Shown: piece after piece, positions 1 to 64,000 of the stretch
How the letters are laid out: every line of letters begins with the position of its first letter
Numbering within the stretch: position 1 is the first letter of the stretch
DNA from: Candidatus Latescibacterota bacterium
GTDB taxonomy: Bacteria > Latescibacterota > UBA2968
Length of the DNA stretch: 64,000 nucleotides
Reading direction: 5' to 3'
NCBI GenBank assembly: GCA_965204745.1
Contig: OZ242010.1
Coordinates: forward strand, 4,576,001 to 4,640,000
Position numbers and translations under genes: made by a program
Notes under the pieces: generated by a model
Databases searched by the model: none
Told to the model about the DNA's origin: nothing
Seen by the model: only the letters and a program-made list of their open reading frames with translations

Positions 1-2030
1 AAGGGTTCGTGAACGGCCGCAAATTGGCTCGCTGATTCCCCGGTGTGGCGCACCATGAGCATGGGCATGCGAAAGTGGTCCAGCGCTGGCTCGTCTTCGT
101 TTGCGCGGCGCACAGAGGGGGCGTCGCCCATGAAGATGTCGCGGTTTTCCGTTCCGAGGAGGTGAATCCGCACCGCAATCCCGTCGTTTTCCCGGAATGT
201 GACGCGGGCATTTTTCGCGCCCTTGCCGCGCGATGCGTTTTGGAAAAATGCGTAGCCGATGTTTCGGCCCTGTGCGTCGCCATGGTCGCGCTCGTGTTCG
301 GGCAAGCGCGCAGTCACGCCCGGCAACAGGTTTTCGCCGTAGGGTTGCAAGGGAATGTCGGTTTCGGCCCGCATGTCATTATCCGCGCTACCGTGGATAA
401 CCCAGTCGCGTTGCTGACCGCCGCGCACATAAAAGAGATCGACCGCGTAGTGATCCCCGTCTCCGGCGTTGACGAGCATGACCCAGCGGCGATACGTTTT
501 GGCGAGGTCGGGGTACGCGCCTTCGCCACGCGCTTCCAGCCATTGCACGTCGCGGTGCGCGGCTTCGTACGCGAGCAGGGATCCGTCCGTCAGCCCCCGT
601 CTGTTGTCGAGTTGCTGTTCGCGTTCGTCGATGAGTACGGTATTGTGACACAAGGTGCTGAGGGTCCACTTGCGATAGCGGGTGTGCGTGTAGCCCACGT
701 CGGAGAGCAGTTCGCGGCCTTTGGCGAAAAGTACGAGGTTCAAATTGTCGGCATGGGCGTGCCCGTAAGCCCCGGAAAAGTGGAGATGCACTTGCACTTG
801 ATCTTTGCCTTTTCCGCGCCCCAACCACGCATGCCCAACCCCGGGTAGCAGGGTTGAGCGCGATTGTGCAAGCGGTTTGAGATCGGGATCGACGCGCTTG
901 CCGTCCAACTGCGCCCATGCATCGTGCATGGGGATCCACCGCCCATCTGGATAGCGGCAAATATCCAAAAGCCGATTGGCCTTTTTTACGATAGCGAGGT
1001 CGCGCTCCAAATCGAGATCGTCGTATCGCACGACCTCGGCAGACGCATAGCCCGGCGGATCTGAATATCCCTTCAGCGCGTCGAACACTTCTTGCATTCC
1101 GGCCATGGTCATCCGGTGGTAGCCCAAGCTGCCTTCGTGCCAAAATCCATCTGCGTAAAACTGACGCTCGAATAGGCCGATGCTGCGTTGAATGGCTTCG
1201 CGCACTAAGTCGGGATCGCGGAGCACGCGCCCGATCACCGCGTACCCGGCGTAAATCCGAGGGCTCGCATTGGTATAGAGAACCCCGTGAAAACCGTCTT
1301 GGCGAATGGCCCCGCGGAAAAGGTCGTGCGCGATGTGGTGGTTGACGTCAATGCCGAGGGCATCGGACAATCGCGCCAGTTCGCCGCTTTTGTAAATCGC
1401 GTCGTAGGCCATTGCCAAATTGGTCGGCATTTCATCGTGCCGCCACCGCCCCCACTTGCCGCCAAAATTTGGATAGGGCGGTTCAAGTACAAAGCCCTTT
1501 TGCTCGTGCGGCCGGTCATAGCTTACGAGAAAACCGGGATAGTATCGGGCGAATGCGTCCAAAATTAACGCCACGCGCCGCGCATAATCCCCGTCGCCAG
1601 TCGCCTGATAGAGTTGCCCCAAGTCTTCTGCGATAGCCGCAAAATACCCCCGCGCTTCCCGCCACGCCTTGGCCCGAAAGTGGTAGCGATACCCGGTTTC
1701 ATCTTCCCAAAACGGATAGGTCACGGCCTCGCCGACGGGGTTGACGACCGTCAGCAGTTGATCATCGGGATACCGCGCATTGGGAAAGGCCATTTCGCAA
1801 TAGCGACACTGCACGCGGTGCGGGTCGTTGATGGACCATCGCAACTGCCCCTCTTGGGCACCTGCGTCACAATGGGGACATCCCACAAAGCGGAATCCCG
1901 TCTTGTCCGGGATCAATGCGACCATCTCCGCTTCGGACAGGGCCATCACCGGGCGCACGCGCCGCTTCAATCGCGCGACCTCTCGCTCCGTCAAATTCAC
2001 GCGATATATTGGATGCTCTTCTGCCTGCAT
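1..2030 (-). CDS. Heparinase II/III-like (polysaccharide lyase-like) protein, 3' end beyond window
   Basis: Absent from the ORF track because it runs off the edge. Manual translation from ATG 2030 (GGAGG upstream): MQAEEHPIYRVNL...CPHC...DGFWHEGSLGYH...GHAHADNLNLVLFAKGRELLSDVGY...HNTVLIDEREQ, typical heparinase II/III motifs. Confidence 0.75.
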   Translation of the reverse strand, partial: MQAEEHPIYRVNLTEREVARLKRRVRPVMALSEAEMVALIPDKTGFRFVGCPHCDAGAQEGQLRWSINDPHRVQCRYCEMAFPNARYPDDQLLTVVNPVGEAVTYPFWEDETGYRYHFRAKAWREARGYFAAIAEDLGQLYQATGDGDYARRVALILDAFARYYPGFLVSYDRPHEQKGFVLEPPYPNFGGKWGRWRHDEMPTNLAMAYDAIYKSGELARLSDALGIDVNHHIAHDLFRGAIRQDGFHGVLYTNASPRIYAGYAVIGRVLRDPDLVREAIQRSIGLFERQFYADGFWHEGSLGYHRMTMAGMQEVFDALKGYSDPPGYASAEVVRYDDLDLERDLAIVKKANRLLDICRYPDGRWIPMHDAWAQLDGKRVDPDLKPLAQSRSTLLPGVGHAWLGRGKGKDQVQVHLHFSGAYGHAHADNLNLVLFAKGRELLSDVGYTHTRYRKWTLSTLCHNTVLIDEREQQLDNRRGLTDGSLLAYEAAHRDVQWLEARGEGAYPDLAKTYRRWVMLVNAGDGDHYAVDLFYVRGGQQRDWVIHGSADNDMRAETDIPLQPYGENLLPGVTARLPEHERDHGDAQGRNIGYAFFQNASRGKGAKNARVTFRENDGIAVRIHLLGTENRDIFMGDAPSVRRANEDEPALDHFRMPMLMVRHTGESASQFAAVHEP

Positions 2031-2149
2031 AGCGAACCCTCCCGAGAAAATTTGCACTGCGTTAAAAAAACACGAGCGCGTTGACATGGTCTATCCAGTT
2101 CCCTACCTTGTTCCCATTGCAAATCCAAACGCAATTCTTGGAGAAAGCG

Positions 2150-2332
2150 ATGATACAAAAAATCGTTCACAAGCGAAACATAACAACGCATGATCAGGCG
2201 AAAGAAGATCTAGCCTATTGGCTGAGTCGGCCCGCGGAAGAGCGGGTTTTGGCCGTGGATCATCTCAGGCGACAACATCATGGAAGCACAGCGAGACTTC
2301 AAAGAGTTGCTCGCGTTGTTCAACGCGCATAA
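2150..2332 (+). CDS. Small hypothetical protein of the type found upstream of nucleotidyltransferases (putative antitoxin-like)
   Basis: MIQKIVHKRNI...DLAYWLSRPAEERVLAVDHLRRQ; GGAG upstream; overlaps the following NTase-like start. Confidence 0.55.
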   Translation: MIQKIVHKRNITTHDQAKEDLAYWLSRPAEERVLAVDHLRRQHHGSTARLQRVARVVQRA

Positions 2333-2390
2333 TGTCGAATACGCGATTGTGGGCGCTTACGCACTTTCATTTTACGGCGTGCCGCCATGA
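2280..2390 (+). pseudogene. Truncated nucleotidyltransferase-like gene (N-terminal 36 aa only)
   Basis: MEAQRDFKELLALFNAHNVEYAIVGAYALSFYGVPP*; matches the N-terminus of the 'VEYxxVGxxAxxxxG.PR.T.DxD' NTase family but stops before the DxD motif. Confidence 0.55.
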
Positions 2391-2529
2391 TTGCAAGAGG
2401 GTGCGAATGCTCAATCCCTCCAAGTGGTCGAGCAATGTGGTTTGAATCCGCTCGACGGTTGCTGTTGCGAGAGCACTTGCATCAATTCTACCTCGCGTTC
2501 TCGCTCCTTATTAGACCACGCAACAAAAC

Positions 2530-2560
2530 AAGCCCGGGTTCGCGAGGAACTCGGGCTTTT
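2530..2560. terminator. Hairpin, probable intrinsic terminator
   Basis: aagcccgggttc-gcgag-gaactcgggctt followed by T-rich sequence, between convergent genes; same stem as 9553-9591. Confidence 0.5.
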
Positions 2561-2666
2561 GGTTTTTCGCAAAAACCAAGCGCGCTTCGGTGGCGGGGCG
2601 AAGCCTGAAAGTTGAGAACAAATGATATTACGCAATGTCCCGCTTGTCATTCATCGGGGAATCGCG

Positions 2667-3662
2667 TCAGGCTTCCGCATCTAACACGCGCTGAAAGGCA
2701 TCCAGATCATCCGCTTGCATCGCCGAGCGAAGCAACTGCTTGAGCCGTTGCAAATCGTCGATGGTCGCAATGCGAGCGGTGAACTGGCCGGCCACCCCCG
2801 CATCAAAGCGAATCTCCAACGCTTCTCGGATGCTCTCTCGAATGCCCTGCTCAATGCCCTGCTCAATGCCCTGCTCAATGCCCTGCTCAATGCCCTGCTC
2901 AATGCCCTGCTCAATGCCCTGCTCAATGCCCTGCTCGATGCCCTGCTCGATGAACTGTTCCTTGAACTGCTCCTGGATCTGTTCCTTGAGGTATTGGGCA
3001 AACGATGACTCACGCATAATCGCGTCCATAAAACCCTCCTGTAAAAAAATCCGCGTGATGGTGGGCAGATCATAAGCCAACCCACTCAAAACCGCCAAGC
3101 TATTCAAAAAATTAGCCTTTTCTGATTGATCCAACGAAACCGAATCGCTCCTGCGAACACACTCGCGCAACCAGTCCTCGGAAGCCACCCCCACAGGAGG
3201 TTGCATCAACGGCGCGAAAGGAAGCAAGCCCGGATGACCACCCTCGAGGATACCTTGCCCGTCTATCTCGGTCAATCGAAGCACCTTGTATTCTACAAAG
3301 ACGCGATGGTCGGGAAGTTCTTGAATGTAGTATCCTTCATCGCGGCGCCCGGCATTGGGACGCAGGTAGATGACAAAGGCATAGACCGGCAGGTCATAGC
3401 GTTCGATGAGGCGGAGGATATAGATCGCCATGCGAAGAGCCATATTCGCGCTGTCGGTGGTTTGAAATTCGATGTGTACCAAGGCTTCCTCGCCATCGAT
3501 CCGCACGCGAATCACGCTATCGACCATGCGCGTTTCAATCCTCGGGAGTTCGGTGTCGAGAACTTCTTCAATTTCGACATCATCGCGTCCGAGTGCCAAG
3601 TGGACGAGGTCTTGGGGGTAGATGTGAATCAACTGCTTGGGAATCGTGTCGTATTCTGCCAT
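2667..3662 (-). CDS. Rpn family (recombination-promoting nuclease / PD-(D/E)XK) protein with EQGI repeats
   Basis: MAEYDTIPKQL...RMVDSVIRV...LVHIEFQT...MALRMAIY; C-terminal (EQGI)9 then EALEIRF...IDDLQRLKQLL; GGAGG upstream of ATG 3662. Confidence 0.85.
   Translation of the reverse strand: MAEYDTIPKQLIHIYPQDLVHLALGRDDVEIEEVLDTELPRIETRMVDSVIRVRIDGEEALVHIEFQTTDSANMALRMAIYILRLIERYDLPVYAFVIYLRPNAGRRDEGYYIQELPDHRVFVEYKVLRLTEIDGQGILEGGHPGLLPFAPLMQPPVGVASEDWLRECVRRSDSVSLDQSEKANFLNSLAVLSGLAYDLPTITRIFLQEGFMDAIMRESSFAQYLKEQIQEQFKEQFIEQGIEQGIEQGIEQGIEQGIEQGIEQGIEQGIEQGIRESIREALEIRFDAGVAGQFTARIATIDDLQRLKQLLRSAMQADDLDAFQRVLDAEA
2841..2948. repeat. Nine tandem 12-bp repeats (RATGCCCTGCTC) encoding EQGI
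   Basis: Counted directly in the sequence. Confidence 0.95.
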
Positions 3663-3780
3663 GGGGAACCTCCTGAGATTGTTTGAACGACTTGCGGAAC
3701 AACAATAAATAATCCGCAATCCCTCGCGCGATGTCAAGGGATTTTCCCATCCGTGCCCAACCGCTCTACCCAACAGCCCA

Positions 3781-4111
3781 TCCGTGTCTGAATCGCGGAT
3801 TAAACGGATTAGGGGATTGCGCGGATTACCTCACACCGCCCTACCGCAGGACCTATCCCCCCGGCCCCCGTTATTCGCTTCGCTCATTGTAGGCTACGCC
3901 TGTGCCTACGAGGAAAGGGGGAGCGCATGGCTTTCTTGAAGGTTTGTATCCCTGGCTGTTTTGATGGCTTTGAGCGAATGGATCACGCCATGAACCCCAA
4001 AAAACCGCTCGCCATTCCCCTCGGAAGACCCATCGCCATTCCCCCTTCCTCGCAGGCACAGGCGTAGCCTACAACGAAGCGTAACGAGTAACGGGGCCAG
4101 GGGGTAGGTCC
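3781..4111 (-). repeat. Dispersed MITE/REPIN-like element family A (ends GGACCTAYCCCCC...GGGGGTAGGTCC) plus 9-mer CGGATT-type array
   Basis: Terminal inverted repeats at 3849 and 4111; reverse-complement copies at 9594-10357, 15418-15603, 27998-28290 and a partial copy at 50838-50955. Confidence 0.8.
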
Positions 4112-4135
4112 CAATTCCCATCGTCACTTTTAGGC

Positions 4136-4165
4136 TTGACAAGAAACAGGGTGGTACCTTAACTT
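4136..4165 (+). promoter_or_regulatory. Putative sigma70 promoter of giant surface protein 1
   Basis: TTGACA (4136) - 18 bp - TAACTT; context cccatcgtca...ttgaca is conserved upstream of the paralog (27915-27965, minus). Confidence 0.45.
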
Positions 4166-4244
4166 GTCTCCAGCATCGTTATTTTTCGCACGCAGGCAAA
4201 AGCGCAGGCCTGCACAACTCGTTCTATTTTTCGGGAGGGATCAC

Positions 4245-7200
4245 ATGTTGACTGCCATTTTTCGACGTTGTTCAAACCTGTTTGGAGGCCACCGTTCCCC
4301 TGCGAAAAGAGGGGTTCATGTCGCCCATCCCCGTCTTGGCGTGCCGTTCTATTTCATTGCAAATCAGTCTGTTTTGTTGGCTATGGTCGCGCTGGTTTTG
4401 CTGATGGCATCAGGGCCGGCTTTTGCCCAAACCGACTACGATACGGACAACGACAACCTGATTGACATCAACAACTTGGCGCAACTGAATGCCATTCGCT
4501 GGGACCTCAACGGCGATGGTGCCATAGACGCAAGTGCCTCGACCGCCGATACGACCGCCTACAACACCGCCTTTTCCAACGCCATGTCGGGCATGGGTTG
4601 CCCTGCCACCTGCACCGGCTACGAGCTGATGAGCAACTTAGACTTCGACGAGAACAGTGACAACGAAATCACCGCAGCAGACGCCACCTACTGGAACAGC
4701 GGCACGGGCTGGGATCCCATCGCCCGCGACCCTTCAGGGCAGCGATTCGCAACCACCCTCAAAGGCAACGGCCACACCATTGACAACCTGTTCATCAATC
4801 GCAGCAGCAATAACCAAGGGCTGTTCGCCGCCGTCGAAAATGGCGCCCGCATCGAATCCCTCGGCATAACCAACGCCAGTGTCACCGCAAGTGAGTATGT
4901 CGGCATTCTAACCGCCAACAATTACGGCGAAATCGTCGCCTGTTACACCACCGGCGCGATAAGTGCCTCCAACTTTGCCGGCGGGCTGGCAGGCTTTCAT
5001 CACTCCGACGCCGGCACTGCAGCCACTATAACTACGAGCTACTCCACCGCTTCCGTCACCTCAGGCGCAAATGGCGGAGGGCTTGTGGGGAGGAGCTCCC
5101 AGGTTGCCGGAGCAACAACTACTATAATAAACTCATACTCCACAGGCGCGGTTAGCACCGGCGGAGGGTTAATAGGGAGTAATAACTTAGGCACCACAAC
5201 CGCTAGCTACTGGGACACCTCAACCAGCGGCCGCGCCACCAGCGCGCTCGGAACGGGCTACGCCACCGCCGCCCTCCAGGGCCCCACCGACTACACCGGC
5301 ATCTACACCGCCTGGAACGCCAACATCGACGGACAAGCCGGCAACGACGATCCGTGGGCCTTTGGCACGGCGTATCAGTATCCCGTATTGAAATATGCCA
5401 GCATGGACACCGCGGTGCAGTTCGCTGCCCAGCCCGTGCGTTATGACACGGATAGCGATGGCCTCATCGAGGTTTCGAGCTTGGCACAACTCAATGCCAT
5501 ACGCTGGGATCTCAATGGCGATGGTGCCATAGACACAAGTGCCACGACCAGCGATACGACCGCCTACAACACCGCATTCCCCAGACGCGACTCGCGCTCT
5601 GGTAGCCGGATGGGTTGCCCATCCGGTTGCACCGGCTACGAGTTGATGAACAACCTGGACTTCGACGAGAACAGTGACAACGCAATCACCGCAGCAGACG
5701 CCACCTACTGGAACAGCGGCACGGGCTGGGATCCCATCGCCCGCGACCCTGCAGGGCAACAATTCGAAACCACTCTCAAAGGCAACGGCCACACCATCGA
5801 CAACCTGTTCATCAATCGCAGCAGCAATAACCAAGGGCTGTTCGCCGCCGTCGGAAATGGCGGGCGCATCGAAGCCCTCGGCGTAACCAACGCCAGCGTC
5901 ACCGCAAGTGAGTATGTCGGCATTCTATCCGGCAACAACTACGGCGAAATCGTCGCCTGCTATACCACCGGATCGATAACCGGCACCAACTTTATCGGCG
6001 GGCTGGCAGGCTTGCAGTCCGGCCGCACCGGTGCTCCAGCCACTATAACTACGAGCTACTCCACCGCTTCCGTCACCTCAAACGCAGCGAATGTAGGCGG
6101 GCTTGTGGGGAGGACCTTCCAGGCTGCCGGATCAAGCTCAACCATAATAAACTCATACTCCACAGGCGCGGTTAGCTCCACCGGCGGCGGGTTAATAGGG
6201 AGTAATAACTCAGGCACCGCAACCGCTAGCTACTGGGACACCACAACCAGCGGCCGCGCCACCAGCGCGCTCGGAACGGGCTACGCCACCGCCGACCTCC
6301 AGGCCCCCACCGACTACACCGGCATCTACACCGCCTGGAACGCCAACATCGACGGACAAGCCGGCAACGATGATCCGTGGAACTTTGGCACGGCGTATCA
6401 GTATCCCGTATTGAAATATGACGGCATGGACACCGCGGTGCAGTTCGCTGCCCAGCCCGTGCGTTATGACACGGATAGCGATGGCCTCATCGAGGTTTCG
6501 AGCTTGGCACAACTCAATGCCATGCGCTGGGATCTCAATGGCGATGGTGCCATAGACGCAAGTGCCTCAACCAGCGATACGACCGCCTACAACACCGCAT
6601 TCCCCCGCCGCGACTCGCGCTCTGGTAGCCGGATGGGTTGCCCTTCCGCCTGCACCGGCTACGAGTTGATGAACAACTTGGACTTCAATACCGATGGCAG
6701 TTACCCCAACTGGACGGGCATCGGTGTGGCGGCCAGCGGCGCTGCAACCGCCTTCTCTGCCACCTTTGACGGCAATGACAACACCATTTCCAACTTGTCT
6801 ATCAATTCCAGTACCAGCACCGCCACCGGCGGCGGTTTCATCGGTCTGTTCGGCGATGTCAGCGGCACGATTAGAGATGTGGGCTTGTTGGACGTGAATA
6901 TCACCAACACCCGCACTTCCACCGCCAGTTCAAACAACTTTGGTCGAACCGGTGCCTTGGCGGGTCGCCTCAGTTCCGGCGGCACGGTGCGCGGGAGCTA
7001 CGTTGCCGGCGGCTCCGTAACCCACACCACCAGCAGTACCAGTTTTGGCTCTCTCGGCTGTCTATTGGGCTACTCCGAGGGCACCGTCCGCGACAGCTAC
7101 GCCACCTGCAATGCGACCGGAGCGAACAATAATACGCTTTCTATCGGCGGCCTGATCGGGGAAACCCAAGGTACCGTCGATTCCACCTACGCCACTGGGA

Positions 7201-9527
7201 CGGTCACCAATACCGGTTCCGGTGCCATCACCGCCGGTGGCCTGATCGGTTGGTCCTATGGCCTGGTCAGCGTCAGCTACGCGACCGGGAATGTCACCGG
7301 TGCCGGCGCCGGCAGATTGGGCGGCCTGATCGGGGTGATGGAAGGTTCCAGCTTCGCCAGCTACGCGACCGGGAACGTTTCTGGTAGTGGCACCGGCACC
7401 GGTGGCACCGAAGGAGAAAGCCATAGAATGGGCGGCCTGATCGGGCAGGTAGAACTCGGTAGTGGCGAATACCTGCGCGCCAGCTACGCGACCGGGAACG
7501 TTTCCGGGAGCGGCACCGGCGTCAAAGCGGGCGGTCTGATAGGCCGCGTGACCGTCGCTGACATCAACTCGATAACCGCTGTCTATGCTATCGGTGCTGT
7601 TTCCAACACCAGCACCGGCACCACAGCCACCGGCGGCCTGGCGGCAGAAGAGGTGGGGGCAATCACGTCGATAATAGCCAACAGCTACTGGGACACCCAA
7701 ACCACCGGGCAGGACACCACCGCTGGAGCCAGCAGTGGCACCAGGGGTCAAACCACCAGCGCACTCCAAACCCCCACAGGCTATACCGGCATCTACACCA
7801 CCTGGAACCAGAATCTGGACGGGCAAGCGGGCAACGACGATCCGTGGAACTTTGGCGCGGCGGATCAGTATCCCGTGTTGAAGTATGGCGGCCTGGACGC
7901 CACCGCGCAATTTGCGATGCAACTGGGCATACCGACGGGTGTGGCAGTGATGGCCAATGCGGACACCTTAGTCGTGCGCTGGCGTTCGGTGAGTGGTGCG
8001 ACGGGGTACGCAGTGCAGTGGAAATCCGGCATGCAGAGCTACGCCGCCTCGCGTGAGGCCGCCACCACGGCTACGCTCTACAAGATTCCCAACTTGACGC
8101 CGGGGACGACCTACACAATACGTGTCAGTGCCACCAGGGCCGGTGCTCGCGGCACACCTTCGGTCGAGGTCATGGGCGTCCCAGAGGAGCCCCGAGGGGC
8201 AGGGCAAGAACCGGAACCGGAACCCGAACCGGATCCGGATACGGAGCCGTCCTTCACCGAGGCGGTTGATCCGCAAAGCTATTGGCAAGACAAGGCCATT
8301 GAACCGCTGACCTTGCCCGTGGCAACAGATGGCAATGGGGACCTAACCTACAGCCTGACGGGTCTGCCCGAGGGGTTGACCTTTGACGCCGAGACGCGCA
8401 TCGTGTCTGGCACACCACTCGAGGCGGTAGAAAAAGCGATCTACACCCTGACCGTCACAGATGAAGATGGCGATGAGGCCGCCCTGAGTTTCTTCCTCAC
8501 CGTCGTTGCGAACCTGTTGCCCTCCTTTGGCGATGCGAGTGTGGATACACTGGCCTATACGCGGAAGCAAGAGATCGAATCCTTGACCCTCCCGCAAGTG
8601 ACCGGTGGCGATGCCCCGCTGACCTACGCATTGACCCCCGATCTGCCCGAGGGCTTGCGCTTCGATGGCGCGACCCGGGTGCTGTCTGGCACACCGCTCA
8701 AGGCAACGGACGAAACGACCTATACGCTGACCGCCACAGACAGCGATGGCGACGAGGCCACCCTGATGTTCACCCTCTCTGTGATAGCTGATCCGATGCC
8801 GACCTTCGGCGATACGGCCGTCGCCGCACGGGTCTATATGCAACATCGAGAGATCGATCCCCTGACGCTCCCGCAAGCGACCAGTGGCGATGCCCCGCTG
8901 ACCTACGCGCTGTCCCCGGTTCTGCCCGAGGGCTTGACCTTTGACGCCGAAACGCGAGTGCTGTCTGGCACACCGATCAAGGCCATGGATGAGACGACCT
9001 ACACGTTGACCGCCACAGATGGCAATGGCGATGAAGTGCCTCTCATGTTCACCCTTGAAGTCCCGGACCTGATGCCTGCCTTTGGCGATACGACTATCGC
9101 CGCACAAAGCTATCTCGTCAATCAAGAGATCGCGTCCCTAACGCTCCCGCAAGCGTCCGGTGGCGATGGAATGTTGGTCTATATCCTGCTCCCATTCCTC
9201 CCAGATGGCCTATCGTTTGACCCGACCACGCGCACTCTTTCCGGTATGCCGACCGAGGCGAAGGCCCAGGCGACCTACACCTTGAGCGCGTTAGACGCCG
9301 ATGGCGATGTGGCCTCGCTACCCTTCACGCTCGAAGTCTCACTCCCCTCGCCCGACCTCAATGGCGATGGGGTTGTGAATTTCGCCGACTTCTTGACCTT
9401 TGCCAGCAAGTTCGGCTCGCGACTCGGCCAGGAGCGATACGACGCCCGGTGCGATCTCAATGGCGATAGTCAAATTGACTTTGACGACTTCCTCATCTTC
9501 GCCGCCGACTTTGGCTCATCAGGCTGA
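4245..9527 (+). CDS. Giant secreted/surface protein 1: long leader + signal peptide, three GLUG-like beta-helix modules, FnIII, about five He_PIG/Ig-like repeats, C-terminal EF-hand/dockerin-like pair
   Basis: SD GGGAGG before ATG 4245; signal ...LLMASGPAFA|Q; repeated YDTDxDxLI..LAQLNAIRWDLNGDG and GGLxG motifs; W..VSGATGY.VQWKSG FnIII; LPEGLTFDAETR.LSGTP repeats; DLNGDGVVNFADFLTFASKFG tail. Confidence 0.85.
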   Translation: MLTAIFRRCSNLFGGHRSPAKRGVHVAHPRLGVPFYFIANQSVLLAMVALVLLMASGPAFAQTDYDTDNDNLIDINNLAQLNAIRWDLNGDGAIDASASTADTTAYNTAFSNAMSGMGCPATCTGYELMSNLDFDENSDNEITAADATYWNSGTGWDPIARDPSGQRFATTLKGNGHTIDNLFINRSSNNQGLFAAVENGARIESLGITNASVTASEYVGILTANNYGEIVACYTTGAISASNFAGGLAGFHHSDAGTAATITTSYSTASVTSGANGGGLVGRSSQVAGATTTIINSYSTGAVSTGGGLIGSNNLGTTTASYWDTSTSGRATSALGTGYATAALQGPTDYTGIYTAWNANIDGQAGNDDPWAFGTAYQYPVLKYASMDTAVQFAAQPVRYDTDSDGLIEVSSLAQLNAIRWDLNGDGAIDTSATTSDTTAYNTAFPRRDSRSGSRMGCPSGCTGYELMNNLDFDENSDNAITAADATYWNSGTGWDPIARDPAGQQFETTLKGNGHTIDNLFINRSSNNQGLFAAVGNGGRIEALGVTNASVTASEYVGILSGNNYGEIVACYTTGSITGTNFIGGLAGLQSGRTGAPATITTSYSTASVTSNAANVGGLVGRTFQAAGSSSTIINSYSTGAVSSTGGGLIGSNNSGTATASYWDTTTSGRATSALGTGYATADLQAPTDYTGIYTAWNANIDGQAGNDDPWNFGTAYQYPVLKYDGMDTAVQFAAQPVRYDTDSDGLIEVSSLAQLNAMRWDLNGDGAIDASASTSDTTAYNTAFPRRDSRSGSRMGCPSACTGYELMNNLDFNTDGSYPNWTGIGVAASGAATAFSATFDGNDNTISNLSINSSTSTATGGGFIGLFGDVSGTIRDVGLLDVNITNTRTSTASSNNFGRTGALAGRLSSGGTVRGSYVAGGSVTHTTSSTSFGSLGCLLGYSEGTVRDSYATCNATGANNNTLSIGGLIGETQGTVDSTYATGTVTNTGSGAITAGGLIGWSYGLVSVSYATGNVTGAGAGRLGGLIGVMEGSSFASYATGNVSGSGTGTGGTEGESHRMGGLIGQVELGSGEYLRASYATGNVSGSGTGVKAGGLIGRVTVADINSITAVYAIGAVSNTSTGTTATGGLAAEEVGAITSIIANSYWDTQTTGQDTTAGASSGTRGQTTSALQTPTGYTGIYTTWNQNLDGQAGNDDPWNFGAADQYPVLKYGGLDATAQFAMQLGIPTGVAVMANADTLVVRWRSVSGATGYAVQWKSGMQSYAASREAATTATLYKIPNLTPGTTYTIRVSATRAGARGTPSVEVMGVPEEPRGAGQEPEPEPEPDPDTEPSFTEAVDPQSYWQDKAIEPLTLPVATDGNGDLTYSLTGLPEGLTFDAETRIVSGTPLEAVEKAIYTLTVTDEDGDEAALSFFLTVVANLLPSFGDASVDTLAYTRKQEIESLTLPQVTGGDAPLTYALTPDLPEGLRFDGATRVLSGTPLKATDETTYTLTATDSDGDEATLMFTLSVIADPMPTFGDTAVAARVYMQHREIDPLTLPQATSGDAPLTYALSPVLPEGLTFDAETRVLSGTPIKAMDETTYTLTATDGNGDEVPLMFTLEVPDLMPAFGDTTIAAQSYLVNQEIASLTLPQASGGDGMLVYILLPFLPDGLSFDPTTRTLSGMPTEAKAQATYTLSALDADGDVASLPFTLEVSLPSPDLNGDGVVNFADFLTFASKFGSRLGQERYDARCDLNGDSQIDFDDFLIFAADFGSSG

Positions 9528-9552
9528 CAACTGCGAAAGACGCGAAAGGAAA

Positions 9553-9591
9553 AAGTAAAGCCCGGGTTCACAGTGAACTCGGGCTTTACTT
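9553..9591 (+). terminator. Intrinsic terminator-like hairpin after giant gene 1
   Basis: aagtaaagcccgggttcac-a-gtgaactcgggctttactt, near-perfect inverted repeat 26 bp after the stop. Confidence 0.65.
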
Positions 9592-9593
9592 CT

Positions 9594-10357
9594 GGACCTA
9601 CCCCCCTGGCCCCGTTACTCGCTACGCTTCGTTGTAGGCTACGCCTGTGCCTGCGAGGAAGGGGGGAACGGTGAGCGGTTTTGCGAGGTGGGACCTACCC
9701 CCTGGCCCCCTTCCTAAGAGGAAGGGGGAATGGTGAGAGGTCTTCCGAGGGGAATGGCGATAGGTTTTTGGGGGTTCATGGCGTGATCCATTCGCCCAAA
9801 GCCATCAGAACAGCCAGGGATACAAACCTTTCAGAAAGCCATGCGCTCCCCCTTTCCTTGTAGGAAAGGGGGCCGGGGGGATAGGTTTTGCGAGGTGGGA
9901 CCTACCCCCTGGCCCCCTTCCTGCGAGGAAGGGGGAACTGTAAGCGGTTTTGCGAGGGGAATGGCGATGGGTCTTGCGAGGGATTTGCGCGGGGGAGAGT
10001 TGGGTTTCTATGGCGTGATCCATTCGCCCAAAGCCATCAGAACAAGCATAGATATAAGCCATCAAAGGAACTCTACTCCCCTTTCCTAGTAGGAAAGGGG
10101 CCGGGGGATAGGTCCCAAACGCCATCAAAACAGCTAGGGATCCAAACCTTCAAGAAAGCCATGCGCTCCCCCTTTTCTCGTAGGCACAGGCGTAGCCTAC
10201 AATGAGCGAAGCGAATAACGGGGGCCGGGGGGATAGGTCTCTATGGCGGCAGGGGATGCGAAGGACACAGTGCAGGGAAAGGACGAAGCGGCGGTAGGGA
10301 TGTGTGGGGTAATCCGCGCAATCCGCGTAATCCGTTTAATCCGCGATTCAGACACGC
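9594..10357 (+). repeat. Compound array of family A elements; inverted counterpart of 3781-4111
   Basis: Multiple ggacctacccc(c)tggccccc(t)tcct..aggaaggggg units; ends with aatccgcg arrays and gattcagacacg, the reverse complement of 3783-3828. Confidence 0.8.
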
Positions 10358-10432
10358 ACGGGCGGTTGAGTGGAGCGGTGAGCTCTCGCCCTTCTGTTTC
10401 TCTCGTTCCCATCTCGCCCTTCATCTATTCTT

Positions 10433-11452
10433 TCATCCCCATGGTTTCAAAACGACCTTTGCACACGCGCCTGTGGTTTGCAATTCCCAGGCTTTTTGAA
10501 CGTCGTCCAGTGAAAACATGTGTGAAATCAGCCGGTCCAATTTGTCTGCATTTGCGCGGACGACCTGCATCAACTTGGGCATGTCTTGCAAATTGTAATG
10601 CCATGATCCGACGAGCGTAATCCCTTTGCGGATCATATCTCGGCTGATACGCAGGGGCGTGTCTTCCCCGCATTCGCCCACAAATGCCACTTGCCCGCGC
10701 CGTCTCACCGCGTCGATGCACAGCCGATGCGCGGGCACTGCGCCCGAGCAATCCACAGCCGCATCCACGCCGACCCCGTCCGTCAAGTCCATAACTCGTT
10801 GCAACGCCTGATCATCTGCGGGATCGATCACCTCGTCCGCGCCCAATGCAAGGGCTTTCTCGCGCCGCCACGGATTGATATCCACGGCGATCACGCGCGC
10901 GCCTCGGTGCTTGCCATTGATCACGCCCCCAAGGCCCACAGGCCCTAAGCCCGTCACCATCAACGTATCAAACGCCCCTATCCCCATGCGCTGTGCCGCG
11001 CCAAAGGTGGGGCCTAAACCGCAACAGGCCATCCCCCCGTGTGCGTAGGAAACATCATCCGGCAGTTTGGGCAACAACCAGTCCGGCTTTAACAGATATT
11101 GCGCCATCGTGGCTCGGCCCTCGGCACTACCCGTAAATTGGTCAAACGCGACATTGTGCTGGCAATGGATGTAATCGCCACGGATGCACAGGGCACAGAC
11201 CCCGCACGGATATTGCGGCATCACCGCCACGCGGTCGCCCACCGCCACGCGCACGGGTTGGGCAGTTTCGACCACTTCCCCTGCGGCTTCGTGCCCCAAC
11301 GAGGTCGTCGCCCTGCCATTCGCAAAGCCCTTGTACTCGGTACACATCGGCGCGGCGTGAACTTTGACCAACACCCAATTCTCTTTTGGCTTCGGCTCTG
11401 GGACGTCGATCACACCGCCCTCGCGCTCCCCAAAAATTGCAGCGACTCTCAT
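10433..11452 (-). CDS. Zinc-binding alcohol dehydrogenase (MDR superfamily)
   Basis: GHEAAGEVVE motif, CGVCALC..GDYIHC structural Zn site, GLGPVG Rossmann motif. Confidence 0.9.
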   Translation of the reverse strand: MRVAAIFGEREGGVIDVPEPKPKENWVLVKVHAAPMCTEYKGFANGRATTSLGHEAAGEVVETAQPVRVAVGDRVAVMPQYPCGVCALCIRGDYIHCQHNVAFDQFTGSAEGRATMAQYLLKPDWLLPKLPDDVSYAHGGMACCGLGPTFGAAQRMGIGAFDTLMVTGLGPVGLGGVINGKHRGARVIAVDINPWRREKALALGADEVIDPADDQALQRVMDLTDGVGVDAAVDCSGAVPAHRLCIDAVRRRGQVAFVGECGEDTPLRISRDMIRKGITLVGSWHYNLQDMPKLMQVVRANADKLDRLISHMFSLDDVQKAWELQTTGACAKVVLKPWG

Positions 11453-11599
11453 TTGCCACCTCCCAAATAAAGTTGACAGGGTTCGGACATCGGTATTCAT
11501 TCAGACGAATCAGGCGTAATGGGCGGGGACTGATAACTGACAACTGCCTCTCCCCTCTTGCCTCTCCCCTCTTGTATCTTGGAAGTAAGGGTTAATTAG

Positions 11600-11790
11600 G
11601 AGTTGCGCCCTCGTATCGAGATAAGCCATCTTGATGCCCGGCTCGGGGAAGGCCGGCCCCTCTTGAAGGCGATGACCTTGTAGGTAAGATAGGCCCCCCG
11701 ACCGCCGGGTCTATGCCGAAGAGTATCTAAGCCCCTTGAGGCTGCATATACAAGACCGGTAGACTTGGCGTCAATGGTCGGGACGCGACC
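11600..11790 (+). ncRNA. Predicted IS110 bridge RNA (target- and donor-binding loops); ends approximate
   Basis: Two stem-internal loop-stem domains with guides CCCCTCT (11657-63) and AGGTAAG (11682-88) matching the target, and AGAGTATCT (11720-28) and ATACAAG (11748-54) matching the donor. Confidence 0.8.
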
Positions 11791-11839
11791 CCGAGCGCGC
11801 ACCAGATCCCTTACAACCCCCTCATCACAGGAGGCCCCC

Positions 11840-12847
11840 ATGTCGAAATCTCACCCCGCTTTTGCCGGCATTGATGTCAGTGCCCGCACGTTGTCCGTTG
11901 CCCTGTCCAGACCCGGACAAGCTGTCATGCAAGCGACCTTTGCCAATGATCCCCAAGCGCATAAGCGGTTGCTGAAGTGGCTCACGAAGGGCGGGCACAT
12001 GGTCTCTGTGTGCCTCGAAGCGACCGGGCTTTACAGTTTGGGGGTGGCCTTGGCCTTGCATCGGCATCGCCACACAAAGGTCATGGTCGTCAATCCCAAA
12101 GCGATGAGCAAGTACGCCCAAGCCTGCATGCAACGGGCGAAGACGGATGCGAAGGATGCGTTGTTGATCCTCGACTATGCCGAGCGCATGCCTTTTGTGC
12201 CTTGGCAAGCGCCGAGCGAGCAACGGCTTCAACTGCAAGCCCTCACCAGACGCATTGACCAACTCAAGCAGGAGATCATCCGCGAACAGAGCCGCAACCA
12301 CGCGCAGAGCTACCACATCCGCAGCACACGTCTCATCGCACGCGATATTCAGGTGAATATTCGACACTTCAAACGCCGGATTGCATACTTGGAAAGCCAA
12401 GCCCTCGATCTCGTTTTGCACGATGAGCCCCTCAAGCGTGCCTACCAACGCCTCTGCTCGACGCCTGGCATCGCGCAAACGAGTGCCTTGCGGCTCTTGG
12501 CCGAGTTGACCCTTTTGCCAGAGGAGATGCAACCGCCCCAGTGGGTCGCACATGCAGGCCTGGATCCCAAACCCAAACAATCCGGAACCGCCAATCCACA
12601 AAGACGCATCTCGAAAACCGGGAATAAGTACCTCCGCCATGCCCTCTATATGCCTGCCTGGGTGGCCATCAGACACGAAGGCCATGTCAAAGCCTTCTAT
12701 GACCAACTCATCGCCCGCGGCAAGAAACCTTTGCAGGCTATCGTTGCGGTGATGCGAAAGTTGCTCCATTCGATCTGGGGCATGTTGCGCCATGACCAAG
12801 ATTTTGAGGGCGAAAAATTCTATCGAATCACCCCGAAAACCCCTTGA
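11840..12847 (+). CDS. IS110 family DEDD recombinase/transposase
   Basis: GIDVS, LEATG and AKTDAKDA RuvC-like DEDD motifs; PGI and QSGT..RRISKTGN.YLR..LY C-terminal domain; SD AGGAGG. Confidence 0.95.
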   Translation: MSKSHPAFAGIDVSARTLSVALSRPGQAVMQATFANDPQAHKRLLKWLTKGGHMVSVCLEATGLYSLGVALALHRHRHTKVMVVNPKAMSKYAQACMQRAKTDAKDALLILDYAERMPFVPWQAPSEQRLQLQALTRRIDQLKQEIIREQSRNHAQSYHIRSTRLIARDIQVNIRHFKRRIAYLESQALDLVLHDEPLKRAYQRLCSTPGIAQTSALRLLAELTLLPEEMQPPQWVAHAGLDPKPKQSGTANPQRRISKTGNKYLRHALYMPAWVAIRHEGHVKAFYDQLIARGKKPLQAIVAVMRKLLHSIWGMLRHDQDFEGEKFYRITPKTP

Positions 12848-12910
12848 CCTTTTAAGAGAGTATCTTACCTTTTTGCCTTTCACTTCTCGAAAAAACAAGG
12901 GAAGCCCAAC

Positions 12911-13993
12911 ATGAAAAAACCCATCCGCATGGCGATAGTTGGCGTGGGGCGCATTGGCGTGTTTCACGCTCGGCACGTTCAAGAACTCGCCCGCGAGACC
13001 GGGCAGTGCGAACTCGTGGCCGTGGCGGACACTTATGCTGACACGGCTGTGCGCGTCGTTGCCGAACTTCAGGCCGATCAGGAAGTCGAAATTCGCGCTT
13101 TCAAGAACGTGTTTGACCTCGCGGCGGCGAACCTCATTGACGCGGCGTTTATCGCGTCTCGCACCGAAGACCATGAACGCGATGCGCGAACCCTCATCGA
13201 CGCGGGTTGCCGCGTGCTCTTGGAAAAACCATTGACCGATTCGCTCGCATCTGCCCGAGCATTTATCGCGGACCTCAACCGCGATGCCACGCGCAAGAAC
13301 GCGCTGATGCTGGCTTTTATGCGCCGCTATGACCCCCCGTTGCTCAAAGTCAAAGCGCTGATCGACCAAAACGCCATTGGCAAAATTTTCAAAATCGTCT
13401 CGGTTCTCGAAGACCCGATTCCACCGCCCGAGGGTTACAACAGCGCGGGCTTGCTCAGCGACATGGCGGTTCACAACTGCGACGAAATCCTCTGGCTACT
13501 CGGTTGCCCCATGCCCGAATACGTGGCCGCGTTTGGGTCCAATCTTTACAACAGCACCATCAGCACGGTTCCAGAAGATTACGACGACGCGTTTTTGCAG
13601 ATGTGGTTCCCCGGGCACTTGATCGGTCAAGTCTCGGTCAGCCGCAATCACGTCGCGGGATATCGCAACGCCACTTGGGTCTATGGCGATCAAGGGGTGA
13701 TTCACGTCGGCCACTTTCGGGAAAACCCGCTCGCGGTCACAGTCGAAGCCTACGGTCGCAATGGCATCATCCACGAGGAAACCATCGCCCTGCGCGACTA
13801 CGGCTCGGATGTGCCCGTGTTCATCACCCGATTCGGCGAATCCTACAAAAACGAACTCGCGGATTTCATCACCCACTGCATCGCCGACACCCCATTCAGC
13901 GTCACGCACGAAGACGGGTACAAAGCCATGAAAATCGCCATGATCGGCGGCGAATCAATACGTCCGAAAGAGGCCGCGCAAAAGATAGCGTAA
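12911..13993 (+). CDS. Gfo/Idh/MocA family oxidoreductase (inositol 2-dehydrogenase-like)
   Basis: IVGVGRIG, VLLEKPL, AFMRRYDP and DMAVHNCD motifs. Confidence 0.88.
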   Translation: MKKPIRMAIVGVGRIGVFHARHVQELARETGQCELVAVADTYADTAVRVVAELQADQEVEIRAFKNVFDLAAANLIDAAFIASRTEDHERDARTLIDAGCRVLLEKPLTDSLASARAFIADLNRDATRKNALMLAFMRRYDPPLLKVKALIDQNAIGKIFKIVSVLEDPIPPPEGYNSAGLLSDMAVHNCDEILWLLGCPMPEYVAAFGSNLYNSTISTVPEDYDDAFLQMWFPGHLIGQVSVSRNHVAGYRNATWVYGDQGVIHVGHFRENPLAVTVEAYGRNGIIHEETIALRDYGSDVPVFITRFGESYKNELADFITHCIADTPFSVTHEDGYKAMKIAMIGGESIRPKEAAQKIA

Positions 13994-14149
13994 ATTAGCT
14001 ACCCGTCCCCGCTCCTATTTCTACCGCACTCACGCACACGGCCGGGCGGATGGGCGGCGGGGAACGCACGGGTTGGGGGCTAGGGGGTTAGGTCTCGATG
14101 ATGGAGCGTTCCTTTTGCACCTCGCTCGTGGCTAAATTCGCGCCTCGCC

Positions 14150-15376
14150 TCACTCATATCTGATAGCTTCAACGGGATCCAGCTCTGCGGCGCGTTTTGC
14201 GGGCCAGCGGGTGAATGCGAGGCAGAGCAACAATGCCAGTGCCGAGATGAGGATGAAATCCAGTGCGTTCATCGTCACGGGCAGGGCATTGATGAAATAG
14301 ATGTCGCCGGAAAGTGAAATCGGGGCATAAGTCTTCTGGATCCAGCACAGGCACCCGCCCAACACATTGCCGAACAACACCCCGGCCGCGCCGATCAGCA
14401 GCCCTTCTCGGGAGAAAATTTGTGCGATGCTTTTGGGGGCCGCGCCCATCGCCTTCAAAATGCCAATTTCGCGCCTGCGCTCATTCACTGCCAGCGTCAA
14501 AATGCTGATGACGTTGAACCCCGCGACCACCACAATCAGGCTCAACACCACAAAACTCGCCCATTTTTGCAACCAGATCCACGCGTACAAATTGCCCTGT
14601 GCATACATCCAAGATGTGGGAAACAGGTCGGGATGCGCCGCCTTCAACACCTCGCGCAATTCAGTGCTGACGCGATTGGCTTCAAACGCATGAACCAAGC
14701 GCACTTGAATGCCCGTCGCGTGATCCCCCCACTTCAAATCGCGTTGTGTAGCCGCGAGGGGCACATAGACCAGCGCGGCGTCAAATTCGTAAAATCCCGT
14801 TTCAAAAATGCCGGTCACCGCGTATTGCCGAAGCGGGGGCATAAGGCCCGTGGTCACATCTTTGGGCGCGACCAAGAGGCGAATCGTCGATCCCACCGAA
14901 GCACCCAATTTTTTGGCGAGAGTTTTGCCGATCACCATTCCGAAAATGTCGCCATCCCCGTGCGTCAAGTCCCATATTCCTCGTAGGATCATCTCGCTCG
15001 CAACCCCCGCATTGTCCACCCCCCGAACCAGCACGCCCGATGTCACCGCGCCTATGCCTTTGACTGTCCGCAACACATACCCTTCTGTTTCGATGACGGG
15101 AGTGGCCGAAACCACCTCGGGGTGTTCTGCGATCAGTTGGATGATGGGGGCGTAATTTTCAATGTGGTCGCCATAAGGTCGTTGCACGGTCACATGGGGA
15201 TTCATGCCCACCTGACGATCAAAAATCATGTCCGCGTACCCGTTCATCACAGACAGGGTAATGATCAGCACGGCCACGCCAAGGCCGACGCCGACAATGG
15301 CGATGGCTGAGGTGAGGCCCATTTGCCGGCCCATGCTATACAGGTGCCGGCGCACGATGATCCATTCGTATTTCAT
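14150..15376 (-). CDS. LolC/E-type (FtsX-like) ABC transporter permease
   Basis: GVGLGVAVLIITLSVMNG, GIFETGFYEFD, VNERRREIGILKAMGA, PAKRAAELDPVEAIRYE. Confidence 0.88.
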   Translation of the reverse strand: MKYEWIIVRRHLYSMGRQMGLTSAIAIVGVGLGVAVLIITLSVMNGYADMIFDRQVGMNPHVTVQRPYGDHIENYAPIIQLIAEHPEVVSATPVIETEGYVLRTVKGIGAVTSGVLVRGVDNAGVASEMILRGIWDLTHGDGDIFGMVIGKTLAKKLGASVGSTIRLLVAPKDVTTGLMPPLRQYAVTGIFETGFYEFDAALVYVPLAATQRDLKWGDHATGIQVRLVHAFEANRVSTELREVLKAAHPDLFPTSWMYAQGNLYAWIWLQKWASFVVLSLIVVVAGFNVISILTLAVNERRREIGILKAMGAAPKSIAQIFSREGLLIGAAGVLFGNVLGGCLCWIQKTYAPISLSGDIYFINALPVTMNALDFILISALALLLCLAFTRWPAKRAAELDPVEAIRYE

Positions 15377-15417
15377 GATAGTTGTCAATGCGAATAAAGC
15401 GTTGAATCCATTTATTG

Positions 15418-15620
15418 GGACCTACCCCCCTGGCCCCCCTTCCTGTGAGGAAGGGGGGAATGGCGAGAGGTTGTGCGAGGGGTTTGGGTTTCTAGGGCGT
15501 GATCTATTCGCTCAAAGCCATCAGAACAGCTAGGGAGACAAACCTTCAAAAAGCCATGCGCTCCCCCTTTCCTTGTAGGAAAGGGGGCCGGGGGGATAGG
15601 TCCTACGAGGAAGGGGAAGA
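15418..15620 (+). repeat. Family A element copy
   Basis: ggacctacccccctggccccc...ggggggataggtcc, same internal sequence as 9594-9885. Confidence 0.8.
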
Positions 15621-15888
15621 ACATCTCTCGTTGCGGAGAGGCGCCGGATGACTCGTCCATGTCTTTGGGCGATTGGTCTCGGCTTGCTTCTTACTCGCTT
15701 TCTACTCTTAATTCGCATTGTCGGTTGTCAGTTGTCAGTCCGCCCAGCAATTCGCGTGATAAGTTGCCTGCTCGTTGTCCGCATACCGCATTACACGAGG
15801 CCAACAGCTTGGTATCACTGGGCGGGCACGGGGGCCACGGCCCTACGCGCTTACACCCGCAGGGCCATGCCTGTGTTTATCTGTGTTC

Positions 15889-16728
15889 TTATGTGGTTGC
15901 TTCCCACACGCCGCGTTCAAAGCTGCGGGGGAGGAAGCCCAATTCGCGTCTGGATTCGGAGATGTCAAAGGCTCGGTCTTCGTTCATGCGCCGCACTTGA
16001 TCGGCTTGCAGGGGAAAGTTGGGTAGCCATTTTTCGCACAGGCCGACCAGCGGCAGGGCGACAAATAGTGGGATGTGAATTTTCAGCACCAACCGCTCGG
16101 CCACCTGCGCCAGTGTGTCGATCATGTCGCAATACGTCATGGGTTGGGGGCCAGCCAGCGTATAGGCTTTGCCAATCGCGCCTGTTCGCCAGAGCGCGCT
16201 TATGACCGCGGTTGCCACATCTTCCACATAGACCGGTTGCACCAGATTGTCGCCCGTGCCGAAAATGGGCATCAGGCGGTGGCGGTTCAAAAACGCATAG
16301 AGCCGCGACAAATTGCGATCATCCCCAGGCCCGTAAATCATGGACGGCCGCAACAGGGTATAGTCCAAATCAGATGAGATGACAGCCTCTTCCCCTGCGA
16401 TGACCGCACCTACGCTGTCGGCATTGACCTTTGAAAACCGCCTCGCTGAACTGAAGAACACAGCGCGTTTGACGCCCGCTTTGGAACAGGCATCGACGAG
16501 TTGTGGGGCAAACCGAATGTGTGCCACGCTGATCGCCGAGGTGCATCCAGCAAGCGCGTCGACAAACGACTCGGGGCGTTCCAAATCGCCTTTGTGGAAA
16601 GACACGCCATCCGATTCGCACTTCGGGAGATCGCGCCGCACCAAGCAACGTGCGTGTTCGCCGGCCCTTAAAAGGGCGTCCAAGACAAATTGACCGGTAT
16701 AGCCGGTCGCGCCGGTGAGAAAAATCAT
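15889..16728 (-). CDS. NAD-dependent epimerase/dehydratase (atypical SDR)
   Basis: TGATGYTG, LLRPSMIYGPGD, QPVYVEDVA. Confidence 0.88.
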   Translation of the reverse strand: MIFLTGATGYTGQFVLDALLRAGEHARCLVRRDLPKCESDGVSFHKGDLERPESFVDALAGCTSAISVAHIRFAPQLVDACSKAGVKRAVFFSSARRFSKVNADSVGAVIAGEEAVISSDLDYTLLRPSMIYGPGDDRNLSRLYAFLNRHRLMPIFGTGDNLVQPVYVEDVATAVISALWRTGAIGKAYTLAGPQPMTYCDMIDTLAQVAERLVLKIHIPLFVALPLVGLCEKWLPNFPLQADQVRRMNEDRAFDISESRRELGFLPRSFERGVWEATT

Positions 16729-16746
16729 GGGAGTCAGTGGTCAGTA

Positions 16747-17247
16747 GGTTGTGTTGACATTTACGAGCCATGCAACTGGCTCGGTTTATCGAGAAAATCA
16801 AGCCCTATCTCAGAATATGCTCTCGGTCTGAGAAACTGGAACAGTCGCTCCTTCAGCATCCTCGCTTTTGCGACCACGCTCATCGTATTCACTGCCGTTC
16901 CGCAGTTCAAAGAAGGCATCCCAACAATGCCATCGCAAAACCCCCTCCGATCAAGCCATCACGCACAGCGCGCAAGTCCGTCTCGCAACCAATGTCCATT
17001 ATGCCAACCTACTTTGCAGGCTAGCGCATGTCGTGTGATTACAAAAGCGATTTGCGCTGTGCAAGCCTCTCGGCGTTTGAGAGCGGCATTTTTTGCCTAC
17101 TTTTTTTTGCTGTTGAAAAAAAGTAGGTCGCCGAAGGCATCAAAGGCAACCAACGAGGCTGTAGGACCAAACGCCTTAAATGAGCAAGAAGCAACACAAC
17201 ACAGTTGCTACTCTGTGCGTAAAAAAAAATGAAGTGTCAACACGACC
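16747..17247. mobile_element. Non-autonomous MITE family B (~500 bp) with terminal inverted repeats, TA-flanked
   Basis: Left GGTTGTGTTGACA, right TGTCAACACGACC, TA on both sides; no transposase ORF; related pieces at 20530-20690, 28395-28479 and 29471-29845. Confidence 0.75.
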
Positions 17248-17275
17248 TAGCGCGGCGGGCGTTGATCGCTTGCTT

Positions 17276-18394
17276 TCACAATTTGCGATACAGTGCATCG
17301 AGGTGGGCGATCATTTTTTGGTGGGAAAAGTGTGCGCGGGCGTACTGCTCGGCTGCGCGTCCCATGCACTTGCGAAGCCGGGGGTTGGACAGCAATTTAT
17401 CTGTTGCGGAACACAGGGCGTCCACATCATTGGGCGGCAGCAACAGGCCGGTTTTGCCATCTTGCACGATTTCGGGGATGCCGCCGACTCGCGTTGCCAC
17501 CACCGGGACGCCGGCCGCCATCGCTTCCATCGCGGAAATGCCCGCGCCTTCAAAATCCGAACACGATACGAACACGTCCAAGTCCTTCAAAAATGCGCGT
17601 TTGTCCCGGCATATTCCCGAAAAAACAACGGGATTGCCCAGGGACGCAGACAGCCGGTGCAGGGCCTCGGCCGCCATCCCGTCGCCGGCGATTTCAAAAG
17701 AGACATCGGCATGGGTTTCGCGCAAGTGCCGCGCCATGCACACGAACAAATCCAGCCGCTTGATCGGGTAAAACATCGCCAAGGTTCCCACGCGGCGGCC
17801 CGTTCCGCGCTCGGCGGAGGCGAAAAAATCCACATCGATGCCATTGGCGATGACCTGAAAATCCTCGGGTGCTCCGAGGCGATAGGTCAGCAATCGCTGC
17901 TTCAGCGCGTCGCTCACGCAGACAAATCGATCCGTTATGCACGCGGTCACGCGCTCGGCACTGGCGTAGAACCAACTCTTCCACTTGGAAAAATATCCCT
18001 CTAACACATCGCCGTGATACGTGTGTACAATCGCGGGCACGCCGGCCAACCGGGCCGCGAATCGCCCCAAAATGCCGGCCTTGGACAAATGCGTATGCAC
18101 GACTTGCACGCGCTCCCGGCGCATCAGGCGGTAGAGATGCCAAAACGCCTTGAGGTCATGGATCGGATGGGGCGCACGGCGCAGCGCGGAGATGAGATGC
18201 AGGGATACGTTGAGCGCGCGCGCGTCTGCGATTAAATCCCCCTCGTTCTTTTCCGGCATGCCGGTCACGAGCGCGATGCGATACTGGTTTGGATCTAATC
18301 CGCCAATACCGGTCAAAACGCTTTGCGGCGCGCCCCCCACGGCCAAGCGCGTGATGATGACCATGATGCGGGTTCTCTTATCTGTTGGTTTCAT
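17276..18394 (-). CDS. Glycosyltransferase family 4 (GT-B)
   Basis: ITRLAVGGA, VHTHLSKAG, S.FEGAGISAMEAMAAGVPVVATRVGGIPE. Confidence 0.92.
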   Translation of the reverse strand: MKPTDKRTRIMVIITRLAVGGAPQSVLTGIGGLDPNQYRIALVTGMPEKNEGDLIADARALNVSLHLISALRRAPHPIHDLKAFWHLYRLMRRERVQVVHTHLSKAGILGRFAARLAGVPAIVHTYHGDVLEGYFSKWKSWFYASAERVTACITDRFVCVSDALKQRLLTYRLGAPEDFQVIANGIDVDFFASAERGTGRRVGTLAMFYPIKRLDLFVCMARHLRETHADVSFEIAGDGMAAEALHRLSASLGNPVVFSGICRDKRAFLKDLDVFVSCSDFEGAGISAMEAMAAGVPVVATRVGGIPEIVQDGKTGLLLPPNDVDALCSATDKLLSNPRLRKCMGRAAEQYARAHFSHQKMIAHLDALYRKL

Positions 18395-19347
18395 GGCTCA
18401 AACCGAAAAAATCGCAAGACCTTGCGCGTGCCCAAACAGCGGCGGCGTTGAATGGCGCGGCGTTTTTTTAGGGTTGCGGGCAACAATTTCAAAAAGTCGA
18501 GGTGCGCGCCCACAAACACGGGCAACCGATGCGGGATTCGCACGGCAATGCCGATCCAGTGCAACAACTCGCCCAACAGCAGGCACGGCAGAAGTACGAG
18601 GCCCTCGACGCAGGACGCATTTTTTGCGATGACCAAGTACCGATTTTTCCAAATATGGCGTTGCACGGCCGCGGGCTTGCTCAGGGTGCGGACCTTGCCG
18701 CCTTGGGAGCCGGAGCCCAGATGATAGGCCATGACCTCGGGCGCGAACGCGCATCGCCACCCGCGCAGTTGCGCCCGCCATGCCAGATCCACATCTTCCC
18801 AATACAAAAAAAAATCCTCGTCAAAAAACGAGTCGCCCTCGCGGATGTCATTCAGCATGTCGCGACGGCAAAAAAGCGCGGCGCCACTACCCGCAAAAAC
18901 AAATGCCCGCTCGGTCGTGTTGCGGCTGTTGACCACCTTTAACCACGGCTGCAACCACAGCCCCACATAGTCGATCTGATCCGTGTCGGCCTTGTAAATG
19001 CGGGCGGCGATGGACCCGATAGTCGGCTCCTGCTCAATCGCTTGCCGGGCGCGATACAAAAAATCCCGATCCAGAAACACATCGGTGTTCAGAATCAGGA
19101 TGTAATCGCTCGTCGTGTGGCGAATGCCCAGGTTGTACCCCCGCGCAAACCCCTCGTTATTGGGTCGCGCAATCAGTTGCACGCTCGGGTACCGCGTGCG
19201 GATCGAGGCGACGGATTCATCGGTCGAGCCATTGTCTATGACCACCACTTCATCGGGCCGTTGGGTTTGGGCAAAAACAGCGTCCAAACAGCGACCGATA
19301 AATGCCGCTCCATTCCAGTTGACGATGACCACGGCGATCTGTGTCAC
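18391..19347 (-). CDS. Glycosyltransferase family 2
   Basis: VVIVNWNG, IDNGSTD, LNTDV, FFLYWEDVDLAWR; probable GTG start at 19347; 4-nt overlap with the GT4 gene. Confidence 0.9.
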   Translation of the reverse strand: MTQIAVVIVNWNGAAFIGRCLDAVFAQTQRPDEVVVIDNGSTDESVASIRTRYPSVQLIARPNNEGFARGYNLGIRHTTSDYILILNTDVFLDRDFLYRARQAIEQEPTIGSIAARIYKADTDQIDYVGLWLQPWLKVVNSRNTTERAFVFAGSGAALFCRRDMLNDIREGDSFFDEDFFLYWEDVDLAWRAQLRGWRCAFAPEVMAYHLGSGSQGGKVRTLSKPAAVQRHIWKNRYLVIAKNASCVEGLVLLPCLLLGELLHWIGIAVRIPHRLPVFVGAHLDFLKLLPATLKKRRAIQRRRCLGTRKVLRFFRFEP

Positions 19348-19455
19348 CAAAAGACCTTTGCAATATGGGGTTTGAATCTGTCGAAAAGAATATGGCGAAA
19401 CCCCGGCCAAAAGTCAACCCGTTTGCAAACCTCGTCGCGCTTGACAGGGTAGATC

Positions 19456-20469
19456 GTGGGCGTTATTTTCGCAAAAATCTGCCATCCCAACCCATGGGGT
19501 TCCCCTTTGACCGCTTCCAACACAGGCACGGTTATCCGCCATCACCTCGGGCATTACGCGGTCCAAACCGAGGACCGCGTGGTCGCGTGCGCCCTGTCCA
19601 GTCGCTTGCGAAAACAACTCGAATATCCCGAAGCCGCGCCGGGGTCGCGCCGGCAGCGCGTGCAATCGGTCAGGCGGGTGCGCGTCATCGATCCGGTCGC
19701 CGTGGGAGACCGCGTGATTTTCGGTGAAGGTGCGGACAACACGGGGATGATCCGCGAGGTGTGCCCGAGGCGCAACAAGGTCTCTCGCCGTGCGTCAGGC
19801 GGGTCCCAAAAAGAACAACTCTTGGCTGCCAACGTCGATCAAATCGTGCCCATCCTGTCCGCACGCGAGCCCGATCCTGACTGGCACCTTCTCGATCGCA
19901 TGTTGGGCATTGCCGAGTGGCAACACGTCCCGGCAACCGTGTGCCTCAACAAACTCGACCTCGCCGATGAACCATGGGCGCATCGGATCATGCAACCCTA
20001 CGAGGCGATGGGGTATCCGGTGGTCTATACGAGCATTGTTTCCGGCGCGGGCAAAGACGCCTTTTACGACCTGCTTTGCGGGCGCACCACCCTTTTCATG
20101 GGCCCTTCTGGCGTCGGAAAATCCAGCTTGCTCAACTATTTGCAACCCGGCTTGCACTTGCGGACAGGCCCCATCAGCAAGGCCACGGGCGCGGGCACGC
20201 ACACCACGACCCACACGGAATTGGTCGCGCTCGACAACGGGGGCTTTGTCGGCGATATGCCCGGGGTGCGCGAGTTTTATCTTTTCGACATCCCGGCCGG
20301 AGATATTCCCCTGCTCTTTCGGGACTTTCACCCACATCTCGCGGCCTGCCGGTTTCGAGATTGCAACCACATCCACGAACCCAACTGCGCGGTCAAAGCC
20401 GCCCTCCATGCCGGCAACATCGCGCCCCAACGCTACGCGAGCTATCTAAAACTGCGAGAACGACCGTAA
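19456..20469 (+). CDS. rsgA: Ribosome small subunit-dependent GTPase A (start uncertain)
   Basis: Circularly permuted GTPase NKLDL...GPSGVGKSS...HTTT...DMPG and C-terminal CRFRDCNHIHEPNC zinc site. Confidence 0.92.
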   Translation: MGVIFAKICHPNPWGSPLTASNTGTVIRHHLGHYAVQTEDRVVACALSSRLRKQLEYPEAAPGSRRQRVQSVRRVRVIDPVAVGDRVIFGEGADNTGMIREVCPRRNKVSRRASGGSQKEQLLAANVDQIVPILSAREPDPDWHLLDRMLGIAEWQHVPATVCLNKLDLADEPWAHRIMQPYEAMGYPVVYTSIVSGAGKDAFYDLLCGRTTLFMGPSGVGKSSLLNYLQPGLHLRTGPISKATGAGTHTTTHTELVALDNGGFVGDMPGVREFYLFDIPAGDIPLLFRDFHPHLAACRFRDCNHIHEPNCAVKAALHAGNIAPQRYASYLKLRERP

Positions 20470-20489
20470 CGCCCCTGCCATAAAACGAC

Positions 20490-20522
20490 GAAGCCCCGAC
20501 TCCAAACGAGCCGGGGCTTTTG
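20490..20522 (+). terminator. Terminator-like hairpin after rsgA
   Basis: aagccccgactc-caaac-gagccggggctt followed by TT. Confidence 0.5.
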
Positions 20523-20529
20523 CGTATTA

Positions 20530-20690
20530 GGCTGTGTTGACATTTACGAGCCATGCAACGAGATGGGATGGGGCGGTTTATCAAAAAAATCAAGCCCTAT
20601 CGCAGGATAGGCTCTCGCTTTGAGCAACTGGGACAGTCGCTAACTCGGCTTTCTCTGTTTTGTTGCATCGCCTAAAAACAAAATGTCAAC
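20530..20690. mobile_element. Short/deleted MITE family B copy
   Basis: TTA-GGCTGTGTTGACATTTACGAGCCATGCAAC matches the 16747 left end; partial right end AAATGTCAAC. Confidence 0.65.
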
Positions 20691-21025
20691 TCGGGGGGTA
20701 GCGCGTAGGTCAGCGGTTCATCGCCACTGGTCGCTTGCGGGAGCGTCAGGGACGCGATCTCTTGATTGACGAGATAGGGCTGTGCGGCGATGGTCGTATC
20801 GCCAAAGGTGGGCATCATATCCGGGACTTCAAGGGTGAACATGAGATGCACTTCATCGCCATTGCTGTCCGTGGTGGTCAGCGTGTAGGTCGGCTCGTCC
20901 ATGGCCTTGATCGGTGTGCCGGACTGTGCGAAGGTCGGCATCGGATCGGCTGTCACAGAGAGGATGAACATGAGATGCACTTCATCGCCATCTTCATCTG
21001 TGGCGGTCAGGGAACAGGCTTTCAT
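20672..21025 (-). pseudogene. Orphan He_PIG/Ig-repeat fragment closely similar to the C-terminal repeats of giant protein 1
   Basis: SGTPIKAMDEPTYTLTTTDSNGDEVHLMFTLEVPDMMPTFGDTTIAAQPYLVNQEIASLTLPQA versus gene 1 SGTPIKAMDETTYTLTATDGNGDEVPLMFTLEVPDLMPAFGDTTIAAQSYLVNQEIASLTLPQA; internally deleted and cut by a MITE. Confidence 0.8.
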
Positions 21026-24000
21026 TGGAAGTGGGAGTCGGGATGGAGGCTTCGAATGTAGGGTTCAATGGCTTGAGCGGTCGTGCGCGTAGCAGTTGGC
21101 TCGATGACGTTCCCTCTGAGGAGGGCCTCGTTCCGGAAGAAGAGGACGTATCGAATGATCAGGATTATATCCGAGAACAGCCTCACATCGCCATCGCCAT
21201 CCACATCGAGAATGTTCTGATTGACCAACGTGTCGAGGTAGGGTTCAATTTCTTGAGCGGTCTTGCGCGTGGCAGTTGGCTCGATGACGTTCCCTCTGAG
21301 GAGGGCCTCTTCCCGGAAGAAGAGGACGTATCGAATGACCAGGATTATATCCGAGAACAATCTCACCCGGCCATCGCCATCCACATCCAAGTTGGCACTC
21401 GGTGTTTCGTCATCGGTCAGGGTCAGGGTCACGGGTGCGGGTGCGGTGATGCCTTGGGCGTTGTTTGCGGTTGCAGACACGCTGACCGTCTTCTCGTCTG
21501 CCCGGTCGTCGTTGTCCGCTGCGGTGATCGTCACGGTGCCCGTGCTCGTTGTGGTCGTCGCCGCGATGATCAGGGTGTCTGCACTTGATAGCGTGAAGTC
21601 GCTCGCAGTCGCAGGGGACACAGGCGTAGCAGAGACCGTGATCGTCGTGATCGCGCTCGATGGATGCGATAGGGTCGCCGTGATCGTGGAAACCTCGGCG
21701 TTTTCCGAGATGGACGAGGGCATCAGCACCAACGTCACGGTCGGCGCATCTTCATCGTCGGTCGTCGTCACTGGAACATCCTCGTCCATAAGGGCGTCGT
21801 AGTTGGCATCGCCGCTTGATAGGGCGAGTCGCACCGCCCAGGTGACGTCCCCGTCGTCGATGGTGTCGTCCTGCCCGGTCACGGTCACGGTTTGTGCCGT
21901 GTTATAGCTCGCCGGCGCGAAGGTCAGCATCGCAGGCTCAACCCGCCCTTCGCTCGGGTCTTGGCTCGTCACAGAAATCGTCACCGCCGCCGAGGGTTGC
22001 GTCAGCAGGGCCACCGTGAAGGTCGCCGAGCCGCCGGCCTCTGTGGCCTGCCCGGTTATCGTGCTGATGTCCAAGCCGAAATCGTTATCGCGGTTGATCA
22101 TGTACACGCTGACAGGGGAGAGCGCGTCATAGTTGGTGTCCTGCGTATCCGTCTGGTTCACCGAAAGGGTGACCGTATAGTTCTGGTTGCCATCGACGTT
22201 GTTGGCGGGGGCATCGTCCTGTCCGGTCACGGTCACGGTTTGTGCCGTGTTCCATGTTGTCGATGAGAAGGTCAGCACCGAGGGCGATACAGTACCTTCC
22301 GTCGTGTCTGAACTGACCACCGAGAGTGCCACGTTCCCCGTCGGCTCGGAGGCGAGCGTGACCGTGAAGGTCTCTGCCCTGCCCGACTCTGTCGTGTGGA
22401 GCCTGACCGTCGTCGTGGTCATCGCCGACACCTCAATCGCCGCCTCGTCGTCATCGGTGATCGTCAGCGACGCAGCCTGCACGGTGCCAGCGCCGTGGTC
22501 GTTCTCCACAGCGGCGGTCTGCACCATCACCGCGTTGTCTGATGCGTCTATGTCGTTGTCCACGGCGGTGAGTGCCACCGTGTCCGTCGCGTTCGCCATT
22601 TGCCCGGCCGCGATGGTGATCGTCGAATCCGAACCCACCGTGTAGGCATTCGCCACCGGGCGCACCGTGATCGTCGTCGCCGCGCTCGATGGGTGTGTCA
22701 GCGTCGCGCTCACCGTGCTCACGCCGCCGGCCTCCGAGATGGACGCGGGCGACAGCATTAGTGTCACGTCCGGCGCGGCGTCATCGTCTGTGATTGTCAA
22801 AGCCGTGCCGGTCACACTGCCTGCGCCTTGGTCGTTGTTCGCCACAACGGACACGGTCACGTCGCGATTAGGCGCATCGGTCGCGTTGTCCACGGCCGTG
22901 ATCTCTACTGTGTCCGTCGCGTTCGCCGTGCTCCCGGCCGCGATGGTGATCGTCGAATCCGACCCCACCGTGTAAGCACCCGCCACCGGGCGCACCGTGA
23001 TTGTCGTGATCGCGCTCGACCGATGCGACAGCGTCGCCGTGATCGTCGAAACACCGCCGGTCTCTGCAATCGACGCGGGCGACAGCGTCAGTGCCACATC
23101 CGGCGCGGCCTCATCGTCTGTGATCGTCAGGGTCACGGCAGACGATAGCGACGCCCCATTGCCACCTGCCACCGTTGCAGACACGGTCACGCGCTTGTCC
23201 GGCGCATCGGTCGTGTCGTTCACCGAGGTGATCGTCACGGCGCCTGTGCTCGTCGTCACATTCGCCGCGAAGGTCAGCGTGGTCGCGGTCGATAGCGTAA
23301 AATCGCCCGCAACCGCAGGGGCCACCTCGGTCGCTGAAACCGTGACCGTCGTCGCCACGGTTGCAACGCGATCTAGCGTCGCCGTGATCGTGGAAATCTG
23401 GGCATTCTCCGTAATTGACGCCGGAGTCAAAACCAATGTCACCTGCGCCACTTCGTCATCGATAATCGTCAGCGTCGCATCAGTGACCGATCCCGTGCCT
23501 ATGCTGTTGCCCACCGTGCTCGACACGGTCACCGTCTTGTTCCCCGAAGATATGCTGTTGTCCACCGTCGTGATCGTCACGGTGCCCGTGCTCGTCGTTG
23601 CGCCCGCCGCGACGGTCAGCGTGGCCGGCGTACTCAGCGTGTAGTCGCCCAGAACCGCAGGCGACACAGCCGACGCTGAAACCGTGATCGTCGTCGCCGC
23701 GCTCGACGTGTGAGACAGGGTCGCGGTCACCGTCGAAATCGCGCCGTTCTCTGAAATCGACGCAGGAGACAAAACCATCGTCACGTCCGGCGCAGCGTCG
23801 TCGTCCGTCAGCGTCAAAGCCGCACCGGTCACACTGCCCGCGCCTTGGGTGTTGCTCATCACACCTGGCACGGTCACGTCGCGATTAGGCGCGTCTTGGG
23901 TATTGTTCACCGCTGTGATGACCACCGTGTCCGACGCGTTAATCGTGTCCCCGGCTGCGATGGTGATCGTCGTATCCGAACCCACCGTGTAAGCACCCGT

Positions 24001-27000
24001 CAATGGGCGCACCGTGATCGTCGTCGCCGCGCTCGATGGACGCGATAGCGACGCCGTGACCGTCGAAACCGCGCCGTTCTCCGAAATCGACGCCGGTGAC
24101 GCCGCCAACGTCGCTGTCGGTGCAGGGTCGTCGTCCTCCAGCGTCAAAGTCGCACCAGTTACACTGCCCGCGCCTTGGGCGTTGCCCGCCACAACGGACA
24201 CGGTCACATCGCGATTAGGCTCGTCTTGGGTGTTGTTCACCGCTGTGATGACCACCGTGTCCGTCGCGTTCGCAGTGCTCCCGGCCGCGATGGTGATCGT
24301 CGTATCCGCCCCCACCGTGTAAGCACCCGCCACCGGGCGCACCGTGATCGTCGTCGCCGCGCTCAACGGGTGTGCCAGCGTCGCGGTCACGGTGCTCATC
24401 CCGCCGCTTTCCGAGATCGACGAGGGCGTCAGTGCCAACGTCACTCTCGCGGGTTGGAACTGAAATTGCACGGTGGTGTCCATGCCGGCATACTTCAAGG
24501 CCGGATACTGATCCATCGCGCCAAAGGTCCACGGATCGTCGTTGCCGGCTTGTCCGTCGAGGTTGGCGTTCCAGTTGTAGTAGGTGTCGTTGGCGGTGGC
24601 ACCGTAGGTAGTAGGGCTTAGGAGATCGCTAGTCGTCTTGCCGACAACGCCGCTACCGCCTGCGCTGCTGGTCTGACCGCTGGTTGAGGTGTCCCAGTGG
24701 CTATCGGTCACTGTACCAGCCGAACTGCCCACCAAACCGCCTTTCGTGCCGGCACCCGTGACCCGTCCTATCGCGTAGCTGGCGGTCACGCTACCGCCGC
24801 TCGCGATTTGACCCACCAACCCGCCGCCCACCGCGCTGCTGTGTCCCGCGAACACAGAGCCCAGCGCGTAAGACGCCACCACCTCGGTCTGATCGGTCAG
24901 CCAACCCACCAAACCGCCGGCCAATCCGTCACTCGTCACAGATGCAGGAACGCGCACAGAGACGAGCGCGTAGCTGCTCACAATGCGGTTGGTGCCCGAA
25001 GTGCGATAAGACCGACCAACCAAACCACCCACACCCCACCGCGACCCCGAAACGCGACCCGTCACATAACACGACGAGATGGTGCCCCCACCACCTTGAT
25101 TACCGGCCAGACCACCCACGCGGTCAGCACCGGTCACATTCACATTCAACAACCCCAATCCCGAAACATCGCCATCAACCGCATGGAACAATCCTGTATT
25201 ATGCCGAGACCCCCGGTTGATGAACAGGTGGGAGATCGTCTTGTTGTTGCCTTTGAACGTGCCGCCGTAAGGCCCCACAGGGTTCCAGCCCGCGCCGCCA
25301 TTCCAGTAGGTGGCGTCTGCTTGGGTGATCGCGCCGTCGTTGTTCTCGTCAAAGTCCAAGTTGTTGAGCAGTTCGTAGCCGATGCAACCTGTGGAAGGGC
25401 AACCCTTGCTCGCTGACAAGTTCCCGTTGGGAAAGGCGGCGTTGTAGGTCATGGCATCACTATCGGCGACGACCCCATCGCCATTGAGATCCCAGCGCAT
25501 GGCATGCAGTTGGGCCAAGGTCGAGACCTCGAGGAGGCCATCGCTATCCGTGTCGTAATGCACGGGTTGGGTAGCGAACTGCGCCGTGGTGTCCAGGCCG
25601 GCAAACTTCAAGGCCGGATACTGATTCGTCGTGCCAAAGGTCCAGGGATCATCATTGTTGGCCCCCGAAGCATCTATGGTCAGATCGTCCCAGTTGGCAT
25701 AGATGCCACTCGCAGACGTGACCGATTGTAAGTCGGCAGTCAGTTTGCCCTCCGGCGCAACAGTATCGCTATCATCGGCAATGTCGCTTGTTTGCGTGTC
25801 CCAGTAGCTATCGGTCACTGTACCTGAGTTTTCCGCCAGCCCATGCTTGTGCAGGCAGGCCCCCGTTACTGAGCCTGTTGAGTAGCTCGACGCTATCGTC
25901 GCACCCGGACCATTGGCACCTACCAACCCGCCGCCAGTGGCCCACGGCCCCGACTGATTGCACACCACAGACGCCGTGGCGTAACTCGCCACGATGTACG
26001 ACCCCCTCTGAGCGGCGCCCACCAACCCGCCGACATTGGTGTTCGCCGTGACCGACCCCGTGACGTAACTCGCCGCGATCCGACCCTTGTTCAGACCCAC
26101 CAGCGCGCCCACCGTGCCCTGACCCGTATTGATCACCGCGTTGACTAACCCCAAAGAGCGGATGTGGGTAGTGGTGTCCGTGCTTGCGAAAAATCCCGAA
26201 AAGTTGACGTAGCGGTTGATGTACAGGTGGGAGATCGTCTTGCCGTTGCCCTCAAATGTGGCGGTGTATGGGGAGGTGTTGCTACTGCCGATGGGTGCCC
26301 AGCCCGCGCCGCCATTCCAGTAGGTAGTGTCTGCTGAGGTGATCGCGCCGTCGTTGTTCTCGTCAAAGTCCAAGTTGTTGAGTAGTTCGTAGCCAGTGCA
26401 ACCGGAAGGACACCCCATGCCCGAGAAGGCGGCGGGAAAGGCGGCGTTGTAGTTCATGGTATCAGTACTGGCGACGACCCCATCGCCGTTGAGATCCCAG
26501 CGTATGGCATTGAGTTGCGCCAAGGAGGTGATGTCAATCAGGCGGTCGTTGTCCGTGTCGTAGTCAGTGCCCGTCCGGCCCTGGGCGGACAGGGAATGAC
26601 CACCATACTTCAGTACCGGGTACTCGCTGCTGGTGCCGAAGTACCACGGATCGTCTCTGCCTTGGCTATCGCCGGTGTTGGTATTGCCATCCAAGTTCAG
26701 GTTCCAGTTGGCGTAGATGCCAGTATAGCCAGTGGGACTTTGGAGATTGCTGGTGCTCTGGCCGCTACCTCTTACCACAGACCCTGTAGTTTTTGAGGAG
26801 TCCCAGTAGCTGTCGGACGCGTTACCTCCGTCTTCGTCCCCGACTAATCCGCCGGGGTTACCGGTGGTGGTGAAGCTACCTGCGAAGTACGAATTTTTTA
26901 TAGTGGCATCGCCCAACAAGTTGCCTACCAAACCGCCGACTTGGCTATGGTTGGAGATGGATACAACAGATGCATGGGAGTAGCTAGTTGAGATACTTCC

Positions 27001-27630
27001 TGTGAGAAACTGGCCGACTAATCCAGAAATGTACGAATTGCCCGTCAGTGTGCCGGTGGTGTAGCAGGCGACGATTGTGCCGGAATTCTCGCCTACTAGA
27101 ATGCCGGATCTTGTTAATCCCCTAACATTGGCGTTGGTGAGGCCGAGGGTTTCGACGCGGGAACTGGATCCAAATTGATAGAACAGTCCGATCTTTTGGG
27201 TGGAGCCACGGTTGATGAACAGGTTGTCGATGGTGTAGCCGTTGCCCTTGAAATTGCCCGTGTAGGTACCACCTATGGGTAGCCATCCGGCACCGCTGTT
27301 CCAATAGGTGGCGTCTGCTGAGGTGATTGAGTTGTCGTTGTTCTCGTCAAAGTCCAAATTGTTGAGCAGTTCGTAGCCGGTGCAACCGGAAGGACACCCC
27401 ATGCCCGAGGCGGGGTTACTGAAGGCGGTGAAGTAGTTCGTAGAGTCGGTGCTCGACACAACACCATCGCCGTTGAGATCCCAGCGAATGGCGTTGAGTT
27501 GCGCCAAGGAGGTGATGTCAATCAGGCGGTCGTTGTCCGTATCGTAGTCGTTTTGGGCAAAAGCCGGCCCCGATGCCACCAGCATGCCCAACGCGACCAG
27601 GGCCAACAAGTGAGCGTAGCGGGAGGTCAT
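21022..27630 (-). CDS. Giant secreted/surface protein 2: signal peptide, three GLUG-like modules, about ten Calx-beta/Ig-like repeats, duplicated dockerin-like C-terminal motif
   Basis: ...GMLVASGPAFA|Q; three YDTDxDxL..LAQLxAxRWDLNGDG modules; repeated VTLxLSPASISE.GGVSTVTATL; two LDVDGDG.VRLFSDIILxIRYVLFFR repeats. Confidence 0.85.
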   Translation of the reverse strand: MTSRYAHLLALVALGMLVASGPAFAQNDYDTDNDRLIDITSLAQLNAIRWDLNGDGVVSSTDSTNYFTAFSNPASGMGCPSGCTGYELLNNLDFDENNDNSITSADATYWNSGAGWLPIGGTYTGNFKGNGYTIDNLFINRGSTQKIGLFYQFGSSSRVETLGLTNANVRGLTRSGILVGENSGTIVACYTTGTLTGNSYISGLVGQFLTGSISTSYSHASVVSISNHSQVGGLVGNLLGDATIKNSYFAGSFTTTGNPGGLVGDEDGGNASDSYWDSSKTTGSVVRGSGQSTSNLQSPTGYTGIYANWNLNLDGNTNTGDSQGRDDPWYFGTSSEYPVLKYGGHSLSAQGRTGTDYDTDNDRLIDITSLAQLNAIRWDLNGDGVVASTDTMNYNAAFPAAFSGMGCPSGCTGYELLNNLDFDENNDGAITSADTTYWNGGAGWAPIGSSNTSPYTATFEGNGKTISHLYINRYVNFSGFFASTDTTTHIRSLGLVNAVINTGQGTVGALVGLNKGRIAASYVTGSVTANTNVGGLVGAAQRGSYIVASYATASVVCNQSGPWATGGGLVGANGPGATIASSYSTGSVTGACLHKHGLAENSGTVTDSYWDTQTSDIADDSDTVAPEGKLTADLQSVTSASGIYANWDDLTIDASGANNDDPWTFGTTNQYPALKFAGLDTTAQFATQPVHYDTDSDGLLEVSTLAQLHAMRWDLNGDGVVADSDAMTYNAAFPNGNLSASKGCPSTGCIGYELLNNLDFDENNDGAITQADATYWNGGAGWNPVGPYGGTFKGNNKTISHLFINRGSRHNTGLFHAVDGDVSGLGLLNVNVTGADRVGGLAGNQGGGGTISSCYVTGRVSGSRWGVGGLVGRSYRTSGTNRIVSSYALVSVRVPASVTSDGLAGGLVGWLTDQTEVVASYALGSVFAGHSSAVGGGLVGQIASGGSVTASYAIGRVTGAGTKGGLVGSSAGTVTDSHWDTSTSGQTSSAGGSGVVGKTTSDLLSPTTYGATANDTYYNWNANLDGQAGNDDPWTFGAMDQYPALKYAGMDTTVQFQFQPARVTLALTPSSISESGGMSTVTATLAHPLSAATTITVRPVAGAYTVGADTTITIAAGSTANATDTVVITAVNNTQDEPNRDVTVSVVAGNAQGAGSVTGATLTLEDDDPAPTATLAASPASISENGAVSTVTASLSRPSSAATTITVRPLTGAYTVGSDTTITIAAGDTINASDTVVITAVNNTQDAPNRDVTVPGVMSNTQGAGSVTGAALTLTDDDAAPDVTMVLSPASISENGAISTVTATLSHTSSAATTITVSASAVSPAVLGDYTLSTPATLTVAAGATTSTGTVTITTVDNSISSGNKTVTVSSTVGNSIGTGSVTDATLTIIDDEVAQVTLVLTPASITENAQISTITATLDRVATVATTVTVSATEVAPAVAGDFTLSTATTLTFAANVTTSTGAVTITSVNDTTDAPDKRVTVSATVAGGNGASLSSAVTLTITDDEAAPDVALTLSPASIAETGGVSTITATLSHRSSAITTITVRPVAGAYTVGSDSTITIAAGSTANATDTVEITAVDNATDAPNRDVTVSVVANNDQGAGSVTGTALTITDDDAAPDVTLMLSPASISEAGGVSTVSATLTHPSSAATTITVRPVANAYTVGSDSTITIAAGQMANATDTVALTAVDNDIDASDNAVMVQTAAVENDHGAGTVQAASLTITDDDEAAIEVSAMTTTTVRLHTTESGRAETFTVTLASEPTGNVALSVVSSDTTEGTVSPSVLTFSSTTWNTAQTVTVTGQDDAPANNVDGNQNYTVTLSVNQTDTQDTNYDALSPVSVYMINRDNDFGLDISTITGQATEAGGSATFTVALLTQPSAAVTISVTSQDPSEGRVEPAMLTFAPASYNTAQTVTVTGQDDTIDDGDVTWAVRLALSSGDANYDALMDEDVPVTTTDDEDAPTVTLVLMPSSISENAEVSTITATLSHPSSAITTITVSATPVSPATASDFTLSSADTLIIAATTTTSTGTVTITAADNDDRADEKTVSVSATANNAQGITAPAPVTLTLTDDETPSANLDVDGDGRVRLFSDIILVIRYVLFFREEALLRGNVIEPTATRKTAQEIEPYLDTLVNQNILDVDGDGDVRLFSDIILIIRYVLFFRNEALLRGNVIEPTATRTTAQAIEPYIRSLHPDSHFQ

Positions 27631-27830
27631 TTTGTCGCTCCTCCCGAGGGGGGGGGGGGGGGGGGGGGGTACACTGTACTGATCAGCCTAACAGATTGTT
27701 TTGCAATGAAATAGAACCACACGCCAAGACGAGAATCGGCGACATGAACGCCCGTTTTCGCGGTGGGACAAGCGGTAAAAACATAGGGCCAAATGATGTT
27801 CAAACAGCGGCTGAAAATGGTGGGAATCAT
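27627..27830 (-). CDS. Leader ORF homologous to the N-terminus of giant protein 1, out of frame with giant protein 2 across a homopolymer tract
   Basis: AAGGAGG SD before ATG 27830; MIPTIFSRC...AKTGVHVADSRLGVWFYFIAKQSV versus gene 1 MLTAIFRRC...AKRGVHVAHPRLGVPFYFIANQSV. Confidence 0.65.
   Translation of the reverse strand: MIPTIFSRCLNIIWPYVFTACPTAKTGVHVADSRLGVWFYFIAKQSVRLISTVYPPPPPPPSGGATK
27648..27669. repeat. G22 homopolymer (C22 on the coding strand), candidate slipped-strand switch
   Basis: Counted directly: 22 consecutive G. Confidence 0.9.
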
Positions 27831-27914
27831 CTGGAGCCTCCTTTGCAAAAGTTGTCGCACAGACCGGGCGCGGCTTTTCCTCCGCGCTCAAAATCGAAAT
27901 AGCGAATGGGTAAA

Positions 27915-27943
27915 AAATTAAAAATTACGCTGTTGTTTGTCAA
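27915..27943 (-). promoter_or_regulatory. Putative sigma70 promoter of giant protein 2
   Basis: Minus strand TTGACA - 17 bp - TAATTT, in a context homologous to 4117-4165. Confidence 0.5.
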
Positions 27944-27997
27944 GTGGTAAAATGACGATGGGATCGGTGGCCAGTCAAGCGAGAAGGACAGGCGAGG

Positions 27998-28290
27998 GGG
28001 ACCTACCCCCTGGCCCCCTTCCTAAGAGGAAGGGGGAACTGTGAGCGGTTTTGCGAGGGATTGTGTGTAAGGGTTTTTAGATTTTCATGGCGTGATCCAT
28101 TCGCGCAAAGCCATCAAAACAGCCAGGGATACAAACCTTCAAGAAAGCCATGCGCTCCCCCTTTCCGCGTAGGCACAGGCGTAGCCTACAATGAGCGAAG
28201 CGAATAACGGGGGCCGGGGGGATAGGGCTATGGCGGCGGGGCGTGCGAAGAACACAGCGGATGTGAAGGACGAAGCGGCGGTAGGGTGGT
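27998..28290 (+). repeat. Family A element copy upstream of giant gene 2
   Basis: Near-identical to 10120-10300 and inverted relative to 3849-4111. Confidence 0.8.
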
Positions 28291-28394
28291 GGGTGGATCT
28301 TGCCTCTTACTTCTTGCCTCTTACTTGGGGAAAGGGCTTGCGGTTGGGCGGATGGGCACGCACAGGTGGCATCGAAGGTAGCAAACGAGGGGGC

Positions 28395-28479
28395 AGGACC
28401 AAACGCCTTAAATGAGCAAGCAACACATTTGCTACTCTGTGCGTAACGTTAAATAAAAAAATAAAATGTCAACAGAACC
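28395..28479. mobile_element. MITE family B right-end fragment
   Basis: ggaccaaacgccttaaatgagcaag...aaaatgtcaacagaacc-tag matches 17164-17250. Confidence 0.7.
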
Positions 28480-29465
28480 TAGCAAATACGCGACAAAAAC
28501 AGCGACAAAAACGCTTTGGCGTGGGCGTGCATCACGCAATCGACAGGCGTTCCAAGACGCCCTTTTGCGGGTGCATCTCGGCGGTCGGCCACCACTTGAC
28601 CCAACGTCAGATCGCCCGATGTTTCCACATCGACAGCCACGGTCTCTATCGCCATCAAGTCGGGTGCGATAGCCGCGCCCACGGCGAGGGGATCGTGCAA
28701 ATACACAATCGGCTCTCGCCCGCTGTGGCGATAGCGTGCGCGCATATCCCGCGTGGCATCCACGACAAATTGAGACCTCGCGGTATTCAAAGGCGCGATG
28801 TGGTTCTCGATATCCGATTCGCGCAATACGACTCGATGGGTCGCATCTAAGGGCGCGATGATGAGCGCCGCGCCCGAATGGATAACCCGTCGCGCCGCGT
28901 GGGGATCCGCATAAAAATTGAACTCTGCCACAGGGGTTACATTTCCCGGTTCGGCTATCGCGCCCCCCATCGCGATGACCTGCTTTGCCTTTTGAAGCAC
29001 CCCGGGCACGCGCTGTTCGGCCAGTGCCAAATTCGTCAGCGGGCCAACGGCAATGACGATGACCTCGCCCGGTTGATCGGACAGGGTCTGCACCAAAAAA
29101 TCAACCGCATGCACGCCCCTCCCCGTCTGCTGGTTCGCATCGAGCTCTGGCAACACGGCTCGCCCCATCCCGGTTTTTCCGTGAACATGGGTCGCAACCA
29201 CGGGATCGCGTTTTAGGGGCCGGTCCGCACCGGCAAAAACAGGGACATCCATCCGTCTCAACAGATGGAGCACCCCCCGTGCATTGCGCGTGCCAACATC
29301 TAAGGGCACATTGCCACTCACCGTACAAATTCCCACCACATCCAACTCTGGCGACCGCAACGCCAGCATCATCGCCAGCGCGTCGTCCACGCCGGGATCC
29401 GTATCCAAAATTACGGGTTGCTCGGTCAAAAGTCGTTCCTCGGTTTGGTGGTCAGCGATCAGCAA
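28479..29465 (-). CDS. Nucleoside hydrolase (IU-NH family)
   Basis: ILDTDPGVDDA, VGPLTNLA, AEFNFYADP, LHDPLAV. Confidence 0.92.
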   Translation of the reverse strand: MLIADHQTEERLLTEQPVILDTDPGVDDALAMMLALRSPELDVVGICTVSGNVPLDVGTRNARGVLHLLRRMDVPVFAGADRPLKRDPVVATHVHGKTGMGRAVLPELDANQQTGRGVHAVDFLVQTLSDQPGEVIVIAVGPLTNLALAEQRVPGVLQKAKQVIAMGGAIAEPGNVTPVAEFNFYADPHAARRVIHSGAALIIAPLDATHRVVLRESDIENHIAPLNTARSQFVVDATRDMRARYRHSGREPIVYLHDPLAVGAAIAPDLMAIETVAVDVETSGDLTLGQVVADRRDAPAKGRLGTPVDCVMHAHAKAFLSLFLSRIC

Positions 29466-29470
29466 AATTA

Positions 29471-29845
29471 GGTTGTGTTGACATTTTATTTTTTTGATGT
29501 TACGTACAGATTAGCAAATGTGTTGCTTGCTCATTTAAGGCGTTTGGTCCTACAGCCTCGTTTGTTGCCTTCGATGCCTTCGGCGACCTACTTTTTTTCA
29601 ACAGCAAAAAAAGTAAGCAAAAAATGCCGCTCTCAAACGCCGAGGGGCTTGCACAGCGCAAATCGCTTTTGTAACAGAACGATATACGCCAGCCTGCAAA
29701 GTGGGTTGCAAGATGGACGTGGGTTGCCAATGGACTTGCGCGCTGTGCGTGATGGCTTGATCGGAGGGGTTTTTGCGAGGGTACTTGATTTGATGCCTTC
29801 TTTGAACTGCGGAACGTCAGGGCTTGATTTTCTCGATAAACCCCT
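29471..29845. mobile_element. MITE family B copy, inverted, lacking the other terminus
   Basis: TTA-GGTTGTGTTGACATTTT...; reverse complement of most of 16784-17247. Confidence 0.75.
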
Positions 29846-29861
29846 CCGTGCGTACCCATCT

Positions 29862-31370
29862 CTAAATCCCATACAGCGATTCGTACTTTGCGTGCAAGTG
29901 CCGCATTAGAGGGGCGTGGGTCAGGGGCTTTCCCGTTACCACTTCGACCAGATCGCCTGCGCGGTAGCGTTGGCCTTGCGAATAGATCTTATCCGTCAGC
30001 CAATTTTTCAGCGGTTCAAAATTGCCTTCGGCAAACTGGGCATTCAAATCGCCGACATCTTCGCGTGCTTGTTCAAAAAACTGCGCCGCGTACAAATTGC
30101 CCAGTGCGTAGGTTGGAAAATACCCAATGCCACCCCCGCTCCAGTGAACATCTTGCAAACAGCCGAGCGCGTCGTTTGGCGGAGTTAGGCCCAAGTATTT
30201 TTCAAACGTCTCATTCCAAACCCCCGGCACGTCTTCGGCTTTTAGTCCGCCGTCTATCAGGGCCTGTTCGATTTCAAAACGCAGCATGATGTGCAAATTG
30301 TACGTGGCTTCATCGGCTTCCACGCGGATAAACGAGGGCGCGACCGCATTGACTGCCGCGTAAAAATCGCCTTCGGAGACCCCGCGTAGCGCGGTTGGGA
30401 ATGCGTCTTGTACTTTGGCAAAAAAGCAGGTCCAAAACCCCCGGCTACGCCCGACAAAATTCTCCCACATGCGCGACTGGGACTCGTGAATGCCCAGAGA
30501 GACCGACTCGCCCATCGGCGTGCCGTAACGCGCTTCGCTCAATCCCTGATCGTAAATCCCGTGCCCGGCTTCGTGCAGGGTGCTGAAAAATGCCTCGGAG
30601 AAGAAGCGCGGATTGTACCGCGTGGTCAACCGCGTGTCCCCCGGCCCAATGCCGCTGCAAAACGGATGCGTGGTGATGTCCAAACGCCCGCGGTCAAAAT
30701 CGAACCCGATCTGCGCCGCCGCCCATTTGCCAACCGCTTCCTGTTGCCCAATGGGATACTCGCGCCTTAAAATGGCTTCATCGGGTTTTTTCTCGGAGTC
30801 GGCAATCGCGCCCACCAGTTCGACCAATTCGTCTCGCAAGGCGGAGAAAATCCGCGTCAAATTTTCAGTGGTTTCCCCGGGTTCGTAATCGTCCAACAGC
30901 GCGTCATAAGTGGTCGCGCCCGTGCCCAGTGCAGCGGCTTCGCGGCGTTTTAAGTCGAGCACGGTTTGCAGATGGGGTTGAAACAGGGCGTAATCCGATT
31001 TTGTGCGTGCGTCTCGCCACACCTGTTGCGCCATGGTCGTGACCCGTGCGAGTTCTTCGACCAGGGATCGGGGCAATTTGACGGCCCGCTCATAGCCCCT
31101 GCGAATTTCGCGCACGTTGACCGCTGCTTCGGAATGCGGTTCATGCGCCTCCGCGTCGATCTCTGCGAGCCACTCGCCGATTTGCGGCGCGGTTGCGCGC
31201 TCGTGCATCATGCCCACCAACAAGGCGAGTTGCTCCGCGCGATGCGCGGCTCCGCCCTTGGGCATGTACGTGCGCTCGTCCCACCCCAACACGCCAGCGC
31301 ATGATCCCAACAGGGCGATCTGTTTCACTTCTGCAATCAACCGCTGATACGCGGATTTGACATCGGCCAT
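29862..31370 (-). CDS. Carboxypeptidase Taq, peptidase family M32
   Basis: HPF, LHEAGHGIY, GIHESQS, IRVEADE, GCLQDVHWSGG.GYFPTYALGN. Confidence 0.95.
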   Translation of the reverse strand: MADVKSAYQRLIAEVKQIALLGSCAGVLGWDERTYMPKGGAAHRAEQLALLVGMMHERATAPQIGEWLAEIDAEAHEPHSEAAVNVREIRRGYERAVKLPRSLVEELARVTTMAQQVWRDARTKSDYALFQPHLQTVLDLKRREAAALGTGATTYDALLDDYEPGETTENLTRIFSALRDELVELVGAIADSEKKPDEAILRREYPIGQQEAVGKWAAAQIGFDFDRGRLDITTHPFCSGIGPGDTRLTTRYNPRFFSEAFFSTLHEAGHGIYDQGLSEARYGTPMGESVSLGIHESQSRMWENFVGRSRGFWTCFFAKVQDAFPTALRGVSEGDFYAAVNAVAPSFIRVEADEATYNLHIMLRFEIEQALIDGGLKAEDVPGVWNETFEKYLGLTPPNDALGCLQDVHWSGGGIGYFPTYALGNLYAAQFFEQAREDVGDLNAQFAEGNFEPLKNWLTDKIYSQGQRYRAGDLVEVVTGKPLTHAPLMRHLHAKYESLYGI

Positions 31371-31439
31371 TTTTCCTCCTCGTGGTAATTTTCATTGCGA
31401 TATACAACGCGGTAAATCTATATGGGCGAGATGGGATTT

Positions 31440-31540
31440 TAGCCACAAAAGGCACAAAAGGCACAAAAGGGGTACAACTGGCGATAGCCAGTTCAAAGGT
31501 GAACAATATGTGTAGGGGCGATGCCCCCGCGCTCGCCCAA
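31440..31540 (+). repeat. Dispersed repeat family C (CACAAAAGG 9-mers + ACAACTGGCGAYAGCC + GTAGGGGCG REP-like end)
   Basis: Related copies at 45525-45605, 48225-48355 and 60245-60386. Confidence 0.75.
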
Positions 31541-31673
31541 TATCAAAATCAGTGGTCAGTCTCCCACCCCTCAAGCAATCAAAACAGGGTAGCGGGAAGG
31601 GCTTGACAGAAAACGGTCACGCGCCCATCATGCGACATTCGCAACATGCGACATTCTCAACAGGAGGTCGACC

Positions 31674-32897
31674 ATGAAAATTGTGGACATCGAAGTCATC
31701 CCCATTGCCATGCCTTTGGCAAAACGCTATGACAACCACCACGGGCGCACGCGCATGTACGACATCGATCAGCACGTGGTGGTCAAAATTCACACGGACA
31801 ACGGCTTGATCGGCTATGGCGATTACGAAGACCGGCCCGCGATTGCGCCCGAAGAAATCGAACCGCTCATCGGGCGCAACCCCTTTGACTTTTTGCACAA
31901 CAATTTCAACCTGGCACTCGGCATGGCCCTCTACGATGTGATGGGCAAATACGTCGAAGTGCCCGCGTACAAACTCATGGGCCAAAAAGTGCGAGACGCC
32001 GTGCCCGCGGCAGCGTGGACGCGCCCTTGTCCACCCGAAATTTTTGCAGGAGAAATCCAACGCGCTGTGGATCAGGGGTATCGCATTTTCAAAATGCACT
32101 CGGACGCCCGATACGACGTCATCGAACAAACCAAAGCCGCTGCGGAAGTCGCGCCCCCGGGCTTCAAACTCCACTGGGATTTCAACCACAACCGCACCAT
32201 GGGCGTCGTGCTTCCCATTGTCGCCGAACTCGAACGCAACCACCCGGTCGTGGGGTTTATCGAAGACCCGTTGCCGTGGACAGACATCGACGGCTGGCGC
32301 GCACTCAGAGGTAAAACCCAACTGCCGCTGATCATGCACAATCCCCAACTCGGCGGCATGCAGGAAGTGCTTCGCGGCGTGGCCGATATTTACATGATCG
32401 GCGGGCGCATTGGCGACACCTTGCAACGGGGATTTGCATACGGTCAAGCCAACATCCAGACGCTCCTGCAACAATCGGGCAACACCCTGATGAAAGCCTT
32501 TACCCTGCATCAGGCGGCTGTTTTGCCCACGGCGACCGCGCACATCATCACCCTTGACGACCAGTACGAAGACGACATTACCACAGCGCAACTTTTGCCC
32601 ACCGAGGGTTTTTGTCGCGTGCCCGAAGGCGCGGGCTTGGGCGTCGAGGTGGATGAGGAAAAACTCGCGCGGGCGGCCCAACGCAACCCCATTCCCAAAC
32701 TCGACATCATCGGCGTGCTCCACCTGCCCGGCGGGCGCAGGTATTACACCTTCGGCGAACCCAACGTGGCAACCCTCACCGGCTTTGAAGAAGGCGCCCT
32801 GCGCGGCATCCACTACGAACGCCTCGTCAAAAGCGACTCGCCCGACTATGATCGCATCCAAAAGCGACTCCAAGCAGAAGGCCCATTCATCGCGTAG
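31674..32897 (+). CDS. Mandelate racemase/muconate lactonizing enzyme (enolase superfamily)
   Basis: MKIVDIEVIP, VKIHTDNGLIGYG, ALYDVMGK..VPAYKLMG, FKMH, DFN, IEDP, PEGAGLGVEVDEE. Confidence 0.85.
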   Translation: MKIVDIEVIPIAMPLAKRYDNHHGRTRMYDIDQHVVVKIHTDNGLIGYGDYEDRPAIAPEEIEPLIGRNPFDFLHNNFNLALGMALYDVMGKYVEVPAYKLMGQKVRDAVPAAAWTRPCPPEIFAGEIQRAVDQGYRIFKMHSDARYDVIEQTKAAAEVAPPGFKLHWDFNHNRTMGVVLPIVAELERNHPVVGFIEDPLPWTDIDGWRALRGKTQLPLIMHNPQLGGMQEVLRGVADIYMIGGRIGDTLQRGFAYGQANIQTLLQQSGNTLMKAFTLHQAAVLPTATAHIITLDDQYEDDITTAQLLPTEGFCRVPEGAGLGVEVDEEKLARAAQRNPIPKLDIIGVLHLPGGRRYYTFGEPNVATLTGFEEGALRGIHYERLVKSDSPDYDRIQKRLQAEGPFIA

Positions 32898-32955
32898 CCA
32901 AAAAAATAAACGGGATAGAAATATCCCGTTGTATCCACCCCACGGCAAAGCGATC

Positions 32956-33972
32956 TCATGATGTCCAAGGAATGGGGACGTCGATCTCTGTGGCAATGCG
33001 TTGCAACAGGTCGAAATGGTCTTCGGTCAGCGGGATGCCGCTTTGGGTTCGCGCCTGTTCGCGTTGCCATTCCAAACTGCCGGGCACATCTGCCCGCGTC
33101 AAACCCGGCATGGGCTTCAGGGAGCGGCTCTCGCGCAAAATCCGCGCGACCTCTGCCTTATACGCCTCCAAATCGCCCAACTGCGCTAGGTCAATCCCCA
33201 CGATGACGAACCCTCGCGTGGCACTTAAAAACGCAGGCGTGCGCGATTCGGGGGTCGCAGTGCCCGCCAAAATCCCCGCCAACAACCACGACGTAAAGCG
33301 CATCCCCAAACTCTTAAAAACAAAATCCGGAAACGTCTGCAAGGCCTGGGCGAGTTTGGTGCGATCCTTCAACATATTCGCGTTCATATCCAGCACAAAG
33401 GGCGGGTCTTCCGCCGTTGGAATGCCAAAACACATCGGGGGCGCGTACATCGCATCCCACACGGTTGCATCGGACCGCGTGGGTTTTTCCCAGGCGGTGC
33501 CCCCGGCCACGCAAAAAGTCGCCAAATCGCGTGCCAGTGCCAGTCGCGCATAAATCCCCGCGCTGCCCACATGCCCGTGATTGCGCGTACACCCCACCGC
33601 AACGCCTGTCGCTTTTGCCTTCTCTATGACCGCCTCGGTCGCCCGCGTCGCCGCCAGATACCCCGCGCCGCCATCGCCGTCAAAAACCGCTATCGCAGGC
33701 GCGTCCATAACTCGCACGACCTCGGCCTGTGGGTTGATGCGGCCTTCTCGAAACTCGGCCACATAGCGTTTCAACTGCCGCGTGCCGTGCGTCATCACCC
33801 CGCGCAAATCCACCTCCACCAAATAGCGGGCGATCAGCTCGGCATCGGCCTCTGGCACCTGAACGCGGCGCAACACCTCGGTCGCAAAATCGCGCAACTG
33901 ATCGGGCATAACCGCCCGTCCACTCTGCCGCCCGTGCGTGCCCATCCCGGTCTGCCCTTTAAGTGAGGCCAT
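32956..33972 (-). CDS. Ldh_2 family oxidoreductase (malate/L-lactate/sulfolactate dehydrogenase-like)
   Basis: [33 protein letters not shown]. Confidence 0.82.
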
Positions 33973-35614
33973 TTTTCGTTCCACAAACGTGAACTTTGAC
34001 CCCTAATGCCTGCATCATGGCGACTTTGACGGCCAGTGCGTTGTCGGCATCTCGGGCGGATTGGGCGTACGCGACTTGGATGTGGTTGGCCTTGTGCCGG
34101 GCCATCATCTGGTCGCGGGAGATGCCGTAGGTGACAGCGTGCATAATGGGCCACTGCGGGGTGGTCGCACGCCAGCGGCGTTCGGTCTCTCGTCGGGGCA
34201 ATTCGATGACGCCACCGCGTCCGATGTCCATGTGCAAGGCGTCATTTTGAACGAAGATGCGACTCCACACGATTTCCCCGGGTTTGCCCACGCCCTTGCA
34301 AGTGCCGCCGCCGAGGGGGAAATACATGCTGGGCTGGCGTTCGGACGACGTGCCTTTGTACCCGCCGATGTGGTGTGCGGGCGGCGCGCCGCCCGAGATG
34401 AGGAAGACCCACACGTAGTCGTCAACGCGGTTTCCCCGGTAGTGTTCGCCCCAGCGGAGGTCGTGCAAGGTGTTTTCCGGATGTTGCCCCAAGGCGCGCC
34501 AGATCCTGTTGGTGATCAAGCCGTCGAGGCCCGCGCATTCATCCACTTCATTGAAATGCGGGAGGGCTTCGCCTGCGTAGAGCACGCGACCGTTGCCACG
34601 CGCTTTGACCGGGGGCCGGTCCACGTTGTTGAGAATGCCTTCGACCAGATCAGATGCCGGGCACAAGTCTTTGAGGCCCTGTTGGTATTGAATGCCGATG
34701 GTGGCGCACCCAAAATCATCGGCAATGCGGAGGGCCGCGATGTACATCTTGCACTGGGAGTGGATTTGATCATCGGTGAGTTCGTCATCGCCATTTGTGC
34801 CGGTGACAAAGGTGAGGCCCTTGGCTTCGAGCCAGGCGCGCACAGCACGCGCCTCTTCGTCTGTAACGGTTTGCATTTCGGCCCAAAGCGCGGATTGCGA
34901 GAGGCGTTCTTTGAAAACGCCCGTGGGGTTGAGCAAGTGGTCCGGGATGATGGCGTTGAACATGCCCATGCAACCCTCGTCAAAAATGCCCATAATGGCT
35001 TTTTCGCGCTGGAGTTGTGCGGCGAGTGCTCGACCGAGTTCGGCCTCTGCGTCCGGCAGGCGCAAGGGCGTTGCGTCTCGCACATGCGACGTGTCGTGCG
35101 CGACCTTGCCGCTGGCGAGCCATTCGCGCAGGCCGCGTTTGAAGAAATCGTCCGTAAAGTCCAAACTCCACAAGGTGCTGTACGCGACGCCCGCTTTGGT
35201 GAGCGACCCGTTGAGGTTGAGCATGCCGACCAGGCCCGGCCATTGCCCGGACCAGTTGGCGAGGGTGAGAATGGGGCCTCGGTGCGAGATCAAGCCGTGC
35301 AACACATGGTGGCTGTATTGCCAGACCGCCTCGGCCACGATGAGGGGCGCGTCGGGATGAATATGTTTGAAGAAAGCCATGCCCTCTTTTTGCGAGCCGA
35401 TAAAGCCGTGTCGCTCATCTGGCTTGTAGGGATGCCCGCGGCGGACTCGCCATCCCTCGCGCTGAATCGCGGCAGTGATGGCTTCTTCCATGGCCTGCTG
35501 TGCGGACCAACACATCTGATTGGCGGACAAGCGCAGGTCCCCATTGGCGATGAGCACGACCTCGTTTTCTCGCGGTGCTTCGGGTTCGGCGAGTTCGGGA
35601 AGTGCGTATGCCAT
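33959..35614 (-). CDS. L-fucose isomerase-like protein
   Basis: [48 protein letters not shown]. Confidence 0.8.
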
Positions 35615-35655
35615 AATACCCTCCTTTCTTGGTGGTTAAAACAAAAGGCAACCCC

Positions 35656-36441
35656 CTAGGCCGATGCGCCTGCGTAATTTTTAACGCCGCGCTTCCAGAA
35701 CCAGCGGGAAATGAACAAGAGCACCGCGCAGAGCAATCCCGAAGTGATCAGGCTTTGGGCCGTCAAACGACCGGAAAGGGCTTCTGCGGGCACGGTAATG
35801 GCAAATGCCACGGGCACGAGAAACGTGAGAATATAGCGTAGCCAAATCGGGTAGATGCCAATGGGCCAACGCCCGGCCTCGTACATGCTTTGAAAAATAA
35901 CGAGGATATTTTCAATACGCAAAAACCAAAACGTCAGGGTGGCGAGCATCAGCCAAAAGCTGTAAATAATCGCGCCGCCCGTACAAAGCGCGAACGCAAA
36001 TGCCAGGGCCTCGCGCGGCCCAATCCCAAGCCCCTTGTAGATCAGCGCGGCACTGAGCACGCCCAAGCCGAGCATGACATCGGTGATCCGCCATAAGCGG
36101 AGTTGCGAAATGCTGGCGAGGAACTGCGCGTCGCACGGCTTGGTCAGCGTATAATCAAATGTGCCCAGACGCACATCTTCCATGAACTGGCTCATACTCG
36201 GATAAATGACCAAGCCAATCACGCCGCCCACGAACATGAACACCCCGAGCAATGCGAGAATATCCACGGCTTGCCACCCGCCCAGCGTATCGGTGTGCGA
36301 AAACACAATCGCCAACCCCGCGATAGCCGTGCCCAAGTTCAGGACAGATTGCAAGAGTTGAACGTAAAAATTCACGCGATAGGCCATCTCATTGAGCAGG
36401 CCGATGCGGAAGAAGATCCAGATAAGTTTGATATAGTGCAT
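35656..36441 (-). CDS. ABC-2 type transporter permease (DUF990-like)
   Basis: MAYRVNF, GTFDYTLTKP..AQF, GRWPIGIYP, VPAEAL, YAGASA; hydrophobic. Confidence 0.82.
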   Translation of the reverse strand: MHYIKLIWIFFRIGLLNEMAYRVNFYVQLLQSVLNLGTAIAGLAIVFSHTDTLGGWQAVDILALLGVFMFVGGVIGLVIYPSMSQFMEDVRLGTFDYTLTKPCDAQFLASISQLRLWRITDVMLGLGVLSAALIYKGLGIGPREALAFAFALCTGGAIIYSFWLMLATLTFWFLRIENILVIFQSMYEAGRWPIGIYPIWLRYILTFLVPVAFAITVPAEALSGRLTAQSLITSGLLCAVLLFISRWFWKRGVKNYAGASA

Positions 36442-36561
36442 CGTAACCTACCTCTGAATGTCGCGATCAGAAGCGAATTAAGCGTTGAAAGCGAGTAAGC
36501 CATCATCTGATCGCACCCCGCCATCGGGATGTTCGTTTTTTTGTCCATCTGAACTTCGTCA

Positions 36562-37650
36562 TCACTCCCCCGTTTGCAAAAACGCATTCAACCCGTCCAA
36601 ATCCATCCCTTCAATCCCCAACCCGCGCACGCTTCGCCCCGAGGTCCATCCATCGAATCCCATCACCACGGACCCGATATCCACCAACCCGCGCATCAAA
36701 GGCGCGTCCACCCCGTATTGCGCCCCTACATCGTGCCACGTTGAAAGGCCGTAGGGAATATCCTCGGTGAGCCAGCGGCTATCGAGTGACCCCGGTGCTT
36801 TGAGTTGCGTGAGCATTCGGCTACCGTTAATCGCGGCCCACAAATCGCCCCGAGGGCCAAAGCCCGCCCGGTAAAACGCCTCATCTGCGGCAATGAGCTC
36901 ATACCCCAAGGCTTTTGCAATGGCCCTGCGCTCTGCATCCACGGCCATAATCGTCTTGGCGACAGATGGCGAAACCCCTTCTTCGTAAAAATAAAACTCG
37001 CCGTGCGAATACTCGATTCGCCCCGCGTTCATCAGCACGCCCGCCGGATGCACCACTGGATTCATCGCAGACAACCCACACGCCATCGCAGTGGGATACG
37101 CCCGAATCCCCGGAAACAAAGGCGTCAACTGGTCGCGCACCCGTGTGGTCTCAGTCGCGGGCAACACCCCCAGCCCCAAACCGCTCACCGCGCCCCAAAT
37201 CGCGGCCTCATTCGGCCCTGTCTTCCGGCACACATAAGGCGCGGTATCCACCTCGGCGAGTGCGACACCCGTCACCCCGCGCTCGCGCAACAGGGTTGCC
37301 CATGCCAACGTGCCCAACGTGCCCGGCATCAGCACAACCGTATGCTCGGCCTTGAGATGCGGCGCGCAGGCGAGGGCAAACGGTTCGTGGGCATAAGCGG
37401 GCACAATCACCAAAATCAGATCCGAAGCATCCAAAGCCGCCGCGATATCCGTCGTGACACAGTGAATTTTCGCCGCGCCCGTCTCCTCAACCCCCAACAG
37501 ATGAATCACCCCCGTGTCGCGCACCGGATCGAGCACATGTCCAAATTTTGGCAACTCGCACAGGGTCACATCAACCCCTCGCAACGTCAGATTTGCAGCC
37601 GTGGCAAACGCCGTATTGCCCCCGCCCAAAATTGCAATGTGTCGAGCCAT
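36562..37650 (-). CDS. NAD/NADP octopine/nopaline (opine) dehydrogenase family protein
   Basis: ILGGGN, VPAYAHE, NPVVHPAGVLMNAGRIE, FYFYEEG, RWLTEDIPYGL. Confidence 0.88.
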   Translation of the reverse strand: MARHIAILGGGNTAFATAANLTLRGVDVTLCELPKFGHVLDPVRDTGVIHLLGVEETGAAKIHCVTTDIAAALDASDLILVIVPAYAHEPFALACAPHLKAEHTVVLMPGTLGTLAWATLLRERGVTGVALAEVDTAPYVCRKTGPNEAAIWGAVSGLGLGVLPATETTRVRDQLTPLFPGIRAYPTAMACGLSAMNPVVHPAGVLMNAGRIEYSHGEFYFYEEGVSPSVAKTIMAVDAERRAIAKALGYELIAADEAFYRAGFGPRGDLWAAINGSRMLTQLKAPGSLDSRWLTEDIPYGLSTWHDVGAQYGVDAPLMRGLVDIGSVVMGFDGWTSGRSVRGLGIEGMDLDGLNAFLQTGE

Positions 37651-37694
37651 ACGTTTCTCCTACTGTGCGTGCCCATCCGCTTCCGCACCGCCGC

Positions 37695-37860
37695 CCAAGT
37701 GCGTGCCCCGCTCATCCGCCCATCCGCCCGTGCGTGCCCCACCTCGCCCTGCCCCGCCGTGTGCGTTTTGCCTTTCATCTGTGTTCTTATGCGAAGCGGG
37801 CGTTTTCGCGTCTTCCCGCTTTTCCCCTCTCCCCTCTTGCTTCTCCCCTCTTCCCGCTTC
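37695..37860 (-). repeat. Dispersed repeat family D
   Basis: Reverse complement of 47843-47982 and 48363-48502 (…taagaacacagatga…gcaaaacgcacacggcggggcagggcgagg…). Confidence 0.8.
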
Positions 37861-40293
37861 TCACCTCCTCCGCTTCCGCTTATTCGTCGCGGGGTTTTGG
37901 GCGATGATTTTCTCGCAGGCCGGGCGCGTTAGGGACGCCGCATCCACATCTTTTGGGATGCGGTAATTTTTGCCATCGCTTTTGATATAAGGGCCGTAGC
38001 GACCCGCGAGGACTTGAATGCCGTCAAAATCGTGGATGACGTGTTGCGACTGTCTGCCGCCCGCGCCGCGTTGCATGAATTTTTCGAGCGTTGCGCGATC
38101 CAATGACGCCGCATCCAAGCCCTTGGGAATTTTGTAATTTTTGCCATCTTTGCGGATATACGGCCCATACCGCCCATCGAGCACCTGAAAATCGCCAAAA
38201 TCCTGCATCACGCTGCGCGCTTTGCGATCTTTTTCCCGTGCCGCAATTTCCAGCGCGCGAGAAAGCGTCATTGCAAACAGGTCTTCGCCCTTGGGGATGG
38301 AAAAAAAATCGCCCCCCATTCGCACGTAAGGGCCGTATCTGCCGACATTGACCTGCACCTCGTCGCCCGCATCATTTTGCCCGAGTTTGCGGGGCAACGC
38401 AAAACACTTGAGCGCGTCGTCCAGCGCGATGTTCAAAATACTCTGGTTCGGCGGCACAGATGCGAACAAGGGCTTCTCCTCGTCCTCTGCCATGCCGATC
38501 TGAATGTAGGGGCCGTATTTGCCAAAGCGCACGCTCACCTCGCGCCCGGTCTTGGGATCCCTGCCCAACTTGCGCCCGATTTTATCCACGGACTTCTTGT
38601 CTTCCACCCGCTTGGTGAACGGCGGATAAAACGCTTTTAACATCGCCTTCCACGAATTTTTCCCCTGGGCGATCTCGTCAAAATCCCCTTCGATGTGCGA
38701 CGTAAATCCCAAATCGACGATATCGGGAAAGTGCTCGGTCAGAAAATCGTTGACCACCTCGCCGATATCCGTGGGCGCGAGTTTCTTCTCCCGCGTGCGC
38801 TCGACATATTCCCGGCTCTGAATGGTCGAAATCGTCGGCGAATAGGTTGAGGGGCGCCCGATGCCCTCGCTCTCGAGCTTCTTCACCAGCGACGCCTCGG
38901 TATAGCGCGGGGGCGGTTTGGTGAACAACTGCTCCAAATGCAACTTCTTCAAGTTCAGCACCTGCCCCTTTTTCACCGCGGGCAAAATCACGTCCTTGTC
39001 GCTGATCGCCGCCTCTGGATCGTCCGATCCCTCGGTGTACGCTTTCAAAAACCCCGGGAACAAAACGCGCTGGCCCTTGGCTTCAAAGAGCAATTCCCCG
39101 GATTCTCCGGCCCGAATGCGGATGGTCGTATAGGCGATGCGCGCATCGGCCATCTGCGTCGCCAACGTGCGCTTCCAAATCAAATCGTACAGCCGAAACT
39201 GCCGCGCATCGAGATGCGCTTTCACCTTTGTGGGTTTGATCGACAAATCCGCCGGGCGAATCGCCTCGTGCGCCTCTTGCGCGCCCTTGCTCTTGTTGGC
39301 AAATCGGCGCGGCCTTGCAATGGTATAGTCCGACCCAAATTCCCGCGCGATCACCTCCTTGGCCTGACGCACGGCTTGATCCGCCAAATTCACGGAATCC
39401 GTCCGCATATACGTGATCAAACCGCCGGTATAGCCGGGAATTTCAAAATTGCCCTCGTAGAGCTGTTGTGCAACGCGCATGGTTTGCGACACGGAAAATC
39501 CCAACTTGCGAGACGCCTCTTGTTGCAAGGTGGAAGTCGTGAACGGCGGCACCGGGGAACGCTTGCCCTCGCGCTCGACCACCTCGGCGACCACAAATTG
39601 CCCCTTCAGCGCGCTCGCTTCAATGGCCTTGGCCTGCGCCTCGTTCTTCACCGCGGCCTTTTTGTCATTGACGCGCGTCAATTCCGCCTGAAACGCGGGA
39701 TCCCGAAAATCGGACTTGATCTTCCAATACTCCTCTGGTTTGAACGCCCGAATCTCCCGCTCTCGATCCACGATGATCCGCACTGCAACGCTCTGCACGC
39801 GCCCGGCAGACAGCCCGCCCTTGACCTTTCGCCACAACAACGGCGAAAGCTGATAGCCCACCGCGCGATCCAAAATGCGCCGCGCCTGTTGTGCATCGAC
39901 CAAATTTTGATCTAGCGCGCGCGGATTTGCCAAGGCGTGCAAAATCGCGGACCGCGTGATCTCGTGAAACACAATGCGCTTGATGGGCTGATTTTTGAGG
40001 CCGAGCGCGGCGATCAAATGCCAGGAGATGGACTCCCCTTCGCGGTCTTCGTCCGTCGCCAGATACACGGTCGTGTCGCTCCCAATCTCTCTTTTGAGTG
40101 CCTGAATCACCTTGCGCTTGTCTTGCGACACCTCGTATTGGGGATCGAAACTCTCGGCGTCAAAGCCCAAGTCGCGCGCGGGCAAATCGCGCACATGTCC
40201 CATCGAAGCGGCGACCTTGTAGTCTTTGCCCACAAACCGCGAAATCGTGCGCGCCTTGGCAGGTGATTCGACGATGATCAAATTTTTCGCCAT
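37861..40293 (-). CDS. topA: DNA topoisomerase I with C-terminal Toprim_C repeats
   Basis: LIIVESPAKA, ATDEDREGE, SAGRVQS, ITYMRTDS, AHEAIRP, GIGRPSTY; repeated GRYGPYI. Confidence 0.97.
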   Translation of the reverse strand: MAKNLIIVESPAKARTISRFVGKDYKVAASMGHVRDLPARDLGFDAESFDPQYEVSQDKRKVIQALKREIGSDTTVYLATDEDREGESISWHLIAALGLKNQPIKRIVFHEITRSAILHALANPRALDQNLVDAQQARRILDRAVGYQLSPLLWRKVKGGLSAGRVQSVAVRIIVDREREIRAFKPEEYWKIKSDFRDPAFQAELTRVNDKKAAVKNEAQAKAIEASALKGQFVVAEVVEREGKRSPVPPFTTSTLQQEASRKLGFSVSQTMRVAQQLYEGNFEIPGYTGGLITYMRTDSVNLADQAVRQAKEVIAREFGSDYTIARPRRFANKSKGAQEAHEAIRPADLSIKPTKVKAHLDARQFRLYDLIWKRTLATQMADARIAYTTIRIRAGESGELLFEAKGQRVLFPGFLKAYTEGSDDPEAAISDKDVILPAVKKGQVLNLKKLHLEQLFTKPPPRYTEASLVKKLESEGIGRPSTYSPTISTIQSREYVERTREKKLAPTDIGEVVNDFLTEHFPDIVDLGFTSHIEGDFDEIAQGKNSWKAMLKAFYPPFTKRVEDKKSVDKIGRKLGRDPKTGREVSVRFGKYGPYIQIGMAEDEEKPLFASVPPNQSILNIALDDALKCFALPRKLGQNDAGDEVQVNVGRYGPYVRMGGDFFSIPKGEDLFAMTLSRALEIAAREKDRKARSVMQDFGDFQVLDGRYGPYIRKDGKNYKIPKGLDAASLDRATLEKFMQRGAGGRQSQHVIHDFDGIQVLAGRYGPYIKSDGKNYRIPKDVDAASLTRPACEKIIAQNPATNKRKRRR

Positions 40294-40307
40294 CAAAAAC
40301 GTCCTCC

Positions 40308-40348
40308 GTCAGTTGTCAGTTGTCGGTTGTCAGTTGTCAGTTGTCAGT
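40308..40348. repeat. Heptamer tandem array (GTCAGTT)n upstream of topA
   Basis: About six units; same family at 11530, 15718, 16732, 42599, 44708 and 45450. Confidence 0.85.
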
Positions 40349-40544
40349 CCCCGCCCAACGGCCCCAGAACCCTACGCACTTCGTTTGTCCAGCGAGAAGT
40401 TTAGGTCGCGTTCTGTGGCTGTTTTTTGGAGGTCGTGCAATGTCACGGCGTTCAGGGGAATGCCGCGGTGCGGTACGCAGGGCGGCGCAGGGCTTCGGGT
40501 TCGCCGGGGGTGGATCGCCAAAATACTCGCCCCCAGCGCAAATG

Positions 40545-42592
40545 TCAAGGTCGCGCCCCTCTGTGCGTGCGCGTGGATCGTGCGAGGAGCATCTCCGCGC
40601 CCATCAGCAGCAGGGCCATCCCCAATAGCCATCGCCACAATTCGCGCCCGTGCCGTTGGGACAAAATCGCCGCCTTCAAATCATCCTCGGCATCCACAAC
40701 GCGCACCTTGCCAAATAGCGTCTCGAGACGCGCCATCGGCACAGGGGTCAAATCCGGTTCGCGCTCATCCACCTGCACAGCAAAGCGATCTGACAATCGC
40801 TCGCGTGCAAAAATCTCCCACAGGCCCGGCGCATCCACCACGCCTATGGGCCACGCGGATTGCAAGCGTTGCGGCCAAATCGTCTTTGGCTCTCGGCCCG
40901 GCGCACGCAAAACCGCTTCTGATGCCTCTGCGTCCCGAATCTCTCGCTGCACCACTTGCCCCACGCGATAGTCGGAACGCCCAAAGGTGCCCGCGGCCAA
41001 ATACCCGCTTAGGCGATGTACAAACGGCACGAAAAAGCCGGACAGGGGAGCGTCATTCCAGCCCAAATTCGCGCTGGCCGACGACGCGAACAGTGCCACG
41101 CGCCCATTGCCCTTGCGCGATTCGAGAAGCGCGGCCGCGCCCGATGTAAAGGATAACACCGGCGAGACATTTTCCCCGGCCCGTACCCGATGCGCGAAAA
41201 AAAAGCGCGGGCTTTGAAACGCGCCCTCGAGGTCGAGACGCGCCAACATGGGATGATCCGGCAATACCGGTTGCAATGCCTGATACGCCCCGTCCCTGGC
41301 GCCGCGCGCGCCGAGCAACGTGGCCGGACAAAGCGCGGGCAACAACCGCTCGTTGTAATGCCGGATATCGACTTGATCCCCCAAAAAAATCGCCAGCCCC
41401 ATCCCGCGCGAAACCCGGTTTTGCAACGCGGCAATCGCGCCCTCTGAAAGCCGAGCGACATTGCACAAAAACACCACATCCACGCCCTCCAACGTCTGCT
41501 CTGTGATGCGGTCGGATTCTGCTTGAACCATCTCGGTCGAAACCACGTCCAACGCCTGCGCGAGATAATACGCCTCATCCGGCACATCTGCAACGAGCAA
41601 CACGCGCACTTGCTCGGGTACGTGCAACACGGTCACGCGCTCGTTGTCCGCCTCGAGATCGTCTTCCCCAATCTCCACGCGCAGGGCCACGTCCCCGCCG
41701 GTTTCCGGGACAAATGGCGCGTGCAATTTGCGACGCCCCCCGCAGGCACATGCGCGACATGCTGTGCGACGCGCCGATCATCCAAAAATACCTGCACGGG
41801 CACGGAGCCGCGATGCGACTCGCCGTAATTGATCAACTCGATCCCCAGCGTGCTCGATTGCCCGACCTGCAGCGCGCTGGCCTTGACCTGCCCAATGCCG
41901 ATATTGGCAACCTGCGAGGGCCGCTCCGCGATGATGTACACGGATATGCGGTCCAAATCCGCCAATGTATCCGGCAAACTCGCCCAGCCATTGGCCGCGC
42001 AATCCGTGACGCAATACAACTCGCGGTTGGGCATCTGCGACTCGGTCAAATACGACAACGCGAGTTTTACGCCCGGCTCAAAATCCGTGCTGCCAAACCC
42101 GGCTCGCAACGCATCCAGATGCAGCCGCAACCGCGCTGGCGAAACCACGTCGACCTCCTCAACCCCTTCGTCAACCAATGCCAGACGCACCTCGTCGCGC
42201 TCGTCGAACATCGCCAACAACGCCTGCACCCGCCGCAACGCACGCGCAAACGCCATCCCCTCGGCCGTGCGGTATTGCATGCTCAACGACCGGTCAAGCA
42301 AAATAACCGCCGCCGTGCCCGCATCGCCCACCTGCGTGCTCCCCCCGCTCAAAGTCGGCCGCGCAAACGCCAACACCAGCAACGCGATGAGCAGGGTTCG
42401 CAAAATGAGCAACATCAGTTGCTTCACCTTGATGCGCCGCATGCGGTCGTGCTGAAGCGTTTGCAACAATCCCACATTTGAAAACGCCACCGTTACCGTG
42501 CGCCGCCGATTCAGCAGATGGATCACCAGCGGCAAGAGAGCCGCCCACAGGCCGTGGAGCAGTACTGGATTTGTGAATGAAAGACCGAACAT
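40545..42592 (-). pseudogene. BatA/VWA-domain membrane protein split by a frameshift at a G6 run (real or sequencing error)
   Basis: N-terminal F.NP..L....LPLVIHL (BatA) and LLDRSLSM VWA motif; one extra G in the run at 41736-41741 joins the ORFs as ...HVPAGGRRKLHAPFVPE...; C-terminal ELWRWLL...EMLL. Confidence 0.72.
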
Positions 42593-42598
42593 TGGAAG

Positions 42599-42645
42599 GC
42601 AGTTGTCAGTGGTCAGTTGTCAGTTGTCAGTTGTCAGTTGTCAGT
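42599..42645. repeat. Heptamer tandem array (GTCAGTT)n upstream of the BatA-like gene
   Basis: About six units. Confidence 0.85.
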
Positions 42646-42811
42646 CCCCGCCTAGCCACGCCCAAAAGCAAGAGGGGAGAGGGTGGCCTTCTCACGTCTT
42701 GCCTCTCACCTCTCACCTTTTCTCAAGCAGGGACTGACGCCAATCGCTCCTAAAAATAAAAAAACCCGCTTCACAGCAAAGCAGGTGTTGAAATGGCAGG
42801 TGCGGCATCCA

Positions 42812-43273
42812 TCAGTATTTCTCGTCTTCCGCTTCGATAATCGCCAGGGCCTCCTCGTGGTCGCGGATATCGATCAAACGCTGTCGAAAATCCTCGCCCT
42901 TGAGCACTCGGGAGATGCGCGCCAGGGCTTTGATGTGCGGCCCCGAGACATCCAAGGGCGAGACCAAAAGAAAAAAAATGTAGGTCTTTTTGCCATCTAG
43001 CGCATCGAAATTGATGCCCTCGGATTTGATGCCCAGAACGCCCCCCAAGGACATGGCGTATTCCGACTTGCCGTGCGGAATGGCAATGCCGTGTCCGATG
43101 CCCGTGCTCATAATTTCCTCGCGGTACAACACCGCTTCGAGCACCTTATCGCGGTCGGTAATTTTGTCTCCGACTTCGAGGGCATCCACGAGTTCTTCGA
43201 GAATCTCCCGCTTGGTTTGCCCCTTCAGCCCAACAATGACCGATTTGCCCGACAAAATCTCCATCAACGTCAT
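42812..43273 (-). CDS. PTS IIA domain protein (fructose/mannitol/PtsN-like)
   Basis: REEIMSTGIGHGIAIPHGK, FDALDGK, HIKALARISR. Confidence 0.9.
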   Translation of the reverse strand: MTLMEILSGKSVIVGLKGQTKREILEELVDALEVGDKITDRDKVLEAVLYREEIMSTGIGHGIAIPHGKSEYAMSLGGVLGIKSEGINFDALDGKKTYIFFLLVSPLDVSGPHIKALARISRVLKGEDFRQRLIDIRDHEEALAIIEAEDEKY

Positions 43274-43491
43274 GAATGCCCTTCCTTCAAGCCTCACGAT
43301 GACGCACGAGCATCCCGCCCGCAGTGACAATCGGGAAAATAAGACGCCCATTCAATGAAGTCAAGAAAATTAAGGTTCGGATGAAAATGGAAAATCGCGG
43401 TCAATGTTTCATGTTTTCGCTTTTCATTTTTTGGATTTATTGGTACACTTCTGCGGTTTTGGGATCATCTCATTTATTTAGTGAGGTCGAA

Positions 43492-44703
43492 ATGGCACAG
43501 AAGAATTACAAAGTTCGCGCGGCGCATTGCAGTTGGCGGGCGTCAGAGGAGGAAATCTACCAGACGTTGCGGCGCATCACAGACCCATTGCACCGGTCGT
43601 GGGCGAAGTTGGAAAAAGCCGACCGAATCGTGATCAAGTTCAACATGATGAAGCCGCACAGCCGCATCATCTACTACATGGGGCGGCGGCGCGAGTTGGT
43701 CGACGACATGGTCGCGCGCGCTGTGTTGCGGTTGTTGCGCGAGCGAACCCGCGCTGATCTCATCGCGACGGATACCAACCCCTATACGCGCGAACATCTG
43801 ATGGGTGACGATTTCAACTACGCGCATCTCTTGAAAGAATACGATGTGGCATTCGTCGATTCAAACGCGCCGCCTTTCGCCACGTATGAGGTGCCGGGCG
43901 GGGGATGCATGTTTGACCGCTATACGCTCAGCGTGTGTTTTGAAGGGGCCGAGGTGGTTTCCGTGGCCAAGATGAAGAATCATCTGTTTATGGGAATCAC
44001 CCTGTGTATGAAAAACCTGTTTGGCCTGCCGCCGATTACGTTGCCACACGGCCGCGTGCGAACCTATTATCACCACTTTATCCGCCTGTCTTATGTGTTG
44101 CCCGATTTGGGATTGATCGCGCGACCGCGTTTGAACATCATCGATGCCCTCACCGGGCAATGGGGCCGGGAATGGGGCGGGCAGGGGCGCATCTGCAATG
44201 CCCTGATCGCGGGCGACCATGTGACCGCGACAGATGCATGTGCGGCCTCTTTGATGGGGCATGACCCCACCTCTGATTGGCCGACCCCGCCGTTTCGCCG
44301 AGACCGCAACCACCTGTTGATCGCGGCCAAGCGCGGTTTTGGCACGGTCGATCTACAAGAGATCGATTTTGAGAGCGAAGTGTCAGGGCCTTTAGCCGAG
44401 TTCGATTCAGAGCAAACAGACAGCGAGGAAATCGTGGAAAGCTGGCGCCGCACCACCTGCGAGCAAGCCCTGCTCTACCGAGACCGGCACCGGGATATCA
44501 TCGACCGCTACCGGAACGAATTTATCTTTTTGCAAGATGGGGATGTGGTCTGGCACGGCGCGGACCCCGCCAATTTGGGCAGCCGCAGACAGTTGAGCGG
44601 AAAAAAGAAGGATCAGGGGATGTGGCTCAAGTTGGTCGATCCCGAGGAGACCGAAGGGGAACGCTTTAAGCCCTACGAGGCGTGTTTGGGGTTGACGGGG
44701 TAG
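43492..44703 (+). CDS. DUF362-like domain protein
   Basis: IVIKFN, VSVAKMKNH...ITLCMKNLFG, LNIIDAL.G, AGDH.TATD; GAGG SD before ATG 43492. Confidence 0.75.
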   Translation: MAQKNYKVRAAHCSWRASEEEIYQTLRRITDPLHRSWAKLEKADRIVIKFNMMKPHSRIIYYMGRRRELVDDMVARAVLRLLRERTRADLIATDTNPYTREHLMGDDFNYAHLLKEYDVAFVDSNAPPFATYEVPGGGCMFDRYTLSVCFEGAEVVSVAKMKNHLFMGITLCMKNLFGLPPITLPHGRVRTYYHHFIRLSYVLPDLGLIARPRLNIIDALTGQWGREWGGQGRICNALIAGDHVTATDACAASLMGHDPTSDWPTPPFRRDRNHLLIAAKRGFGTVDLQEIDFESEVSGPLAEFDSEQTDSEEIVESWRRTTCEQALLYRDRHRDIIDRYRNEFIFLQDGDVVWHGADPANLGSRRQLSGKKKDQGMWLKLVDPEETEGERFKPYEACLGLTG

Positions 44704-44730
44704 AAGGTGACTACTGACGACTGACAACTC

Positions 44731-45438
44731 ATGATCTCCACTTGGCAACATCCTCCCGCACTACCCACTGCCGAAGCGAATGCAGCGCATGTCTGGGCCG
44801 TGAACTTGGATCGCATCGACGCGCAGGCATTGACCGAGACCCTGTCCGCAACGGAGCGCGAGCGGGCCGCGGGGTTGCGCGTTGCGCGGGATCGGGCGCG
44901 TTTTGTTGCGGCGCGTGGGAGTTTGCGCGTGATTCTCGGCAAGTACGCGGGTTGCGCGCCGGGGGAATTGGCGTTTTGTTACGGCGAATACGGCAAGCCC
45001 ATGTTGGCATCGCCGTGGGACGAGACCGAGTTGCGATTCAATGTGAGCCATTCGGCGGGCCTCGCGCTCATCGGCGTTTCGCTGGGCAGAGAGATCGGGG
45101 TGGATGTCGAGCATTGCGGTCGCACGGTCAGGCGGATGAAGCGCATTGCAAAACGCTTTTTTGCACCCCGCGACTACGAGCAGTTGTGCGCGCTGCCCCA
45201 CAAAGAACAACGGCGGGCTTTTTTTGTGTTCTGGACGCGCAAAGAGGCGTATCTCAAAGCCATGGGCACAGGGCTTGCCCGCGCATCAAAAAATGTCGAT
45301 TTGGGGCATTGGACGCTTCGGCATCTCGATCCCGGCGGGGGATATGTGGGCGCGGTGGCGATAGCGGGCAAAGATATGGACATCCAGGGCTGGATGAGTG
45401 AAACCCTTGTTGCGCGGTCTTTGTCTGAAAGGCGGTAA
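44731..45438 (+). CDS. 4'-phosphopantetheinyl transferase (Sfp/HetI type)
   Basis: YGKP, FNVSHS, IGVDVE, FWTRKEAYLKAMGTGL. Confidence 0.93.
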   Translation: MISTWQHPPALPTAEANAAHVWAVNLDRIDAQALTETLSATERERAAGLRVARDRARFVAARGSLRVILGKYAGCAPGELAFCYGEYGKPMLASPWDETELRFNVSHSAGLALIGVSLGREIGVDVEHCGRTVRRMKRIAKRFFAPRDYEQLCALPHKEQRRAFFVFWTRKEAYLKAMGTGLARASKNVDLGHWTLRHLDPGGGYVGAVAIAGKDMDIQGWMSETLVARSLSERR

Positions 45439-45626
45439 GAGGGAAGAGGCAGTAGTCAGTTGTCAGTAGTCAGTTGTCAGCCCCCACCCGACCACCCAAC
45501 CTGAAGTGAGCCACACGAGGCGATTAGCCACGAGCGGGATACAACTGGCGATAGCCCGTTCAAAGATGAGCAATATGTGTAGGGGCGGGCCCCTGTGCCC
45601 GTCCGAAGTGAAAAGCGAGAGAGGCG

Positions 45627-47843
45627 ATGGAACGGTTGTTGGACAGTGTGGATGAAAAATTGGAGGCGTTGCGGCGCGTGTTGCCCAAAGGGGAGGAGGA
45701 ACTCATTCGCGTGCAGGCCGATTTGGATGAAAAGGGCGATTTTGGCACGCAATGGGTGGTCGTCACGGGCAATCGCGTGTTGGTGCAGCAAAATGGCGCG
45801 GTGCAAGACATTCCGTTTGCGGAAATGGCGCTGGCGCGCACCGAGGCCCTGGTCGGCGGTGCGCGGTTGGAGATTCACCGCAAGAATGGGCCAAGCGTGC
45901 ATGTGCCCTATTCCATGACGCAGGCGCAAAAATTCTCCGAGACCACGCGGGGCATCGAGCAACTCCGCAAGGAACAGGCCCTGTTCATCAATGCGAACCT
46001 GGATCGCACGCGGTGCGAATCGTGCGGGCGGTTGTTGCCCGAGAAAAACGGGATCTGCCCGGCGTGTTTGAACAAATGGGCGACATTGGGGCGCATTGCG
46101 TCTTATTTGAAGCCTTACAAAGGACGCGCGGTCGTGCTGGCACTCGCGTCCATTGTGGCGACGGTTGCCGAGTTGATCCCGCCCCTAGTGACCAAGCGCA
46201 TTGTCGATGACGTGCTGATTCTGCCAGAAGGCACAGAGGTGCTGTTAGACGACCGCTTTGGGTTGCTCGGCATGCTCGTCCTCGCGCTGGTGGGCATCCG
46301 CTTGGTGACGTGGGGCGCGGAATGGGCGCACGGGTGGACCGTGACCTGGCTTTCCGCGCGGGTGACAGCGGATATCCGCAGCCAACTCTACCGGCAGTTG
46401 GAATTGTTGTCCTTGCAATTTTACGACAAGCGGCAAGTGGGCGCGGTGATGTCGCGCGTGACGAGTGACAGCAATCGCCTACAGCAATTTTTGGTGGATG
46501 GCTTGCCCTATTTGGTGATCGAGGCCATGATGTTGGTGGGCATCCTCATCGCGTTGCTGATGATGAGTTGGTCGCTGGCGATTCTGGTGCTGATTCCCGT
46601 GCCCCTGATCATGATTTGGGGCTATGCGTTTTACCGGCGCATGCGGAAGTTTTTCATGCGTTGGATGCAGTCCTGGTCCGAGACGATGGCGCGGGTCAAC
46701 GAGGCCCTCACCGGCATTCGCGTGGTCAAGGCGTTTGCACAGGAAAAGCAGGAAATTGGCGTGTTCAAAAAGCGCAACGACAAATTGACGCGCGTGGGCA
46801 TTGCCACCGAAGTCAATCGGGGCATTTTTTACAAGACCATGACCCTGTTCACCGCGTCTGGGGTGCTGATCGTGTGGTATTACGGCGGGTTGGAGGTGAT
46901 CGACGGGGAGTTGACCTTGGGCACGTTGATGGCGTTTTACAGTTATATGATGTTGCTCTACGGGCCTTTGGAGTGGTTCGGGATGGTCAACTCCTGGATG
47001 ACGCGCGCAGTTGCCGGCGCCGAGCGCATTTTTGAAATTATCGACACCCCGACCGAGGCGTATCAAAATCCCAATGCCGTGCCCATGCCCCACATCAAAG
47101 GCCACATCGAGTTTGAGGACGTGACGTTTGGGTACGACAAGAGCAAGCCGGTGTTGCACGAGATCAACTTGGATGTCAAACCCGGGGAGATGATCGGCTT
47201 GGTGGGCAAGTCCGGCGTGGGCAAGACCACGACCGTGAATCTGATTTGCCACTTCTACGACGTGGATCGCGGCAGCATCGAAATAGATGGCGTGAATGTG
47301 CGCGATATTCGGCTGGAGGATTTGCGGTCGCAGATCGGCATTGTGTTGCAAGAGCCGTTTTTGTTTTCCGGCACGATAGGCGAAAATATCGGCTATGGCA
47401 AGCCGGGCGCGACATTTGAGGAGATCATGCAGGCGGCCAAGGCCGCGTACGCGCACGATTTTATTGTGACAAAGCCGGATGGCTACGACACGGTGATCGG
47501 AGAGCGCGGGGAATCGCTTTCGGGCGGAGAGCGGCAGCGCGTGTCCATCGCGCGGGCCATTTTGCACGATCCGAGCATTCTGATTTTGGACGAGGCCACG
47601 TCTTCGGTGGATGTGCAGACCGAGAAGCGCATCCAAGACGCGATCAGCCGCTTGGTCAAGGGCCGCACGACCTTTGCCATCGCCCACCGCTTATCCACCC
47701 TGCACAATGCGGATCGGCTGGTGGTGATGGATGCCGGGCGCATTGTCGAGATGGGCACGCACCGCGAGTTGCTCGAAAAACAAGGCGCGTTTTACAAATT
47801 GGTGCAACTACAAGAAGAGATTTCGCAGATCATTGCGATTTAA
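45627..47843 (+). CDS. ABC exporter (fused TMD + NBD) with N-terminal extension and CxxC...CxxC
   Basis: CESCGRLLPEKNGICPAC; GKSGVGKTT, LSGGERQR, ILDEATSS, IAHRLST. Confidence 0.9.
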   Translation: MERLLDSVDEKLEALRRVLPKGEEELIRVQADLDEKGDFGTQWVVVTGNRVLVQQNGAVQDIPFAEMALARTEALVGGARLEIHRKNGPSVHVPYSMTQAQKFSETTRGIEQLRKEQALFINANLDRTRCESCGRLLPEKNGICPACLNKWATLGRIASYLKPYKGRAVVLALASIVATVAELIPPLVTKRIVDDVLILPEGTEVLLDDRFGLLGMLVLALVGIRLVTWGAEWAHGWTVTWLSARVTADIRSQLYRQLELLSLQFYDKRQVGAVMSRVTSDSNRLQQFLVDGLPYLVIEAMMLVGILIALLMMSWSLAILVLIPVPLIMIWGYAFYRRMRKFFMRWMQSWSETMARVNEALTGIRVVKAFAQEKQEIGVFKKRNDKLTRVGIATEVNRGIFYKTMTLFTASGVLIVWYYGGLEVIDGELTLGTLMAFYSYMMLLYGPLEWFGMVNSWMTRAVAGAERIFEIIDTPTEAYQNPNAVPMPHIKGHIEFEDVTFGYDKSKPVLHEINLDVKPGEMIGLVGKSGVGKTTTVNLICHFYDVDRGSIEIDGVNVRDIRLEDLRSQIGIVLQEPFLFSGTIGENIGYGKPGATFEEIMQAAKAAYAHDFIVTKPDGYDTVIGERGESLSGGERQRVSIARAILHDPSILILDEATSSVDVQTEKRIQDAISRLVKGRTTFAIAHRLSTLHNADRLVVMDAGRIVEMGTHRELLEKQGAFYKLVQLQEEISQIIAI

Positions 47844-48502
47844 GAAGCGGGAAGAGGGGAGAGGGAAGAGGGGAGAGGGGAAAAGCGAAAAGCCGTGAAA
47901 ATGCCCGCTTCGCGTAAGAACACAGATGACGGGCAAAACGCACACGGCGGGGCAGGGCGAGGTAGGGCACGCACTTGGGCGGAGCGGCGGAATCAACTAT
48001 GGAAAAGAATGAGAAATCCTTCGACGCCGTGTGTATGATGCGCCAAATCAGGGATGCACTTGGCGAGCAATTCAAGGGAATGACTTTCGAGGAACAAAAA
48101 CAGTACATTGACAAACACCTCTACGGCAACGCGACACAGACGAGGCCAAACCCCGATTCTCGAAAGAACAAGAGACGCGATGAACAAACGCTTGGGCCTT
48201 CCGCCGAGCACGCGCATACAGGATTTTAGCCACGAGCGGGGTACAACTGGCGACAGCCAGTTCAAAGGCACAAAAGGCACAAAAGGGGTACAACTGGCGA
48301 CAGCTAGTTCAAAGGTGAGCAATATGTGTAGGGGCGATGCCCCTGTGCTCGCCCAAAGATACAAGAAGCGGGAAGAGGGGAGAAGCAAGAGGGGAGAGGG
48401 GAAAAGCGGGAAGACGCGAAAACGTCCGCTTCGCATAAGAACACAGATGACGGGCAAAACGCACACGGCGGGGCAGGGCGAGGTGGGGCACGCACTTGGG
48501 CG
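47843..48502 (+). repeat. Direct repeats of family D (47843-47982 and 48363-48502) enclosing a small ORF and a family C repeat
   Basis: Two ~140-bp near-identical blocks starting aagaagcgggaagagggg. Confidence 0.8.
47999..48229 (+). CDS. Small hypothetical protein
   Basis: MEKNEKSFDAVCMMRQIRDALGEQFKGMTFEEQKQYI; resembles short proteins often found beside PIN toxins (recollection, not verified). Confidence 0.5.
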   Translation: MEKNEKSFDAVCMMRQIRDALGEQFKGMTFEEQKQYIDKHLYGNATQTRPNPDSRKNKRRDEQTLGPSAEHAHTGF

Positions 48503-48531
48503 AGGTAGGACACGCACTTTTTGAGGTTCGC

Positions 48532-50820
48532 ATGACGCACGTATCGGAAACGCCATTTATCGAAGAACTCCCGCCCTCCGTCGCCGAGAAGTTGCGCGCG
48601 GCGACGCCCAATGGCGAGACCGTGTTGATGCAAGTGGCGACGGATTTGGATGCGGCTTTGAACTACAACCCGCAGTGGGTGGTAGTGACGGACCGGCAAG
48701 TGCTGGTGATTCCCGAATCCGGGGTGGATGGCGTCCTGTCGATGCCCATTGGCGAGGTCGCAGACGCAAGAGTGGAAGAGCGCGTGGGCATGGGCACCTT
48801 GGCGTTGACGCGCAAGGATGGGCCGGGGATCCATGTGCCGTATTCCCGATCCCTCACCGCCAAGTTCGCCGAGGTGGCCGATGGGATTCGGCAGTTGAAG
48901 GACGAAGAGCCCCTGGCCTTGCCCGTGGCCTTAGAGCAGACGTACTGCGAGCAATGCGGGCGGCGGTTGCCGGAAAAAGACGGGGTTTGCGCGGCGTGTT
49001 TGAAGAAGTGGCAGACGTTTAGGCGCATCGTGCGCTATATGGCCGCGTACCCCGTGCGCTTGGTGACGACGATTGCGATGACGTTGATCAGCGCGGGCTT
49101 GGCCCTGTTGCCGCCCAAGGTGACGCAATACGCGATCGACGGGGTGTTGTCGCCCGAATGGGCCGGGGTCGAGATTCCCTTGATCGCGTCAGAGGATCGC
49201 CTCCAGCGGTTGGGGTTGTTGATCTTGGGGCTGATCGTCATGCGATTGCTGATTTGGTGCGCGGACGTGGTGATGGAGATGTTGAGCCGTTCCCTGGGCC
49301 TGCGCGCGATTGGGGATTTGCGCGAGGATCTGTACCGAGCGTTTCAGTTGTTGCCCATTCGCTTTTACGACCGGCGCAAAGTGGGCGCGCTCACGTCCCG
49401 CATGACCAATGACACGGATCGCATGGAAGTGATCATGACCTATGATTTTTACTTCGTGTTTTCCAATACCCTGTTATTCATCGGGATTATGGGCTTTTTG
49501 TTTTTCATGAACTGGAAACTCACGCTGTTTGTACTCGCGCCCATTCCGCTGATCGTGTTGGCCGGAACCAAGATCTGGTATCGCATCATGACGTTTTGGA
49601 CGCAGTGGTCCGGCAAGTGGGGCAGGCTGTCCGCGCAGTTGAACGAGTCGATTCACGGCATCCGCGTGGTGAAGGCGTTTGCACAGGAAGCGCGGGAGAG
49701 CGAGCGGTTTGACCGACATAACGAAGACCTGCGCGACGTGGATACCCGAGGCGAGCGGGTGTGGTTTGTGTTTTGGACCGTGACCAATTTGTTCATGAAC
49801 GCCGGGGTGTTTTTCGTGTGGTATTTTGGCGGGCGGCAAATTTTGGGCGGCGAGTTGACCTTGGGCGCGTTGATGGCGTTCATCAGTTATTTGTGGATGT
49901 TGTACCAACCCCTGCGCTGGTTTGGCGATTTTTACAGTTATATTCTGCGCGCATTTGCCGGGGCACAGCGCGTGTTTGAGGTGATCGATTCCGAACCGGA
50001 GCCGTATCAAAAGCCGGATGCGGTTCGCGTGCCGCGCATCGAGGGCCAGTTGAAGTTCGAGTCCGTGGTGTTTGGGTACGACCCGGGCAAGCCCGTGCTC
50101 AAGGGCATCGATTTGGAGGTGAAAGCAGGGGAGATGATCGGGCTGGTGGGCAAGTCCGGATCCGGCAAATCCACCTTGATCAACATGGTGTGCAGGTTCT
50201 ACGACCCGGATCGCGGGCGGTTGTCCATAGATGGCGTGCCGATGACGGATGTGCATTTGCGCGATTTGCGCTCCCAAATCGGCATGGTGCACCAAGACCC
50301 CTTTTTGTTCGACGGCACGATAGCGGAGAACATCGCGTACGGCAAACCGGACGCGACATTTGCCGAGGTGATGCGCGCCGCAACAGCCGCTGAAGCGCAC
50401 GAGTTTATCGTCAAAAAACCCGATGGCTACGATATGCGCGTGGGCGAGCGCGGGGGCAGGTTGTCCGGGGGCGAAAAACAGCGCGTGTCCATTGCGCGGG
50501 CCATTTTGCACGATCCGCGCATTCTCATTTTAGACGAGGCCACGTCTTCGCTGGACACGCCGACCGAGCGGAAAATCCAAGCCGCTATCGCGCGCTTGGT
50601 GCAGGGCCGCACGACATTTGCTATCGCGCACCGCCTCTCGACCCTTCGCAGCGCGGATCGGCTAGTGGTGATCGACGAGGGCAATATCGCCGAGGTGGGC
50701 ACGCATCGGGAATTGATGGCACGCGAAGGCATTTTCTACCGCTTGGTCAAAACGCAACAAGAAACCACGCTGGATATCTTCATGACCGCGGTGGGAATAG
50801 AAGACGACCCTAGTCCCTAG
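48532..50820 (+). CDS. Second paralogous ABC exporter (TMD + NBD) with N-terminal extension and CxxC...CxxC
   Basis: CEQCGRRLPEKDGVCAAC; GKSGSGKST, LSGGEKQR, ILDEATSS. Confidence 0.9.
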   Translation: MTHVSETPFIEELPPSVAEKLRAATPNGETVLMQVATDLDAALNYNPQWVVVTDRQVLVIPESGVDGVLSMPIGEVADARVEERVGMGTLALTRKDGPGIHVPYSRSLTAKFAEVADGIRQLKDEEPLALPVALEQTYCEQCGRRLPEKDGVCAACLKKWQTFRRIVRYMAAYPVRLVTTIAMTLISAGLALLPPKVTQYAIDGVLSPEWAGVEIPLIASEDRLQRLGLLILGLIVMRLLIWCADVVMEMLSRSLGLRAIGDLREDLYRAFQLLPIRFYDRRKVGALTSRMTNDTDRMEVIMTYDFYFVFSNTLLFIGIMGFLFFMNWKLTLFVLAPIPLIVLAGTKIWYRIMTFWTQWSGKWGRLSAQLNESIHGIRVVKAFAQEARESERFDRHNEDLRDVDTRGERVWFVFWTVTNLFMNAGVFFVWYFGGRQILGGELTLGALMAFISYLWMLYQPLRWFGDFYSYILRAFAGAQRVFEVIDSEPEPYQKPDAVRVPRIEGQLKFESVVFGYDPGKPVLKGIDLEVKAGEMIGLVGKSGSGKSTLINMVCRFYDPDRGRLSIDGVPMTDVHLRDLRSQIGMVHQDPFLFDGTIAENIAYGKPDATFAEVMRAATAAEAHEFIVKKPDGYDMRVGERGGRLSGGEKQRVSIARAILHDPRILILDEATSSLDTPTERKIQAAIARLVQGRTTFAIAHRLSTLRSADRLVVIDEGNIAEVGTHRELMAREGIFYRLVKTQQETTLDIFMTAVGIEDDPSP

Positions 50821-50837
50821 CGTGCGAATCGGTTATC

Positions 50838-50955
50838 GGGACCTACCCCCCTAGCCCCCCTTCCTGCGAGGAAGGGGGGAACAGTGAGCGGTTTTGCGAG
50901 GGGATTGATGAGGGATTTTTACGCTTTATGCCCTCGCGCAACGCCATCAGAGCAA
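50838..50955 (+). repeat. Partial family A element
   Basis: gggacctacccccctagcccccttcctgcgaggaagggggga. Confidence 0.7.
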
Positions 50956-50989
50956 CCTAAGCCATCAAAGGAAACGAGAGGTGAGGAAG

Positions 50990-51526
50990 ATGGCAGAACA
51001 AAAAACAGAGGATTGGACGCCGATACCGATTGAGATGGTGCATCCGGAATCGGTGGAGCCGGGCAAAATTCGGTTGTTCAAAGAACCCGCGTGGATTTTG
51101 CGGATGACGATAGAAGGAGATCGATCCTATCTCCGCGTGAAAGTGGTTCGGGCCGCGCCGTTGACCGAGCCGAATCGCTACTTCTGCATTTTGGACAGCA
51201 AGGACGAAGCGATTTGCACGGTCAAAGACCTGTCCGAGTTGCCCGAAGCGAGTCGGCCCCTGGTTCATGAGGAATTGGACAAGCGGTACTTGACCGCGGA
51301 AATCCAGAAGATCGCGGCCTTGCAAAACGAATACGGCGTGACGTACTGGACCGTGGATACGGATCGGGGCCGCCGGGATTTTGTCGCCAAGTCCGTTGCC
51401 GAAAACGCGCAGTGGCTAGGGGATACGCGGGTCATGATTTTCGACGTGGATGGCAACCGCTTTGAAGTGCCCGACATCGAGGCCCTCGACCGCCGCAGCC
51501 AGGGGTTGTTGGAATCGGTGGTGTGA
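50990..51526 (+). CDS. DUF1854-like protein
   Basis: V.VVRAAPLTEPNRY, EELDKRY, YGVTYWTVDTDRGRRDF, IFDVDGNRF.I.D..ALD..S. Confidence 0.78.
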   Translation: MAEQKTEDWTPIPIEMVHPESVEPGKIRLFKEPAWILRMTIEGDRSYLRVKVVRAAPLTEPNRYFCILDSKDEAICTVKDLSELPEASRPLVHEELDKRYLTAEIQKIAALQNEYGVTYWTVDTDRGRRDFVAKSVAENAQWLGDTRVMIFDVDGNRFEVPDIEALDRRSQGLLESVV

Positions 51527-51830
51527 CCGCAACTGCCGATCAACCATCTTCTCTGTATTGGAGGCAAGAAGAGGCAGAACGAGGATATTCAGTATTGCAA
51601 GAGAGAGGTCGCCAAAATCAAAAAAAATAAAATGGGCAAGCAGTACGCGTCGGTTTGCGAAACGAGACGGGACTCACCTAAACGCCCTGGCATTTTCGAT
51701 GCTGGGGCGTTTTCTATTTTGTCGTTTAGCCGCGGTTGCGATTTTTCTGTTGAATCATCGCCCGCGAATTGCTACTTTAGACGCCTGACGAAACATTCTT
51801 TTCGCGGTTGTTCATTCTCGGGAGGTTTTT

Positions 51831-53588
51831 ATGCGGAGGCGCATCGGTCGTTTTTTGGCGTGGATCGGCGGGATCGTAGTCGTGATGGCCGTCTTGACCC
51901 TTGTTTTCGTGGTGTTCGCATTGCAGTCGGACGAAGACCCGGTGCCTGACAAGGTGATTTTGACGATCAATTTGGAGCAACGAGTTGCAGAGCATGTGCC
52001 GGATGATCCGTTTTCAAAATTGTTGTCCGAGGACACGCTCGTGTTGCGCCATGTGGTGGGGGCGTTGGAAGTGGCGGCGTCCGATGACCGGGTCGTGGGA
52101 TTGTTCGCGCAAGGGGGCGGCGTGCGGATGGGCTTTGCACAGGTGCAAGAAATCCGAGACGCGATTTTGGCGTTCAAGCAAAGCGGCAAACCCACAGCGG
52201 TTTTTGCCGAAACATTTGGCGAACTCGGCTCGGGCAACGGCGGGTATTATCTGGCGACGGCATTTGACCGCATCTACTTACAACCCTCGGGCGATGTGGG
52301 ATTGACCGGGGTGGCGATGGAGCATCCCTTTGTCAAGGGCGCGTTGGATTCGCTGGGGATCGGGGTGCAGATGGACCATCGGCACGAGTACAAAAATGCG
52401 ATGAATTTGTTCACGGAAACCGAATTTACAGCCGCGCACCGCGAGGCGAGTGCGGCGATTTTGAAGTCCATGATGAATCAGATGGTCTTGGGCATCTCGC
52501 GCCTGCGGGGCAAGACCCCCGAAGACGTGCGCGAGATCGTCAATCGCGGCCCGTTTTTGGGAACAGCCGCCCGCGCCGAAGGCTTGGTGGATAGCCTCGC
52601 GTATTGGGATGAGGTGCGCGAGTCGGTCAAGGACGAGTGGGGCCAAAAGGCCGAGTTTTTGGACGTGGGAAACTACCGCAAGCGCACGGACGACCCCTAC
52701 GGCGAGGGGACGACTGTGGCTTTGATCCACGGCATCGGCGCCATCCATCGCGGCAAGAGCGACTACGATCCGATGTCTGCCTCCACGACGATGGGGGCGA
52801 GCACGCTCACAAAAGCATTTCGCGCAGCGGTGAAGGACGAGGATGTGCGCGCGATTTTGTTTCGCATAGACTCGCCGGGCGGGTCCTATGTGGCGTCGGA
52901 TGCGATCTGGCGCGAGGTCGTCAAGGCAAAGCAGGCCGAGAAGCCGGTCATTGTCTCGATGGGCAATGTGGCTGGATCCGGGGGCTATTTTGTGGCGATG
53001 AATGCGGATAAAATCGTGGCGCAACCCGGCACGTTGACCGGATCCATTGGCGTGGTGGGCGGCAAGTTCGTCACCACCGAATTTTGGGAACGCCTGGGCA
53101 TTACTTGGGACGAGGTGCAAGAGGGAGACAACGCGCTGATCTGGGGCTCGGGCGCGGAGTTCACGCCCGAGCAATGGGCGAAATTTCAGATGTGGTTGGA
53201 TGCGATTTACGAGGATTTTACGACCAAAGTGGGCAAGGGGCGCAACATGTCACAAGCCGATGTCCTCGAGGTGGCAAAGGGCCGCGTGTGGACCGGGGAA
53301 GACGCAAAGGCGCGGGGACTCGTCGATGAATTGGGCGGGATGAAGGCCGCGCTGCGCTCGGTGCGGGAGGTGCTGAAATTGGAGGCTGACGCGCCGCTTC
53401 ACCTCAAGGTGTTTCCAAAAGAAAAGAGCCTGATCGACACGATTTTGGAGAAGGGGTTGATCCACGCCTTGGGCGCGGGGCAAGCGATGACATTCGCCGA
53501 TGAGTTGCAACCGATTTTCCGAGTTGCGCGCCTGATGGGGCATCGGCGACAGGTTTTGGAGATGGCCCCGGTAGATGTTCAATTTTGA
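51831..53588 (+). CDS. sppA: Signal peptide peptidase SppA (67-kDa type, S49)
   Basis: N-terminal TM; GYYLATAFD, EYKNA, RIDSPGGS, SMGNVAGSGGY, TLTGSIGV, GRVWTG.DA...GLVDELG. Confidence 0.93.
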   Translation: MRRRIGRFLAWIGGIVVVMAVLTLVFVVFALQSDEDPVPDKVILTINLEQRVAEHVPDDPFSKLLSEDTLVLRHVVGALEVAASDDRVVGLFAQGGGVRMGFAQVQEIRDAILAFKQSGKPTAVFAETFGELGSGNGGYYLATAFDRIYLQPSGDVGLTGVAMEHPFVKGALDSLGIGVQMDHRHEYKNAMNLFTETEFTAAHREASAAILKSMMNQMVLGISRLRGKTPEDVREIVNRGPFLGTAARAEGLVDSLAYWDEVRESVKDEWGQKAEFLDVGNYRKRTDDPYGEGTTVALIHGIGAIHRGKSDYDPMSASTTMGASTLTKAFRAAVKDEDVRAILFRIDSPGGSYVASDAIWREVVKAKQAEKPVIVSMGNVAGSGGYFVAMNADKIVAQPGTLTGSIGVVGGKFVTTEFWERLGITWDEVQEGDNALIWGSGAEFTPEQWAKFQMWLDAIYEDFTTKVGKGRNMSQADVLEVAKGRVWTGEDAKARGLVDELGGMKAALRSVREVLKLEADAPLHLKVFPKEKSLIDTILEKGLIHALGAGQAMTFADELQPIFRVARLMGHRRQVLEMAPVDVQF

Positions 53589-53646
53589 CCTCCCCCGCTA
53601 TTCGCTACGCCCGTTCGGGGAGGGCACCATTTTTGAGGAGGACGCG

Positions 53647-54396
53647 ATGATGACCGCAGATTTTGAAGCGTATTTGGCCGATGATTGGTACGGGCATCCG
53701 ATCACGGTTGACGCCTTGCTGGAATGCGAGGCCGAAGCCGGAATCGAGATGGCGGTGGTGATGCCGTCAACCAAACCGGTGCCGGACAATGATGGATTGC
53801 TCGACAAGACCGCGGCGCATCCCCAGCTCTTGCCCTGCCCGCTCATGGATCCGCGGCTCGGCGATGCGGGCATTGCAGCGATGCGGGATTATGTGGAGCG
53901 CGGCGCACGGGGCATCAAGCTGATGGGCGTGATTCACGAATACAATGTGGATGATCCGATGGTCATTCCATTTGTCGAGGCCGCGCGCGACCTGGGGATT
54001 GTGGTGTCGATTCACTCTGGGCGCGATAATTGCAGCGCAGAGCGCGTTGGGCGCGTGGCCGAACAGGTGCCCGATGTGCCGATTATCATGGATCACATGG
54101 GATTTCCCGATGGGTTTGACGTGGCCCTCGCGGTGTGCAAGCAATGCCCGGATGTGTATTTGGGCACGACGATTTTGCGCTTTCACAAGTTGTGGGCGAA
54201 TAACCCAGAAGAAGCCGTGCCCTATGAGGTGAAACGAGCCGTGGATGAATTGGGCGCAGAGCGCGTGGTGTTCGGGTCCAATTTGCCGGAATACCGCCCG
54301 ATTCAAGTCAAGCGCGCGATCCAACGCTTGGCACTAGGCGACGAGGCCGAAGCCCTGATCTTCGGGGCGAATTTGGGACGGATTTATGGGATGTAA
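53647..54396 (+). CDS. Amidohydrolase_2 family protein
   Basis: GARGIKL, VSIHSG, IIMDHMG, ERVVFGSNLP. Confidence 0.8.
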   Translation: MMTADFEAYLADDWYGHPITVDALLECEAEAGIEMAVVMPSTKPVPDNDGLLDKTAAHPQLLPCPLMDPRLGDAGIAAMRDYVERGARGIKLMGVIHEYNVDDPMVIPFVEAARDLGIVVSIHSGRDNCSAERVGRVAEQVPDVPIIMDHMGFPDGFDVALAVCKQCPDVYLGTTILRFHKLWANNPEEAVPYEVKRAVDELGAERVVFGSNLPEYRPIQVKRAIQRLALGDEAEALIFGANLGRIYGM

Positions 54397-54532
54397 GAGG
54401 GAAGAGGCAAGACGCAAGAGGCAAGACGCAAGAGGCAAGAGGCAAGAGGGGTGGCCTTCTCCCGTCTTGCCTCTGCCTCTGCCTTCTCACCTTTTTGGGG
54501 GTGGCCTTCTCACGTCCTGCCTCTCACCTTTT
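54396..54532. repeat. (AAGAGGC)n heptamer array followed by a complementary pyrimidine-rich array
   Basis: aagaggcaagacg...cgtcttgcctct imperfect inverted repeat starting at the stop codon. Confidence 0.8.
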
Positions 54533-54709
54533 TGGGCGATGCCGCGTGCTCGCCTCAAAGCAGTGTTATGCTGAGGCAACCGATAGGCTACCATACCTGC
54601 TGTGCTGAGGAAGCAAGGCTTCGGCTGGAACAACAAAGCGTTCTGGCACTGCCGCGCAATCAAAGAGGCATTGGCTGGTCGAGATGGGGTATAAATTCAA
54701 ACGGAGGGA

Positions 54710-56506
54710 ATGAAGGATATGGATATGTCATGGGGTCTTTTTGTACTTTTTTTTATTGTGATATTTGTGGCAATCTGGTGGTTTTGGAAAATTCGGCATC
54801 AACAAGTCAACGCCGTTGCCTCAATTGTGACCGTTATCGGGGTGCTTGGCACATTTGGGGGTATTGCTATCGGACTTTTTCTATTTGATACAGAGAATAT
54901 TGAAGCGAGTGTACCAGCGTTGCTGGAAGGGCTAAAGGTTGCTTTTGGTTCTTCCATTGTGGGAATCATAGGCTCAATTTGGCTCAAATGGAATGCTCTA
55001 AACAGACAGAGAAAACAAGCCTCGTCAAAGAAGCCTCAAGGCGCGACGATTGATGATCTTGCAGAGACATTGAAGGATATTTATGAGATACAGCAATCAG
55101 AAGGTGAAGAAACGAGAGAAACGCTACGCGCTATTGAGAAATCATTGACGGGCGATGGTGACAGCACTGTTCTGACTCAGTTGCAGAAGTTGAGAACCAC
55201 CTTTTCAGATAAGCAAGAGGCTCTGATTGATGCCTTTAAGGATTTTGCCACGCAAATGGCTGAGAACAATACACAGGCATTGATTAAAGCTCTTGAAGAA
55301 GTCATGAAGGATTTCAATGCGAAAATCAATGAACAGTTTGGGGATAATTTTAAGCAACTAAATGAAGCGGTTGGGCGGATCAACGACTGGCAAGAACAGT
55401 ACCGCCAACAGATGGACGAATTGGCGGCAGAGTTTCGGATTGCGGCAGACAGCATCGAAAAATCGCGTCAATCGCTGGAAATTATTGCTGAACGGAGTGA
55501 CGCCATCGTTTCAAGCGCGGAAAAACTCGATCCCATTCTTCAAACACTACAAGATCAGATCGAAGCGTTTAGCGCGTTGGCTGACAATGCGCGTAACGCA
55601 TTTCCAATCATTGAGGGTCGGTTAAACCAATTGACCGATGACTTTTCACAAGCGGTAACGAAAACCATCGACGATTCACACGCTTTTATGGACAAACAAA
55701 GAGAGGCCCTAGGGGATCAGTCTCAGCAACTTAAGGAAATGGTGGAAAATACAAGCACACGCCTAAAAGAAATGACCGCTGAATTTTCACAAGCGGTGAC
55801 GAAAACCATCGACGATTCGCACGATTCTATGGACAAACAAAGAGAGGCCCTAGGGGATCAGTCTCAGCAACTTAAGGAAATGGTGAAAAACACGAGCAAC
55901 CATATACAACGGCAAACCGAAGACATTTTCCAAAAAACGACCAGCCGGATTGAGGAGGTTATTGAAAGTACTTTTCAGGGGCTAAAAGGCACTTTAGAAG
56001 ATCAGTCTGAACATCTCAAATCCATTGTTATTGAAACGAAACAAGGGTTAGCGGATACCCTGCAAAATCAATCCACACAACTTGAGACAATGGTAAAAAA
56101 TACGAGCACACGCCTGCAAGAAATGACCGATGAATTTTCACAAGCGGTGACGAAAACCATCGACGATTCGCACGATTCTATGGAAGATCAAAGGGAAGCC
56201 TTACAGAATTTCACAGGAGTGATTGGAGACGTTATCCGAAGTACCTCGCAAGAGATCGAAAGCATAGTAGAAGCAACGAACAGGCAACTACGCACAGAAA
56301 CAGAGCGCGTTTTCCGAGAAAGCGCAGGCAATATAACGCGGCAAATTCAGCTTTTGGATAGCGCACTTGAAACACAGCTCACAAAATCAATAGAATCATT
56401 GGGAAGTCAACTGACCAGCCTGTCAAAACAATTTGTTGACGACTATGGACCTTTAACGAATCAACTCCGTAACGTGGTGCGAATAGCAGAGCAATTGAGG
56501 CGGTGA
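54710..56506 (+). CDS. zorA: Zorya ZorA (MotA/ExbB-like N-terminus with long helical tail)
   Basis: Three TM segments, IGVLGTFGGIAIGL..FD...IEASVPALLEGLKVAFGSSIVG; ALEEVMKDFNAKINEQFGDNFKQLNEAV...WQEQY; long coiled tail; followed by MotB-like and HNH genes. Confidence 0.82.
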   Translation: MKDMDMSWGLFVLFFIVIFVAIWWFWKIRHQQVNAVASIVTVIGVLGTFGGIAIGLFLFDTENIEASVPALLEGLKVAFGSSIVGIIGSIWLKWNALNRQRKQASSKKPQGATIDDLAETLKDIYEIQQSEGEETRETLRAIEKSLTGDGDSTVLTQLQKLRTTFSDKQEALIDAFKDFATQMAENNTQALIKALEEVMKDFNAKINEQFGDNFKQLNEAVGRINDWQEQYRQQMDELAAEFRIAADSIEKSRQSLEIIAERSDAIVSSAEKLDPILQTLQDQIEAFSALADNARNAFPIIEGRLNQLTDDFSQAVTKTIDDSHAFMDKQREALGDQSQQLKEMVENTSTRLKEMTAEFSQAVTKTIDDSHDSMDKQREALGDQSQQLKEMVKNTSNHIQRQTEDIFQKTTSRIEEVIESTFQGLKGTLEDQSEHLKSIVIETKQGLADTLQNQSTQLETMVKNTSTRLQEMTDEFSQAVTKTIDDSHDSMEDQREALQNFTGVIGDVIRSTSQEIESIVEATNRQLRTETERVFRESAGNITRQIQLLDSALETQLTKSIESLGSQLTSLSKQFVDDYGPLTNQLRNVVRIAEQLRR

Positions 56507-56599
56507 CGCTACCAGCGGCAATGGGATCGACTCCGTAACGTGGTGCGAATGGCAGAGCGTTCACCGACGGGTCGTTAATCAGAACGCCAATAGGATGGG

Positions 56600-57325
56600 G
56601 TGATGAGCGAAGATATTTTGATGAATAGAGAGCAAGATACGGAAGAACACTGGATATCGATCTCCGATATGATGGCGGGGCTGATGGTGATATTCCTTTT
56701 TATCGCGATCAGCTACATGTTGCATGTTCGGGCAGAAAAAGAAAAGATCGAGAAAATTGCTGTCACGTACGAAAAATTGCAGTCCGACCTATACGCCGAT
56801 CTTGAAAATGAGTTTGCAAAAGACCTCGAGCAATGGAACGCTGTCTTGGATCGCCAAACCCTTTCTGTTCGGTTCAAAGAGCCTGACGTGCTTTTTGAAC
56901 AAGGGAAATCAGAGGTTCGGACCGCATTCAAAAACATATTGAGGGACTTTTTCCCGCGCTATATCCGGATTTTAAGACAGCCCAAATACATCAATGACAT
57001 TGTAGAAATTCGGATTGAAGGGCATACCTCAAGCGAATGGTACGCAGGCGTGAGCCCCGAAAATGCCTATATCCTCAACATGGAACTTTCGCAAGGGCGA
57101 ACCAGAAGCGTTCTCGAATATGTCCTGCAACTTCCATCGCCACAGATCCAACGAAATAGAAAATGGATCAGGGACAATGTGACTGCCAACGGTTTATCGT
57201 CGAGCAAGTTGATCTATACTGGAACAAAAGAAAACAAAGCGGAATCGAGACGGGTGGAATTTCGAGTGCGAACAAATGCAGAAAAACGGATCGTCGAAAT
57301 CATAAAACGAGAGGACAAAGAATGA
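56600..57325 (+). CDS. zorB: Zorya ZorB (MotB/OmpA-like)
   Basis: WISISDMMAGLMVIFLFIAI (conserved Asp), IRIEGHTS, NMELSQGR, SRRVEFR. Confidence 0.88.
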   Translation: MMSEDILMNREQDTEEHWISISDMMAGLMVIFLFIAISYMLHVRAEKEKIEKIAVTYEKLQSDLYADLENEFAKDLEQWNAVLDRQTLSVRFKEPDVLFEQGKSEVRTAFKNILRDFFPRYIRILRQPKYINDIVEIRIEGHTSSEWYAGVSPENAYILNMELSQGRTRSVLEYVLQLPSPQIQRNRKWIRDNVTANGLSSSKLIYTGTKENKAESRRVEFRVRTNAEKRIVEIIKREDKE

Positions 57326-58182
57326 ATCTGCCAGACTTCTCAAACGATGAGGCATTAAATCAACTGCGAGAGAAGATGGGGGCTGACCTAATTCCATGGG
57401 TCCCAGAAATAGGCCAACTTGTAAGCACAGGTATAGAGGTACCACCGGATGAAATAACGACCGCTCCTGATGGAACGCTTGAATACAAAGGGCGAACGGT
57501 TGTCGTCTATATCAGAGACCAACATGTGTCCTCTAATGACCCCGAGTCATTACGCAAATTTCACGTTGCTGACTGTTCAACTCTAAAGGCAATGAGGTCA
57601 GCAGGCAGGTATGAAAGATATGTGGTAGCAACCCGCAACGATGGAAAATTCATTGTCAAATTCCTCGATAGAGGTGGGTATCGAGTTGAGCGCGAGCTAT
57701 ATGTCTGTAAAAATTGCTTGAGCCGTCTAAATTACCAAAATTACCGCTACCATGCGAACTCGGGACGGAATAAAATCAGAAAAAATTTCGACTTGGAAGA
57801 GTTTTTTGAAGAATATGGTACTCAAATAACGAGAGTGCCGACTCATACTGACATTACAGGACCTATAAATGATTATCCTCCTGACTGGAAGCAAATCGCT
57901 GACAAATACAAAGAAGATCAGGGCTGGCAATGTGAAGCCTGCTACTTGGATCTTGACAACAAAAAAAGTTTTCTCCATGTCCACCACAAAAATGGCCTCA
58001 AGTACGACAATGACCCAGAAAACCTTCGTGCCTTGTGCATCGTCTGTCATGCCGACGAACCTCAACATCAGCATCTCAAGTCCTCGTCAGACTATGAGGA
58101 ATGTAAGCGTATGAGAAATGTAGGCGGTTACGGTTACAGCGGTTACAGTGGCTGGAATTTTAGCGATTGGAGGAGAAAGTGA
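57322..58182 (+). CDS. zorE: HNH endonuclease, ZorE-like effector
   Basis: KFHVADCSTL, VCKNCL, WQCEAC...LHVHHKNGLKYDNDPENLRALCIVCHA...H; ATGA overlap with zorB. Confidence 0.75.
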   Translation: MNLPDFSNDEALNQLREKMGADLIPWVPEIGQLVSTGIEVPPDEITTAPDGTLEYKGRTVVVYIRDQHVSSNDPESLRKFHVADCSTLKAMRSAGRYERYVVATRNDGKFIVKFLDRGGYRVERELYVCKNCLSRLNYQNYRYHANSGRNKIRKNFDLEEFFEEYGTQITRVPTHTDITGPINDYPPDWKQIADKYKEDQGWQCEACYLDLDNKKSFLHVHHKNGLKYDNDPENLRALCIVCHADEPQHQHLKSSSDYEECKRMRNVGGYGYSGYSGWNFSDWRRK

Positions 58183-58282
58183 AAGGGTGCCAATTCAAGG
58201 CCAGCGCAGTCAAAGATATTGAACACGGGCACCAGATTCGGACATTAGAGGGTGCTATCATCAATTTGGTGTAAGACGGGAG

Positions 58283-58340
58283 ACGCAAGAGGCAAGAGGT
58301 AAGAGGCGAGAGGCGTAAGAGGTAAGAGGCAAGAGGCAAG
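58283..58340. repeat. (AAGAGGY)n heptamer array used as the IS110 insertion site
   Basis: gcaagaggcaagaggtaagaggcgagaggcgtaagaggtaagaggcaagaggcaag. Confidence 0.8.
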
Positions 58341-58355
58341 ATACTCTCTTAAAGG

Positions 58356-59363
58356 TCAAGGGGATTGCGGGGCGATTCGATAGAATTTCTCGCCCTCAAA
58401 ATCTTGGTCATGCCGCAACATGCCCCAGATTGAATGGAGCAACTTTCGCATCACCGCAACGATAGCCTGCAAAGGTTTCTTGCCGCGGGCAATGAGTTGG
58501 TCATAGAAGGCTTTGACATGGACTTCGTGTCTGATGGCCACCCAGGCAGGCATATAGAGGGCATGGCGGAGGTACTTATTCCCGGTTTTCGAGATGCGTC
58601 TTTGTGGGTTGGCGGTTCCGGATTGTTTGGGTTTGGGATCCAGGCCTGCATGTGCGACCCACTGGGGCGGTTGCATCTCCTCAGGCAAAAGGGTCAACTC
58701 GGCCAAGAGCCGCAAGGCGCTCGTTTGTGCGATGCCAGGCGTCGAGCAGAGGCGTTGGTAGGCGCGCTTGAGGGTCTCATCGTGCAAAACGAGATCGAGG
58801 GCTTGGTCTTCCAAGTATGCAATCCGGCGTTTGAGGTGTCGAATATTCACCTGAATATCGCGTGCGATGCGCCGTGTGCTCAGGATGTGGTAGCTTTGCG
58901 CGTGGTTGCGGCTCTGTTCACTGATGATCACCTGCTTGAGTTGGTCAATGCGTCTGGTGAGGGCTTGCAGTTGAAGCCGTTGCTCACTCGGCGCTTGCCA
59001 AGGCACAAACGGCATGCGCTCGGCATAATCCATGATCAACAACGCATCCTTCGCATCCGTCTTGGCTCGTTGCATGCGGGCTTGACCGTACTTGCTCATC
59101 GCTTTGGGATTGACGACCATGACCTTTGTGTGGCGATGCCGATGCAAGGCCAAGGCCACCCCCAAGCTGTAAAGCCCGGTCGCTTCGAGGCACACAGAGA
59201 CCATGTGCCCGCCCTTGGTGAGCCACTTCAGCAACCGCTTATGGGCTTGGGGATCATTGGCAAAGGTCGCTTGCATGACAGCTTGTCCGGGTCTGGACAG
59301 GGCAACAGACAACGTGCGGGCACTGACATCAATGCCGGCGAAAGCGGGTTGAGATTTCGACAT
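58356..59363 (-). CDS. IS110 family DEDD recombinase/transposase
   Basis: 335 aa, near-identical to 11840-12847. Confidence 0.95.
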   Translation of the reverse strand: MSKSQPAFAGIDVSARTLSVALSRPGQAVMQATFANDPQAHKRLLKWLTKGGHMVSVCLEATGLYSLGVALALHRHRHTKVMVVNPKAMSKYGQARMQRAKTDAKDALLIMDYAERMPFVPWQAPSEQRLQLQALTRRIDQLKQVIISEQSRNHAQSYHILSTRRIARDIQVNIRHLKRRIAYLEDQALDLVLHDETLKRAYQRLCSTPGIAQTSALRLLAELTLLPEEMQPPQWVAHAGLDPKPKQSGTANPQRRISKTGNKYLRHALYMPAWVAIRHEVHVKAFYDQLIARGKKPLQAIVAVMRKLLHSIWGMLRHDQDFEGEKFYRIAPQSP

Positions 59364-59409
59364 GGGGGCCTCCTGTGATGAGGGGTTGTAAGGGGTCTGG
59401 TGTGCGCTC

Positions 59410-59600
59410 GAGTTCGATCCCGACCATTGACGCCAAGTCTACCGGTCTTGTATATGCAGCCTCAAGGGACTTAGATACTCTTCGGCATAGACCCGGCGGT
59501 CGGGGGGCCTATCTTACCTACAAGGTCATCGCCTTCAAGAGGGGCCGGCCTTCCCCGAGCCGGGCATCAAGATGGCTTATCTCGATACGAGGGCGCAACT
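59410..59600 (-). ncRNA. Predicted bridge RNA of IS110 copy 2; ends approximate
   Basis: Guides at 59538-44, 59513-19, 59473-81 and 59447-53 (reverse complement) are identical to copy 1. Confidence 0.78.
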
Positions 59601-59767
59601 CCTAATTAACCCTTACTTCCAAGATACAAGAGGGGATATACAAGAAGAAATACGGAGGGACGCGACGAGAGGCGAGGGCGAATAGCGACTTGCCTCTCGT
59701 CTTTTTTGCTTGCTTTTTTTTGGGGAACTTGTTTAAGTTTTGGGCTTTGGAAAGGGCGGGAAAGCCC

Positions 59768-59921
59768 ATGCCAGTCGCGTTGAGAATTGGGTCGTATTTG
59801 TTTCTCTTTTGGCGTGGAGATGGCAAGGGTCTTACGAAGTGTTGAGATAAAACGTATGGTTGAGGATAACCGAGACCTGCTTTTGCAAAAGTGGTATGAA
59901 CACTTTGGTGGAGAAAATTAA
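59768..59921 (+). pseudogene. DUF4160-like remnant with internal deletion/frameshift
   Basis: N-terminus MPVALRIGSYLFLFW and, in another frame, C-terminus EIKRMVEDNRDLLLQKWYEHFG; the central HxPxHxH segment is missing. Confidence 0.55.
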
Positions 59922-59922
59922 A

Positions 59923-60279
59923 ATGGCTGTGAAAGACCTGAAATACGAGACGGACTACGAACATTTCGTCGTCGGCGTTCGGTTTTCTAAAACCCACTTT
60001 ACTGTTTCCATTCACGATGGGCGGGCCCTCGAAGTGCCGATCAACTGGTTTCCGCGTTTGTATCACGGAACAGAGAAAGAACGCAATGCCTATCGGTTGA
60101 TCGGTCAGGGTGAGGGCATTGCCTGGGATGGCCTCGACGAGCATATTGGACTTGAAACCCTATTGGCAGGGCAAAAAAGCGGTGAAACGCCTCAATCGAT
60201 CAAACGCTGGTTAAAAAATCGAAAAACCACGAGACGCGAGATGGATAGCCACAAGAGGCACAAAAGGCACAAAAGGTAA
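59923..60279 (+). CDS. DUF2442-like protein
   Basis: VSIHDGRALEVPINWFPRLYHGT..ER..Y.LIG.GEGIAWDGLDEHI. Confidence 0.8.
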   Translation: MAVKDLKYETDYEHFVVGVRFSKTHFTVSIHDGRALEVPINWFPRLYHGTEKERNAYRLIGQGEGIAWDGLDEHIGLETLLAGQKSGETPQSIKRWLKNRKTTRREMDSHKRHKRHKR

Positions 60280-60287
60280 GCAATGTG

Positions 60288-60386
60288 TGTAGGGGCGTGG
60301 TCCCCGTGCCCGCCTTTGAACGGGCTGTCGCCAGTTGTATTCTTATAGGTGTTCTGCACGGACAGGCACGGGGGCCTGTCCCTACG
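60288..60386. repeat. GTAG-type REP inverted pair (REPIN-like)
   Basis: gtaggggcgtggtccccgtgccc...gacaggcacgggggcctgtccctac. Confidence 0.6.
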
Positions 60387-60546
60387 GTTGATGGAGACGG
60401 GATGGAGCAACGGACCGCGAACTGCTTGGTGGTCGGGGTGGCCGAGCACCGTGATTGCGCCTTTATGTTTTTCTTACGTCTTCCCTCTTACGTCTCCCCT
60501 CTCACGTCTCCCCTCTCACTTTCACTCACAGGAGGTTAATTCTGCA

Positions 60547-61491
60547 ATGATTCGGGTCGAGAATTTGGAGAAATACTACGGCGATTTTCACGCGCTGAAG
60601 GGCATCAATTTTGAGGTTGATGACGGAGAAATCGTCGGGTTTTTGGGTGCGAATGGCGCGGGCAAATCCACGACATTGAAAATCATGACGGGATTTTTGT
60701 CCCCCAGTGCGGGCAATGTCTTTATGGATGACCTGAATATCCAAGCGCATTCGCTGGCGATTCGCCAACAAATCGGCTATTTGCCGGAAATGAATCCCCT
60801 GTACGGGGAAATGCGGGTGCATGATTATCTCGAATTTACAGCTCAAATTCGCGGCATGACGCCCGAAGCGTTCAAAGCGGCGTTGGATCGCGTGGTCGAT
60901 CAGTGCGATTTGCGCGAGGTGATTCACCTGCCCATTGCCGCGTGTTCAAAGGGGTACAAACAGCGCGTTGGGTTGTCCGCTGCGATTTTGCACGATCCCA
61001 GGGTGTTGATTTTCGACGAGCCGGTCTCGGGGTTGGATCCCAATCAGATCGTGGAGATTCGCAACTTGATTCGGGAGTTGGGGCAACACAAGATGCTGAT
61101 TATCTCCAGCCATATCTTGCAGGAGATCGAAGCCACTGTGGATCGCATCGTCATTATTGACCGCGGCGAGATCGTCGCCAATGGCACGAGTCAGGAGTTG
61201 ATGGCGGCCTTTATGGGGCGCACGCAACTCACCCTCGACGTGAAGTACGCGGACGAGGAGAGCATTGCCGGGCTCGCCCACGGGGTTGCCGACATCGTCG
61301 TTGCAGACGCGCAAGCCGCGAATGGTCGCAGTGTGTTGTCAGTCGAATACGGCCGCGAGGTGGATCCGCGCGAGGCGATTTTTGAGTACGCCAAAAACAG
61401 CGGGTGGGCCATTTTGGAAATGACGCAACGCCAGGTGCATTTGGAAGATGTGTTCCGCGGCTTAACCGGGGAAGGAGGGGGCGATGAATAA
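60547..61491 (+). CDS. ABC transporter ATP-binding protein (GldA-like)
   Basis: GANGAGKST, SKGYKQRVGL, FDEPVSGLDPNQ, SSHILQE; SD AGGAGG. Confidence 0.9.
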   Translation: MIRVENLEKYYGDFHALKGINFEVDDGEIVGFLGANGAGKSTTLKIMTGFLSPSAGNVFMDDLNIQAHSLAIRQQIGYLPEMNPLYGEMRVHDYLEFTAQIRGMTPEAFKAALDRVVDQCDLREVIHLPIAACSKGYKQRVGLSAAILHDPRVLIFDEPVSGLDPNQIVEIRNLIRELGQHKMLIISSHILQEIEATVDRIVIIDRGEIVANGTSQELMAAFMGRTQLTLDVKYADEESIAGLAHGVADIVVADAQAANGRSVLSVEYGREVDPREAIFEYAKNSGWAILEMTQRQVHLEDVFRGLTGEGGGDE

Positions 61492-62197
61492 TGTGATGGC
61501 GATTTATCGCAAGGAGGTCGGCGCGTATTTCAGAAGCCCGATGGCCTATATCTTTCTGGTGTTTTTCGCGCTGTTCAACGGCTATTTCTTTAGCAACACG
61601 TTCTTTTTGTTTGCCCAGTCCGATATGCGCGCGCTGTTTAATATCACGCCGATGATTTTGCTGATTTTTGTGCCCGCGGTGACCATGGGGTTGATCGCGC
61701 GCGAAAAGAGTTCGGGTACCTACGAGTTGATGACCACGTTGCCGATCAAAAATGCCGAATTCGTGATGGGCAAGTACTTGTCGGCCCTTACGCTGGTGCT
61801 GGCCGGGTTGGGCTTTACGCTGGTGCATTTTTTGACCTTGTTGCTCGTGGGTAGCCATATCGACTACGGCGGGGTGCTCTGCGGGTATTTGGGACTCGCA
61901 TTGGTGGGCGCGTTTTACGCGGCGATTGGCACGTTCACGAGCAGTTTGACCGATAATCAAGTGGTGGCGTTCATCCTCGCGGCCGTGGTCGTGCTGGTGT
62001 TTTATCTGTTCGACAAGTTGCTGATTTTTGTGCCGGGCGCCCTGGCGGGGGTGGTTCAATTTATGGCTGTGGATTACCACTTGTCCAACATGTCGCGCGG
62101 GGTTGTGGACTCGCGCAATCTCGTGTATTTCGGGTCCTTGATCTGGTTGTTTTTGTCGCTTACTGTGCGCGTTTGCGAAAGTGGAGGTGATGAATAA
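61484..62197 (+). CDS. ABC transporter permease (GldF-like)
   Basis: KEVGAYFRSPMAY, PAVTM..IAREK.SGT.EL..TLP, SSLTDNQVVAF, RGVVDSR. Confidence 0.88.
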   Translation: MNNVMAIYRKEVGAYFRSPMAYIFLVFFALFNGYFFSNTFFLFAQSDMRALFNITPMILLIFVPAVTMGLIAREKSSGTYELMTTLPIKNAEFVMGKYLSALTLVLAGLGFTLVHFLTLLLVGSHIDYGGVLCGYLGLALVGAFYAAIGTFTSSLTDNQVVAFILAAVVVLVFYLFDKLLIFVPGALAGVVQFMAVDYHLSNMSRGVVDSRNLVYFGSLIWLFLSLTVRVCESGGDE

Positions 62198-63697
62198 ATG
62201 GCATCCAAAAAGAATTTTGCGTTGTTCATCGCGGTTGCCTTCGCGCTCGTGGTGATCGGCAACATGGTTTCCCGCGGTTTTTTCTTTCGCCTCGATTTGA
62301 CGGAAAATCGGATTTATTCCCTGTCGTCTTCGAGCCAAGCGATGCTCGTCAAGGTGGAGGATCTCTTGACCGCCAAGGTGTATTTTTCCGAAAATTTGCC
62401 CGGGCAATACGGCAATACGCGGCGGTATTTGCAGGATATTTTGGAGGAATACGCCGCGTATTCAGATGGCAATTTCCGGTTTGAGTTTTACATGCCAGAC
62501 GACGATGAAACCCTGGCCCTCGACGCGCAAAAATCCGGCATTCAACCCGTGCAGTTGCAGGTGCTCGAAAACGACAAGTTCGAAGTCAAGCGCGTCTATA
62601 TGGGCATGGTGCTGCTCTACGGCGACGAGCGGGAGGTGTTGCCGGTCATTCAGACGACCACGGGTTTGGAATACGAGATCACGACCCGCATCAAGAAACT
62701 GGTGGATGAAAACCGCGCGGTGGTCGGGATAGCAACCGTGGGGACTGACGCGCCTGCGATGGATCGGATCAGCGCGAAGTTGCGCGAAGCCTACGACGTG
62801 CGCTCGGTCTATCTCAGCGCGGGCGTGCCCAGCGATATCGAGATGCTGCTCGTCAATGGCGTATCCGATTCCCTGTCTGAAGACGCGCTCGGCGCGTTGA
62901 AGGGCTATATCAACCGGGGGGGCAATCTGTTTTTGGCGCAAAGCAAGATCGATGGGGACCTTCAGGCGCAACAAGGGACGCCGATCCAGTCGAATATCTT
63001 TGAGGCGCTCGAACCCTTTGGCGTGAGCTTGGCCGACAATTTGGTGATGGACCGGATTTGTGGCACGATCACCGTGTCGCAACAGCGCGGGTTTTTGCGG
63101 TTTAATTCGGCTGTGGAATATCCCTTCTTTCCCGTGCTACAAACATTCCCGGACCACGAGATCGTCTCGGGCTTAGAGCAGGTGCAGATGCTGTTTTCCA
63201 GCGAGATCATCTACGACAGTGCCGATTCCACGCGCCTGGTCGCGCCCTTGTTGGTCACGTCTGATCATTCGAGCGCGGCGGCCGGGTTTATCAATCTCAA
63301 CCCGATTCAGAATCAGGCGTTTCAATCCCTCAACGAACCGGGCAAGGTGGTGGGCGTGTACGCCACGGCTACCTCAGACAGCTTGGAAAACGCGATGAGC
63401 CAACTGGTGCTGGTTTCCACCTCCGATTTTCTGCTCGACAATGGGGGCGGGCAAGTGCCGTCCAATGGGATTTTTGCGATGAATGCCGTGGATGTGCTCA
63501 TCGGCGACCGGGATTTGGTGGCGTTGCGGTCGCGCGAGATTACGACTCGGCCATTGCAAACCGTGGACGATGCGACCCGAACCACCTTGAAGACGATCAA
63601 TATCGTGCTGCCCGCGTTGCTGGTGATGGGCTATGGCCTGTTCCAGTGGTGGCGCGAGGCCGCACGGGCAAAGCGATTGGAGGGGCTTTATGAGTAA
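62198..63697 (+). CDS. GldG-like ABC auxiliary protein
   Basis: RLDLTENRIYSLS, LEYEIT..I, N-terminal and C-terminal TM, LVALRSR. Confidence 0.85.
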   Translation: MASKKNFALFIAVAFALVVIGNMVSRGFFFRLDLTENRIYSLSSSSQAMLVKVEDLLTAKVYFSENLPGQYGNTRRYLQDILEEYAAYSDGNFRFEFYMPDDDETLALDAQKSGIQPVQLQVLENDKFEVKRVYMGMVLLYGDEREVLPVIQTTTGLEYEITTRIKKLVDENRAVVGIATVGTDAPAMDRISAKLREAYDVRSVYLSAGVPSDIEMLLVNGVSDSLSEDALGALKGYINRGGNLFLAQSKIDGDLQAQQGTPIQSNIFEALEPFGVSLADNLVMDRICGTITVSQQRGFLRFNSAVEYPFFPVLQTFPDHEIVSGLEQVQMLFSSEIIYDSADSTRLVAPLLVTSDHSSAAAGFINLNPIQNQAFQSLNEPGKVVGVYATATSDSLENAMSQLVLVSTSDFLLDNGGGQVPSNGIFAMNAVDVLIGDRDLVALRSREITTRPLQTVDDATRTTLKTINIVLPALLVMGYGLFQWWREAARAKRLEGLYE

Positions 63698-64000
63698 TCT
63701 GAAATGGCTGCTCATCGGCATTGTGGTGCTGCTGGGGATTTACGCGCTGTTGCAGGTGCGCGAAAGCGGGTACGCAACGCCAAAGGGCGCGGTGTTTCCC
63801 GAGCAGACAGATGGGATTTACGCGGTTGAAATGATCGCGGCGGGCGATAGTTTGACCCTTAAGAAAAAGGATCTCGCGTGGACCATTGTGGGGCACGATA
63901 CCCTGAAGGTGCGCGACCACAGGTTGACGGCCCTGTTCGATCAGGTGCTGAAGGTGAGCCGCGAGACCCCGATGACGCAAAAGGCGGACAACTGGGCCAA
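63690..64000 (+). CDS. DUF4340-like protein, truncated by the window end
   Basis: MSNLKWLLIGIVVLLGIYALL TM anchor; open to the edge; usual position after gldG-like genes. Confidence 0.6.
   Translation, partial: MSNLKWLLIGIVVLLGIYALLQVRESGYATPKGAVFPEQTDGIYAVEMIAAGDSLTLKKKDLAWTIVGHDTLKVRDHRLTALFDQVLKVSRETPMTQKADNWA

Follow-up and report, generated by a model that had tools for sequence, protein, structure and literature searches.

A probable IS621-like insertion sequence of a Latescibacterota bacterium with predicted bridge RNA guides matching a heptamer tandem repeat

Insertion sequence and genomic copies

The window, a stretch of 64,000 nucleotides from the genome of an uncultured Latescibacterota bacterium (assembly GCA_965204745.1, contig OZ242010.1), contains two copies of what is very probably an IS110-group insertion sequence, intact, active in the recent past and IS621-like in its working. 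Copy 1 interrupts an array of heptamer units and carries a recombinase gene behind a long non-coding left end (Table 1). The junctions of copy 1 read CTCCCCT-CT-TGTAT on the left and AGAGTAT-CT-TACCT on the right. Copy 2 is flanked by ATCCCCT-CT and CT-TGCCT, and its array continues with CTTGCCT and CTTACCT units. Together, the two copies reproduce the CT core, the donor AGAGTAT-CT-TGTAT and both pre-insertion targets that a preliminary description had proposed from the letters alone. All its sequence statements hold, positions included.

The genome has 52 full-length copies with flanks differing between copies. Across 1,295 bases, 30 of the 52 are 100% identical to copy 1, and CT is present at both junctions of every copy. 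Terminal inverted repeats are absent, a 2-bp core stands at both junctions and insertion is site-specific, as is typical of the IS110 group. The non-coding ends, 267 nt on the left versus 16 nt on the right, agree with the IS110-group arrangement, which is described as a long left and a short right end, the reverse of IS1111 (PMC11208160). Contigs of four DNA runs over 11100-13300 showed neither a circle junction nor an empty-site allele; these contigs break at the element ends and are unsuited to this search. One low-depth DNA contig has a joint skipping 315 nt within the recombinase gene.

The recombinase matches the Pfam families PF01548 (DEDD_Tnp_IS110; 1.2e-24, 87 bits, cut-off 29) and PF02371 (Transposase_20; 4.8e-20, 72 bits, cut-off 21.3). 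Among solved structures, ISCro4 (PDB 9T56) is the best match (E 7.6e-40, residues 7-326), a likeness of the transposase sequence only, followed by IS621 (E 5.8e-36). A HMMER alignment to chain 8wt6_A, with a numbering offset of 2, places D12, E60, D103, D106 and S248 on the catalytic D11, E60, D102, D105 and S241 of IS621. The 335-aa frame and the D-E-D-D-S residues are kept in 51 of 52 copies. We consider the matches to the two solved recombinases the decisive sequence evidence, and the element a reasonable candidate for a new programmable recombinase orthologue.

Table 1. Features of the insertion sequence and its target array; positions are those of the window.
Feature	Position	Strand	Basis or remark
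CTGATAA CTGACAA units just upstream of the target array	11530-43	+	read directly
Heptamer units CTCCCCT CTTGCCT CTCCCCT, left part of target array	11550..11570	+	read directly
IS110-group insertion sequence, copy 1	11571..12865	+	1,293 bp plus duplicated CT core; limits from 52 genomic copies
CT core, left copy	11571..11572	+	read at junction
TATCTT, candidate -10 box of a promoter that would span the RE-LE junction (right end joined to left end) after excision as a circle	11575..11580	+	geometry and IS621 analogy
5' stem-loop of predicted bridge RNA	11614..11638	+	single-sequence fold; absent from consensus fold, weakly supported
Target-binding loop module, predicted	11644..11700	+	folding; two pairs with compensatory changes
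Left target guide CCCCTCT (5 target bases and core)	11657..11663	+	once in left end; covariation
Right target guide AGGTAAG, antisense of CT-TACCT	11682..11688	+	once in left end; covariation
AU, target-loop handshake guide, complementary to donor positions 7 and 6	11689..11690	+	row comparison
Donor-binding loop module, predicted	11704..11769	+	folding; four pairs with compensatory changes
Left donor guide AGAGTATCT, same sense as right end 12857-65	11720..11728	+	once in left end
Right donor guide AUAUACAAG, antisense of CT-TGTAT, with 9 nt covering 7 bases if two are passed over	11746..11754	+	orthologue comparison
AC, donor-loop handshake guide; A pairs with target position 7 (T)	11755..11756	+	row comparison
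AGGAGG ribosome-binding site	11830..11835	+	read directly
Recombinase gene, 335 aa, DEDD RuvC-like and Tnp domain with catalytic Ser	11840..12847	+	Pfam and PDB matches
TTGACC, candidate -35 box in right end	12844..12849	+	geometry and conservation
Short right end, 16 nt, terminating in left donor half AGAGTAT	12848..12863	+	read directly
CT core, right copy	12864..12865	+	read at junction
TACCT, right half of interrupted target unit	12866..12870	+	read directly
Copy 2, 96% subfamily, guides same as copy 1	58339..59630	-	96% identical to copy 1

Predicted bridge RNA

The left end folds into two modules, each with a guide pair in an internal loop. The target module has an outer stem (11644-48/11696-700), an AA bulge (11649-50), a GGCC/GGCC stem (11651-54/11692-95) and an inner hairpin (11666-69/11676-79). 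The donor module consists of outer stems (11704-11/11762-69), a further stem (11714-18/11757-61) and an inner hairpin (11730-33/11740-43). The stems named in the preliminary description were recovered by folding of the single sequence and by RNAalifold on 21 related sequences. With z = -1.5, and 18 of 200 shuffles folding equally well, the folding energy of the single sequence does not stand out; the support for the fold comes from the comparison between sequences. Across the related sequences, 98.3% of the cells are paired in the given structure, versus 31-56% in controls with a slid register, and 6 of 36 pairs changed on both sides. None of 500 shuffles reached the observed value in four of five structure measures and 25 of 500 did so in the fifth, a significance that is overstated because the related sequences derive from few lineages. 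An Rfam 15 scan of 11000-13500 (E up to 1) had no match, and the left end gave none by distant-mode blastn in 5,426 genomes of E. coli.

All four guide words occur where the preliminary description had located them. When the left end was shuffled 200,000 times, their frequencies were 0.022, 0.012, 0.0006 and 0.010; the four were never found together, and the product of the frequencies is about 1.5e-9. One reading was refined. The word ATACAAG at 11748 occurs once in the 267-nt left end, and the right donor guide is better taken as the 9-nt ATATACAAG. The sequence ATAGACAAG, present in orthologues, pairs with CT-TGTAT only by skipping two bases. A discontiguous right donor guide, 9 nt on 7 bases, is described for IS621 (PMC11208160). 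In the main class of copies, the left target guide matches 5 of 7 left-target positions and GG faces CT. The base after this guide, T11664, may pair with target position 10.

In the IS621 handshake, as described, the dinucleotide that follows each right guide on its 3' side pairs with the non-cognate DNA at positions 7-6 (PMC11208158). The corresponding dinucleotide of the target loop pairs with donor position 7 in all 14 distinct rows, and AU is changed to GU in elements L072 and L074, where the donor ends in AC, a compensatory change. For the donor-loop dinucleotide, 11 of 14 rows have its first base paired with target position 7, by Watson-Crick pairing in eight and by wobble in three.

Covariation of guides with targets and donor

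Guides and insertion sites change together. The main class of 45 copies combines the guides CCCCTCT/AGGTAAG with sites CCCCT-CT-TRCCT. Subfamily v5 has TCCCTCTC/AGGTGAG and a site TCCCT-CT-CACCT. The 89% subfamily of five copies has CGCCTCT or TGCCTCT with AAGTAAG, and four of the five are found at C(G/A)CCT or TACCT-CT-TACTT; the right flank of the fifth, TACCT, is a mismatch to its guide. One related genome has the guide AGAAAAG and the flank CT-TTTCT. In a second, CTCGCCTCT, a full 9-nt left guide, and GGGAG belong to the site CTCGCCT-CT-CCCGT. A Gemmatimonadota contig pairs CCGTTAG with CT-AACGG, and a phylum-wide model search added ACGTTAG with AACGT and GCGTGAG with CACGC. Each variant of the right target guide (AGGTGAG, AAGTAAG, AGAAAAG, (A)GGGAG, CCGTTAG, ACGTTAG and GCGTGAG) occurs with a matching right flank. 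The donor covaries as well: element L072 has a changed left donor guide, GGAAAACC, and a right end GAAAAC-CT. At least 10 guide sets have matching flanks. Guides unlike those of copy 1, with flanks altered to match, occur in diverged local subfamilies, in the two related genomes and in about ten elements at a greater distance within the phylum. In a class-by-class matrix of guides and targets, scored in a fixed register, the larger classes peak on the diagonal.

The left end could instead act mainly as a 5' leader or antisense regulator, as reported for ISPpu9, with the protein selecting the site and the guide-like words being coincidental. A structured left end directly upstream of the recombinase gene would suit such a function, and regulation by small RNAs and by leader structure has been described for an IS110-family element (PMC8450116). 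We regard this as extremely improbable. A purely regulatory leader would not predict joint changes of guides and flanks, observed in at least 10 independent sets, or of donor guide and donor end, as in L072; the chance of finding the four guide words is about 1e-9. The left end may still be regulatory in addition to guiding.

Target sites in heptamer arrays

The sites support the proposal of the preliminary description that the guides are programmed against the heptamer repeat of the genome. Forty-seven of the 52 copies are located in, or at the edge of, CTYNCST arrays of at least three units, and all array-borne copies share register 0, in which the core coincides with the dinucleotide that opens a unit. 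Altered guides occur at correspondingly altered unit junctions. In the main class, the left flank is CCCCT in 41 of 45 copies and the right flank is TRCCT in 41 of 45.

Occupied sites were compared with all sites by the right half of the target. The perfect site, CCCCT-CT-TACCT, is occupied in 20 of 25 cases, TGCCT in 17 of 82 and CCCGT in 2 of 10; TGCGT (0 of 38) and TACGT (0 of 18) are empty. Occupancy is 80% for a perfect match and 21% where target position 11 pairs through one G-U wobble, and sites with a mismatch at position 13 were never used. Site use tracks the strength of guide pairing.

The preliminary description also saw the repeat as a safe harbour. Forty-nine of the 52 reconstructed empty sites are not inside any open frame of at least 750 nt, by a crude test made without gene calls, and the harbour is plausible. 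A simple stop-to-stop test, in which 25 of 52 sites were spanned, was refined: frames of neighbouring genes extend upstream through the stop-free repeat. With the unit junction as target, hundreds of mostly intergenic arrays would offer many equivalent, probably harmless landing sites, which would account for the 52 copies. The accessible parts of the literature on heptamer or tandem-repeat targets of IS110 elements and on insertion sequences of Latescibacteria contained nothing on this element or its target.

The element might also have made or spread the arrays, by recombination between CT cores 7 bp apart or by footprints. Every unit starts with the core CT, and the left end of the element starts with CTTGTAT, which resembles a heptamer unit and precedes a CT. 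Windows of four CTYNCST units occur 1,283 times in this genome and 1,196 times in G007, the other genome with a heptamer-targeting element, versus 0-20 times in the remaining 19 genomes of the genus. However, arrays of the unrelated heptamer CTGACAA, not recognised by the guides, are inflated to the same degree here (515 windows, versus 0 in G007 and 53 in G013), so array growth does not need the element. CT-type arrays are present in low numbers in 15 further genomes of the genus (any match: 17 of 21), and the model search detected no bridge RNA in the 17 further genus genomes that it covered. Genome G028 has the element and only 3 array windows. By rpoB, the three genomes with the element group in one subclade (92% and 91% identity versus at most 84%), and the co-occurrence of element and arrays therefore amounts to about one evolutionary event. 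Window counts, CTGACAA inflation and the rpoB subclade make arrays as a product of the element very unlikely, and we keep to the reading of the arrays as the target.

Copies at sites not fitting their own guides

Eight of the 45 main-class copies occupy sites that fit their guides incompletely: four have TACCT-CT on the left, and two CT-CCCGT, one CT-TACTT and one CT-TGCCC on the right. For copy v6, 3 of the 12 positions of its own site are mismatched. A few copies are found where the guides of another copy fit, which could result from cross-programming in trans, from gene conversion or from half-match insertion.

Placement in trans, through target loops that belong to other copies, would extend the guided insertion described above rather than replace it. 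We consider it possible and somewhat unlikely. Two main-class copies (G000:1927368 and 5150716) sit at CCCCT-CT-CCCGT, a site that fits the guide pair CCCCTCT/ACGGGAG. This pair is carried by a recombinase-less derivative of 192 bp (G000:2972659-2972850), and ACGGGAG is also found on a degraded copy at 845328. The site of v6, TCCCT-CT-CACCT, fits the guides of v5 at all positions. For IS621, the two loops of one synaptic complex are reported to come from two different bridge RNA molecules (PMC11208158), and the bridge RNA is reported to work in trans (PMC11208160). On the other hand, only three copies are concerned, and the 192-bp derivative is without the 3' half of the donor-loop stem. The target-loop tract of v6 is identical to subfamily v8 on a v5-like backbone, so that a gene-conversion patch after insertion explains v6 equally well. 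Half-match, i.e. one-sided, insertion as reported for IS621 (10.64898/2026.08.31.748434) would explain CCCGT and TACCT-CT without a second guide.

The donor and the donor loop are common to all subfamilies of this genome. The loops of an IS621 complex can originate from different RNAs, and any target loop could thus direct any copy, the loop of the 192-bp derivative included. On this basis we tentatively suggest, as a doubtful extension, that the roughly 60 bridge-RNA genes of the genome act as a community with a shared donor and multiple guides, the target loops of which have drifted to different unit junctions. Such a community would account for the copies whose sites fit the guides of another copy. 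If true, this would be natural reprogramming in trans, with guide-only satellites widening the target range of an element.

Comparison with known systems and proposed mechanism

In kind, the element belongs to the already known RNA-guided IS110/IS621 type, of which it is an unusually clean new member. With IS621 of E. coli (PDB 8WT6; PMC11208160, PMC11208158) it shares the two-domain recombinase with D-E-D-D-S, the CT core and the long left and short right end. Compared by published description, the RNAs share target and donor loops, the strand rule (left guides in top-strand sense, right guides antisense), the split 9-on-7 guide and the handshake guides. The IS621 layout proposed earlier, with a stem-loop, two loops, the strand rule and the core in all four guides, corresponds to these descriptions. 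The likeness of the donor to that of IS621 was confirmed for positions 6-14: A-T-C-T-T-G-T-A-T, as read from the base pairs given in PMC11208158, is identical in both. In IS621, the right end is described as holding a -35 box and the left end a -10 box; the boxes found here are candidates.

Both elements target a repeated intergenic sequence. The target of IS621 is the REP palindrome, whereas the element described here uses the junction between units of a tandemly repeated heptamer. It lives in an uncultured Latescibacterota bacterium, its main class has an effective left target guide of 5+2(+1) nt instead of 7+2, and 52 copies reside together with several guide variants. At the nucleotide level, the search of the E. 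coli genomes detected no similarity.

ISPpu9 and ISPpu10 of Pseudomonas putida are described as multi-copy IS110-group elements with one conserved intergenic repeat as target (PMC12288879, 10.64898/2026.03.19.712850). Their targets are REP-type palindromes, in which structure is reported to aid recognition, in contrast to the non-palindromic polypyrimidine tandem repeat of this study. IS1111 elements with their seekRNA belong to the same family and follow the same RNA-guided principle; their RNA is described in a long right end, together with subterminal inverted repeats of 7-17 bp (PMC11208160). With a right end of 16 nt and its predicted RNA on the left side, the element falls outside the IS1111 subgroup.

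For this element, we infer transcription, circle formation, RNA binding and catalysis as follows. Excision as a circle would join the right and left ends. The joined ends may form a sigma-70-type promoter from TTGACC and TATCTT with a spacing of 17-18 nt (18 nt for copy 1 and 17 nt for copy 2). This candidate promoter is suggested by geometry and by analogy to IS621; both boxes are conserved in relatives, with TTGACC or TTGAAC in the right ends of orthologues, and the -10 box reads TATGTT in the 89% subfamily. From this promoter, the left end would be transcribed into a bridge RNA of roughly 190 nt. The donor-binding loop would recognise the element's own junction AGAGTAT-CT-TGTAT, and the target-binding loop CCCCT-CT-TACCT, with TGCCT accepted through the G-U wobble. 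The DEDD/Ser recombinase would then swap strands at the CT core.

Significance

The mechanism is known and the value of this element lies in the data set. One complete genome provides 52 insertions dated by identity and several co-resident guide variants, and its census of occupied and empty sites reads as a natural specificity screen. Latescibacterota have, to our knowledge, not been sampled for such tools. The orthologue is compact, with 335 aa and an RNA predicted at roughly 190 nt. The copies at misfitting sites offer a concrete natural case for guide sharing in trans that can be tested. The covarying subfamilies suggest that small guide changes let a bridge-RNA element follow a fast-evolving tandem repeat.

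Element and recombinase

Copy 1 is a genuine IS110-group element with a predicted bridge RNA of the IS621 type (IS621 being the E. coli comparison element), and belongs to a known kind. It has CT at either boundary. With the CT core set off by hyphens, the left junction reads CTCCCCT-CT-TGTAT and the right junction AGAGTAT-CT-TACCT. The product of its only gene matched both IS110-family recombinase domains of Pfam, PF01548 (1.2e-24) and PF02371 (4.8e-20), and, among solved structures, the recombinases of ISCro4 (E 7.6e-40) and IS621 (E 5.8e-36). In a HMMER alignment with the IS621 chain, whose numbering is offset by two, D12, E60, D103, D106 and S248 were aligned to the IS621 catalytic residues D11, E60, D102, D105 and S241 (PMC11208158).

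Features of the element and of its surroundings in the window
Feature	Position	Remarks
Copy 1	11571-12865	plus strand
Candidate -10	11575-80	TATCTT, left end
Left target guide word	11657 (start)	once in left end
Right target guide word	11682 (start)	once in left end
Target-loop handshake	11689-90	AU, complementary to donor positions 7-6 (T, A)
Left donor guide word	11720 (start)	once in left end
Right donor guide word	11748 (start)	once in left end
Right donor guide	11746-54	ATATACAAG, compatible with contiguous and discontiguous readings
Recombinase gene	11840-12847	preceded by AGGAGG; 335 aa
Candidate -35	12844-49	TTGACC, right end
Copy 2	58339-59630	inverted; 96% identity to copy 1
Heptamer arrays (examples)	11530-11572; 58250-58338	
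~93-nt repeat	31448-31540; 45515-45607; 48264-48356	three copies, 70-95% identical
Long internal repeats	4400-9300; 20700-29700	periods ~279, 330, 1,005-1,023 bp
12-bp tandem repeat	2794-2996	AATGCCCTGCTC, about 12 or more copies

The host genome consists of a single contig of 5.48 Mb. Blastn with the element yielded 77 segments: 52 full-length copies, the others being fragments and internally deleted copies. Thirty full-length copies are 100% identical, seven share 99.0-99.9% and eight 96.1%; lower identities are found in the subfamilies v5 (95.8%, one copy) and v6 (94.8%, one copy) and in five copies at 88.5-89.1%. The full frame and all five catalytic residues are present in 51 of 52 copies, the other being cut to 262 aa. 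Judged by these identities and intact frames, the element is young and very probably active.

One tandem pair (G000:C1:1121591-1124182, in the window's own genome) consists of head-to-tail copies of the 96% and 100% classes with one heptamer between them (TACCT plus CT); the second copy entered the unit adjoining the right end of the first. In sequencing run X3, contig depth over window positions 11100-13300 was ~74 on both flanks versus ~2,600-2,700 on single contigs within the element, in line with dozens of element copies per genome there, although the depths are not copy numbers. Sequencing runs labelled sponge metagenome contained at least half of the element's words.

Bridge RNA

The preliminary description had read four guide words in the left end of copy 1 and seen an IS621-type bridge RNA element in it. 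This reading is correct. All four words occur at their assigned positions, and 0 of 200,000 shuffles had them together (product of single frequencies ~1.5e-9). In the fold, as described, the two words of each pair face each other across an internal loop that is bordered by an outer stem on one side and by a small inner hairpin on the other. The single-sequence folding energy is unremarkable (z = -1.5). For a comparison of the fold, two complete Latescibacterota MAGs supplied 7 and 18 related loci at 76-84% protein identity, and a Gemmatimonadota contig added a relative at 48%. RNAalifold recovered both modules from the alignment of 21 distinct left ends. Scored without the pairs inside the guide loops, the structure showed pairing in 98.3% of 753 cells and both-sided changes at 6 of 36 pairs. 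The observed value was reached by 0 of 500 shuffles for four of five measures and by 25 of 500 for the fifth, and sliding the partners by 1-3 columns reduced pairing to 31-56%; these controls overstate independence because the aligned left ends are drawn from few lineages.

Finer features of IS621 also recur. Its right donor guide has nine RNA bases in discontiguous pairing with seven donor bases (PMC11208160). The corresponding ATAGACAAG of the orthologues pairs with CT-TGTAT solely in this 9-on-7 mode. Handshake guides consist of the two bases that follow a right guide on its 3' side and pair with the other DNA at positions 7-6 (PMC11208158). In all 14 distinct rows, the first base of the target-loop handshake forms a pair with donor position 7, and it is a G where the donor has a C (elements L072 and L074); for the donor loop, a pair between the handshake base and target position 7 is present in 11 of the 14. 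The likeness to the IS621 donor stated in the preliminary description is supported for nine bases: IS621 donor positions 6-14, as read off the base pairs in PMC11208158, are ATCTTGTAT, identical to those of this element. With the element ends joined at the core, TTGACC and TATCTT would have a spacing of 18 nt (copy 1) or 17 nt (copy 2), and TTGACC or TTGAAC is present in all relatives. The arrangement matches the junction promoter described for IS621 (PMC11208160) and suggests a putative promoter across the RE-LE junction. Contigs of the sequencing runs, which are not expected to reveal a circle, contained no circle junction.

Covariation of guides and targets

The main evidence is the joint change of the predicted guides and their targets. 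The main class (45 copies) has guides CCCCTCT/AGGTAAG, a left flank CCCCT in 41 copies and a right flank TACCT in 24 or TGCCT in 17. Subfamily v5 combines TCCCTCTC/AGGTGAG with the site TCCCT-CT-CACCT. The five copies at 89% have CGCCTCT or TGCCTCT as left and AAGTAAG as right guide; on the left they are flanked by CGCCT, CACCT or TACCT, the guide G pairing with bottom-strand T, and on the right four of them by TACTT. The first related genome has AGAAAAG for CT-TTTCT. In the second, the left guide CTCGCCTCT has the full 9 nt and goes with CTCGCCT-CT, and GGGAG goes with CT-CCC; the Gemmatimonadota element has CCGTTAG for CT-AACGG. In a matrix of guide classes and target sets in fixed register, the diagonal is highest for the larger classes.

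When 151 Latescibacterota genomes were searched with a covariance model made from the left-end alignment, the RNA was detected in 13 of them, the window's genome included. Distant matches have widely different target loops, again fitting their own flanks: ACGTTAG with CT-AACGT in two different elements, GCGTGAG with CT-CACGC, and AAATAGTCT with AAATAGT-CT. In one distant element the donor guide GGAAAACC is accompanied by the right end GAAAAC-CT.

Target sites

The genome contains 629 arrays of at least three CT[CT]NC[CGT][TC] units, 25 kb in total; a shuffled megabase contained none. After in silico removal of the element from each copy, 47 of 52 sites were located in or at the edge of an array of 3-20 units, where the core is always the first two bases of a heptamer unit. 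The other five are degenerate arrays or a tandem element pair. Open frames of at least 750 nt were sought over the reconstructed empty sites. None crosses 27 of the 52 sites, 22 are crossed only by the outermost part of a frame, and three are internal to frames about 750-820 nt long. As a rule, the end crossings arise where the frame of the following gene runs on upstream without a stop; an example is copy 1, whose neighbour gene begins 46 nt downstream. By these frames, arrays and insertions appear mostly intergenic, often directly upstream of genes, and the 'safe harbour' of the preliminary description is a fair, if putative, term.

Among sites with the left half CCCCT-CT, 20 of 25 with right half TACCT are occupied, 17 of 82 with TGCCT and 2 of 10 with CCCGT. 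TGCGT (0/38), TACGT (0/18) and CCCCT (0/45) are free of insertions. Perfect sites are nearly exhausted. The profile indicates tolerance for a U-G wobble at position 11 and none for a mismatch at position 13.

Many CT-type arrays in the left flanks of element copies are immediately preceded by a recurrent motif (…AGCGCGGTGGCCTT), e.g., at G000:1942497, 4382965 and 2713403, which points to a conserved element as the place where arrays begin. In places, CTGACAA units are directly ahead of this motif. The ~93-nt repeat of the window begins with AAAGGCAC units and has a palindromic core; at G000:950704 an element fragment adjoins sequence of this type. The two stretches with long internal repeats partly mirror each other on opposite strands and are probably giant repeat-protein genes.

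Mismatched copies

Some copies lie at sites that do not fit their own guides. In the main class, the left flank of four copies is TACCT and not CCCCT, two copies are at CT-CCCGT, and single ones at CT-TACTT and CT-TGCCC. The single-copy v6 (G000:C1:602780-604074, locus L058) has guides TGCCTCT/AAGTAAG, mismatched at 3 of 12 positions of its site TCCCT-CT-CACCT. Such copies may have been placed by target loops of other copies acting in trans, although this is less likely than not. Within a single complex, the two loops are reported to belong to different RNA molecules (PMC11208158), so cross-programming is mechanistically expected. With an nhmmer profile, 60 stretches resembling the bridge RNA were found in the genome. 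They include a derivative of 192 bp in a long array (G000:C1:2972659-2972850), in which left-end bases 1-185 are joined to the last right-end bases; it lacks the recombinase gene and keeps the 5' stem-loop, the target loop and most of the donor loop. Its guides, CCCCTCT with ACGGGAG instead of the usual AGGTAAG, fit CCCCT-CT-CCCGT, the site of two main-class copies, and the v6 site fits the v5 guides. However, the v6 target-loop tract is that of v8, the 89% subfamily, and a gene-conversion patch could explain it; moreover, IS621 has been reported to make half-match insertions (10.64898/2026.08.31.748434).

In a related genome, short inserts starting with the first ten bases of the element (CTTGTATCTT), followed by a GC-rich hairpin, are found upstream of L055 and in the right flanks of L044, L050 and L053, in the same arrays and at junctions of the same type. 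These inserts could be remnants of left ends or else small non-autonomous relatives.

Origin of arrays and element

Four-unit CT-type windows number 1,283 in the window's genome and 1,196 in G007, 3 in G028, and 0-20 in G013 and others of the genus. CTGACAA x3 windows, with up to 1 mismatch, number 515 in the window's genome, 0 in G007, 53 in G013 and 0-5 in G028 and others. Within the genus, CT-type inflation is thus confined to the window's genome and G007, and CTGACAA inflation to the window's genome and, more weakly, G013. The CTGACAA arrays are not read by the guides. G007 carries a heptamer-targeting element and G028 an element with a non-heptamer target; neither genome is independent of the relative loci used in the comparison. 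Their rpoB genes are 92% (G007) and 91% (G028) identical to that of the window's genome, others 84% or less; therefore, the co-occurrence of arrays and element counts as about one event. These counts point to array inflation that is lineage-specific and not tied to the element. It is simpler to assume that the guides of the element became adapted to a repeat abundant in the host. Within its known kind, the element stands out by the number of its copies, by having a tandem repeat as target and by the internally consistent variation of guides and targets.
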